Origin: a virus | Lineage: Duplodnaviria; Caudoviricetes | DNA length: 35,703 nucleotides | Strand: one strand, 5' to 3' | IMG/VR virus record: IMGVR_UViG_3300009634_000230 | Location: 1-35,703 of that record | Shown: positions 1 to 35,703 of the stretch, one piece after another | How positions within the stretch are numbered: position 1 is the stretch's first letter | Layout: each line of letters starts with the position of its first letter | Position numbers and translations under genes: made by a program | The notes under the pieces: model-generated | Told to the model about the DNA's origin: nothing | The model's database searches: none | Seen by the model: the letters and a program-made list of their open reading frames with translations, nothing else

Positions 1-354
1 ATGGGCAAAACGACGGTTGACTTGACTGAGGTTGCTAACAAAATAAGACAAAAGCTATTCCCTGTCTATGGACTCCGGAATATCTTGTCGGCGGGATTAT
101 TGCTGTTTGACAGGTTGTCCGGCGATGAACAAAAGAATATAATTGCGGAGGCAAACGGCATTGATATTGAGGATGCATCTCAAAAAGCGGCGGGAAATGT
201 TCGCTACATTATTAAAATTTTACAATCTCTGAACGCCAAACAAATTGCCATTGCCTTACAGTTTTTGTCCCCGGACGAATGTCGAGTAGTAAAGAATATT
301 CTTGACGATATCAACCCTGAAATCCAGCACAAAAAACGCAGAGTATCCACTTGA
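1..354 (+). CDS. Hypothetical protein, possible DNA-binding regulator
   Basis: 117 aa ORF starting at the window edge, opposite to the main operon. N-terminus KTTVDLT followed by helices resembles a ribbon-helix-helix start. Function is a guess. Confidence 0.4.
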   Translation: MGKTTVDLTEVANKIRQKLFPVYGLRNILSAGLLLFDRLSGDEQKNIIAEANGIDIEDASQKAAGNVRYIIKILQSLNAKQIAIALQFLSPDECRVVKNILDDINPEIQHKKRRVST

Positions 355-399
355 TTAAGGAGGGTTGCTGAGTTAAAATGCCTTTTTTGAGGTGACAAA

Positions 400-822
400 A
401 TGAAACGCATTCTTTTCGCAGTGATCGTCTTTGTGATCGCCGTTTTTGCCTTTTACTTTATCCCCAGGGGCGTCGAACAACAATCCCCGTCAAAACCAAC
501 CCATATCGAAATACGAAGAATCCTCCCTTCGGCGGTGAAAGAAATACCATTGGTTTTACGAGATGTAACCATCATTGAAAGGGGTATTGGTGGAGAAAAT
601 ATTAGAGTTGGACCGGGGATGAACTACGCATGCAAGGATGGTCCAGCAGAAACATTGGGCGAAAATGAAAGGTTATATGTTCTTGAGGAAAAAGATGGTT
701 GGATACGTTTTAGAGTTGTGCCTGATTCACAAGAGAAAACTTTTAAAAGGCTTGATATACCCTATCGTGAATGGTCGGCATGGATAAAAAAGGATTTGAC
801 GATTCCGGATTCCCAACATTGA
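400..822 (+). CDS. Membrane-anchored SH3-like domain protein
   Basis: RBS GAGGTG; N-terminal hydrophobic segment; bacterial SH3b-like motif NIRVGPGMNY...LYVLEEKDGWIRF...WIKKDL. Confidence 0.65.
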   Translation: MKRILFAVIVFVIAVFAFYFIPRGVEQQSPSKPTHIEIRRILPSAVKEIPLVLRDVTIIERGIGGENIRVGPGMNYACKDGPAETLGENERLYVLEEKDGWIRFRVVPDSQEKTFKRLDIPYREWSAWIKKDLTIPDSQH

Positions 823-934
823 TCATCACCGGAACCAAGGATTATTACAATATGGGCGGCGAAAAGCAGACGGTCTTTGTCCTTGAGCCGCTTGAAGTGC
901 CGGATAATGTCTTGTAAATCCTCTTTATTTGCCC

Positions 935-977
935 TCCTGCCCTCGATGGTTGCCCCAGAGGTCTGCAATCGGGGGTC
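935..977. repeat. 43-bp dispersed direct repeat, copy 1 (stem-loop)
   Basis: Matches 18426-18468 at 39/43 positions. ccctcgat can pair with atcggggg. Confidence 0.85.
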
Positions 978-1045
978 CATTTAGGCCGCCTTTGGCCTCT
1001 CGCAAGCCGTAGGCCCTGTGGTGAGCCGTAATGCTTCATTAGAAC

Positions 1046-1116
1046 CCTCGTGCATCGCCCCCGCGGTTAGATTTGCTGGGCAAATCTGCGGGGGGCGACC
1101 GATTCAATCGGCTATT
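1046..1116. terminator. Hairpin cluster between convergent transcription units
   Basis: tcgcccccgc..agatttgc tgg gcaaatct gcggggggcga and atcggcta ttt tggccgat lie just past the RCC1 gene stop. No clear U-tract. Confidence 0.45.
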
Positions 1117-1129
1117 TTGGCCGATAGCG

Positions 1130-3526
1130 TTAAGTGCCGAACTCTTTGTGAAATAAACCGCCGCTGCCGTCGATAACTGCTTTGCCGCCGTAGCCGATAG
1201 CTCCGTCAAGTCCCATATAGCCATCGCCGGGTGGATTATTCATATCACTGCTGATTATTGTATTTCTGATATTGACACTTATTATGTCTCTGTATCGACC
1301 GCCGGGAAGATAAGATTTTTTGCCGCGACCTATATCGACTGTCGGACTACCCAGCAACGGACGCAGAGTATATATTTCTTTGCCGTGCGAATGCGCCTCG
1401 AAAGCTACGCCCCAAGTTATTCCGCCATCGTTACGATACAAGAGCAACTGACCGCAAACCCCGACGGCATTTGGGTTTTTAATTGCGGCAATATAATGGT
1501 CGTCGAAGGTAAAAGATACTACCCATCCATCAATCGGCACTATCGGCCAGGTAGCTGTCTGCCATATCCATTTTTCCGGCTCGCCTGCGTCTGGGTCCCA
1601 ATTGTCTCTTCGCGGCACTATAAAGGTTCTATTCGGATCAGACCACGAAGGCAAAATTGGATTACCTTGAAACTTTGTCGTTATTGTTATGCCGCTGAAT
1701 GTGATAGATATTGAGCCGGTGTAATCGAGAACGCATCTTGCAGCCCGCGTCACTCTCCGTTTTTGTGTTGTGCGATTGTAGCCGATACCCTTTACGGTGA
1801 TTATGGAGTTTACCGCAAGACGTTGGTAATAACCTGCTGCGATTGCCTTAAAATTGTTTCCTTGCGGTATATCTGCTTGGCCGCCATCATCCCCCCACGC
1901 AATGATTGAACCATCCGATTTCAGGGCAACCGACATATTTCCGCCTGCCGCGATTGCGATAAAATCTATCCCTGCCGGAAAATCACATTGACCATTACTA
2001 TTATCACCCCAAGCAACGATACTGCCATCAGATTTTAGGCCGAGTGAGTGTCGCCGTCCCGCCGCGATTGCCGTAAATGTTCCGGGTGAACAACTTGCCT
2101 GCCCATAGGTATTGTCGCCCCATGCTTTTATGCTACCGCCAATTCTGAGGCCGAGCGAATGTGCCTCACCTGCCGCTACCGCAATAAAATCCTGATAAAT
2201 GGATATATCAGGGACATCACATTGTCCGCTGTCATTATTGCCCCACGCGACAATATATCCTTGCCCATTTCCTGCGCCGTGTTCGTGAATTGCGAGATTG
2301 TGATACCATCCGGCGGCGATATTGATATAAACTATGGGCGTTCCGCCGAAAATAGCGGGCGGGCATGGAGACCAAAAATCACTATCACCCCAGCCGACAA
2401 TAGTACTGCGGTCAATTTTCAAAGCAATGCTATGCTGTTTCCCCGCCGCAATTTTGTCATAGTCCGTTCCGGCTGGGCAATCAGTTTGCCCATAAGTATT
2501 GTCACTCCAGGCATAAAGCGAGCCGTCCGTCTTACGAGCTATTGCGTGTGCTACCCCTGCCGTCATTTTATCAAAAGCATATCCCGAAAAAGTCAACATC
2601 GGGGAACCGACAGGCGCCCACGGATAGATTGTATGATTAGATATTTTGAGAGCAAGTCCGAAGCCAACACCTGCTGCGATTGCCGTATAGCCGGTTCCGG
2701 CAGGCGGTTTCACCAAAGCGCTGTAACCCAAACCCCAACCTCTCAAAGAGCCGTCTTTTCTAAGGGCAAGAGAATGTAAGTAACCCGCTGCAATGGCGAT
2801 AAAACTATTTCCAGAAGGGCAGGTCGTTTCGCCGTAAGAGTTTGTCCCCCAGCCGACTATTGAGCCGTCTTTCCTCAGAGCCAGATTATGACGCCAGCCG
2901 GCAGTAATAGCCGTAAAGATATTGTCACCGATGACCGAGGGATAATCCGTTTGGTGGTCGCCGTTCCAGCCCCAAGCGATTATCGAACCGTCTGTTTTAA
3001 GGGCGACGCCATGCGCCTCGCCCGCCACAATCACCGTAAAATTGTAACCAGCCGGAATACTTGCAATCTGCCCGTGGCTATCGTAGCCCCAACCGACGAT
3101 AGAACCATCCGATTTCAGGGCAAGCCCAAACGATGTCCCCGCCGCAACGGCGATAAAATCCGTCCCCGATGGCGGGTCAAGAATCGTAACCCCCAATCCG
3201 CCCACTGTTGGCATCGCATTTTTTTGTCCCCATTGAACGATTGAGCCATCTGCTTTTACGGCTAAACCCCACGCCCCTTTACCAGCAGATATGTAAGTGT
3301 ACCCTTTACCAGTGGGCGCCGGCCTGTCCTCTGCCTCTGCGATATTATCCCAAGAATTACGTTCAATTATCTCGCCGTCTGACGTCAGAAAAACAGAATT
3401 GCCGCCGCCTGCCGCGATTTTATCGACGTAGTTATTGGTGGGAAAAACGGTATTGTAATTGGCGTCTGTACCCCAGCCTATGCCGGCCCTGTAATTCTTA
3501 CCTCTCAATATGTAGGTCTGTGCCAT
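1130..3526 (-). CDS. RCC1/BLIP-II repeat protein, probable tail receptor-binding protein
   Basis: 14 repeats of the type FxAIAAGxxHSLAL-KxDGSIxxWG; last gene of the tail module; no signal peptide. Confidence 0.8.
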   Translation of the reverse strand: MAQTYILRGKNYRAGIGWGTDANYNTVFPTNNYVDKIAAGGGNSVFLTSDGEIIERNSWDNIAEAEDRPAPTGKGYTYISAGKGAWGLAVKADGSIVQWGQKNAMPTVGGLGVTILDPPSGTDFIAVAAGTSFGLALKSDGSIVGWGYDSHGQIASIPAGYNFTVIVAGEAHGVALKTDGSIIAWGWNGDHQTDYPSVIGDNIFTAITAGWRHNLALRKDGSIVGWGTNSYGETTCPSGNSFIAIAAGYLHSLALRKDGSLRGWGLGYSALVKPPAGTGYTAIAAGVGFGLALKISNHTIYPWAPVGSPMLTFSGYAFDKMTAGVAHAIARKTDGSLYAWSDNTYGQTDCPAGTDYDKIAAGKQHSIALKIDRSTIVGWGDSDFWSPCPPAIFGGTPIVYINIAAGWYHNLAIHEHGAGNGQGYIVAWGNNDSGQCDVPDISIYQDFIAVAAGEAHSLGLRIGGSIKAWGDNTYGQASCSPGTFTAIAAGRRHSLGLKSDGSIVAWGDNSNGQCDFPAGIDFIAIAAGGNMSVALKSDGSIIAWGDDGGQADIPQGNNFKAIAAGYYQRLAVNSIITVKGIGYNRTTQKRRVTRAARCVLDYTGSISITFSGITITTKFQGNPILPSWSDPNRTFIVPRRDNWDPDAGEPEKWIWQTATWPIVPIDGWVVSFTFDDHYIAAIKNPNAVGVCGQLLLYRNDGGITWGVAFEAHSHGKEIYTLRPLLGSPTVDIGRGKKSYLPGGRYRDIISVNIRNTIISSDMNNPPGDGYMGLDGAIGYGGKAVIDGSGGLFHKEFGT

Positions 3527-3534
3527 TATCCTCT

Positions 3535-5055
3535 CTATGCGTTATTCGAGGCATCCTCATCGCTTGCCTCAAAGCCCTCTGTAGTTTCCCAAACACCATT
3601 CATTTTTGCGATTTTGAGTTTGTCGGCAAACTGTTTTGCAATTTCCCAGTATGTTTCAAAGTCGCCGTATGTTGGCCGGTTATCCTCAGTGCCGGTATGC
3701 CCTAAGATGCAGAAGAAAATACCTTTATGACTTGTGCCCCATATATACTCACCGCCGCTATAAATTCCTGCTGTCCATTCGACCGGCGGATTAGTGATTT
3801 GAGAGTACCCGATTGTTTTGTGCATCGTCAGCAAGTGCCTGTCAGCATCTCGCAAGTCGCCGCCGCCGGATATATCGCAATAGACCTCAATCTGCTGGAT
3901 AACTGCCCAGTAAGCAGCCCAGTTAGTCCCGGTAATAGGTCTTGTTGTGTCGTCTGTGGCCTCATAGCCGATTATACAGTAATAAATTTGGGCATCGTCG
4001 CCGACAAGCGTATCGTCTTTGGCCCAAACCTTATGTTCCCACGCTGCGGGGTCAGTGCCATCATGATCGAGAAAACAGGTTATATGATTTGATTCGCCTG
4101 CATCTTCTGCGACATAGGCAGTATGAATGCCGGTGGGTTCCTCTATGGGTATGCCCACCCATTTGCCGATTGCGCCTTTGCTCGTTGCGGTTCCGCCATC
4201 GCTTGTGGCATCATCGCCTGCCTGCTCATAAGTTATCTGGTCATTTTCCGTATCGACATTGGTTATGATAAAGGTGCCGTTGAACGAATCATCGGCGACA
4301 TCGGCGATTATCACTGATTTGCCTGTTTCAAAATCATCCACCGATTCCAGTGTGGCGATGACTGTGCCGGAAGCCCTGTCAATACTTGCAATATTCGCTA
4401 TGGCATCGTTGTTTATCTGCCAGACAGCCAATCGGTCTGCAACAGATAGATTATGGCTTGACTCGGTTGAGTAATTTTCATAGAGATTGAGAATTTCAGT
4501 TGTGCCTGTGCCATCATCTTCAAAATGGTCAACCGCACTGCCTTCCCAGTTGGTATCGATTATTTTCTGTTTTTTGCAGTTATAAACGCCTGACCCCGTA
4601 GCATTTGAAACGATCTCATAGATTTTAACTCCCGCTGAACTGGTTTCGCCGGCTGTTATTTCAAACGGTATTCCCACCCACCGTTTTGTGCCTTCATCAT
4701 CCGTTCTCTGCCAGGCGGCCAGACGGTCTTCGACTACAAGTGCAGTCCCTGCCCCTCCGCTTTCCGCAAGGTTAAGGATTTCAACGATGACCGGGGTTTC
4801 ATCTTTTGGCTGAAACTTATCGACTCCTGTCCCTGCCCAGTTCATCTTGACGAGTTGCAGCTCGAAGCAGTTATATATGCCATCGCCCGTCCCTGCCGTC
4901 TGCACCTCGAATATTTTTATATCCGTCCCCCGTGGCGGCCACATCTTGGCCCTTCGCGGTTCAGATATGAGTGGCAGAGGTCTGTTCGCCTTGCGTATTA
5001 TCTTCTGTAATTTTGCGAGTGCCCTGCCCGTCAATGTATAATCGCGGTCGGCCAT
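3535..5055 (-). CDS. Tail tip/fibre protein with duplicated domain and carbohydrate-binding-like inserts
   Basis: Position after the distal tail genes. Internal duplication IKIFEV..GIYNC..EILNL..DRLAAWQ..WVGIP; two W..G..IYxCIxG..RP..YW repeats. Confidence 0.6.
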   Translation of the reverse strand: MADRDYTLTGRALAKLQKIIRKANRPLPLISEPRRAKMWPPRGTDIKIFEVQTAGTGDGIYNCFELQLVKMNWAGTGVDKFQPKDETPVIVEILNLAESGGAGTALVVEDRLAAWQRTDDEGTKRWVGIPFEITAGETSSAGVKIYEIVSNATGSGVYNCKKQKIIDTNWEGSAVDHFEDDGTGTTEILNLYENYSTESSHNLSVADRLAVWQINNDAIANIASIDRASGTVIATLESVDDFETGKSVIIADVADDSFNGTFIITNVDTENDQITYEQAGDDATSDGGTATSKGAIGKWVGIPIEEPTGIHTAYVAEDAGESNHITCFLDHDGTDPAAWEHKVWAKDDTLVGDDAQIYYCIIGYEATDDTTRPITGTNWAAYWAVIQQIEVYCDISGGGDLRDADRHLLTMHKTIGYSQITNPPVEWTAGIYSGGEYIWGTSHKGIFFCILGHTGTEDNRPTYGDFETYWEIAKQFADKLKIAKMNGVWETTEGFEASDEDASNNA

Positions 5056-5096
5056 TTGTCTTTCCTATCCGCTACCTGTTGTTCCTGAACGTTGTT

Positions 5097-6035
5097 TTAC
5101 GTTCCCGATGCTCGGAGAACCACAAAGGCATCAGAATCGACGTTATTTGTCAGGGTGATGATGGCCGGGTCATATTTCAGTGTTCCGCCGGCATCAAGTT
5201 TAGTTGTCGTTATTATCCTGACCGCGGTTGATTTTGTCAGGTCCAAGGTCCCGGCGGTCTTTATAGCAACCGTGGCGATTGTTCCTGTTGTATTGCTTGT
5301 CACTGTCCCGCCCTCGATGGTCAATGTCGTTACGGTACCGGTGCCGTCTATCAGCAGCGTGCCGGCCTTTGTTGTGATGGTTGTCGCAGCGCAAAGCAGC
5401 GTATTTTCACCGCCTGTCTGGTTCAATGTCGTCAATGTCGCGCCCGGCCCGATTGTCAGTTCCACATCGCTCGATGGTTGTGTCGTATAGCTGGAATTTA
5501 TAACACTGAAGGTCGCCGACTCTCCCGTCCCGAAGGCGATGCCGACCTTTCCTTTGCGTATTTCGAGCGTATTGCCGGCGTTTGTCCCCAGCAGCATTAC
5601 TGTCGGCGTATTTGTGTTCGCCGGCGGCCCGCTGTTGTAGATGGTGATGGCCGTCTGTACCGTTCCGAGGTTGAGTTTGATTCTCCCGCTTCCGGTTGGT
5701 ATCCCCGGCCCGTTGTAATAACCTATCTTCACGGCCGTCGCTCCTATCGAAAGATAGTTGACATCATCTCCTATCTGGCCTATATAGCTCTGTGATATAT
5801 TCAGTGATGCGAGGGTCTTTGATGATTGCGCAAGGCCGCCTGTCACGTTTACCGACGAATTCTCGAAATAGACATTATTGCCGTCCCTCGGCACTTCGCC
5901 TGTTGACCAGTTGGCTGCTACCGCCCAGTTGCTGTCCGTTGTTCCTGTCCAGAGGATGGTATTGGCTGCGCTGGAGAGTTCTGCCAGTAAACTGATGATT
6001 AACAAACCAACAATCAAAATCTTTTTTGTTTTCAT
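5097..6035 (-). CDS. Signal-peptide beta-helix/passenger-like protein in the tail module
   Basis: MKTKKILIVGLLIISLLAELSSA signal; WTGTTDSNWAVAANWSTGEVP motif; T/G-rich beta repeats. Confidence 0.65.
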   Translation of the reverse strand: MKTKKILIVGLLIISLLAELSSAANTILWTGTTDSNWAVAANWSTGEVPRDGNNVYFENSSVNVTGGLAQSSKTLASLNISQSYIGQIGDDVNYLSIGATAVKIGYYNGPGIPTGSGRIKLNLGTVQTAITIYNSGPPANTNTPTVMLLGTNAGNTLEIRKGKVGIAFGTGESATFSVINSSYTTQPSSDVELTIGPGATLTTLNQTGGENTLLCAATTITTKAGTLLIDGTGTVTTLTIEGGTVTSNTTGTIATVAIKTAGTLDLTKSTAVRIITTTKLDAGGTLKYDPAIITLTNNVDSDAFVVLRASGT

Positions 6036-6082
6036 AATTTAGTTCCTTATCCTGAATTTTTTCCTCTATATTTATTTACTCA

Positions 6083-7039
6083 TTATCTGCCCAGATTCAG
6101 TCCCGAAAATGCCATCTTCCTTTTCGTCCAAAAATAAAGCGGTACAGCCGGTTCAAACGGTTCGCCGGGTCTCGGAGGATATATTCTGGTCCCGGACAGG
6201 CGAAGCGGCACGGGCAATGGCGTCGGGTCACCGTTGTCATCTAGCGCTCGGACAATCACTTTTTTGCCTTCAGTATCGATATCAATAGCCTCGCCATATC
6301 CCTCGTTTAATATTCGTCTATACCATCCCCAATTCCAATTATGGTCTTGTAGCGTGAAAATAAAATTATAAGTGGCCTTGAAATAAAACAGGTTGGCACA
6401 TCGCATTCTGACTGCCACAGGCGCCCGGCACATCGCATCCCCGGGTTTGTAACCCCAAAAACTATCGATATTTATAGTATTGGCATATTGCGACATCAAT
6501 TTGTCGTCCCATTCCGGCTGGTTCCTTGTGATTCGCAGTGTCGTAAATGCCGTAGGTTCCTGCAGGGGCGGGTCGAACGGTTCTCCGTTCACGTTGCAGA
6601 GCGGTTTCAGCAGCAATCCATCATCATCATAGGCCATGTCGATTCTTTGTGATATTTCCTCGCTTCCCCAGTCGATGTCCCAGGGCTGGTCGCATGGATT
6701 CGCTAACATCTCCGGCACAGAGTCGGATGATCTGTTTGCCTGGTTTGAGTAAATGCAGATGACCTCATAATCAAAAGGCCCCACCGCCTTGACACTTTTT
6801 TTTTGCAGCCACAGCCAGGGATTGAACGGATGTCCCGAAAAAGCTGGTGGCACCTGATGCTGGTCTCCCGCCACGCTTCCGGGCGCGGCGGCGGTCAGCG
6901 CCAATAATGGTCTTAATCGGGGGTCGTCAGTATTATCGAATGCGACCTGGCATGTGAGCGGGGCAGTAAGAACCATGGTCGCCAGGTCCTGCTCACATGA
7001 ATACCCATGCCAGTCTAATACAACAGATATCACGGCCAT
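6083..7039 (-). CDS. Tail protein (distal tail/tip-like)
   Basis: Directly follows the tape measure gene; NVNGEPFDPPL, RITRN and NEGY motifs recalled from phage tail proteins. Confidence 0.55.
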   Translation of the reverse strand: MAVISVVLDWHGYSCEQDLATMVLTAPLTCQVAFDNTDDPRLRPLLALTAAAPGSVAGDQHQVPPAFSGHPFNPWLWLQKKSVKAVGPFDYEVICIYSNQANRSSDSVPEMLANPCDQPWDIDWGSEEISQRIDMAYDDDGLLLKPLCNVNGEPFDPPLQEPTAFTTLRITRNQPEWDDKLMSQYANTINIDSFWGYKPGDAMCRAPVAVRMRCANLFYFKATYNFIFTLQDHNWNWGWYRRILNEGYGEAIDIDTEGKKVIVRALDDNGDPTPLPVPLRLSGTRIYPPRPGEPFEPAVPLYFWTKRKMAFSGLNLGR

Positions 7040-7042
7040 AAT

Positions 7043-8464
7043 TTAACCTTCCAAATCCTCAATATTGACCGGCTGAACCCTTCCGGCCTTATGTATGTTG
7101 TCCAATACGACCTTTATCTGCTGCAGCAGCGATGTGCTTTCCTGCGAACTCTTCGCTATTTGCGCATCATAATTGATTGTCTGGTTCGGCGATGCCCATC
7201 CTCTCATTTTTCCCATCTCGAACGGCGCCAGTCCCGGCGTCGGGTCGTACGGTTTTATTTTGGCCTTATCCTCGAGTCCCTGTAATTTTTCGGCCCAGGG
7301 TATTAGGAATTGAATGTCCTTTATCTTCGCGCCTTTTAAGAGCATCTCATAGAGCATCGTAAATCCCTTGCTCTTGCCAAAGGTGTCGATACTGGTTTCC
7401 ATATGCAAAAAGGAATCATCGATTGCTTTTGTCAGGTCCTTGGCCTTCGTCATCTGTTCGAGGTCGAACATGTCTTTGTTGTATTTTGCCAGGTCCTCCG
7501 GATTGACTCCCAGCATTTTCAGGTCATAGTATTTTTTTCCGCCCGCCGTATCGCCGAAAGTTTCAATCTCCCTGTTGAGTTCCGCCATTGCCTTCGTATA
7601 TTCTTTGGCTCCTTTTATTTGGGCATCCGTTTTTTCTACAGCATCATCGCCCTTATCAACATATTGCCGGAGGACGTCGAGCGCATCGCCTGTCCCTTTG
7701 GCTATATCCTTCCATTGTTCTGTCTGTTGTTTTACTTTGCTGCCCCATAGATAATATTGTCCCTCTGGCGATGTCCTGCCCGTCCCCAGCATATAAAATA
7801 ATCCCGATAATTGTTTCATCACAAATACGCTTGGCCCGGTTGTTATATTACCCACATTTTCCTTAAGGTCTTTCCATGAGTTGGATAGCCTGTCGATTTG
7901 ACCTTGTGTCCCTTTTGCCATTTCCTGCGTTACGATAAATCCTCTATTACCTTCGGTCAGGACCTTATTAAATCTCTCCGTCTGCGAGCTGCAGTCATCG
8001 AATTTCATCCCCAATCTTGTAAACCCTATATAATTGCCCTCGGCCGCCTTAGCGACCATTCTCATTGTTGTTTCGAGGTCTTTTTGAAGTATTGTTGACC
8101 AGCCGATTGCTGCCTCGGTTGCTTTTTGCAATTGTTCGCCGGATAGATGTCCCAATTGTGCGCCAAGTCCCATCGCTTTCACGATGAGCATATCGTGGAT
8201 TCCGGTCAGTTTTTCAAGCTCACCCGCGTATTTTTGCGCCGCGCTGGCCGCATCTACACCCAGAACACCCGCTAATCGCAGCATTTGCTGTTCAAGTTGG
8301 GCATATTCCTTGATTGAATCCTCGATAAAACTGCCGATTTGATAGGCCCCGAACCCGCCGGCGATCGTCGTGAATGCCGAACTGAACGCCCTTTCGATGT
8401 CGGAGAGTTCTCTGCTCGCTCGGTCATAGCCCTGTATTACGATATCTACCTGGTGTTTCGCCAC
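7043..8464 (-). CDS. Tail tape measure protein
   Basis: GTG start with GAGG RBS; N-terminus VDIVIQGYDRAS; helical Ala/Gly-rich; LSNSWKDLKENVG motif; follows the chaperone genes. Confidence 0.85.
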   Translation of the reverse strand: MAKHQVDIVIQGYDRASRELSDIERAFSSAFTTIAGGFGAYQIGSFIEDSIKEYAQLEQQMLRLAGVLGVDAASAAQKYAGELEKLTGIHDMLIVKAMGLGAQLGHLSGEQLQKATEAAIGWSTILQKDLETTMRMVAKAAEGNYIGFTRLGMKFDDCSSQTERFNKVLTEGNRGFIVTQEMAKGTQGQIDRLSNSWKDLKENVGNITTGPSVFVMKQLSGLFYMLGTGRTSPEGQYYLWGSKVKQQTEQWKDIAKGTGDALDVLRQYVDKGDDAVEKTDAQIKGAKEYTKAMAELNREIETFGDTAGGKKYYDLKMLGVNPEDLAKYNKDMFDLEQMTKAKDLTKAIDDSFLHMETSIDTFGKSKGFTMLYEMLLKGAKIKDIQFLIPWAEKLQGLEDKAKIKPYDPTPGLAPFEMGKMRGWASPNQTINYDAQIAKSSQESTSLLQQIKVVLDNIHKAGRVQPVNIEDLEG

Positions 8465-8477
8465 ATCTACCTCATAT

Positions 8478-8562
8478 CAAAAAGCAGATATAAAAAAGTA
8501 AAAATGTTATGCGGCTTTGCCGCCTCCGAATTTTTACTATTTACTTTTTACTATTTGCTTTG
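8478..8562. repeat. Inverted heptamer arrays around a GCGGC-ttt-GCCGC hairpin
   Basis: (aaaagca/aaaagta)n, then gcggctttgccgc, then (tttacta/tttactt)n. Same layout at 20956-21052. Confidence 0.75.
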
Positions 8563-8901
8563 TTTATAGAAAGTTCTTAGCTTTCCAACGAACCTCGCGC
8601 CATCGAGGAACCCTTTTGCCTGGTCTAATTGTCCGCCCGCGACGGGTGCCAGTCCGTGTTCGAGGTACATCGTTGCCACCTCAATAAATTCCCACGTCCC
8701 GGGCGGTATGATTGTCAGGGGGCATTTGTTTATATAGATTTTTCCCGTTTTTTTGCATTCTTTGCATCCCGCCGCGCCGCATTCCGGGCACTCGAAGAAA
8801 AGCGGCGTCGATTTTGTCGGCTTGTCCCTGCATTTATCATTTCCCGGGCAGTTTTTGCAGCCGGCCCCGAACGACAGGCCGACCGCGATTGTCAGTTTTT
8901 T
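8551..8901 (-). CDS. Tail assembly chaperone GT extension (-1 frameshift product; not in ORF track)
   Basis: The -1 frame after A AAA AAC is open for about 115 codons: LTIAVGLSFGAGCKNCPG...CPECGAAGCKEC...APVAGGQLDQAKGF...KQSK-stop. Confidence 0.8.
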   Translation of the reverse strand, partial: KKLTIAVGLSFGAGCKNCPGNDKCRDKPTKSTPLFFECPECGAAGCKECKKTGKIYINKCPLTIIPPGTWEFIEVATMYLEHGLAPVAGGQLDQAKGFLDGARFVGKLRTFYKQSK

Positions 8902-9263
8902 CGTTCTTCCGCCGTGAATCCCTGGTATTCATAATGGGCAAGCAGCTGGCCCAGCTCATATGATGTGCAGATATCTTCGAGCTTCTCGATATCAAACGGG
9001 ATTTCCGTCTTCTGTCCTTCGGCTTCGGTCTTCCAGATGTTTTCCCAGCCAACGACGGCGGTTTTGAGGATGTCTAAAATCCCGTCGATGGATCGGATAT
9101 CCGGCCCGACGTTTCTGGCCTTGTCGATTGCCTCGATGATTTTTCGCATCTCGCGTGCCGAATGTGTTCTCAGCTCGAAGTGTCTCTGTTTTTCCGCCGG
9201 CTTATTTTTGTCGGCCTTGAGTGTTACCCAGAATGTTGTCCCCGGTTCCGTTGGTATCGGCAT
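8892..9263 (-). CDS. Tail assembly chaperone (gpG-like)
   Basis: Between tail tube and tape measure; VVGWENI motif; ends EERKN. Start placed at MPIPTEPG (RBS GAGG). Confidence 0.85.
   Translation of the reverse strand: MPIPTEPGTTFWVTLKADKNKPAEKQRHFELRTHSAREMRKIIEAIDKARNVGPDIRSIDGILDILKTAVVGWENIWKTEAEGQKTEIPFDIEKLEDICTSYELGQLLAHYEYQGFTAEERKN
8895..8901 (-). promoter_or_regulatory. Programmed -1 frameshift slippery site A AAA AAC
   Basis: CGA AAA AAC TGA at the end of the chaperone, in XXXYYYZ register. Confidence 0.8.
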
Positions 9264-9358
9264 AATTCGTTCCTCGTTTCTCGTCGTTCGTTTTTCCGAA
9301 GCGGCCACAAGCCGCTTTCCAAATTACGATATACGATATATTAAATACGATATACTAA

Positions 9359-10261
9359 TTACGTTACCGCGATACTTACTGCATCGTTTCCGCTGCTGTG
9401 ATGGCATTCGCCCGTCCAGTCGAGAATCTTGAGTCCTTCCCGTTCGCCATCTTTCAGTTCCTTGCACTGGACCTTCGGCAACGTGAAGGTTATTATGTCA
9501 ACGCCGTCCGTTGCAGCTATTGCGATGGCCGCCTCCGTCCCCGCCTTTTTGATGCCGTGGAAATCATAAGTGGCTACGAGGGTCTCGGTCGGGTCGAGCG
9601 TGATAATGGGCCCATCGTAGTTGCTCATGATATAATAAATGCCGGACAGGTTGGTTACGACTATGCCCATATCGAGAGTGGCCTTGCTGATGTTCAGCAG
9701 GTTTGTTGCGACCGTCAGCATTCCCGAACCAAAGAGGATAGGTTCTCTTGTCGAAGGCGACCACGTCGGTATCGCCTCATCGATTGGCGCAATCCAGTAT
9801 CCGAAGAACTCGCATTCGAGCTCAATCGGCTTGCCGTGGACAAAGTTGAATTTGGTTTTGCCGTAGCATCCCTGCAGCATCTTCTTTTTGCCGTTCTCCC
9901 AGACGGCGATTGATATTGTGCTCTGGGCGGCTATGCTGGAGGACATCGAATAGACCTCAGTCGCCTTTACGAAGCCGCCCGCCTCCATCAGGACAGCGCA
10001 GAACGGGTCCAGATGATGCGAGCCATCCCCTTTCAGTTCCGTCTTGAAGGAGCATCTCCCGAGCGGTTCGCCTTCCCTGCCCTGGAACTCGATGCCCATA
10101 TACAGGCCTGACCCGACTCGTTTGATATATTCGGCGGTCGATTCGCACTTGAGGTCATATACATGACCCGCCAGGGTTGGCGCAAGATATGTCCCTTTCG
10201 TCGTTTCGGCTATCACCTTCATTACATGCAGTGCCCTGACCAACGGATTTACCGGTGCCAT
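9359..10261 (-). CDS. Major tail tube protein
   Basis: AETTKGTY N-terminal motif; synteny between tail terminator and chaperone; ITFTLPKVQ motif. Confidence 0.8.
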   Translation of the reverse strand: MAPVNPLVRALHVMKVIAETTKGTYLAPTLAGHVYDLKCESTAEYIKRVGSGLYMGIEFQGREGEPLGRCSFKTELKGDGSHHLDPFCAVLMEAGGFVKATEVYSMSSSIAAQSTISIAVWENGKKKMLQGCYGKTKFNFVHGKPIELECEFFGYWIAPIDEAIPTWSPSTREPILFGSGMLTVATNLLNISKATLDMGIVVTNLSGIYYIMSNYDGPIITLDPTETLVATYDFHGIKKAGTEAAIAIAATDGVDIITFTLPKVQCKELKDGEREGLKILDWTGECHHSSGNDAVSIAVT

Positions 10262-10320
10262 CTTATGTCCCTTTCAATTTTTAGCCGTTATTCTTGTTTC
10301 TTAATTCTCAATTCTAACTT

Positions 10321-10836
10321 CTAAATTCGTACATACTGATCTTTCAGCTGTGTCACGTACTGCACAGTGAATTCGATATCCAGCGTATGGAATCCCTTGC
10401 CCGCGGTGATTGACATATCGAACGGATTATCGTCAAGTCGGATTCTTGCGAGCTGTGCATTGGTTTCATCGAGAATGATGCTGTCGTTTTCCATCAGTTT
10501 ATTGATAATGTCTGCGCCGATTCGGTTCATTGCGGTATCGGGCGAATCATCCGACTTGTCCGACAGGGACACAAAGCACGTGCAGAACACCCGCTGGTCT
10601 CGCGTGCTCGTATTTCCCGCTGCGTTTTCCGAGGCCTTATTCGCTGCCTGTCCGACGAGGACCTGTCCCGTCTGGTACGGGCATCCGCCGGCCAGATACC
10701 AGCTCACCATATTATTGATATCCACCTGTTTGATTCTGCCTGCATGGAGCGTATAATTGCCGCTCGATGTTGCGGTGATGGCATTGATGGCCGTCACGAT
10801 TGCATTTATTACATTTTCAATTACCGGATTATTCAT
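10321..10836 (-). CDS. Tail terminator (gpU-like)
   Basis: Synteny; N-terminal helix VIENVINAIVTAI; C-terminal IEFTVQYVT...DQY. Confidence 0.65.
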   Translation of the reverse strand: MNNPVIENVINAIVTAINAITATSSGNYTLHAGRIKQVDINNMVSWYLAGGCPYQTGQVLVGQAANKASENAAGNTSTRDQRVFCTCFVSLSDKSDDSPDTAMNRIGADIINKLMENDSIILDETNAQLARIRLDDNPFDMSITAGKGFHTLDIEFTVQYVTQLKDQYVRI

Positions 10837-10848
10837 ATTATTTTTTTA

Positions 10849-11499
10849 TTATGCTCCCAATTCGCTTTTAATATTTCCGCCGAATATAAGGTTTTCCGTC
10901 GCGATATCGAGCATCCTTTCGAGCATCCCGCCTGCCGATTGTTTGACACCTTCGAACATTCCCGGCGCCTGTTCGAGTATTGCCCCTGGTGATGGCCCGA
11001 ATATTTCCTGAATAGACAGCCGTCCGACCATCGAGCTTTCAGTCAGCTCTGCCGGCACTCCGCCGCCGAATTCGCCGCCGAGCGCCTTTTGGCCTCGCCA
11101 GCCGGCTGAATATCGCCTGAAAATGCCCGTATGACCGCCTGGCATCGTCGCCTCGAACGCTGAGGGTATGAATCCCAATCCCCCTGCCTCGAATGTAGCG
11201 CCAAGGGGTCCCCGGTGTGCCCTGAAGGCGATTAGCGGGATTCTCTTGCCGAGTACGCTTATCATTCCGGAGATTTTCGACCATCTGGCGTTGATTGCCC
11301 GGGTGAGGTATTTGCGTGCAACTCCGACCGCTGCTATCTCGCGTTCGATTATTTCCTTTTTGGTCTCTGTTACGGTCTTTCTGATGGCCTGATGCAGCGC
11401 CTCTTCTATGCCGCCGGGCATTTCTTTCAGGAGCAGGGAAATCTTATTCATCTGCGCCTTGTCGATCTTAATTTCTATGCCTACTCTTGGTTCGCTCAT
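10849..11499 (-). CDS. Minor tail protein Z-like (tail completion)
   Basis: RIPLIAF, AFEATMPGGHTGIFRR and RLSIQEIFGPS motifs typical of the gpZ family. Confidence 0.75.
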   Translation of the reverse strand: MSEPRVGIEIKIDKAQMNKISLLLKEMPGGIEEALHQAIRKTVTETKKEIIEREIAAVGVARKYLTRAINARWSKISGMISVLGKRIPLIAFRAHRGPLGATFEAGGLGFIPSAFEATMPGGHTGIFRRYSAGWRGQKALGGEFGGGVPAELTESSMVGRLSIQEIFGPSPGAILEQAPGMFEGVKQSAGGMLERMLDIATENLIFGGNIKSELGA

Positions 11500-11502
11500 A
11501 TA

Positions 11503-11562
11503 TTCAGCGTACAGGAGCAGCGGACAGCGTACAGAATCCTGAACGCTGAACGCTGAACGCTG
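11503..11562. repeat. Inverted heptamer arrays (cagcgta / ctgaacg)
   Basis: cagcgtacag...cagcgtacag faces (ctgaacg)3 and can form an imperfect hairpin in the intergenic gap. Confidence 0.75.
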
Positions 11563-12387
11563 TCATCTGATCTCCAGCGTCATCATTCCCTTGTCGATTG
11601 AAATTATATTTGTTATTCTTCGCATTGTCGGTGTTTCTCCGGGCCGCAGCGCCAGTTTCACCTTGTCTTGTCCGACATCGAGCGTATCGCCTGCGGGGTA
11701 ATATGTAATCGTTTCCGCCCCGAGTCCATCCAGAAATGCCTGTGCCTGCGATATAATCATGTCATCGAATATCGATTCCGAGACGATATTCGTTCCCGAC
11801 AGGATTCCTTCGGTGGCGTCATTTTTGACCGTGATGACAGTCCTTTCCGCCATACTGTGCGGGATGTTATCGAGAGGGCTGATTTCGCCACGTTCGACAA
11901 TCGCCTTTATGCTGCGATATGCTACTGCCGAGGCAGTTAATGTGTGGTTTGCGATGATGGTTGAAATTGTATATGTATTGACTCCCTGCAGGATTGCGGT
12001 TCCATCGAGGGTCCACAGTGTCTCGTAGCCGGCCTCCGGCGTTGCCAAAAATATCTGGCCCTCGCCTGTTGCGACAAGTACTGTTCCGGTCGGTGTTATG
12101 GTAACGTGATTGCCAGCGGTTACGGTCACGGTGAAGGCATCGTATGTAACTACCGGATGTCCCGTCAAATCGCCGTATATATCATATTCCCCTGTTATAT
12201 CACCATATGAATACCAGCATGCGGGTTCTGTAACTCCGTGCAGCGAGCTGATTTTCCACATTCCCGCCTCTGAATCAAACCATATCTCGTAAGTGCCATC
12301 CGCTCGGCGGTAATACGGCTCACCGTTATATGTCCCTGAGGGCGGATATGTGCCGGCTGCAAGTGTTCCTGTGACTTTTATATTCAT
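11563..12387 (-). CDS. Head-closure/head-tail joining protein with N-terminal accessory domains
   Basis: C-terminal RSIKAIVER...DKVKLA...DKGMMTLEIR upstream of gpZ. Central Ig/InlB-B-repeat-like domain FTVTVTAGNHVTITP...NHTLTAS. Confidence 0.65.
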   Translation of the reverse strand: MNIKVTGTLAAGTYPPSGTYNGEPYYRRADGTYEIWFDSEAGMWKISSLHGVTEPACWYSYGDITGEYDIYGDLTGHPVVTYDAFTVTVTAGNHVTITPTGTVLVATGEGQIFLATPEAGYETLWTLDGTAILQGVNTYTISTIIANHTLTASAVAYRSIKAIVERGEISPLDNIPHSMAERTVITVKNDATEGILSGTNIVSESIFDDMIISQAQAFLDGLGAETITYYPAGDTLDVGQDKVKLALRPGETPTMRRITNIISIDKGMMTLEIR

Positions 12388-13035
12388 TTATTTCACCAAA
12401 ACGAGTTTAGAACAGATGAGAAAATCAGAACTTGAATTCGAGTCGTTCAGACCTTGAATGGCGAGCAGATTATGGCCCACAGTCAGCTGATTGACATAGG
12501 TCGAGATGTCATAGGTATTCCACGCGGAGGTTGTCTCAGCTGATGCCTGCGTAGCCAATGAGTTCCACACCGGTGTAGTTGGCTTATTGATATATTTTAC
12601 CAGAGTGCCGTTGATGTAAGCTGCAAATCCATCATCATATCGCATCAGAAGGGAGAGTCCGGTTACGGCATCGAGAGAGGTTATTTCAAAGGGTATTCTG
12701 ATATAACAGGTGCCGTTTATGTTGTGCATAGTTGTAAGAACATCGTTGCCAATCCATTGGTAATAGGCATCACAGGGGTCTGTGCAATAGCCGACTCCGC
12801 CGTATCCGGCCGTCCAGGCGCTGTCATTGTAGTCGTAATTAGTCCTCCAGTCGGTCCCGATATCCCCTGTCGGGACAAGTATTTTCTTATATTTCATTTC
12901 CGTAACTACGATGTTTGGGTCGTTGGTATCGCTTACAGTGGTTGCCTTACCCCAAAAGCAGGAAAGCGGATATGATGATGTTGTCCCCGCCAGAACCAGA
13001 ACAAAAAACAAAGACATGAGCAGTTTCTTCATCAT
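12388..13035 (-). CDS. Signal-peptide protein with galactose-binding-like jelly-roll domain
   Basis: MMKKLLMSLFFVLVLAGTTSS signal; YIRIPF...LLMRYDDGFAAYINGT...GHNLLAIQGLN...SSDFL motif. Confidence 0.7.
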   Translation of the reverse strand: MMKKLLMSLFFVLVLAGTTSSYPLSCFWGKATTVSDTNDPNIVVTEMKYKKILVPTGDIGTDWRTNYDYNDSAWTAGYGGVGYCTDPCDAYYQWIGNDVLTTMHNINGTCYIRIPFEITSLDAVTGLSLLMRYDDGFAAYINGTLVKYINKPTTPVWNSLATQASAETTSAWNTYDISTYVNQLTVGHNLLAIQGLNDSNSSSDFLICSKLVLVK

Positions 13036-13116
13036 AGTATCCCGCACCAGTTCGGGCCTTTGGGTTTGTCCGGCCATAACCATTTTGTCAGTATCAAAAT
13101 TAGTCGCTTCATTACT

Positions 13117-15057
13117 TCACCACCCCACCAGAATTACAGAACTGTTTTGTTTCGGCGGTTGCCAAGCACCTGGTGTTGACTTGCCGCCATCGAGAGTGGG
13201 CACGGCATTTATACAAGGCGAACTCGGCAGCAAACTAAAATCATTAGTGTCTTTATTTCTGAATCGCGGGTCGGCTGAAATACTATTGACATCATTCAGG
13301 GGGAAATTAACTACGCCGTGATTTGCCCACGTCAGCCAATCCGCTTTCATAGTGGCTAAATCTGGAATTACTGTCGCTGTATTTGCCGTGAGTTCTATGT
13401 CTGCAAAACCAGAAGTGCCATTAACGTAGCAGTTGAAGTTGATATAGTTATCGCTTACTCCATAAACACCATACGAATCAGCATCCGTTCCAATGGCATA
13501 CGTAGCGCCAGCCCCATCAAAGATGTTGTTGTATATCTGGTTGTGGCTCTGATAAACAACTCCAAATCCTACATCATTCTGGCTGGACAGTCCGAAAGCA
13601 TAACTACCCGTCGAATGACAGGTGTTATTGAATACGTTGCAGTTTGATGCACCTTTCAGAAGTAAACTGCAAGGGCCATTCGCTATGTTATGGTGAACAT
13701 TTATCTTTTGTCCCTTAATAACAATCTGATAGTTGCCTCCCATAACCGTATCGTATGCGACTTCGCCCGACTGGACATTGTTGCCGACAATAACCGCGTG
13801 CTTGGCTTGTGCGCCTGATAGAGTAACTACATTATGTCTGATAACCGCATTGCCAATAGGGTCAGTAATCCCGCCGTCCAGGCCTATTTGTATGCCATAC
13901 GAACCCGCCGTTCCCATCGCAAGCGTGATTGTGTTATCAGCTACAAAGATATTGCTCCCTGTATTTTTCGTGCCGCTTACGCTAATAGCAGCGCCAGCCG
14001 AACCAAATGTCGAAGTGAATGTATTGCCGGTAATAATCACATTGTTTAAATCTGGGGCAGCACCAGCGGAATAATTAGCATTTATGGTTGGGTTTGTAGA
14101 ATTGGGATGAAATATATTGTTAGTGATTCTAACATTTTTAAGAACACTGGTATGGTCAAGCTGAATCAATGATATTGTACCAGCGGAAGATTCGGTAAAG
14201 GCGTTGCCATTAACGGTGAGTGAATTGACATTATAATCGGAAATAGCCATATTAACAGTGGAAAACGTCGGGTTGTTAGAGATATTTACATCCGGCAAAG
14301 GCGTTCCCGATGGATTAAGAAAAATAGTCGGTTTTGCCGAGGTATCTGTGATGCTATTGCCGGTAATAGTTATCGGCCCATTAACACCTGAAATCCAAAT
14401 TGCCCCAGCCGACGTGCCTGCCCCCGTGATAGTTGCGGTATTCCCTGTAAAAATAAGGCCATTCAATCCGACCATTTCTATGAGATAACCCGATACAGGG
14501 AGAGTTGAATTGGTAATGCTTAAAGACCTTGTTGGTGTAGCGTTACTGCCTCCGTGAAAAAAGCCTGAAGATGGAGCGCCATCAGAAGGATTGCCTAAAA
14601 TACAGTTATTAACAACACCGTTTACATCGCCACTGCCGAAATCTATCAAATCCCCAGGCGAAGGTTTGATATTCCTCAAGGTTAGATTTGTAAGTGTAAT
14701 CGTCCCCTTACTCCCGCTATCCCAATACATACAGTCGGACGCATTGAAATCCAGCACTACAAGAGTGGGGTCTGTATTTGCTTGGCCGTTATTCCAACCG
14801 TTAATCGTAAGAGCTTTCGACGTTGACCAGTAAAACTCCTTCGAAGTTGTTTCGGTATAAGTGCCTGGCTCAACCCGTATCTCGGCGGGAAATGTAACAG
14901 CACCAAGCGCGTGACCCACTGTTTTCCAGGCGTTAGTACCTTCGGTTGCACCAGTATTGGAATCGCTGCCATCTGCTTGGATGTAATAATAGTTGGTCGC
15001 CAACGCCTGCCCACAGACAAATAGAATCAACAGGATTGTAATTAGTTTATATCGCAT
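13117..15057 (-). CDS. Signal-peptide right-handed parallel beta-helix (pectin-lyase-like) protein
   Basis: Start at MRYKLITILLILFVCGQALA (RBS AGGAG); YYIQADGSDSNTG..AWKT; many ITGNT repeats; ADPRF..DFSLLPSSPCINA cap. Confidence 0.8.
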   Translation of the reverse strand: MRYKLITILLILFVCGQALATNYYYIQADGSDSNTGATEGTNAWKTVGHALGAVTFPAEIRVEPGTYTETTSKEFYWSTSKALTINGWNNGQANTDPTLVVLDFNASDCMYWDSGSKGTITLTNLTLRNIKPSPGDLIDFGSGDVNGVVNNCILGNPSDGAPSSGFFHGGSNATPTRSLSITNSTLPVSGYLIEMVGLNGLIFTGNTATITGAGTSAGAIWISGVNGPITITGNSITDTSAKPTIFLNPSGTPLPDVNISNNPTFSTVNMAISDYNVNSLTVNGNAFTESSAGTISLIQLDHTSVLKNVRITNNIFHPNSTNPTINANYSAGAAPDLNNVIITGNTFTSTFGSAGAAISVSGTKNTGSNIFVADNTITLAMGTAGSYGIQIGLDGGITDPIGNAVIRHNVVTLSGAQAKHAVIVGNNVQSGEVAYDTVMGGNYQIVIKGQKINVHHNIANGPCSLLLKGASNCNVFNNTCHSTGSYAFGLSSQNDVGFGVVYQSHNQIYNNIFDGAGATYAIGTDADSYGVYGVSDNYINFNCYVNGTSGFADIELTANTATVIPDLATMKADWLTWANHGVVNFPLNDVNSISADPRFRNKDTNDFSLLPSSPCINAVPTLDGGKSTPGAWQPPKQNSSVILVGW

Positions 15058-16342
15058 TGGCATCTGCTCCTGCATAATAAACGAATATCTTTTTGGGGGT
15101 TACAAACTGAACATCACAACTGCCAAAATTCGCACCAGTTCTCACTGCCGTTGCAATCGTTGTGCCGTTCACAACATCGATTACGGTACTATTGGGGTCA
15201 AAGTGAACAATAAAACCAAAGGCATCGTTGGTATCGCGTAGGGAGAAAAGCTGACCGATTCTCGCCGTATTGGTATCGTAAATGCCTATGTTAATATCTT
15301 TTGTTATGCCTGTGCAGGTAAACGTCCAGCGATTATTGCTGTCAACAAAATTAGTATCGGAAGTTATATTCAGCCAACGAACAGCGTTGACATCGCTCGC
15401 TGTCGCAAATCTGCTATTAGCATCAGTCCTGTCCACGACACGCAAGCCGTTGACATCGTTCGCCAAAGCACCGCCAGCAGCAGCTATCGCAGCACTATTT
15501 CCTGCTACCGCGCCTCCTGCGCCATCGCCCTTCAAAATAGAGGAGGTCATAGCAACTGGGCTATTGCTCAGAGAAATCACCGGATGACCTGTTGCTGTCC
15601 CTGCGGGCGAATAACTCCCGTTCGGGTCAGAGTTGGTTCTTGTCCAATACGCAGAGCCGGTCGTTGCTGGCCCAGTACTTATGCAATATCCCGGCAGGGA
15701 TGGGGCGCTCCATAACCAAAACAAAGAATCTGCCGTTCGATAAGTCGGCAAGCTGTTATAAGTGCCATTCTGATAGAGTTTTCCTGTTATATTAGGAGAA
15801 AGGGTATCTGTCGATGTTATGATGTTATAACTCACAAACCTGTTTGGGTCTGCGAACATGGCATTAACATCGTTCGGAGCAGAAGGAAGATAGCCAAGTG
15901 CAGCAGTTATATCAGCAGAAGTTGAAGGGGCAACATTACCATCACCATTAAAATGGGCAAGACCGATTATTGTTCCATTCGAGCCGTTGGGGTCAATGTG
16001 GAGGGCAATCGTATTGCTTTCGCCAGTCCTCGTATAATATGCAGGATAGTTTATATCGGATGCTATAAACTGGTGAGTCCCGCCTGAGCCATCCAAAGTA
16101 AATACGCTTGCCGTTGTTGGCCCGTTGACAAGTCCGCCTGCCGTATATTCCGGCATATAACCGGCCGAAAGTCCCGTAAGTCCGCCGCCTGTTATCTGGT
16201 TTTGCAGCCAGGCGTAAAAGGCCGGATTAGAGCAGGGGTCGCCCTGCATCATAGGCCATAATGGCGGCAGTTTTGCCGCCTGCGCCAATGAGCATAATAT
16301 CATCAGGATTATTATTGCAGCCGTTATAATTCTCTTAATCAT
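15047..16342 (-). CDS. Signal-peptide fibre-like protein, D-x-N rich
   Basis: MIKRIITAAIIILMILCSLAQA signal; ITAALGYLP and ILKGDGAGG motifs recalled from phage fibre shafts. Confidence 0.65.
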   Translation of the reverse strand: MIKRIITAAIIILMILCSLAQAAKLPPLWPMMQGDPCSNPAFYAWLQNQITGGGLTGLSAGYMPEYTAGGLVNGPTTASVFTLDGSGGTHQFIASDINYPAYYTRTGESNTIALHIDPNGSNGTIIGLAHFNGDGNVAPSTSADITAALGYLPSAPNDVNAMFADPNRFVSYNIITSTDTLSPNITGKLYQNGTYNSLPTYRTADSLFWLWSAPSLPGYCISTGPATTGSAYWTRTNSDPNGSYSPAGTATGHPVISLSNSPVAMTSSILKGDGAGGAVAGNSAAIAAAGGALANDVNGLRVVDRTDANSRFATASDVNAVRWLNITSDTNFVDSNNRWTFTCTGITKDINIGIYDTNTARIGQLFSLRDTNDAFGFIVHFDPNSTVIDVVNGTTIATAVRTGANFGSCDVQFVTPKKIFVYYAGADANAI

Positions 16343-16352
16343 ATTTACCTCA

Positions 16353-16447
16353 TTGAATTTAGAGTTTAGAATTTAGAATTTAGAAAATGATTCGGATTCA
16401 GTTCTTAATTCTAACTTCTCACTTCTCAATTCTTTAATTCTCACTTC
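16353..16447. repeat. Inverted heptamer arrays (gaattta / ttctcaa)
   Basis: (gaattta)4-like array faces (ttctaac/ttctcac/ttctcaa)n and fills the intergenic gap. Confidence 0.8.
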
Positions 16448-16450
16448 GTT

Positions 16451-17167
16451 TTATCCGCCGCTTGCGCCGGACAAAATGATGTAGATATGGTCTATGACCG
16501 TCCAGTTTGCATTATTGATAAAGATTCCGAAATATTCATAACCCGCGACCGGGAACACTAATTGCAGAATATCACCATAGGTTTCTGTGCCTGAATACCC
16601 GCCTTTATAGACGCCTAACGGCCACTGGTAACTGAGGGTCATTTCATCAGCCCATTTATAGTTCGGGTCCGCTACGGGCGCTGCGGCGGTTCCCCGCAGC
16701 GCAGCTCCCGAGTACGGGTTATTGCTGAGCTGGACGTTTCCGATTCCGACGGGTCCGGAAAATACCTTTTTGACGCCTCCGTATTTGCGGATGGCGAAGG
16801 CGTTGACGTCGAATGCCCCGGCGTTGGCATCGTTTGCCTTGTTGATTGCGTGCGCGAATATGGATACCTCGGCGAGCGCCCACTGGTTGGGCATCGCGAG
16901 CCATCTTCCGGTTCCTGTAACGGTCCCATCAGCCGTTCTGGTGTTGGCGATGACGTCTGCCCAGGTCTTTGTCCCGAAGGTCGGCTGCGTATCATTGGCG
17001 GTGATATCGATGATATAGAGGTAACCGAATTTGGCGTCCCCTATATAGGTGAGCTGGTTATAGGTGGTGAGCGCCTTATCATCCGCCATTGCCGATGCGA
17101 CCCAGAGGATGGCCAGCGCTGCAATAACGCCGGCGATGATGATTGTGATTTTGTTTATTCGTCTCAT
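16451..17167 (-). CDS. Signal-peptide hypothetical protein
   Basis: MRRINKITIIIAGVIAALAILWVASAMA signal with AxA cleavage site; RBS AAGGAG. Confidence 0.65.
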   Translation of the reverse strand: MRRINKITIIIAGVIAALAILWVASAMADDKALTTYNQLTYIGDAKFGYLYIIDITANDTQPTFGTKTWADVIANTRTADGTVTGTGRWLAMPNQWALAEVSIFAHAINKANDANAGAFDVNAFAIRKYGGVKKVFSGPVGIGNVQLSNNPYSGAALRGTAAAPVADPNYKWADEMTLSYQWPLGVYKGGYSGTETYGDILQLVFPVAGYEYFGIFINNANWTVIDHIYIILSGASGG

Positions 17168-17241
17168 ATTTTCTCCTTAGCCGCAGAGGGCATAGAGTTC
17201 ATAGAAAACAAAAAACAGTGTTAATCTGTGTTAATCCGTGT

Positions 17242-17523
17242 CTAAATATTTCCATGTCCAATCAGATACGCAATTGCCGCCACGATGGTTATTTTGGCAA
17301 TGTCAACGCCGGCTGCGGCCAGGGCATCTTTCCAGCTTTTTTTCGTTTCTTTATGTTCCTCGAGATGTTCTTCGAGCTCCCGGCATGGTCTTGTCGGCGC
17401 TTCAGGCATCAGTTCGAGTTTGGTGGCGATAGTTGCAACATCGGTTGCCATTGAACCAACCGATTTGACGAGTTCATCTATTCGGTTATGTATCCTGTTG
17501 AGGTCATCTTTATCCGGCGGCAT
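17242..17523 (-). CDS. Small coiled-coil protein with C-terminal TM helix
   Basis: RIHNRIDELVKSV heptads; ITIVAAIAYLIG TM. Start placed at MPPDKDD. Confidence 0.55.
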   Translation of the reverse strand: MPPDKDDLNRIHNRIDELVKSVGSMATDVATIATKLELMPEAPTRPCRELEEHLEEHKETKKSWKDALAAAGVDIAKITIVAAIAYLIGHGNI

Positions 17524-17582
17524 ATCATTGCGGCCAATGGCCGTCTCCAAATATCAATTATCAATCGCAATTCCGCAATTTC

Positions 17583-17631
17583 GTATCGGCATTGGGCCGG
17601 GCGGCGATATTTATCCCGGCCCTGCCGATAC
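17583..17631. terminator. Strong GC-rich stem-loop downstream of the head genes
   Basis: gtatcggca(tt)gggccggg pairs with cccggccctgccgatac (17 bp). No U-tract on the minus strand, so it may be an mRNA stabiliser or attenuator. Confidence 0.5.
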
Positions 17632-17688
17632 AGCGCAAACGTCTTTACTTTTTCAACTCATCGTCCCTTGTAGGGAAAGCGTTGCCTG

Positions 17689-18414
17689 CTACGCCCAGAT
17701 TCCGCGCATTTTCTGGATTTCCCAGCCGTTGCCCGCGATATCCGGGTGAATGATAATGTAATCCCAGTGTTTCGCCGTTGCCTTGGTATTGGTTCTGGTT
17801 GCATTGTCCACCCCGGCGATATCCGGCCCCATTATTTTGTCCGACGCATTTGGCTGAACGGTAATGAGCACCGCCGCATCCGCTCCGCCGTTGATAATCG
17901 CGATGGGTCCCAGCCCCGCCGCCGTCGCCGGCAGCGTGATTGTCTTGGCATCGACGGTCATGATAAATGCCTTGCCAACGTCCTGTATATCGAGCGTCTT
18001 GTTATCGATGAGCGTCTCGAAGGTAAAGCCCTCGAATACAGGGCTGTTCGGCATAAACTCATTGAGCTCGACGTATGCGACGGCATCCGTCGCCGCCATA
18101 GCCACCGTCAGCGAGCCAACGAGGAAGTCAGCCGCAGTTAGGTTCGTTGTCAATGCTCCCGTTCCGGCCGTCCCGCCGTAAGGGTCCCCATTCTCGTCCC
18201 AGCCAACCGGATCTCCTGTGCTTCCGGCAATCTGGGCCTTAACGATTTTTGCGATCCCTTCGACCAGTATCGCACCCTTCACATTCGCCTCGATATCGGT
18301 CACGCACAAACCAGCTCTTCCGCCCGACTGGACCATTTGGCCCGCCAGGCACGCCGAGGTTGGCGTATAGTCAATCATGTCTCCCTGCTGATATGCCATT
18401 GCTTCCGTGTTCAT
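17689..18414 (-). CDS. DUF2190-family capsid cement/decoration protein with C-terminal extension
   Basis: YQQGDMIDYTP..AGQMV..G..DIEANVKGA..EGI motif just after the capsid gene; extra TITLPATAAGL...GIWA domain. Confidence 0.8.
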   Translation of the reverse strand: MNTEAMAYQQGDMIDYTPTSACLAGQMVQSGGRAGLCVTDIEANVKGAILVEGIAKIVKAQIAGSTGDPVGWDENGDPYGGTAGTGALTTNLTAADFLVGSLTVAMAATDAVAYVELNEFMPNSPVFEGFTFETLIDNKTLDIQDVGKAFIMTVDAKTITLPATAAGLGPIAIINGGADAAVLITVQPNASDKIMGPDIAGVDNATRTNTKATAKHWDYIIIHPDIAGNGWEIQKMRGIWA

Positions 18415-18425
18415 AATTCGTTCCT

Positions 18426-18468
18426 TCCCGCCCTCGATGGTTGCCCCAGAGGCCTTCTATCGGGGGTC
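18426..18468. repeat. 43-bp dispersed direct repeat, copy 2
   Basis: 39/43 identity with 935-977; abuts the DUF2190 RBS. Confidence 0.85.
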
Positions 18469-18506
18469 AAATCTTAAATTTTAAATTCTTTGTTCAGCCA
18501 CAGAGT

Positions 18507-18731
18507 TTATGTCCGCGTAATCCGCCTACTGCGGAGAAGTTCGTGGCTACTTTTCACTGGTTCCGGTTCCGCTGATACAGGCGTCGCCAGCAGCTTATGG
18601 CAGTTAAAGCATTTCATCTCCCCCGGCTCATTTACTTTGCCGTGCCTTTCAGCATAGTGAAGTTTGTCGCCTTTTCGGACAAACTCCGTCTCTTGCCCGC
18701 ATTCACATTTCAAAATCAGGTTCTGTTCCAT
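18507..18731 (-). CDS. Small Zn-ribbon-like protein
   Basis: CECG...CFNC; start MEQNL after AGGA RBS. Confidence 0.55.
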   Translation of the reverse strand: MEQNLILKCECGQETEFVRKGDKLHYAERHGKVNEPGEMKCFNCHKLLATPVSAEPEPVKSSHELLRSRRITRT

Positions 18732-18790
18732 TTTTTGTTTCCTTTTTTTTAAAAATCTCAATACGAAACTGACAATCCACAATCGTTTAG

Positions 18791-20938
18791 TTACTGGTTG
18801 TTCTTCTGCATCCCGCGGAAGTCCAGCGCCTTGACGCCCACATCCAGATAAACGCGGTATGTCACGCCTAAAACATCGGCCGGCGAAGGAAGTTGCTCGA
18901 CTGTCGGCTGTTCGACGCCGTTGAGGAATCCGACCTCGATCGTATCGACTTCGCCGCCCCTGCCCGTAACGTACCAGGAAGTGGCCGAATACCCGCTAAA
19001 TGCGGAGTTCGACAATCTCGGCTCAGCGACAACCTGAAGATTATCATCCATCAGGGCGTTATAGTTGCCCCTGATGCTTTCAGTCGAAGGTGTCCCTGCG
19101 ATGACGATGGTTGTGCTGCGGGCAAGATTCATTGCCGTATATTTCAATTCAGGCGGAACAAGGATGACACGAGGCATGATTGTAATCTGGCGACCGGCCT
19201 TGTCTTTTTGCTTGATGAAGGCAGCGCATGCCGCCTGCAGAGTTGCCATCGTCAGTGCCGCACTGGTATTGAGGTTGAGGTGCGTTGTGGCGTAGAACAG
19301 CACTATTCCATCACTCATGGCGCCGTTGGCGAGCAGGTGCGTATATACGAGGTCCGAGGGCAGTTCTGCCGCCGCCCTGCCGAGCCGTTCGGGCGTCCGC
19401 GTGAATGCGCCGAGGTCATCGTTGATTATCTGCTGGCGGGTAATGCTGAACTTCTTGGCATAGGTGTCCAGTCGGTACTGTTCGTACTCTTCCTCTGCCC
19501 CGCTTTCTTTTATTTCTCCGCCGGCACCGACCTTCTCAAGCGAGCCGGTATCCGTCAGCCGGACGCGGGTCGAGAGTTTGAAGTCGGGCAATGTTCCGAT
19601 GGAGCACCAGTTCCGCCACGTGGCCGGCACAAAATTGTAGCCGCGCATAGCGCTTTTATTGGCGATTGCGCCGAGAATGAACGGCAGGGAGGCCGTCGAA
19701 AACGCCATACGGATTGTGTCTTCCCTGCCCAGCGGCACATCCCCGCCGTCGAGATTGATGGCGTACCGGCACATATCCAAGAGATTCATGTCCCTGTGCC
19801 TGCTTGCGACTTCTGCGCGTCGCTCGCCGTTTGTCTTGTCTTTCAGGATGGTATCCTCGAATCCAGCCCTGATGAGCATGGCGTCGATGATTATGTCCCT
19901 GCTGTCAACACCCTGTGAAATCACCAACCCTGGCCCTTTGACCTTTGGTCTGGCCTTGCGGATGTGTTCCAGGACAATCGTCCTGAACGCATCGACCGTC
20001 GTATCGCCATCGAGCGCCCTTTGAAGGACATCTGCCGGGACATCCTGACCGGCAAGCTCCCTGATGGTTGAGCACCTTAGCCGTTCGGCTGCAATCGCCT
20101 GCTGAGGGTCAATTGCCACGGTGGTCGCTGAAGATGTCCGCTGATTGTTATCAGCCTCAGCGGTCTTGGCCGGCTTCTTTGCCGGGTCGGACCGGGCGGT
20201 TTTGTCATCTGTTTCTGTGCCGTCGTCCGCCATCTTTTCGGCACGGGCCGTTTCGGCATCATAATCCTTTTGCAGCGATGCCCTCTGCTGCTCGCTCAGT
20301 TTGTCATAATCCAGACCTCTTGCAGCGAGCCACTGTTTGAACTTTTCCATTTGTGTATCCTTTCCCGCGTATTTACGCGACTTCGCCGCCGGGTCCGCCC
20401 CGATCGGACAAACACTATTTTCCTTCAGTTCCCATTCCAGTGAAATTCGTAAATCAATATCTGCGGATGCCTTATAATGAACGCCTTCGATGTCCGCCTC
20501 TTCGCCGGCGTTGATTATTACCGAACGTGTCACCTTGTATCCAATTGATTGGTCCCTCTGATGCTTTTCCTTCGCCAGCAACCAGGCATGTTCTGATAGC
20601 GGTGATGTACTATAATAATCACGGCCTATGATTTCCTCACCCACAATGTGCGCACCGCGAGCACTTCCTAACTGGCTCGAAACAGTTGACCGGTCGTGAG
20701 TATCCAGCAGAGGAACCTGATCGTGCAATATTCCACCTTTCAATACGAGTATTTCTTCAATTACGCTCCATGTTGCCATATCAAAGACACGTACCCGTGC
20801 AGATGTCGCGAAAACCGCCTCAATGGAGCGTGTCTTTTCGTCGAGGGTATCTAATCGCAGTGAATATATCCTGCATGTAAGTCCTGTATTATCCACAGCG
20901 TCCCTGTGAGTTAATCTGTTAATCAAATCCTTTTTCAT
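18791..20938 (-). CDS. Fused prohead protease-scaffold-major capsid protein
   Basis: N-terminal HK97-type protease (VPLLDTHDR, SIGY, ENSVCPIGADPAA); scaffold (AAERLRCSTI); Mu gpT-like capsid (ITRQQIINDDLGAF, DTIEVGFLNG, DFRGM). Confidence 0.92.
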   Translation of the reverse strand: MKKDLINRLTHRDAVDNTGLTCRIYSLRLDTLDEKTRSIEAVFATSARVRVFDMATWSVIEEILVLKGGILHDQVPLLDTHDRSTVSSQLGSARGAHIVGEEIIGRDYYSTSPLSEHAWLLAKEKHQRDQSIGYKVTRSVIINAGEEADIEGVHYKASADIDLRISLEWELKENSVCPIGADPAAKSRKYAGKDTQMEKFKQWLAARGLDYDKLSEQQRASLQKDYDAETARAEKMADDGTETDDKTARSDPAKKPAKTAEADNNQRTSSATTVAIDPQQAIAAERLRCSTIRELAGQDVPADVLQRALDGDTTVDAFRTIVLEHIRKARPKVKGPGLVISQGVDSRDIIIDAMLIRAGFEDTILKDKTNGERRAEVASRHRDMNLLDMCRYAINLDGGDVPLGREDTIRMAFSTASLPFILGAIANKSAMRGYNFVPATWRNWCSIGTLPDFKLSTRVRLTDTGSLEKVGAGGEIKESGAEEEYEQYRLDTYAKKFSITRQQIINDDLGAFTRTPERLGRAAAELPSDLVYTHLLANGAMSDGIVLFYATTHLNLNTSAALTMATLQAACAAFIKQKDKAGRQITIMPRVILVPPELKYTAMNLARSTTIVIAGTPSTESIRGNYNALMDDNLQVVAEPRLSNSAFSGYSATSWYVTGRGGEVDTIEVGFLNGVEQPTVEQLPSPADVLGVTYRVYLDVGVKALDFRGMQKNNQ

Positions 20939-20955
20939 TTCGCAACTCCATTACT

Positions 20956-21052
20956 CAAAGCAAAAAGCAGATAGCAAATAGTAAATATATTGATGCGGCC
21001 TTTGGCCGCTTCTTTATTTCTTTTTGCTTTTTACTTTTTTATTTTTACTATT
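20956..21052. repeat. Inverted heptamer arrays around a GCGGCC-ttt-GGCCGC hairpin
   Basis: Same design as 8478-8562. One arm encodes the portal C-terminus SKNKKVKSKKK. Confidence 0.75.
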
Positions 21053-22567
21053 GTTGTTGTTTGACTCATCCTGCAGGGCCGCCGCGACTGCCGCCGGCGA
21101 CATATTCTCAAAGGTAAGTCCCAGCGATTCGAGCAGGTCCTTTTCTTTTTTCCGTTGTTTGAATTCTCTCTCCCAGTCCTTGCCATCCTGTGCATATACC
21201 GCGGCATAAGTTGTTGAGCCGTTTCTAAGATTGATGTCTTTTTCGGTCGCATCTTTAACCGGGTCAACGTGCTCATCACCCGGCCAGAACCATGCGTAGG
21301 AAGGAACTTCCTGCGGCCAGTTATAATTGATGAGCGATTGTTCCCTGTACCAGGCATTTACTATCCTTGAAAGGACCGATTCTTCAATGTCGCCTCTTTT
21401 GGTATTGATGTATCTGTAAAATATCTGATGGTCCATTCTTCCCGATGCGTAGTTATAATCGGCGGAATTGGCCGCGGCGATATTGAAGGGCATGCATTTG
21501 GGTCTGGCTATCTCATTGAGTAACTCGCCTTTGAATTCCCCGTAACTTGCCGCCGGCTGTTCGGGTTTAAACTGGAACGCCTTTCCCCCCGGCGGGAATG
21601 TCAGGACTGCGTTTCTTGCAAGTTCTATTTCATCCATCGCCTCATATGATGCGCTACCATCCGGTTCCTGTTCCATCACAGCCGAAATATCAGCTGCCGT
21701 CTCCGCCGCCTGCACCGTGGCCAGTGTAAATCGGCGCAGATAAGCGAACAGAGGCAGTGATGGCGTAAATTGAGGAACGCCTCGGGTCTGGCCCGGTCTG
21801 TCCTGTTCATAATAATGAATCATATAATCGGCAGGTATTGTCTTAAATGCGCCTACCGCCAGGACAAAGGTGGCGCCGGGATGCCTGTCCAGGACATAAT
21901 ACTGCACCGGCCTGCCATCCTCATCCAGCTCGATACCGTCCCGCAGTTTTTCATCGATTATTCCGCCCGGCCTCATCCACGGTGTTGCTATTCTGTCCGC
22001 CTCGATCGCGGAAAGCCGCAATGCCGCCTCATTTTTTCGCGGCTTGGGTGTGCTGGTCAGCAGTATAAAACCCTCACCTGAGGCATCCTGTTCCAGTGCA
22101 CAGGTTTGTCTTAAAATCATTGTCAGTGACAACCGGCCTGTCAGGTCGCAATTTTCGGCCCATGCCACAAAGGCATCTTCCATTTCACGGTCTAAATCCG
22201 GATTGTCCGACTGAAATTGAATGCGCGGCCCTGTCCCTATAAGATAGGTTGCGAATGTCTCTGATATTCCTTTTGCGTACGGATTATTGCGGATTTCGTA
22301 GCGTGCCCGGTTTCGCAACGTCCGCAGGTCCCAAAGGATTGTCGAGTCGGCGTCCCTGCCATCGGCCTTCAGCCAGTGCTCAGAGTTATATTTGTTCGTC
22401 TGCGCTGCATCGTATCCTCCGCCGATATATAGAGGCGCCACTCTTTTGGTATTTACCCTTGTCCTCCGCGATTCTGAGAGCATCCTCGGTTCCGAAACAG
22501 GTGCAGTTTTTCTGCTTTTCCGTCCTCCATCCTCAGTCATCCGTCTTCCATTCGCAGGCGCTATCAT
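21014..22567 (-). CDS. Portal protein, lambda family
   Basis: LRNRARYEIRNNPYAKG, DGIELDEDGRPVQYYV, RPGQTRGVP, NYASGR and VDPVKD motifs. Confidence 0.95.
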   Translation of the reverse strand: MIAPANGRRMTEDGGRKSRKTAPVSEPRMLSESRRTRVNTKRVAPLYIGGGYDAAQTNKYNSEHWLKADGRDADSTILWDLRTLRNRARYEIRNNPYAKGISETFATYLIGTGPRIQFQSDNPDLDREMEDAFVAWAENCDLTGRLSLTMILRQTCALEQDASGEGFILLTSTPKPRKNEAALRLSAIEADRIATPWMRPGGIIDEKLRDGIELDEDGRPVQYYVLDRHPGATFVLAVGAFKTIPADYMIHYYEQDRPGQTRGVPQFTPSLPLFAYLRRFTLATVQAAETAADISAVMEQEPDGSASYEAMDEIELARNAVLTFPPGGKAFQFKPEQPAASYGEFKGELLNEIARPKCMPFNIAAANSADYNYASGRMDHQIFYRYINTKRGDIEESVLSRIVNAWYREQSLINYNWPQEVPSYAWFWPGDEHVDPVKDATEKDINLRNGSTTYAAVYAQDGKDWEREFKQRKKEKDLLESLGLTFENMSPAAVAAALQDESNNNNSKNKKVKSKKK

Positions 22568-22791
22568 CGCGGGCTCCCGTTTTTCATGAACGCAATGTTC
22601 GGCCTTCCGCCCCTGGCTTTTATCGATGCAAGATTAGCGTAATATTTTCTCGCGGCGATGATATCATCGAGATTTCTGACTGTTACGGTCCTGTTGAACA
22701 TTCTGCCGCCGACCTGGATAGTCAGCGGGTAAGCCACCTGTGATGCGATGGCCGCATCGAGAACCTCAATGATTGCCAGGTAATCTGCCAT
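22564..22791 (-). CDS. Head-to-tail joining protein gpW-like
   Basis: 75 aa just upstream of the portal with ATGA overlap; IQVGGR..TV..LDDI pattern. Confidence 0.7.
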   Translation of the reverse strand: MADYLAIIEVLDAAIASQVAYPLTIQVGGRMFNRTVTVRNLDDIIAARKYYANLASIKARGGRPNIAFMKNGSPR

Positions 22792-22797
22792 ATCCGC

Positions 22798-22867
22798 AGA
22801 ATCGGTGACTCCTTAACTTTCGACAAGGGAAATCCGGCTCAGGAGAGAATTATTACTACCGGTAGTA
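22798..22867 (-). promoter_or_regulatory. Candidate late promoter with upstream 14-bp palindrome
   Basis: TACTACCGGTAGTA at 22854-22867; TTGTCG-17bp-GATTCT, then 6 nt to the gpW ATG. Confidence 0.5.
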
Positions 22868-22904
22868 CAAAATCTGATTTTCGCAGGTTAAAAACCTCGT
22901 GGGA

Positions 22905-23120
22905 TTACTTTTCTATCACTTCTTTTGTCCTTACCCTCCGCCCGCAATAGCGGCAGATCATATATCTTCGAATAGCCCCGGGAATTTTTTTCACGTTGAG
23001 CACCTCCCACGACCGGCCATCCTCATCCTTGAAGTCCGCGCATCCGCATTTGGGACAGCGAATCCCAACGATGGGCATCTGCGATTCGGTCGATATTTTT
23101 GTTTTTTTATCCGTGTCCAT
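22905..23120 (-). CDS. Zn-ribbon protein (Ogr/NrdR-like), possible late activator
   Basis: CPKCG...IRRYMICRYCGRRVRTKE. Confidence 0.65.
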   Translation of the reverse strand: MDTDKKTKISTESQMPIVGIRCPKCGCADFKDEDGRSWEVLNVKKIPGAIRRYMICRYCGRRVRTKEVIEK

Positions 23121-23142
23121 CCGTGGAACCTATTGGTTAATT

Positions 23143-25098
23143 TCACCCTTCTTTTTTCTGCCTTTGTATCTCCGACAATTTCACCGTCGCCGCTTTCATC
23201 GCCCCCGGCTTTAAATACTGTATTCCCTTATAAAACCCCGCCGCCGCGGCATATACCCGCAGGTCCAGCGAGTGCGTCTGTGCCCCGTTGAATACCGGCT
23301 GCCAGATATATTTATACTGGCCGGATCGTTTATCGATGACTTTGACGAGTTTTTCATTGGTGAATTCCGTAAAAAAGTAGCTCGGAATTTCCGCGTATGT
23401 CTGCATCAATGGCGGCGCAATCACTTTGAGTTTCCCTTCCTCTTCAGGGTCTTCTGCCACCGTCGGTTCCGCCCAGGCCGTAACGAGGTTTTTGAAGTAA
23501 TGCGTGTCGATGTGCATAAGTTGCATGCCGCGGTACCACGCCCTGGTGTGCCGTCGTTTCCTTATGTTCGGCTCGATTGCCGCCTCTAATTCCGTCAGCC
23601 GCAGCGGCGTGTTCAGCGGTCCCTGCTCGCCCATAATCGGCAGGCTGAATCCCGGTCTGACCCGGCAATGTTCATAGACATCATCCGGCTCAAATTTGGA
23701 ATCCTCAAACGAGCATGAGACAATAAGCCACGGTCTTTTATCGTTTGGCGTCCCGTCCGACCACGGGTACGGTGAATTTATTATCACTTCATCGTATTCC
23801 TTCCAGCTCGCGGCGAAGCCGGTATTTATTACGTAATTTTTCATCCCAATCGCAAATCCGGCTACCTCGTAATCGATCCGGACGACCCCTCTTTGTGATT
23901 TGTGATAATCAGCGCTTGCAACGAGCAGTATGCAGTCGGGCGGCACGGTCCCGCGCGAGAATGTCCCCGTATTTTTCTTCACGTCCTCGGCCCGTAATTG
24001 TTTTCCGAGTTTCTTGTGTATTGTTCCCCGGATTGAGTTGTCGAAATCCATCCTTGCCCCCTGCATTATTCCCTCTTCGGTATTTGCCTCGAACCAGGCG
24101 GCCATAATCTCCGGCCAATGCATGAACGGGCTTATAAGCGCCTCGTAGTTATATCCTGATATTCTTTTTGTCTGCGTCGGCTTGCCGGAAGTATTTCCAT
24201 CGGAATCCATTTTCATCCCTTCCGGCAACCATAAGCCCGACGCGACCAATTTGGGTTTTTCAATCTCTTCGATTTTATGTCCGCAGACCTCGCATTCATA
24301 CCAGACGTCTTTTTTTGCAAGGATTTCATCCGGCTTCCGCAACTGTTTGGGCAGATGGAGGTTCTCGAATACCCATATCCTGTATTCCCCGCAGCGGGGG
24401 CACGGAATGTAATATTTGTTCTTGTTCGATTTCTCCCAGTAAACCCAGGTATATCCCCACTCGGTTGTGGGCGTGCAGCTAATCACAAATTTGCGGTCCC
24501 AGTAGGTAGTCGCCCTTTTCACCGCGAGCGCGATGGGGTTGGCCTCTCTTCCGGCAAAGGGAGGATATTTGTCCGGCTCGCGGAAAATCACATACCGCAC
24601 CGACCGTTCCGCCAGTCCCGCCGGGCTTCCCGATGCCGTGAACATAATATCCATCCGGTCCAGCTTGAAAGTATCGCCCTGCAGTTGCCGCGGGCCGCCT
24701 ATTATATGGCGGGCAAGATGCGGTGAATCGGTTATCATCTGTTTGATTCTCTTCTGCGAGACATACGGGATGTCGGCATCCCTCGGCACGACAATCAGGC
24801 AGTCGCCCGGGTCCTGGTCGATTGCGAAGCCGAGCATGTTCTCTTCTATCGTCGATTTTGCCGATTGCGCTGGCGCCATATTGACCACCCATTCGACCTC
24901 CGGGTCGCAGAATGCGTTTTGTATTTCAACCGCATAGGGCGTCAGCGATGATTTGTACTGGCCGGGAAACGCCGACCGTTCCGGCATCTTGCGGTATTTA
25001 TCCGCCAGTTCGGTCACGGTGAGCTTCTCCGGACTGCGCCAGGCCTGCCGTTCTTTTTCAGACCAGGTTTCGATATGATTGCGAATGGCAATTATCAT
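23143..25098 (-). CDS. terL: Terminase large subunit (GpA family)
   Basis: TPYAVEI, Walker A variant AQSAKST, EPDKYP, SCTPT, CPRCG..CEVCG and HSLDLRVYA motifs. Confidence 0.95.
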   Translation of the reverse strand: MIIAIRNHIETWSEKERQAWRSPEKLTVTELADKYRKMPERSAFPGQYKSSLTPYAVEIQNAFCDPEVEWVVNMAPAQSAKSTIEENMLGFAIDQDPGDCLIVVPRDADIPYVSQKRIKQMITDSPHLARHIIGGPRQLQGDTFKLDRMDIMFTASGSPAGLAERSVRYVIFREPDKYPPFAGREANPIALAVKRATTYWDRKFVISCTPTTEWGYTWVYWEKSNKNKYYIPCPRCGEYRIWVFENLHLPKQLRKPDEILAKKDVWYECEVCGHKIEEIEKPKLVASGLWLPEGMKMDSDGNTSGKPTQTKRISGYNYEALISPFMHWPEIMAAWFEANTEEGIMQGARMDFDNSIRGTIHKKLGKQLRAEDVKKNTGTFSRGTVPPDCILLVASADYHKSQRGVVRIDYEVAGFAIGMKNYVINTGFAASWKEYDEVIINSPYPWSDGTPNDKRPWLIVSCSFEDSKFEPDDVYEHCRVRPGFSLPIMGEQGPLNTPLRLTELEAAIEPNIRKRRHTRAWYRGMQLMHIDTHYFKNLVTAWAEPTVAEDPEEEGKLKVIAPPLMQTYAEIPSYFFTEFTNEKLVKVIDKRSGQYKYIWQPVFNGAQTHSLDLRVYAAAAGFYKGIQYLKPGAMKAATVKLSEIQRQKKEG

Positions 25099-25652
25099 TT
25101 ATTGTTCTCTGTGCCTTTTGCGGCTTGTTTCTTTTCAGCAACAAAGAGGTCACAAATCTCTTTTGTCGCCGTATTCACGATTGACTGGAGCAGTTTGAGG
25201 TCTCCCCCGGCCGCTCGCAGCAGTGGCGCAAGGTTTCTGCCCAGTCCGCCTAATTTTCTCCGTACCGTTATAATCTGCCTGATATTTTTTTTTTCAACAT
25301 CTTCTTTGCTTATAAGCAGCCCCTGTTTTTCCTTCAGTTCCAGCTCTAACAGTTGCGCCTTTGTCTGCTTAATATCGGCGGCTGATATTTGTTCCCGCTG
25401 TTTGTGTGGATTGATAGTCGCCCCTTCGCTGTCTTTGAACAGTTTCAGGTCGCTTTTCCGGTATGTTTTTGTGCGGTCCCGCAGCGACCAGGGCAGTCCT
25501 TTTTTCTGCCAGCGCTGGATTGTTTTTTCATCGACGTCGATGAACTTCGCAGCGGCTTTTTGCCCGACGACAATATCATCATCGATGGCGGCAGCAGCAT
25601 CTGATTTCTGATTTATGATTTCTGATTTATGATTTTTAATATTATCAACCAT
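25095..25652 (-). CDS. terS: Terminase small subunit (Nu1-like)
   Basis: HTH QKAAAKFIDVDEKTIQRWQKKGLP; KAQLLELELKEKQGLLI; overlaps the terL start. Confidence 0.85.
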   Translation of the reverse strand: MVDNIKNHKSEIINQKSDAAAAIDDDIVVGQKAAAKFIDVDEKTIQRWQKKGLPWSLRDRTKTYRKSDLKLFKDSEGATINPHKQREQISAADIKQTKAQLLELELKEKQGLLISKEDVEKKNIRQIITVRRKLGGLGRNLAPLLRAAGGDLKLLQSIVNTATKEICDLFVAEKKQAAKGTENNK

Positions 25653-25731
25653 CCGTAACAATTGTCGATTGCCGATTGCTGATTGACGATTTTATTTGGA
25701 ATCGACATTCGACATTCGCCAATCGTCAATT
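25600..25731. repeat. Heptamer arrays (tctgatt)n and inverted (gncgatt)n/(aatcgnc)n
   Basis: Five tctgatt/tatgatt units inside the terS 5' end, then a hairpin-forming pair of arrays upstream. Confidence 0.75.
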
Positions 25732-25733
25732 AC

Positions 25734-25967
25734 TTAATTTGGCAGTCCGATATGATATTTATGCAGAACGCCCCGCAATTTTTCGTTTTTCTTCATCAGG
25801 CAAAGCAGCTCTGCGGCGTTCAGCTGGTTTTGCTTATCCTGTTCGACCTTCATTCTCGCCATCATTGTCTTATGTATTTTTTCCTGCCTCAAAAACAGCC
25901 AGGCATAAAGAACGCCGAAAGCCACAAGAATTATCCCGAACAACCCGCATAACTGATTTTCTGTCAT
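25734..25967 (-). CDS. Small single-pass membrane protein with coiled coil
   Basis: GLFGIILVAFGVLYAWLFL TM; RBS AAGGA. Confidence 0.55.
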   Translation of the reverse strand: MTENQLCGLFGIILVAFGVLYAWLFLRQEKIHKTMMARMKVEQDKQNQLNAAELLCLMKKNEKLRGVLHKYHIGLPN

Positions 25968-26035
25968 TATTTTAATCCTTTATTTTTGACACTGATTAAC
26001 ACTGTTTTTACCGTGTTAATCCGTGAAATCCGTGT

Positions 26036-26266
26036 CTAAATATCTTCATCTTCTTCGATAATTTTGTCGAACTGTCCTTTTTTGAGCGCCGCAAAACCGA
26101 GCAGAAAGCATCTCCAGTACCAGCCATCTTCGCCGTGCGTCAGTTCATAAAGTCGTTGTTCGTTTATGCCCGATATTTCGCACAGTTCTCCCAGCGAGAC
26201 CTGTCTAAACGTCGTCCCGTAAACAACATCTGCGGCCGGGTTTTGTCTGTTTGTCCCTGTTTTCAT
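26036..26266 (-). CDS. Hypothetical protein
   Basis: 76 aa in operon context; RBS GAGG. Confidence 0.5.
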   Translation of the reverse strand: MKTGTNRQNPAADVVYGTTFRQVSLGELCEISGINEQRLYELTHGEDGWYWRCFLLGFAALKKGQFDKIIEEDEDI

Positions 26267-26273
26267 TGATGCC

Positions 26274-26933
26274 TCAAATCAATTTGCTTTGCACGGTGTA
26301 TCCCACCTTTATCATCATCAGCAGGTTCGCCATCGGAGACCATTTACGATGTCTGCAATAGCAAGAATGCCATTTTATCCAGTCAGTAACATCGAATTCA
26401 TTGCTGTTCCAATTTGCCTTGCCTTCGCAGGCAGCGTAGTTGCACGCCTCGGAGCAGTACCATTTCTTTTTGTCCTGGATTTCCCCGCCCGGCAGTATCA
26501 ATTTGAACAGCACGCCCTTATAATCGTAGGGCCTGCCGAGAATTGATTTTGCGGCATCGAACATTGCCTGTTCGACTGCATCGGGTACATTTACCGTGAT
26601 TTTCAGCCAGTGTTCGGGATGTTTGAGGATTTCCAGTGATGGCGCAAGCCGGACACCTGTGAATCTGCCTCGTGTCGCCGATGAAAAGCAAATGCCCTTG
26701 GAGCATCCGCCAATTTTACCTTTGTTTATCAAGAGGTCTTCTGCCGGTTTGTCTGCTCGATGGTTCCAGAATCTGTCGCAGAATTCGATTTCCTCGTGGC
26801 TGATGAGCAGTTTCTTATTGCCGAACTTCAGGCAGTCCGACTTATTTGCGAAGTAGCCGATTTCACCGATCGCCCTGCTTACCCATGAATCCCCCGGTCC
26901 CGATTTGTAAAATAAAAACCGTATCTTTTTCAT
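26274..26933 (-). CDS. Permuted papain-like NlpC/P60 hydrolase, candidate endolysin
   Basis: His before Cys: SHEEIEF ... GRPYDYKGV ... KKWYCSE; located with holin- and spanin-like genes. Confidence 0.7.
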   Translation of the reverse strand: MKKIRFLFYKSGPGDSWVSRAIGEIGYFANKSDCLKFGNKKLLISHEEIEFCDRFWNHRADKPAEDLLINKGKIGGCSKGICFSSATRGRFTGVRLAPSLEILKHPEHWLKITVNVPDAVEQAMFDAAKSILGRPYDYKGVLFKLILPGGEIQDKKKWYCSEACNYAACEGKANWNSNEFDVTDWIKWHSCYCRHRKWSPMANLLMMIKVGYTVQSKLI

Positions 26934-27055
26934 ATTCGACTCCGTTCAGCTTTTTACCATTTGCTTTTTGCTTTTTACTTTTCTTCGCACCCCATGGGGC
27001 GGGTTTTCTCATCCATAAGTCCGCCCGCCCCGTTTTCAGCCGGCTCCGCCGGTTA

Positions 27056-27535
27056 TCAGATCCAGCCGTTCTTTTTCGCCAGCGCATAACCTGCCAGGAG
27101 CAGGGAGATTATGCCTGTCCCGGTCATCGCCTTCGGCCATTCGCTTATCAACTGTTTGGTTTGTCCGGTCATTGTGTAGGTATTAAAGTACGCCTGCGCA
27201 ATCTGATTAGCGAACGCGGCTGAATTGGCATCGACCAGCCCTCCCGACTGCGCCATAGTGATTATCTGCTGGAACGCCGCCATCTTGTTCGGGTCTTTCG
27301 ACAGCTCGAGCAGTCCCGACTGCAGGCCGGATATCTGTTCCTGGGTCAGTGTGACCTGCTGATTAAGCTGTTGGATTGTCTGATTGGCATCTACAATCGC
27401 CTGATTGTACCCGACGAGGAGGCCTCCCACTCCGCTGGCGCCTGTTGTCAGGGCGGATGTTGTGCATCCGGCCATCGCCAGCATCATCGCCGCCAGCAGC
27501 ACTACAATAAGAATCTTTGTCCTGTGCATCTTCAT
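27056..27535 (-). CDS. Lipoprotein with C-terminal TM helix (u-spanin-like topology)
   Basis: Lipobox MAGC after a hydrophobic signal; Q-rich coiled coil; GIISLLLAGYALA TM. Confidence 0.6.
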   Translation of the reverse strand: MKMHRTKILIVVLLAAMMLAMAGCTTSALTTGASGVGGLLVGYNQAIVDANQTIQQLNQQVTLTQEQISGLQSGLLELSKDPNKMAAFQQIITMAQSGGLVDANSAAFANQIAQAYFNTYTMTGQTKQLISEWPKAMTGTGIISLLLAGYALAKKNGWI

Positions 27536-27544
27536 TTCCTTTCA

Positions 27545-27787
27545 TTAAAGGTTGATATGGAAGAGCGTCAAAACCGTTTTGACGTAATTACTGATAACGT
27601 CGAAAATTTTGTCATCTTCCTGCGAGGGTGTGAGCTTAACAATCGCATGGATCAGGCCGTAAGCAGGAGGAATAATGGTTACGAATAAAACCCAGTGCAT
27701 ATAAAGCCAGCCGCCGGTGATCCCGAAGAGGCCAAGCGTATTCGGGTCCGCGATGTTCATGTCTGCGATTCCAAGTATGATGTTCAT
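27545..27787 (-). CDS. Holin-like membrane protein
   Basis: 79 aa hydrophobic protein; AIVKLTPSQEDDKI motif recalled from small phage holin-like proteins. Confidence 0.6.
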   Translation of the reverse strand: MNIILGIADMNIADPNTLGLFGITGGWLYMHWVLFVTIIPPAYGLIHAIVKLTPSQEDDKIFDVISNYVKTVLTLFHINL

Positions 27788-27839
27788 TTTATGTCCCCTT
27801 CAAAAATTATAGTTTATCTTTGGCAATGAATCACTTAAC

Positions 27840-28184
27840 TCACCATTTCCGTTTTTCTAAATAGCCGACTGGCTTGCCTGTTTGAATCGCATAATCAATT
27901 TCGCTCCGCGTGCTTTGACCGATGTAGCCGCCGACATTCAACACAAAAACCTCATCAGCAAGGTCAATTTTTCTCTTATGAACCTCATCGACCAGTTCTT
28001 TGACGCCTTCTATGTCCCCGATATGTGGGCCTTTGAAATAAGAATCGGGCAAAGCGCACCAACTAAGAACAATCGCCCCTTGTTTGGTTAATTCCCATTG
28101 CAAAATTAGCATCTGTTCTGTAAAACGCGTAGAACCGCACAAGCAAATTGTTTTGGGAAAGCCGTCTGGTTTTTCAATTTTCAT
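27840..28184 (-). CDS. Nucleoside deoxyribosyltransferase-like (DUF4406-like) protein
   Basis: ICLCGSTRF ... HKRKIDLADEVFVLNVGGYIGQSTRSEIDYA. Confidence 0.7.
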   Translation of the reverse strand: MKIEKPDGFPKTICLCGSTRFTEQMLILQWELTKQGAIVLSWCALPDSYFKGPHIGDIEGVKELVDEVHKRKIDLADEVFVLNVGGYIGQSTRSEIDYAIQTGKPVGYLEKRKW

Positions 28185-28273
28185 ATTTTGCTCTTTTGGT
28201 GAGTCAACTGATTCAACACCTTATCTTTTGCGGTTACAAACCGCGTTCAATTTGCCGAAGCGGGCCCATCTTT
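28141..28273. repeat. 133-bp inverted repeat, native copy
   Basis: Reverse complement of 33658-33790 with 1 mismatch. Confidence 0.95.
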
Positions 28274-28485
28274 TCGCTCCGTGTCCACTTTCTCAGTCCG
28301 TGGACTGCCAGGCCGATGAATATGATATCGCGGGCCGCCAGGGACCACATTCGGGCATGAACATGCAGTCCTGCGCAGATGGTATTGCTCACAAGCCAGA
28401 CATAAAAGCATCTCCGGTCGAGGTAGTTATTGAGGGCCACCCCGATCACTGTCAGTATCGTCGATATGGTTCCTAAAATTTCCAT
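28234..28485 (-). CDS. Small PnuC-like membrane protein
   Basis: Three hydrophobic segments; GVALN...CFYVWLVSN...GLRKW pattern. Confidence 0.6.
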   Translation of the reverse strand: MEILGTISTILTVIGVALNNYLDRRCFYVWLVSNTICAGLHVHARMWSLAARDIIFIGLAVHGLRKWTRSEKMGPLRQIERGL

Positions 28486-28495
28486 ATTTTCTTGT

Positions 28496-28789
28496 CTAAC
28501 TTCTTGCTATCATGTAATAATTGTTTCCATCTTTAACGTGAAAGCGTTTTACTGTGTAGCCATAATCTTTAAGAAATTTTCGTATCTCGAAAATTCGGGC
28601 GTTATATTGTGGTGCCATTTCCGCCAGTTCGCCCGTTGACACTTTTGGTAGTATTCTGTTGTTAAGGCGGTTGAACACCCGCCAGGTCTGCGCCTTGAGC
28701 CGTTTTGCATCCTCCTCACGGACGGAGACATTGACTTGGAGGTCCGCCAGCGTCATCTGTCCCTTCGATACTACCGTATATCTGTTCAA
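28496..28789 (-). CDS. Winged-HTH hypothetical protein
   Basis: VSTGELAEMAPQYNARIFEIRK..GY motif. Confidence 0.55.
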   Translation of the reverse strand: MNRYTVVSKGQMTLADLQVNVSVREEDAKRLKAQTWRVFNRLNNRILPKVSTGELAEMAPQYNARIFEIRKFLKDYGYTVKRFHVKDGNNYYMIARS

Positions 28790-29556
28790 AATGGTCTCTC
28801 CCTCACCCGCACATCCACGGGTAGTTCCTCAATATTTTTCAACAGCCGTCCCTGATAGTGAATCTGTTTGACCCATAAAGGGATCCCGGCGGCCTTGCAC
28901 TGTTCGACAATCGGTTTGACGCAGTTATGCCAGCCGTTGCCTGAAGGCGAGCTGGGTCTGCCCGGCCTCCAACCCAATGATTCCTCCTCGATGATGACCC
29001 AGTTGATTCCTTCGAGGTTGATTTCACCCATATTTCCCAGCAGCGGCCCGAACGATACCCACCGATGAATGGCCGGTATCCTCCGTAGAATGTCAATTTT
29101 CTCCTTTTCGGCGGGGAGACACACCGAAATGCCATACCAGACATTGTCAGGGATAAAGTGCCGATTTTCCCATGGATCGACAAAGTGATATCGAAGTGCG
29201 TTTTCAGGTCTTTTGGTAAGCACAAGGAATTTATGTTGAGGATGATTTTTCATCGCAACGAATATTCGATCTTGTAATTCGATGTTTACATCCCGATGGA
29301 ACAAATCGCACAGGTCGCATACGAAGAACGTGTGCGGCCTCGGCTGCGTTATTTTGCCGTTCATCACCTTTTCACTGATGGCAAACTCAACGGGCGTCCC
29401 ATCGTAAGGATGGTCTTTGAATTTGAGCAGGTTGATTTTCTCCGCCCAGCAATTGGCGCAGCCCGGCGAACATTTTGTACAGTGGTATCCGCCGCGTGAA
29501 TCTATTATCGGATTCCAACTTTCATCCCAGTATTTGCCGATTCGTTTATTATCCAT
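28786..29556 (-). CDS. Phage Gp37/Gp68 (DUF5131) family protein
   Basis: SWNPI..CTKCSPGCANCWAE, FVCDLCDLFH, LTKRPE, NVWYGISV and WVKQ motifs. Start placed at MDNKRIG. Confidence 0.88.
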   Translation of the reverse strand: MDNKRIGKYWDESWNPIIDSRGGYHCTKCSPGCANCWAEKINLLKFKDHPYDGTPVEFAISEKVMNGKITQPRPHTFFVCDLCDLFHRDVNIELQDRIFVAMKNHPQHKFLVLTKRPENALRYHFVDPWENRHFIPDNVWYGISVCLPAEKEKIDILRRIPAIHRWVSFGPLLGNMGEINLEGINWVIIEEESLGWRPGRPSSPSGNGWHNCVKPIVEQCKAAGIPLWVKQIHYQGRLLKNIEELPVDVRVRERPF

Positions 29557-29693
29557 CTTTCGGTTCCCCCGGGATACAGTATTCCGCCTGTGTGTCATCT
29601 TTTTCGAGCGGGTTTTCGTAAAATCCGCACCAGGGCGGGTCATCTTCGTAATATTTGCATTCAGAGCAATTTTTCATGGGGCCGCAGGCCTTC

Positions 29694-31385
29694 TCAAATT
29701 TTCTTTTTACCATTTACTTTTTTATTTTTACTATCCGCCGTTTCAGCGGTCTGGTTTGCCCACGATTTCGGTTCCTTGTATTCCTCACAGGCCTCGGCGA
29801 AGAGTTTATCGATATCCAGTCCTATCAGCCTGGCCGTTGCCTTCGCATCCTCGATGAGTTCATCTTTTGTCTGCGTGATGGGTGTTGTCGCATCGATGAG
29901 GTTAAGGGACAGGGTTTTACGGATATTGAGCCAGAGTGTCTCGAGTATTTCCGGCTGTTTTTCATTTTCGAGCTTCGCAAAACTCATCCAGTCCTGGTTT
30001 ACGCGGCGTTCATGGAGACCGTAATTATTGAATGTCGTCCCGAACGTCGCAGTCAGCGCCATCACAGTCGATATTTTGTTATCGCAGACCAGCGATTTTA
30101 TATCCGCCTTGCCCACAAGTTCGCTTACCTTGCGAATGACAACTGACCAGCGTTTTTTGTCTAACATCTTTCTCTTTTCCGCCATCGACTTCCAGGAGGC
30201 CTTGCCGGAGGTCCCCGAGTTGCTGCTCTTGTGGTTCGCAACAGGGGATCCAGCTTTTTGTTTTTGCGGTATTATCCATCTCAGCTCGCCTGCCTTCGGG
30301 CCATGGACTATCATAGCCGGCACCGCATCCTTTTTGCCCTCTTCGGAACCCTTCCACTGGCTGGTCAGGGGGCCGAAAATAGATGTCAGTTCGTTATATT
30401 CGTTGGAATCGATATGCGCTGCCTCATCCGGCAGGACCGCAAAGATGAGATTCTTATGTTTTGCCAGCAGTTCCTTTCTCTTCATATCGAGATATGCGGT
30501 CATCTTTTTATACCAGCATGCGGGATTAAGGCAGCGGGCATTATCGGCGATTGCCGCGGGGTCATCGGTATCATCAAAGAGTCCCGGCTGGGCATCCGTC
30601 CTATCGAGGCAGCCGGAGCATGCAGCGCCTTTCTTGTCTCCTTTTCTGATTTCACCGAGGAGCCGGTCTTCCATATCCCAGGGCGCTTGTTTCAGCAATC
30701 GCCACATCTCTTTAATTTCCTGTTCAATTTCAGCCACTGTTCGCGGGTCGTCCCATTCACCGAATACGTCCGCCAGCATCTCATCCTGCATCTTTTGCGG
30801 AATGGCTGCTATGAACTGCAGGTGACTTGCCGTCAGGTATTGCAGGTGCGGCTCGGCGAGGGCTTTTTTCCAGTTCTTTGAGAGGTTGGTCTCAATTGCT
30901 CTCCTCTGGAGTACCCACGATATGGATTTGCCCAGTTTCGATGCCACCGCCTTTGTGTCACCATCATATTTGTCAAAAAGTATGTTGACCGCCCTGCCCT
31001 GTTCGAGTACGGACAGGTCCTCGCGTGCGAAGTTCTCGGCGAATGTTATCTCGAATGCCTCAGCATCGGAGATTGTGCCGTAATTTATTGCCCGTATCAG
31101 GGTCACATTGCCGAGTCCTGCGGCCATTTTCTCCGCGGCAAGCCGTCTCTGGCCCCCCAGCAGCTCGTATTTGCCTTTGTGTTGCGGGTGGTTTCGGACT
31201 ATTACAGGCACAAGCACTCCTTGTCCGCGGATACTTCCAAGCAGTTCGAGGAATTTCGGGCTTTTCTCATCGATGATGCGGGGATTATCGCCCGATGGCT
31301 CGATATCTCTCACCGCAAGCATTACCAGTTCCTCTTTTCTCGTTTTGTCCGCCCCTGCGGGTTTTTCCGTTTGCGCTGTTTTCAT
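29694..31385 (-). CDS. ParB/RepB/Spo0J-family protein with long C-terminus
   Basis: NPR..SIRGQGVLVPVIVR..YELLGGQRRLAA..ENFAREDLS; HTH VASKLGKSISWV; C..C...CLNPAC. Confidence 0.88.
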   Translation of the reverse strand: MKTAQTEKPAGADKTRKEELVMLAVRDIEPSGDNPRIIDEKSPKFLELLGSIRGQGVLVPVIVRNHPQHKGKYELLGGQRRLAAEKMAAGLGNVTLIRAINYGTISDAEAFEITFAENFAREDLSVLEQGRAVNILFDKYDGDTKAVASKLGKSISWVLQRRAIETNLSKNWKKALAEPHLQYLTASHLQFIAAIPQKMQDEMLADVFGEWDDPRTVAEIEQEIKEMWRLLKQAPWDMEDRLLGEIRKGDKKGAACSGCLDRTDAQPGLFDDTDDPAAIADNARCLNPACWYKKMTAYLDMKRKELLAKHKNLIFAVLPDEAAHIDSNEYNELTSIFGPLTSQWKGSEEGKKDAVPAMIVHGPKAGELRWIIPQKQKAGSPVANHKSSNSGTSGKASWKSMAEKRKMLDKKRWSVVIRKVSELVGKADIKSLVCDNKISTVMALTATFGTTFNNYGLHERRVNQDWMSFAKLENEKQPEILETLWLNIRKTLSLNLIDATTPITQTKDELIEDAKATARLIGLDIDKLFAEACEEYKEPKSWANQTAETADSKNKKVNGKKKI

Positions 31386-31430
31386 AATTCTTTCCTTTCT
31401 CAATTCTAAATTCTAAATTCTTAATTATTT

Positions 31431-32174
31431 TTACGTTGCCGATTCGTTAGCCGTGTCCCTGACCGGCATCCCATACTGTTTTTTTACAAACGAAAAATGT
31501 CCGCACTTGGGACATTTGTCGGGTTTTGCCGTAAATTCCTTTTCGCAATTTGTGCATTCGTAGATTACAAAATCTCCTCTGTATTCCCCGCCTGTCGGCA
31601 TCTTGTTTTCCGTCGCCGCGGCAAGCTCCTTTAAATCCATTTTTTCAAGCATTTTTATTTGTGATAGGTAACAAGGGTTAATCGGTTTAAACCCTTTCTC
31701 CTTGATTTTCGCATCGAGCGCGGCTATTGCCTGCTGTTGCGTTGCGAAATGTTCACACCACTTGAACTTTGTCCGGTTGATGTTGGCGGTCCACTGTTTT
31801 GTGCTCGCCTTTTTTCCCGGCTTGTAATATACGCCTGGATACTTGTTCTTCTGAAATTTCAAATCTGAAATTCTCCGTCTTATCTCCGGTCCTTCCCCCA
31901 TCCCCAAGTCCTCTGTGATTTTTCGTGTCTTCTTTTCTTTTTGGGGGTCAATAAAACTCTGTGCCCTCTGTGTCCTTTGTGGCTGAACAATTTTCACAAG
32001 CATCTTCACAAAATCGTTATCCGACTCCATTTCTGCTGTCTTGCCGGTAAGCAGGTTCCGCAACGTGATGATTGTCTTTGTCCTGACCTCCATTACCCGG
32101 AACACATCCCTGCCGTTTGTAGTGAAAAGGTCATCCTTGACCGCCGATTCGATTCCGTTCATTTTATTTTTCAT
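31431..32174 (-). CDS. Hypothetical protein with AP2-like segment and C-terminal Zn ribbon
   Basis: KYPGVYY..WTANI..F.TQQQA; CTNC..CPKCG. Confidence 0.55.
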   Translation of the reverse strand: MKNKMNGIESAVKDDLFTTNGRDVFRVMEVRTKTIITLRNLLTGKTAEMESDNDFVKMLVKIVQPQRTQRAQSFIDPQKEKKTRKITEDLGMGEGPEIRRRISDLKFQKNKYPGVYYKPGKKASTKQWTANINRTKFKWCEHFATQQQAIAALDAKIKEKGFKPINPCYLSQIKMLEKMDLKELAAATENKMPTGGEYRGDFVIYECTNCEKEFTAKPDKCPKCGHFSFVKKQYGMPVRDTANESAT

Positions 32175-32214
32175 ATTTCAACTCTCAAATCTTAGATCTC
32201 AAATCCTTCGCGCC

Positions 32215-32421
32215 CTATTCCGTCCCCGGCAATTTTTCTTGTACGCACTCGATTGTCAGCGTTATTTCATCTTTACCCTCTGCCAGCGCCTTGAGCTGCC
32301 CGATCTGCGCCTCGCTGAATTTGAGGGCATCGAACTTGACGGCCGGGTGACTGCCCTTATCGTTTGTTTTTTCGATTATTTCCCTGACCCTTGTCTTTAC
32401 CGCAATTTTCGTTTTCGCCAT
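32215..32421 (-). CDS. Hypothetical protein
   Basis: 68 aa in operon context. Confidence 0.55.
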   Translation of the reverse strand: MAKTKIAVKTRVREIIEKTNDKGSHPAVKFDALKFSEAQIGQLKALAEGKDEITLTIECVQEKLPGTE

Positions 32422-32425
32422 TTTT

Positions 32426-32743
32426 TCATTCCTTATTTTTGCTGTTTATTGTTTGCTTTTTGAAATACGGTTGTGCGTACTGGTCGCAGACCATCCTGTT
32501 CCATTTTGCGATTGTTTCCGGGCCGATTTTGCCATCTATTTTTTCGCAGCCGATGAGCTGCTGTATCTCCTCGATTGTGGGAATCCTCTCAGCGATCAGC
32601 GTTTGTCGTTCGGCGTTCAATTCTGTCCGCTGTCCGCTGTTCCTGTACGCTGATTCATATCCCCTCCCGAAGAACCATCCGCCGGCAATGAGCATCGCCA
32701 CATATAAGCATGTTCCTGCGAATTTTATTATGTCTTTTTTCAC
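32426..32743 (-). CDS. Membrane-anchored protein with peptidoglycan-binding-like motif
   Basis: N-terminal TM; [16 protein letters not shown] matches the PG_binding_1 pattern. Confidence 0.55.
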
Positions 32744-33897
32744 GCCGTTGCCTTCGCTTCGATTTCCTGCAATTTGACGTTAACCCGCACGATTGCTTCT
32801 GCTATGGGTGGGCATACACTGTTTCCGATTTTTGCTACCTGACTTGATTTGCTTTTGCCCGTGAGAATATAATTTGCGGGAAATCCCTGAGCCAATGCCA
32901 ACTCTCGCGGCGTAAGCATCCGCAGGCCGATATCGGCAATTTGATATTCCTGCCCTTGTATTGTTACCAGTCCCAGCCGGTCTTTTGTTGTGATTGTGTG
33001 CATCGGTTTTTTAAGTGTTTGCCCGATATTTGTGCCGTAATACTTTATGAGGAAAGCCCGGACTTCCCCGATATGCGTCCCCGTCGCCGTCACAGTCGGG
33101 ACCGGACTTCTCATATCGCTACCGATATTTGTCCCGTAGAATTTCGTGAGGTGACTTGTCACTATTGCATTGTGGTCTATCGAGGTTATCGTCGGCAGTG
33201 GTCTGTTCATCGCCGCGCAGGGATTGCTGCATTTGTAATACTTTGACAAAAACGCTGTGATTAAAGCGAAACGGTTCTCAGTTGTAATCGTCCGTAGCGG
33301 TTGTTCAGGAGGATAAACATAAGAGGCATTTCCTTTTTTGTGGTCGATTGCCAGCAAGTAAGGTTCGACCAATGCAAAACGGTTTGAAGTATCTACCGTT
33401 GCTATTGGTTTGACTGGTGTTTCACAACGGCTTTCGCCTGCCTTTTGTTTGTGATATTTCGAGAGATACGGCACAATAAGGGCCTTGTTGTTTTCCAGTG
33501 TAATCGTATTAAGCGGCTGTCTTGTGCTGAAGTTTTTGCGCTGGCCTTCAGGGCCGCCAACGCCGATTACAAATGGTTCTTTCGCCTCGATAACGAATTT
33601 GCGAAGTCCTTTTGCTATACGCTGCAACGTGTTTTCAGCCAGCGGCTTTTTGCGCTCAAAGATGGGCCCGCTTCGGCAAATTGAACGCGGTTTGTAACCG
33701 CAAAAGATAAGGTGTTGAATCAGTTGACTCACCAAAAGAGCAAAATATGAAAATTGAAAAACCAGACGGCTTTCCCAAATCAATTTGCTTTCCGGCTGCG
33801 GCTTTATTATCCTTCTCGTCTGTGTTTTTCGGCCATCGAGAATCGCCCGTACCATCTCGCCACTGAACAGAATCGGATGTTCTTTTTTCATTTTCAT
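32740..33897 (-). pseudogene. Chimera: ASCH-like N-terminus + inverted insert + C-terminal half of C5 cytosine methyltransferase
   Basis: [22 protein letters not shown]; 133-bp antisense insert; [37 protein letters not shown]. FxGxG, catalytic PC and ENV motifs are absent. Confidence 0.85.
33658..33790. repeat. 133-bp inverted repeat, inserted copy
   Basis: Reverse complement of 28141-28273. Confidence 0.95.
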
Positions 33898-33964
33898 ACG
33901 CATCTCGAGCAAATCGTATGTTCCTTATCCGCCCACTCACATGGTGGGTCACACGCCGCTTCAA

Positions 33965-34288
33965 TCATCTTGTCTCCTCATTCTTGCGTTGCGTATTCTC
34001 TCTAAAACACTTTTTTTCATTGAATGGATAATCCCGGCACGCCTCAGGCAAACCTTTTCTCCCGATGTATTCCCAAATCAAGCAGGTCGGCGTATTATCG
34101 ATAATCGCGTACATCAGGCACGGTTCGCCGTTATCAATATTTTCCGCTATTTTGTGAAATTGTCTGACAAGTGGATGCTCTGAATTTCCCCAAAAGTTCA
34201 AACCAACCTGGACGCAGCATCGTCCGCATCTTTTGCATTCATGCTTTTTATTATTTGCCTTTTGCTTTTTAATTTTCGTATCACTCAT
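33965..34288 (-). CDS. YkgJ-family cysteine cluster protein
   Basis: CKRCGRCC ... PCL ... TCLIWE ... PEACRDYPF. Confidence 0.75.
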   Translation of the reverse strand: MSDTKIKKQKANNKKHECKRCGRCCVQVGLNFWGNSEHPLVRQFHKIAENIDNGEPCLMYAIIDNTPTCLIWEYIGRKGLPEACRDYPFNEKKCFRENTQRKNEETR

Positions 34289-34509
34289 GCTATCTCATCT
34301 AAGCCCCACGATAATCCCATGACTCTCATAAAATCTAATGTGCATAGTTTGACACCGGTATTTTTGACTATAGGATGACAACGGAAGGCCCACAGGCACG
34401 CGTGACATTGATTGCCTTTCTGCTGATCAGTTTTTATTTTGGACACATCCACTCCTATAAACTTTTTTTCAGTGACATCAGCAATCGTAATCCAGACATC
34501 TGCAATCAT
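34285..34509 (-). CDS. Hypothetical Cys-containing protein
   Basis: GGAGG RBS before MIADVW; ATGA overlap with the next gene. Confidence 0.5.
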   Translation of the reverse strand: MIADVWITIADVTEKKFIGVDVSKIKTDQQKGNQCHACLWAFRCHPIVKNTGVKLCTLDFMRVMGLSWGLDEIA

Positions 34510-35016
34510 GCCGTGGTCCTCCAAATTACTTTCAATACGGTCGTTGAAACGGTCAGCACAGATGCAAAGCGAGGTCCTATTTTCCGACCGACCGGACGCC
34601 GTATTTCCGTTTCAAAATTTGGCTTATTGCGCGAGCCGCGTACCGCCTTGGTTATCGAGAGCCAGGAAGGACCCATTTGACTGCAGTAATCGTTGTTTCT
34701 TCTTTTCAGAATCCTTATTATTCGTTTAAAAACGCCAATGGTTAAATCTTTGTTTTTAACACGATAATGCGGTTTTCTTTCGATGGTGGACATTTGAGAG
34801 GTGGACATGTCGTGTCACCCCCTCATTATCCGCGTGCAAATGCGGTTGCTGCTTAAAATCTGCGGTGCCAATGTCGCTCGCTTTCCTTTTTTCAAAAATC
34901 TCTGCACTACCCACCTATCGCAACCCACAATCACATCACGACTTGCGATCCATCCTGCAATTCCTTGCAACGTTACAGGACCTATTGTTGCACAAAGGGC
35001 AAAAATATAAGCACTT

Positions 35017-35703
35017 TTATTCACGATCCAACACCTCCCCCAGCCCCTTCATTTGCACACCCGCCAGGTGCAGATATCTCGCGGTCATCAGGATGCTTGT
35101 GTGCCCCATCAGTGCCATAAGCATGTATATATCCACACCGTTTCTCAATGCATTCACAGCAAAGGTATGTCGCAGCATGTGAGGGTGCATTTGTTTGGCA
35201 AGTCCAGTATCTTGCCCAATTGTTTTAATCATTCGATAGAGTGTTGTTGACCCTCTTATTTCCCTTGTTTTTTCCGAGACATGCAGATATGGTCTGCCTT
35301 TAAAATTATAAAACACCGGTCTTCCAATGTCCTTTCGTGCCCAGCGCGGCATCGTCTTGGGTCTGATATCATCGATGTATAACTGCAGTTCTTTACGCAG
35401 CCGGCTGCTGATTGGTATGGTCCTGTCCTTGTTTCCTTTTCCCCGCCAGACAGATATCGCCTCAACGCCGAGATACGCTGGGCAATCTCTCAATCGCAGC
35501 ATCGCCAGCTCACCCATGCGCAATCCCGTTTTTATCATCAGTTCGTAAATCAGTTTTATCTGTCTGTTTTGCGGATCAGTTTCATCCATTGAATCCAAAT
35601 AATCGCGGACCTGCTGCTGTTCCTGCTGCGTCAGCACTTTGTCCCAGCCAATCTGGTCAACATGCCTACCCGCCTTGGTGATGTTTGAGTTTTGATTTTG
35701 CAC
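35017..35703 (-). CDS. Tyrosine recombinase (catalytic domain only as seen)
   Basis: TGLRMGE, GKGNKDR, HMLRHTFA, LMGH and TARY give the full R-K-H-R-H-Y set. The GTG start is at the window edge, so the gene may extend further. Confidence 0.92.
   Translation of the reverse strand: MQNQNSNITKAGRHVDQIGWDKVLTQQEQQQVRDYLDSMDETDPQNRQIKLIYELMIKTGLRMGELAMLRLRDCPAYLGVEAISVWRGKGNKDRTIPISSRLRKELQLYIDDIRPKTMPRWARKDIGRPVFYNFKGRPYLHVSEKTREIRGSTTLYRMIKTIGQDTGLAKQMHPHMLRHTFAVNALRNGVDIYMLMALMGHTSILMTARYLHLAGVQMKGLGEVLDRE

What the first reader, a model, noticed from the sequence alone, without database searches (positions are those of the whole stretch)
12388..17523. Block of four Sec-exported proteins plus a membrane protein embedded in the head-tail operon
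Seen: four consecutive co-oriented genes between DUF2190 and head closure all begin with signal peptides. Two overlap and the last abuts the head-closure start, so they look co-translated with virion genes rather than independent morons. Folds are fibre-like, beta-helix and sugar-binding, as in neck appendages. Inference: an undescribed morphogenesis route in which appendages are exported, modified in the periplasm and attached at release. The alternative is late-expressed envelope remodelling proteins.
Basis: partly seen in the sequence, partly recalled or inferred. Interest (0 to 1): 0.8.

Follow-up and report, generated by a model that had tools for sequence, protein, structure and literature searches.

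The report
Exported decorations for a tailed phage
In a dormant virus of an uncultured peat bacterium, four genes between the head and neck genes begin with export-type leaders and carry a tag enriched in the host's exported proteins, so they likely encode surface parts that are made outside the cytoplasm and would join the virus particle only when the cell bursts, a route I did not find described for tailed phages.

Summary
Observation largely confirmed. The window is a lambda-like prophage integrated in a Sedimentisphaerales genome. Four genes in the variable slot between cement and head-closure genes have Sec-type leaders (heuristic, no SignalP) and 31 D-x-N motifs against 7.5 expected, an excess also seen in the host's leader-bearing proteins. 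The 238-aa protein is a self-associating XepA/YomS-like jelly roll whose signal-less homologues sit in head-tail modules of other prophages. A fifth gene, in the tail module, has leader-bearing and leaderless orthologues at one position (5 of 15), and podovirus nozzles in bins of this order carry leaders (5 of 15). Best reading (0.6): exported virion accessories that attach at lysis. Against: no virion or expression data; 4 of 7 leader-bearing jelly-roll homologues lie outside virion operons; the 231-aa gene is a host-derived domain; D-x-N excess is absent from the slot genes of nine relatives; no PglB found. The membrane protein is not special to the block. This scan noted the same idea before on other DNA; my literature searches found no description.

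The parts
17689..18414 (-). Cement/head-decoration protein (DUF2190 type) with a C-terminal extra domain; upstream border, no leader
   Evidence: PF09956 E 2e-8, phrog_122 E 3e-6
17582..17632 (-). Strong GC-rich hairpin after the cement gene, no U-tract; likely mRNA stabiliser or attenuator (inferred)
   Evidence: spacer 17551-17688 folds at -49.3 kcal/mol, z -3.6, 0 of 200 shuffles as stable; not called a terminator
17242..17523 (-). 93-aa coiled-coil protein with a C-terminal hydrophobic anchor; generic occupant of this slot, holin-like role possible but untested
   Evidence: no Pfam, PHROG, NCBIfam or PADLOC match; small one-helix ORFs at this slot in relatives with and without leader-bearing genes
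17210..17246 (.). Host-type interspersed repeat in the spacer
   Evidence: about 10 matches across G001 contigs
16451..17167 (-). 238-aa leader-bearing jelly-roll protein (leader about aa 1-28); predicted ring-forming capsid decoration or spike base
   Evidence: AlphaFold pLDDT 87, helix 6-27; XepA/YomS and phage capsid chains top the fold search at Z 6-7; self-association supported; leader conserved in character, not sequence
15047..16342 (-). 431-aa leader-bearing fibre-like protein, 16 D-x-N motifs; aa 192-267 shared with the N-terminal extension of the head-closure protein
   Evidence: 34% over 76 aa, pairwise E 1e-8; Atlas neighbours mostly tailed-phage clusters, scores under 0.9; no other homologue in 5.8 billion proteins at near length
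13117..15057 (-). About 646-aa leader-bearing right-handed beta-helix, Pel9A-like; architecture of bacterial secreted proteins
   Evidence: Atlas model pTM 0.84, feature hits 0.94-0.96 to Beta_helix/Pel9A-like/DUF1565 clusters, all bacterial where recorded
12388..13035 (-). About 215-aa leader-bearing single domain taken from a host secreted protein; cleavage site less canonical
   Evidence: 60% identity over 171 aa to an internal domain of a 1534-aa leader-bearing host protein, G001:C3:93270-97874; 69% DNA identity
11563..12387 (-). Head-closure protein with a 155-aa N-terminal surface extension; downstream border, no leader
   Evidence: aa 156-274 match 113-140-aa proteins at this position in 7 relatives
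5097..6035 (-).
   Evidence: 15 full-length orthologues, 5 with and 10 without leader; all-beta model pLDDT 87; no significant fold match
27056..27535 (-). Lipoprotein with a C-terminal hydrophobic segment (spanin-like topology, inferred); internal control for the motif
   Evidence: 3 D-x-N against 0.1 expected; sequence
27545..27787 (-). 80-aa membrane protein, holin candidate (inferred)
   Evidence: sequence; no family match

Best explanation
The four genes lie in the variable accessory slot of the phage's late operon and begin with Sec-type leaders; they likely encode virion surface parts that are exported to the periplasm, are probably modified there, and would dock on finished particles when the inner membrane fails at lysis. 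Shown: gene position, leaders by sequence, D-x-N excess, jelly-roll and beta-helix folds by prediction, and homologues with and without leaders at matching slots. Inferred: export and cleavage; that D-x-N marks a periplasmic modification (N-glycosylation at a non-canonical sequon is the likeliest kind); that the 238-aa protein rings a capsomer as a decoration or spike base; that the 431-aa protein is a fibre; that the beta-helix and the host-derived domain are exchangeable binding heads; and that docking happens between holin action and outer-membrane rupture. Odds of being on the virion differ: about 0.7 for the 238-aa, 0.65 for the 431-aa, 0.5 for the 652-aa and 0.45 for the 231-aa protein.
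For: (1) Leaders are confined to accessory slots: 10 of 19 related phages with a complete slot (this one included) have at least one leader-bearing slot gene, 15 of 53 slot genes of 120 aa or more, against 1 of 349 distinct core virion ORFs. (2) The leader is a detachable add-on: the tail gene 5097-6035 has 5 leader-bearing and 10 leaderless full-length orthologues, all right after the distal-tail-like gene; nearest leaderless one 55% identical; the trait needs 5 changes on the best tree, at least 3 forced by well-supported branches; leaderless copies have at most 16 open codons upstream. Slot families show the same pairs, e.g. L037 against L088 and G076 at 57-58% identity. (3) 14 of 21 jelly-roll homologues fetched from the order are leaderless, 13 of these among phage head, tail or packaging genes (neighbours confirmed by PHROG or marker match for L217, L219, L230; the rest judged by eye). 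(4) Fold neighbours: XepA Z 7.2 (rmsd 3.0, 100 aligned), YomS 7.1, a Vibrio phage VP1 capsid chain 7.0, a phage 7-7-1 capsid chain 6.2; self-association score 0.71 against best control 0.00, runs agreeing in at least 76% of contacts, pLDDT at least 80; the mark was reached by 20 of 30 solved pairs and 1 of 23 single chains, calibrated for two copies only, and may reflect likeness to solved rings. The HFTV1 turret base on capsid hexamers is XepA-like (PMC12494034, passages). (5) A slot gene of relative L004 has a leader plus LamG plus the S74 fibre chaperone and PHROG tail-fibre matches. (6) Unmistakable virion parts carry leaders in this order's bins: phrog_376 nozzle (PDB 8ck1, E 2.5e-82) in 5 of 15 loci examined plus 3 of 3 viral relatives, and tailspikes, while portal, capsid, adaptor and ejection proteins do not. 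(7) D-x-N: 31 in the four against shuffle mean 7.5, maximum 20 in 5000; 20 against 20.7 in the 24 leaderless ORFs (sums); host leader-bearing proteins 167/82, cytoplasmic 163/148; G197 47/21 against 80/77. (8) Precedent: Cellulophaga phage phi18:3 gp085-087, annotated as structural by MS/MS, have leaders; 8 other MS/MS structural proteins checked do not. (9) No ribosome-binding site at an internal start that would skip the leader.
Against: No virion, proteome or expression data exist for this phage. Of 7 leader-bearing jelly-roll homologues only 3 lie in virion operons; 2 are orphans among chromosomal genes (L212, L213), 1 sits in a small tRNA-adjacent element without capsid genes (L218) and 1 on the strand opposite the structural genes of a Mu-like phage (L229). 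XepA itself is reported as exported and absent from mature particles (PMC6834076, passages). All fold Z-scores are under 8 and Foldseek gave no PDB match at E 0.001. The 652-aa and 231-aa proteins look like bacterial secreted proteins, have low GC3 (0.42, 0.52; 431-aa 0.44; core 0.61-0.68) and no recognised virion anchor. None of the four matches PHROGs or Pfam. Leader-bearing slot genes of the nine other phages show no D-x-N excess (38 against 34.8), nor do 3 of 8 leader-bearing nozzles; G018 shows only 93/69. No STT3/PglB was found in G001. Host assignment of the podovirus contigs rests on binning.
Confidence: 0.6

Rival explanations
1. The block encodes exported envelope proteins that never join the particle: late lysis helpers like XepA, receptor decoys or masks against superinfection, or lysogenic-conversion cargo parked in a recombination hot spot.
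For: 4 of 7 leader-bearing jelly-roll homologues lie outside virion operons; XepA is exported but not in mature particles (PMC6834076); 231-aa gene is a recent host acquisition; 652-aa protein resembles bacterial secreted beta-helices; lower GC3; host repeats and 74-108 nt spacers inside the block; a strong hairpin separates it from the cement gene; promoter-like sites are in excess over 9000-21000 (26 against 15.6).
Against: Does not explain leaderless orthologues at the same slots, leaders on nozzles, tailspikes and an S74-chaperone fibre, a domain shared with the head-closure protein, or the stop codon abutting the head-closure start; no minus-strand terminator call between cement gene and block; no PADLOC match.
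Confidence: 0.25
2. The proteins are virion parts, but the hydrophobic N-termini act as uncleaved membrane tethers or are bypassed, so that assembly stays on the cytoplasmic side.
For: Would keep conventional cytoplasmic assembly; the 231-aa cleavage site is not canonical; cleavage was not predicted with a trained tool.
Against: Basic n-region and small-residue c-region conserved in position (invariant Ala28 before Asp-Asp in 4 of 4 close homologues); D-x-N excess follows the leader (jelly roll 11/4.6 with leader, 5/8.2 without; nozzle L242 nested among leader-bearing ones has no leader and 1/2.3); no internal ribosome-binding site.
Confidence: 0.08
3. The slot is a neutral or decaying collection of captured secretome fragments with no consistent function.
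For: Slot content differs in every relative; the 431-aa protein has no detectable homologue at near length.
Against: All four frames are intact; the 238-aa family is conserved with leader and D-x-N motifs across 36 full-length 50%-identity representatives and has core-like GC3 0.64.
Confidence: 0.07

Closest known systems
Bacillus prophage XepA (PDB 6i56) and YomS (6i5o); HFTV1 turret base gp30; capsid chains of Vibrio phage VP1 (9in6_c) and Agrobacterium phage 7-7-1 (9hz8_G)
   Same: Jelly-roll core of about 100 aligned residues, Z 6-7; predicted head-to-tail self-association; phage context. HFTV1's XepA-like base carries a head with deacetylase and galactose-binding domains (PMC12494034, passages); in L211 a leader-bearing gene with a weak deacetylase match (E 0.007) precedes the jelly-roll gene.
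   Different: Twice as long through insertions, 9-11% identity, classical leader and D-x-N motifs; encoded in the head-neck slot, not a lytic cassette; ring size and binding site not determined.
Cellulophaga phage phi18:3 gp085-087 (GenBank KC821620)
   Same: Three consecutive leader-bearing genes of a tailed phage, annotated as structural from MS/MS; gp087 matches PHROG tail families.
   Different: Different host phylum, phage type and protein families; I saw only the record's annotation, not the proteomics data, so co-purification is not excluded.
Podovirus tail nozzle (phrog_376; PDB 8ck1) and tailspikes
   Same: Same leader-on-outer-parts pattern in bins of the same host order.
   Different: Those are essential DNA-sealing parts; the four window proteins are variable accessories, and this phage's core neck and tail-tube proteins have no leader.
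Prophage morons and lysogenic-conversion envelope proteins such as lambda Lom and Bor (recalled, not from a call)
   Same: Exported, variable among relatives, lower GC, inserted among late genes.
   Different: Four in a row with overlap and abutment to the head-closure gene; families with leaderless members in structural modules; no own promoter-terminator unit demonstrated.
Campylobacter PglB N-glycosylation, sequon D/E-x-N-x-S/T (recalled)
   Same: Asp two residues before Asn, enriched only in leader-bearing proteins.
   Different: No S/T preference at +2, no E-x-N excess; no STT3 match in G001. Glycosylation itself is unproven.

Membership tests
Sec/signal peptidase I substrates | Basic n-region, hydrophobic h-region, small-residue c-region | tested here: met
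   Own heuristic; false-positive rate 1 of 349 core ORFs; c-region weak for the 231-aa protein
Sec/signal peptidase I substrates | Actual export and cleavage | not testable with these tools
   No SignalP, no experiment; indirect support from D-x-N
XepA/YomS-like jelly rolls (238-aa protein) | Same beta-sandwich fold | tested here: inconclusive
   Top two hits of 48161 chains but Z 7.2 and 7.1, under 8
XepA/YomS-like jelly rolls (238-aa protein) | Pentameric ring | tested here: inconclusive
   Self-association supported with four copies; five or six copies not run
XepA/YomS-like jelly rolls (238-aa protein) | Gene in the lytic cassette | tested here: not met
   Gene lies between cement and head closure; lysis candidates lie about 10 kb away
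Capsid decoration or spike base | Encoded in the head module, with relatives in structural modules | tested here: met
Capsid decoration or spike base | Bound to capsomers in purified virions | not testable with these tools
   No cultured phage, no structure
Tail fibres and tailspikes (431-aa, 652-aa) | Beta-helix or fibre body | tested here: inconclusive
   Beta-helix supported for 652-aa; 431-aa Atlas model pTM 0.27, viral neighbours only leads
Tail fibres and tailspikes (431-aa, 652-aa) | Known virion anchor or S74 chaperone; trimer | tested here: inconclusive
   No Pfam, PHROG or NCBIfam match; trimer not modelled
Morons | Variable presence and atypical composition | tested here: met
   (three of four genes have low GC3)
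Morons | Own promoter and terminator, expressed in the lysogen | tested here: inconclusive
   Consensus scan only; no RNA holder listed
PglB-type N-glycosylation substrates | D/E-x-N-x-S/T sequon | tested here: not met
   4 full sequons among 31 D-x-N in the four proteins; host N-x-S/T ratio 1.18, E-x-N 0.99
PglB-type N-glycosylation substrates | STT3/PglB enzyme in the host | tested here: inconclusive
   PF02516 0 of 2, 6 weak of 61 that are 500-610-aa ArnT/PMT-like proteins, PF21436 0 of 5; genomes may be incomplete; 19 PMT_2 matches in G001 not examined

The most novel reading that the evidence does not exclude
Tailed phages of Sedimentisphaerales build their particles in two compartments: heads and core tails in the cytoplasm, and outer parts (decorations, fibres, and in podoviruses even the DNA-sealing nozzle) in the periplasm, where a host enzyme glycosylates them at a non-canonical D-x-N sequon; the halves meet only at lysis, and a gene switches compartment simply by gaining or losing a 20-residue leader.
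Probability: 0.4. Interest if true: 0.9.

Novelty: categorically new. Interest (0 to 1): 0.72.

Why it matters
Tailed-phage particles are held to be finished in the cytoplasm before lysis (established knowledge). Outer parts made across the inner membrane would add an assembly step at lysis, give virions access to periplasmic glycosylation and disulphide formation, and keep those parts away from cytoplasmic sensors until the end (inferred). It would also mean that annotation which files leader-bearing prophage genes as morons misreads some of them. The orthologue pairs that differ only by a leader, and the cultured phage phi18:3, make the idea directly testable. The parts themselves have known folds; the novelty class refers to the route, which remains inferred.

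Tried and rejected
Pfam, PHROGs, NCBIfam and PADLOC gave nothing for the four proteins; PDB sequence search gave nothing significant for the 231-aa and 652-aa proteins. The 431-aa C-terminus does not align with the cement C-terminal domain (probability 0.2). The 312-aa model had no Foldseek PDB match at E 0.001 and no VIA search was obtained; it had no match in 50,697 annotated phage records. Canonical PglB not found; this absence is not proof. D-x-C was not enriched. No RNA holder listed. Contigs of four DNA runs showed the same phage at near identity with no joint skipping the block. The endolysin role of 26274-26933 was not confirmed. The small membrane protein was rejected as a dedicated export factor because relatives without leader-bearing slot genes have one too. 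Literature searches that found no description of exported virion parts in tailed phages or of this motif; the library lacks most subscription papers. PMC5723332 and bioRxiv 10.64898/2026.09.15.751708 (passages) were not relevant. No supplements were consulted; the proteomics behind KC821620 could bear on the precedent.
Full report
Context. The window is a lambda-like tailed phage read on the minus strand: terminase, portal, protease-capsid fusion, cement (DUF2190), then the block, head closure, neck-1, terminator, tail tube, tape measure and tail-tip genes. Bases 1-20000 are 100% identical to G001:C11:62642-82641; locus L021 from the same place bears the label Sedimentisphaerales bacterium and the 115-kb contig has host genes on both sides. 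It is therefore an integrated prophage of a Phycisphaerae host. Runs that hold it are peat and wetland DNA metagenomes; X3 covers 30 of 30 bins.

The observation. The four genes and the 93-aa membrane ORF are at the stated place. Their N-termini have best 12-residue hydropathy 2.99-3.28, against at most 2.12 in 24 of the other 26 ORFs examined. The two exceptions are informative: a tail gene at 5097-6035 and a lipoprotein at 27056-27535. I had no SignalP; my heuristic flagged 1 of 349 distinct core virion ORFs in related phages. Ribosome-binding sites place the real starts of the two downstream genes at 15063/15057 and 13035/13032, and no internal start that would skip a leader has one. One junction overlaps, one stop abuts the head-closure start, and three junctions are gaps of 74-108 nt, two holding host-type repeats. 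A hairpin without U-tract follows the cement gene (z -3.6). The promoter scan is not decisive.

An independent sign of export. The four proteins hold 31 D-x-N motifs against a shuffle mean of 7.5 and a maximum of 20 in 5000 shuffles; the 24 leaderless ORFs hold 20 against 20.7 (sums). In 400 kb of the 2.9-Mb host genome, 50 leader-bearing proteins hold 167 against 82 and 175 cytoplasmic ones 163 against 148; in 200 kb of G197, 47/21 and 80/77; in 200 kb of G018 only 93/69 and 84/84. DPN and DAN lead; E-x-N and N-x-S/T are hardly raised, and only 4 of the 31 are full PglB-type sequons. A periplasmic modification, probably N-glycosylation, is my inference. No STT3/PglB was found; G001 has 19 PMT_2-type matches that I did not examine. 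Against generality: leader-bearing slot genes in nine other phages show 38 against 34.8, so the motif depends on lineage and cannot be the only reason for export.

The four proteins. The 238-aa protein folds with pLDDT 87 as a jelly roll after an N-terminal helix. Among 48161 chains the best matches are XepA (Z 7.2, rmsd 3.0, 100 aligned), YomS (7.1), a Vibrio phage VP1 capsid chain (7.0) and a phage 7-7-1 capsid chain (6.2); all are under 8, so this is a lead (Foldseek found nothing at E 0.001). Four copies gave a head-to-tail interface with score 0.71 against best control 0.00, at least 76% contact agreement and pLDDT at least 80; the mark was reached by 20 of 30 solved pairs and 1 of 23 single chains, the calibration held two copies only, and likeness to solved rings may contribute. 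Of 41 representatives, 36 are full length; all 36 have a hydrophobic N-terminus, with D-x-N 116 against 26; the search profile included leader and motifs, which biases this set. In 401 genomes of the order, 20 had 28 matches; I fetched 21 of the 27 outside G001. Fourteen are leaderless, 13 of them among phage structural or packaging genes; 7 have leaders, of which 3 lie in virion operons and 4 do not. The 431-aa protein shares 76 residues (34%, pairwise E 1e-8) with the N-terminal extension of this phage's own head-closure protein and with a leader-bearing podovirus protein in L267; its Atlas neighbours are mostly tailed-phage clusters at lead level. The 652-aa protein is a Pel9A-like beta-helix whose feature neighbours are bacterial. 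The 231-aa protein is 60% identical to an internal domain of a secreted host protein. GC3 says the 238-aa gene is an old resident (0.64) and the other three newer (0.42-0.52).

Relatives. In 19 related phages with a complete slot, 10 carry at least one leader-bearing gene; 15 of 53 slot genes are flagged, a lower bound. Slot families have leader-bearing and leaderless members. One slot gene (L004) combines a leader, LamG and the S74 fibre chaperone. The clearest case is the tail gene 5097-6035: of 20 ORFs listed, 15 full-length ones went into a tree; 5 have a leader and 10 do not, all directly behind the distal-tail-like gene, and the trait needs 5 changes, at least 3 forced. Beyond this phage type, phrog_376 matched 24 of 401 genomes; of the 15 loci whose match began at the profile start, 5 have leaders (4 by heuristic, L241 by eye), as do 3 of 3 viral relatives (start codon unclear in L267). 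The L211 protein matches PDB nozzle 8ck1 at E 2.5e-82 from residue 25; its tailspike also has a leader, while adaptor, capsid, portal and ejection proteins do not. Five of these 8 nozzles show D-x-N excess and 3 do not; L242, nested among leader-bearing ones, has lost both. These contigs are tied to the host order by binning only.

Mechanism. The most economical account is that this slot holds exchangeable surface accessories, as it does in leaderless form in sister phages, and that here they have been rerouted through Sec. They would fold, and probably be modified, in the periplasm; three of them have 5-8 cysteines. Heads and tails assemble in the cytoplasm as usual. When a holin opens the inner membrane, the compartments would mix inside the outer membrane until a spanin ruptures it, and the exported parts would dock; that decorations can bind finished capsids is recalled knowledge for lambda gpD and T4 Hoc/Soc. 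Lysis candidates (27545-27787, 27056-27535) are inferred from topology only. I give this 0.6, an exported non-virion role 0.25, membrane-tethered cytoplasmic assembly 0.08 and functionless cargo 0.07.

Known and new. XepA is reported as exported and absent from mature particles, with capsid-vertex binding proposed (PMC6834076, passages); the HFTV1 turret base is XepA-like and sits on capsomers (PMC12494034, passages). Cellulophaga phage phi18:3 gp085-087 are annotated structural by MS/MS and have leaders, while 8 other such proteins checked do not; I saw the record, not the data. Searches found no description of the route or the motif; other listed papers were seen as listings only. Earlier notes of this scan report the same idea on other DNA; they are unchecked AI notes, read after my own nozzle and motif results, and gave me the phi18:3 lead. 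The parts are members of known folds; the route would be new in kind. This window is a good but not the strongest instance, since its leader-bearing proteins are accessories.

Noticed in passing
window 5097-6035 (-): Fifth leader-bearing gene, in the tail module, with leaderless orthologues at the same position; beta-solenoid model.
   Followed up: yes
L211:6823-11891 (G087:C18); L237, L238, L241, L260, L266-L268: Podovirus nozzles and tailspikes with leaders; adaptor, capsid and portal without.
   Followed up: yes
L051-L070 (G001), L173-L182 (G197), L163-L172 (G018): Host-wide D-x-N (DPN, DAN) excess in leader-bearing proteins; DPC also raised in G001 (8 against 0.9); enzyme not identified.
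   Followed up: partly
L218 (G093:C21), L212, L213, L229: Leader-bearing jelly-roll genes outside virion operons: a small tRNA-adjacent element without capsid genes, two chromosomal orphans, and a cluster opposite the structural strand of a Mu-like phage; L218 and L229 share a similar 157-aa leader-bearing first gene.
   Followed up: partly
window 26274-27787 (-): Candidate lysis cassette upstream of the terminase: 80-aa membrane protein, lipoprotein with C-terminal hydrophobic segment, and a phrog_1128 protein of unconfirmed function.
   Followed up: partly
window 1130-3526 (-): 798-aa leaderless tail-end protein with RCC1 repeats (PF13540 E 2e-77), a likely receptor-binding propeller.
   Followed up: no
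window 8471-8556, 10286-10329, 11504-11562, 16352-16447, 17177-17250: Intergenic repeats shared with many places on the host chromosome; 11500-11562 folds into a stable hairpin (z -4.8).
   Followed up: partly
window 35017-35703 and L161:11009-11971: Integrase-family gene at the window's right end and a second integrase-like ORF (judged by eye) about 700 bases left of the window; the prophage runs beyond both window ends.
   Followed up: no
window 28271-28412: The only differences from L021 (111 positions in an ungapped comparison) fall in this stretch.
   Followed up: no
L220:9546-11028: Two leaderless jelly-roll paralogues one gene apart, next to a leader-bearing gene.
   Followed up: no

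Follow-up and report, generated by a model that had tools for sequence, protein, structure and literature searches.

The general O-glycosylation system of Bacteroidota uses the motif D-(S/T)-(A/I/L/V/M/T), and the sequon of the N-glycosylating enzyme PglB excludes Pro at position -1. In mycobacteriophages, phage-encoded glycosyltransferases have reportedly been proposed to modify the capsid. Glycans on mycobacteriophage virions are a topic of one paper (PMC11256854). Published work gives the Campylobacter sequon as D/E-x-N-x-S/T (PMC7226087, PMC8342417, PMC4894442), with the acidic residue at -2 as the PglB rule (PMC7226087), and states that oligosaccharyltransferases (OSTs) require Pro to be absent at +1 (PMC8342417). 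As these papers describe it, OST-type N-glycosylation depends on Ser or Thr at +2.

Here, we describe a different motif, D-x-N, which is over-represented only in the predicted exported proteins of a prophage and its host, and only in the coding frame. The window, a stretch of 35,703 nucleotides, is a lambda-like prophage in the Sedimentisphaerales genome G001 (Planctomycete; Phycisphaerae). Expected counts were obtained from 5000 residue shuffles of each ORF (lowest attainable p 2e-4), and signal peptides were assigned by a home-made rule. Seven predicted exported or membrane ORFs of the prophage contain 39 D-x-N against 8.7 expected, and still 23 against 6.6 without the richest protein (15047-16342), whereas the remaining 37 ORFs show 22 against 23.1. 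The original prediction had been made from hand counts, and recounting upheld its figures for the richest protein, the lipoprotein, both N-terminal Asp residues of the 80-aa protein and three further signal-peptide proteins (8/32, 3/13, 3/11); a fourth, given as 4/15, is 4/16, and the capsid control, given as about 3/55, is 3/56.

Features of the prophage in the window, with Asp residues in D-x-N and the number expected
Feature	Positions	Strand	Asp in D-x-N	Expected	Remarks
Two leaderless Asp/Asn-rich tail-end proteins	1130..5055	-	3 and 1 sites	2.65 and 2.0	internal controls; RCC1-repeat 798 aa and 506 aa, respectively
312-aa predicted Sec protein	5097..6035	-	3/11	0.8	second gene past tape-measure gene
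231-aa predicted Sec protein	12388..13083	-	4/16	1.0	4 D-x-N, one DPC
652-aa predicted Sec protein	13117..15075	-	8/32	3.5	parallel beta-helix-like repeats read from sequence; no Pfam/PHROG match
431-aa predicted Sec protein, orphan	15047..16342	-	16/26	2.1	16 D-x-N at residues 96-427, one DPC
238-aa predicted Sec protein, jelly-roll beta-sandwich (model)	16451..17167	-	3/13	0.9	second gene past head-decoration gene
Protease-capsid fusion	18791..20938	-	3/56	1.9	cytoplasmic control
159-aa predicted lipoprotein	27056..27535	-	3/3	0.15	lipobox AMAG-C; hydrophobic stretch at C-terminus
80-aa single-TM protein	27545..27787	-	2/5	0.3	holin-like by position only

In the richest protein, the enrichment reaches the floor of the test (p 2e-4); the three frames hold 16/0/3 D-x-N, the reverse strand none, and the codons are mixed. 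A homolog search with this protein found none, its single-sequence fold was unusable (pLDDT 34), and Atlas matches were all below 0.9. Phage-fibre-like features are weakly visible in it. For 16451-17167, two of the three D-x-N sites of the jelly-roll model lie within or at the start of strands. Searching the PDB with this model in Foldseek returned nothing at E<=0.001. In a fold comparison it was matched best to the jelly-rolls of PBSX XepA and SPbeta YomS and to phage capsid accessory proteins, all from phages or prophages (6i56, 6i5o, 9in6 chain c and 9hz8 chain G; Z 7.4, 7.3, 7.2 and 6.0; rmsd 2.8-4.5, 93-109 aligned residues, identity 9-12%); since all Z are below 8 and may reflect a common beta-sandwich only, we assign no function. 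By gene order, the five signal-peptide late genes sit inside the head-tail operon, and this position, together with phage homologs of two of them (a leaderless one of 5097-6035 and one of 16451-17167), suggests that they fit virion structural genes. The layout of the lipoprotein resembles that of a unimolecular spanin, and in the 80-aa protein DMN and DPN both lie in the N-terminal segment, predicted to face the periplasm; the earlier label of holin for this protein found no support in Pfam or PHROG. As in mycobacteriophages, tailed-phage particles may bear glycans here, but unlike in mycobacteriophages the capsid lacks motif enrichment, the targets are predicted exported proteins, and Pfam and PHROG searches of the ORFs in the window matched no glycosyltransferase family.

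The same enrichment extends across the host. In 201 predicted exported proteins of G001, D-x-N occurs 572 times against 286 expected (observed/expected, O/E, 2.00), compared with 323 against 354 in 488 cytoplasmic proteins; three separate samples of about 400 kb give 2.01, 1.88 and 2.09 for exported and 0.87, 0.97 and 0.90 for cytoplasmic proteins. D-x-N ranks first of 1600 spaced residue pairs in the host sample. The enriched forms in exported proteins are DPN (84/13.9), DAN (100/23.9), DVN (53/18.8) and DSN (50/19.0). Glu counts in E-P-N only (56/10.0, but E-A-N 14/17.8), and Cys replaces Asn in D-P-C (22/2.7) but not in D-A-C (4/4.4), so that the proposed D-x-C variant stands as D-P-C alone; in the phage, DPC occurs in two predicted exported proteins, 15047-16342 and 12388-13083. 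DPS (18/16.0) and DPT (15/16.5) are not enriched. Ser or Thr follows at +2 in 79 of 572 host sites (13.8%, background 13.1%) and in 3 of 16 in the richest phage protein, in line with the original view that the motif differs from the PglB sequon. Pro at +1 is rare, with 4/339 at D-x-N against 242/4029 (6.0%) at other Asn, a trend that cytoplasmic D-x-N shares (9/323). The G001 motif is like that of PglB in its acid at -2, its restriction to predicted exported proteins and, less clearly, its rarity of Pro at +1; it is unlike it in lacking +2 Ser/Thr, in favouring Pro at -1 (DPN being most enriched), in taking Glu in E-P-N only, in the enrichment of D-P-C and in a host where STT3 was not detected. 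With Bacteroidota O-glycosylation it shares a short Asp-led motif enriched across the secretome of one lineage; however, the key residue is the third, Asn or Cys, rather than Ser/Thr at the second, and the Bacteroidota D-(S/T)-hydrophobic motif is not enriched in G001 exported proteins (DS 162/136.6, 1.19; DT 119/144.8, 0.82).

The sites are spread unevenly, and without the 30 richest of 134 proteins the O/E falls to 1.08. The N-terminal linker of BamA carries nine sites in G001, three in G276, where the core is 95% identical, and 14, as tandem repeats, in G280; over 13 high-ratio genomes BamA shows no enrichment (27 against 21.7, with 14 of these in one genome). D-x-N sites populate unstructured linkers. 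Such repeats, and paralogs (two among the eight proteins of the G199 sample), account for part of the sites and could point to an artefact of composition, DNA or repetition. This explanation is very improbable and largely refuted, because the enrichment survives per-protein composition correction by residue shuffles, is confined to the coding frame with mixed codons, and recurs in three separate samples; moreover, a strong motif is present in 110/201 exported but 102/488 cytoplasmic proteins.

Enrichment is limited to part of Phycisphaerae. Seven other members, pooled, give DPN 9/6.9 and DAN 6/12.3; the suggestion of DPN-rich secretomes in this class holds for a part of it. G047 shows no enrichment, and G009 has the top DNA proxy, yet its nine sampled exported proteins give 15/10.7; the samples of G044 and G121 (1 and 4 exported proteins) are too small. 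The DNA proxies served genome choice only: DPN/NPD over 201 class genomes (median 0.70) is noisy and GC-dependent, and D[AP]N/N[AP]D over 121 order genomes is unimodal (0.34-1.33, median 0.64).

Phage families link the motif to export. Among the listed homologs of 5097-6035, 104 of 120 are leaderless, one of them holding the equivalent gene position in phage L350; these contain 81 D-x-N against 122.8 expected, compared with 37 against 17.5 in the 16 signal-peptide members. In the short subfamily the contrast is about threefold enrichment (32 against 10.0, n=10) versus 19 against 24.8 in leaderless members (n=22), and a sister pair has five sites with a leader (P0019) and none without (P0022). 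Six long-form signal-peptide homologs have 0-1 D-x-N each. On a quick tree the signal-peptide label switches seven times, with five or more of these switches forced, which means at least five gains or losses of the leader in this tail-region family. In phage proteins, sites were gained along with the signal peptide. In the family of 16451-17167, 22 signal-peptide members contain 75 D-x-N against 16.9, and two columns retain D and N (15/26 and 20/26 rows) while x varies among P, A, S, T and V. Phage L401 carries a homolog of this protein a short way past its capsid gene; its signal-peptide 798-aa protein has 0 against 2.7 and its capsid 6 against 2.0. In the related phages L001/L002, three signal-peptide proteins stand at 2/0.7, 1/1.5 and 5/4.1. 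No viral locus was found for P0133, and scanning viral contigs for DPNDPN turned up unrelated sequences.

Structural selection, through Asx turns, i/i+2 pairing in beta-strands or Ca-binding loops of beta-rich secreted proteins, could also concentrate the motif. D-P-N-G is a common turn, the jelly-roll family has its two conserved columns, and in the host most sites per protein occur in large surface proteins rich in beta structure. However, in Asx or type I beta-turns D, N, S and T should be interchangeable at i, and D and N at i+2, and this expectation fails: equally good turn-formers remain near expectation in host exported proteins (0.7-1.05; DPD 17/16.4, NPN 14/13.3, SPN 15/14.3, TPN 10/14.9), as do D-x-D (282/324.3, 0.87) and the mirror N-x-D (0.90), and the EF-hand/dockerin spacing D-x-(D/N)-x-D-G accounts for just 11/572 host sites. 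The filling of unstructured linkers, the leaderless homologs of 5097-6035 and the seven pooled genomes without enrichment also argue against this explanation, which we consider quite unlikely.

On balance, we think it likely that a host enzyme facing the periplasm recognises D-x-N, together with E-P-N and D-P-C, as its sequon and probably places a glycan on the third residue, Asn and sometimes Cys. Counting against this reading are the uneven spread of sites, the site-poor signal-peptide homologs and phage proteins named above, the figures for BamA and G009, the low Pro at +1 in cytoplasmic sites, the strand positions in the jelly-roll model, the home-made signal-peptide rule and the enzyme searches described below. 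An extracytoplasmic factor might instead read the motif with a non-glycan outcome, such as an adduct (phospho-polyol, acyl or amine), transamidation or cross-linking of Asn/Cys, or binding to a chaperone or surface lattice. Sequon statistics carry no information on chemistry, no OST was detected by searching G001 and 121 genomes of the order, and Cys but not Ser, Thr or Gln replaces Asn, unlike in OSTs as described in the papers cited. This outcome is nevertheless unlikely: the acid at -2 and, less clearly, low Pro at +1 agree with OST geometry (PMC7226087, PMC8342417), tandem sites in low-complexity linkers resemble other bacterial glycosylation targets (PMC12645811), and GT-C genes are abundant in the host, with at least 19 matches of PMT_2 type.

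The glycan reading has a narrower form, whose share is counted within it, in which the enzyme would be a divergent STT3-fold oligosaccharyltransferase that has lost the WWD pocket and is encoded in the portion of the host genome outside direct reading, below the reach of sequence models. Loss of this pocket would leave D/E at -2 with no +2 preference (PMC7226087), STT3-like proteins with an altered WWDYG (L009, L012) exist in the class, and direct reading extended to just about 41% of G001, a possibly incomplete MAG, the other 59% or so being covered by searches. However, STT3, AglB-core, PglB-core and Dpy19 models (four Pfam models) had no match in the whole of G001; PF02516 found no STT3 there and a clear one in 2/201 class genomes, PF21436 and PF22627 gave no candidate in G001, and L009, used as query in five genomes, detected no STT3-like protein in it. 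With alignment A1, neither the 121 genomes of the order nor 891 proteins of G001 yielded an STT3/PglB. The altered STT3-like proteins were found outside the order only (G047, G004), and G047 carries L009 yet is not enriched in the motif. The proposed STT3/PglB homolog was thus not found in G001 or the order genomes, and we regard this narrower form as doubtful.

Other candidates were set aside. The DPY19-like enzyme (PF10034) is a single gene in G181 only, with none in G001; the G-x-x-D-H-H pattern gave 18 matches, none of them membrane proteins; no TMEM260-like match was found in G001. PF11028 was not found in G001 but occurs in G044 and G121, both of low ratio, PF04932 has orthologs in motif-enriched and non-enriched genomes alike, and PF08409 yields no candidate tracking the trait. 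TMTC-like GT-C+TPR proteins, with ten copies in G001, occur in 110/201 class genomes including low-ratio ones but not in DPN-positive G012; the GT-C protein L165:4232-6010 occurs in 21/201, including negative G100, and was not found in G157 or G012. Across genomes, the distribution of the motif is matched by none of these GT-C families. A literature search, largely confined to open-access papers, returned nothing on the D-x-N motif or planctomycete N-glycosylation.

In the mechanism we propose for the sequon, a lipid-donor GT-C enzyme invisible to STT3 sequence models would read the acid two residues before the acceptor and a small residue directly before it (P>A>V,S), with no need for Ser/Thr at +2. 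The five late-operon phage proteins would be exported and then modified by the host; they might afterwards be added to the virion when the cell lyses, giving it a host-like coat, or work at the cell surface. The two predicted lysis proteins, which face the periplasm, would receive the modification as passengers. A bolder version, unlikely in its entirety, is that a subset of Phycisphaerae has general glycosylation outside the STT3 family, reading D-x-N, E-P-N and D-P-C and placing N- and S-linked glycans on one class of site, and that its tailed phages repeatedly gave virion accessory proteins signal peptides, packed them with the sequon and added the glycosylated parts at lysis.

If correct, the D-x-N/E-P-N/D-P-C rule of the secretome would amount to a new grammar for sequons, in which Asn and Cys may be exchangeable acceptors, and the enzyme would be useful in glycoengineering; the motif list provides exact peptides for open-search metaproteomics. 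The joint, repeated arrival of signal peptide and host motif in a virion-operon family is evolutionary evidence of tailed-phage parts crossing the periplasm and being dressed by the host, a route that bears on particle assembly and on receptor or defence evasion.

Recounting D-x-N (Asp-x-Asn) in the window's proteins reproduced all earlier hand counts to within one residue. Pooled, the five late-gene products with signal peptides, the lipoprotein (27056-27535) and the single-TM protein (27545-27787) contain 39 D-x-N where the composition of each protein predicts 8.7; leaving out 15047-16342, the figures are 23 and 6.6. The remaining 37 ORFs contain 22 against 23.1, and the enrichment in predicted exported proteins outlasts composition correction. 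These 37 include three short rule-called signal-peptide ORFs (400-822, 32426-32743, 34815-35024), each with 0 sites and at most 0.14 expected. Two leaderless tail proteins rich in Asp and Asn lie at chance (3 against 2.65, 1 against 2.0). Matches are confined to the coding frame and draw on both codons for each of the two residues, so the signal is a protein-level one.

We read ~1.2 of 2.9 Mb of the host genome (G001) in three batches, the second being non-random (regions around GT-C genes), with 891 genes from a codon-score caller and export predicted by an in-house rule based on a basic n-region and a hydrophobic h-region rather than by SignalP. Observed/expected ratios per batch were 2.01, 1.88 and 2.09 for predicted exported proteins, as against 0.87, 0.97 and 0.90 for cytoplasmic ones, summing to 572/286.4 (201 proteins) and 323/353.5 (488), and D-x-N ranked first among 1600 spaced residue pairs. 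Single-anchor membrane proteins fall in between (107/75.7), and both lipoprotein-like (58/32.4, n=32) and other exported proteins (514/254.0, n=169) are enriched. The spread is uneven: the ratio drops to 1.08 without the 30 richest of 134 proteins, but D[PASV]N, EPN or DPC is present in 110/201 exported versus 102/488 cytoplasmic proteins. The later, periplasm-facing members of a pseudopilin-like operon carry 4, 4 and 14 sites (expected 0.8, 1.8 and 5.6).

Variants enriched in exported host proteins are DPN (84/13.9), DAN (100/23.9), DVN (53/18.8), DSN (50/19.0), DCN (12/3.2), DIN (36/17.2), DTN (34/19.8) and DGN (36/25.7), together with EPN (56/10.0), often at termini and in Ala/Pro/Lys linkers, and DPC (22/2.7); EAN (14/17.8) and DAC (4/4.4) are not enriched, and the third-position swaps DPS (18/16.0), DPT (15/16.5) and DPQ (10/9.0) are flat. 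Cytoplasmic counts are 21/14.3 for DPN, 19/15.4 for EPN, 4/5.8 for DPC and 40/24.9 for DIN. Calcium binding or Asx turns could also conserve such sites; D-x-N-x-D-G spacing, however, occurs in only 11/572 exported sites, and DPD (17/16.4), NPN (14/13.3), SPN (15/14.3) and TPN (10/14.9) are flat. DPC appears not to be mutational leakage from DPN, since Asn and Cys codons lie two bases apart and the one-step DPS, DPT and DPD are flat. In the mechanism we propose, Asn or Cys at the third position would be an exchangeable nucleophile; alternatively, Asp may itself accept the modification, with Asn/Cys serving as the +2 reader. Counting from Asn, Ser/Thr at +2 is at background (79/572), and Pro is rare at +1, a trend shared by cytoplasmic sites, and doubled at +2. 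The PglB sequon excludes Pro at -1, and the Bacteroidota general O-glycosylation motif is D-(S/T)-(A/I/L/V/M/T).

Among 120 of the 155 homologs of 5097-6035, those among the matches listed, predicted-leader members have 37/17.5 sites (n=16) and leaderless ones 81/122.8 (n=104). Within its 290-residue subfamily (leader-bearing 32/10.0, n=10; leaderless 19/24.8, n=22), D-V-N occupies one column in 9/10 leader-bearing rows on three separate branches and in 0/22 leaderless rows, one of which has D-D-N there. A quick 57-row tree requires 7 changes of the leader label, 5 of them forced by supported branches. Six long-form leader-bearing homologs show no enrichment. Of 27 representatives of 16451-17167, the 22 with a predicted leader have 75/16.9 D-x-N and 14 of the mirror motif N-x-D; D and N are conserved in two columns around a variable middle residue, and three family members lack any site. 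Its predicted model is a jelly-roll (pLDDT 84.5) with one site in a loop and two in strands or at a strand start; the best fold matches come from phages, with Z scores of 7.2-7.4 that are too low to demonstrate relatedness. In phage L401, the capsid gene is followed at a short distance by a homolog. For 15047-16342, the homolog search gave none of similar length, and Atlas matches were phage-fibre-like, all sub-threshold. Against a simple rule, leader-bearing proteins of phages L001, L002 and L401 are not clearly enriched (2/0.7, 1/1.5, 5/4.1, 0/2.7); the capsid protein of L401 gives 6/2.0. Several related phages carry blocks of head-tail operon genes whose products have a predicted Sec signal peptide; by eye, one such L001 protein resembles a leaderless protein of L004 at its N-terminus.

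Eleven other Phycisphaerae genomes were sampled (20-140 kb each) and pooled after per-genome counts had been seen. G199 is positive (79/39.8, from 8 proteins including two paralogs); G157, G012 and G181 are enriched in DPN alone (17/2.2; DAN 6/4.2); G047, G096, G100, G019, G009, G121 and G044 are negative (DPN 9/6.9, DAN 6/12.3). A DNA proxy ranged from 0.34 to 1.33 across 121 order genomes, and 13 of the 14 high-ratio genomes (13 picked by this proxy, plus G001) fall in one supported clade of a BamA tree, with G009 outside. BamA itself is not enriched across this group (27/21.7); its N-terminal linker has 9 sites in G001, 3 in G276 and 14, as tandem repeats, in G280, reflecting fast site gain in a dispensable linker.

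The original prediction is supported in part: D-x-N marks predicted exported proteins of phage and host, but the divergent STT3/PglB it considered possible was not detected by family, protein and alignment searches in G001 or the order genomes, ~59% of G001 being covered by family, protein and pattern searches alone. Clear STT3 genes occur in 2/201 class genomes. Two STT3-type proteins in which WWDYG is replaced retain D-P-D-D, D-H-Q/H and I-x-E-L-Q-P motifs, yet G047, which carries one, is not enriched. None of the enzyme families tested as catalyst tracks the trait across genomes. At least 19 PMT_2 matches occur in G001. Ten are TMTC-like proteins ending in TPR repeats, an expansion spread over ten loci (L156, L157 and L162 among them), often as tandem pairs; one copy sits about 7 kb away from the left end of the window. 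Another locus groups three GT-C genes with one that is GT2-like; a gene in this cluster lacks any Pfam match and has matches in 21/201 class genomes. A bacterial DPY19-like protein with a TPR tail (Pfam Dpy19, E 3.7e-18) occurs in G181; a family search of four other genomes gave no match.

ORF calling and family searches place almost all window genes, a lambda-like module, on the minus strand. The terminase is 100% identical to that of L005, from a Sedimentisphaerales MAG, and the window matches L005, L153 and L154 at 99.5-100%, which identifies it as a prophage at ~62.6-98.3 kb of host contig C11; the host class is Phycisphaerae, as first guessed. A 29-bp direct repeat (93%) flanking the prophage is a candidate attL/attR. 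A 133-nt inverted repeat (99% complementary, arms 5.4 kb apart) interrupts a C5 methylase ORF, and small indels near both arms in the host assembly point to an invertible segment or assembly ambiguity. The window also has short repeated elements, several of them intergenic and some containing 7-nt periodic A/T-rich units. The lipoprotein's C-terminal hydrophobic stretch suggests a unimolecular-spanin layout.

Coordinates of features in the window and related genomes
Feature	Location
Integrase, ParB-like, methylase genes; small and large (gpA) terminase; lambda-type portal	window
Protease-capsid fusion, head decoration, neck, tape measure, RCC1-repeat tail-end protein	window
RCC1-repeat tail-end protein, leaderless	window 1130-3526
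Signal-peptide gene blocks	window 5097-6035, 12388-17167; L001:13898-15247; L002:11341-14537; L401:7532-12100
Proteins with similar N-termini	L001:14342-15247; L004:16514-17392
Probable lysis cassette: single-TM protein; lipoprotein; 219-aa protein matching phrog_1128; 77-aa TM protein	window 25734-27787
Inverted repeat	window 28141-28273, 33658-33790
Short repeat pair	window 932-977, 18423-18468
Short repeat set	window 8471-8570, 20954-21060, 26949-26990, 29673-29743, 34243-34284
Short repeat pair	window 11504-11537, 32620-32653
Short repeat pair	window 16356-16386, 31396-31426
29-bp direct repeat	L153:17972-18000, L154:4630-4658 (C11, ~61.0 and 100.6 kb)
Further integrase gene	L153:18008-19069 (G001 C11)
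Pseudopilin-like operon	L155:239-7066 (G001 C11)
TMTC-like GT-C with TPR (example)	L153:10037-12247
GT-C/GT2-like cluster	L165:622-10593 (G001 C3)
Gene without Pfam match	L165:4232-6010
DPY19-like protein	L325:1141-3720 (G181)
AglB-like and PglB-like canonical OSTs, WWDYG / WWDWG	L007:1312-3741 (G032), L008:244-2304 (G021)
STT3-type proteins, WWDYG replaced by EEGEG / DEGEG	L009:1177-3276 (G047), L012:1105-3306 (G004)

Because the motif is directional, lineage-limited, appears on leader gain, multiplies in linkers and accepts only certain swaps, D-x-N probably behaves, as judged from sequence, as a periplasmic recognition sequon. Glycosylation is the likeliest chemistry, at slightly better than even chances. 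The phage proteins would be exported and then modified by the host, and may afterwards join the particle; in mycobacteriophages, phage-encoded glycosyltransferases reportedly have been proposed to act on the capsid. PglB reads the acidic residue at -2 via R331 and the +2 hydroxyl via WWD (PMC7226087), and an enzyme with -2 reading kept and +2 reading lost would therefore give the D-x-N grammar, the opposite of the natural relaxed PglBs described in PMC4894442, in which -2 is relaxed and +2 kept. OSTs are described as excluding Pro at +1 (PMC8342417), and other bacterial glycosylation targets likewise carry tandem sites in low-complexity linkers (PMC12645811). Our literature searches turned up no paper on a D-x-N motif or such a system in planctomycetes. 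In the boldest version, which we consider unlikely as a whole, a non-STT3 host system would place N- and S-linked glycans on D-x-N, E-P-N and D-P-C, and phage accessory proteins would be exported, dressed and added at lysis. Sequon-directed extracytoplasmic modification is a kind already known; here a variant of it would be used by phage proteins.
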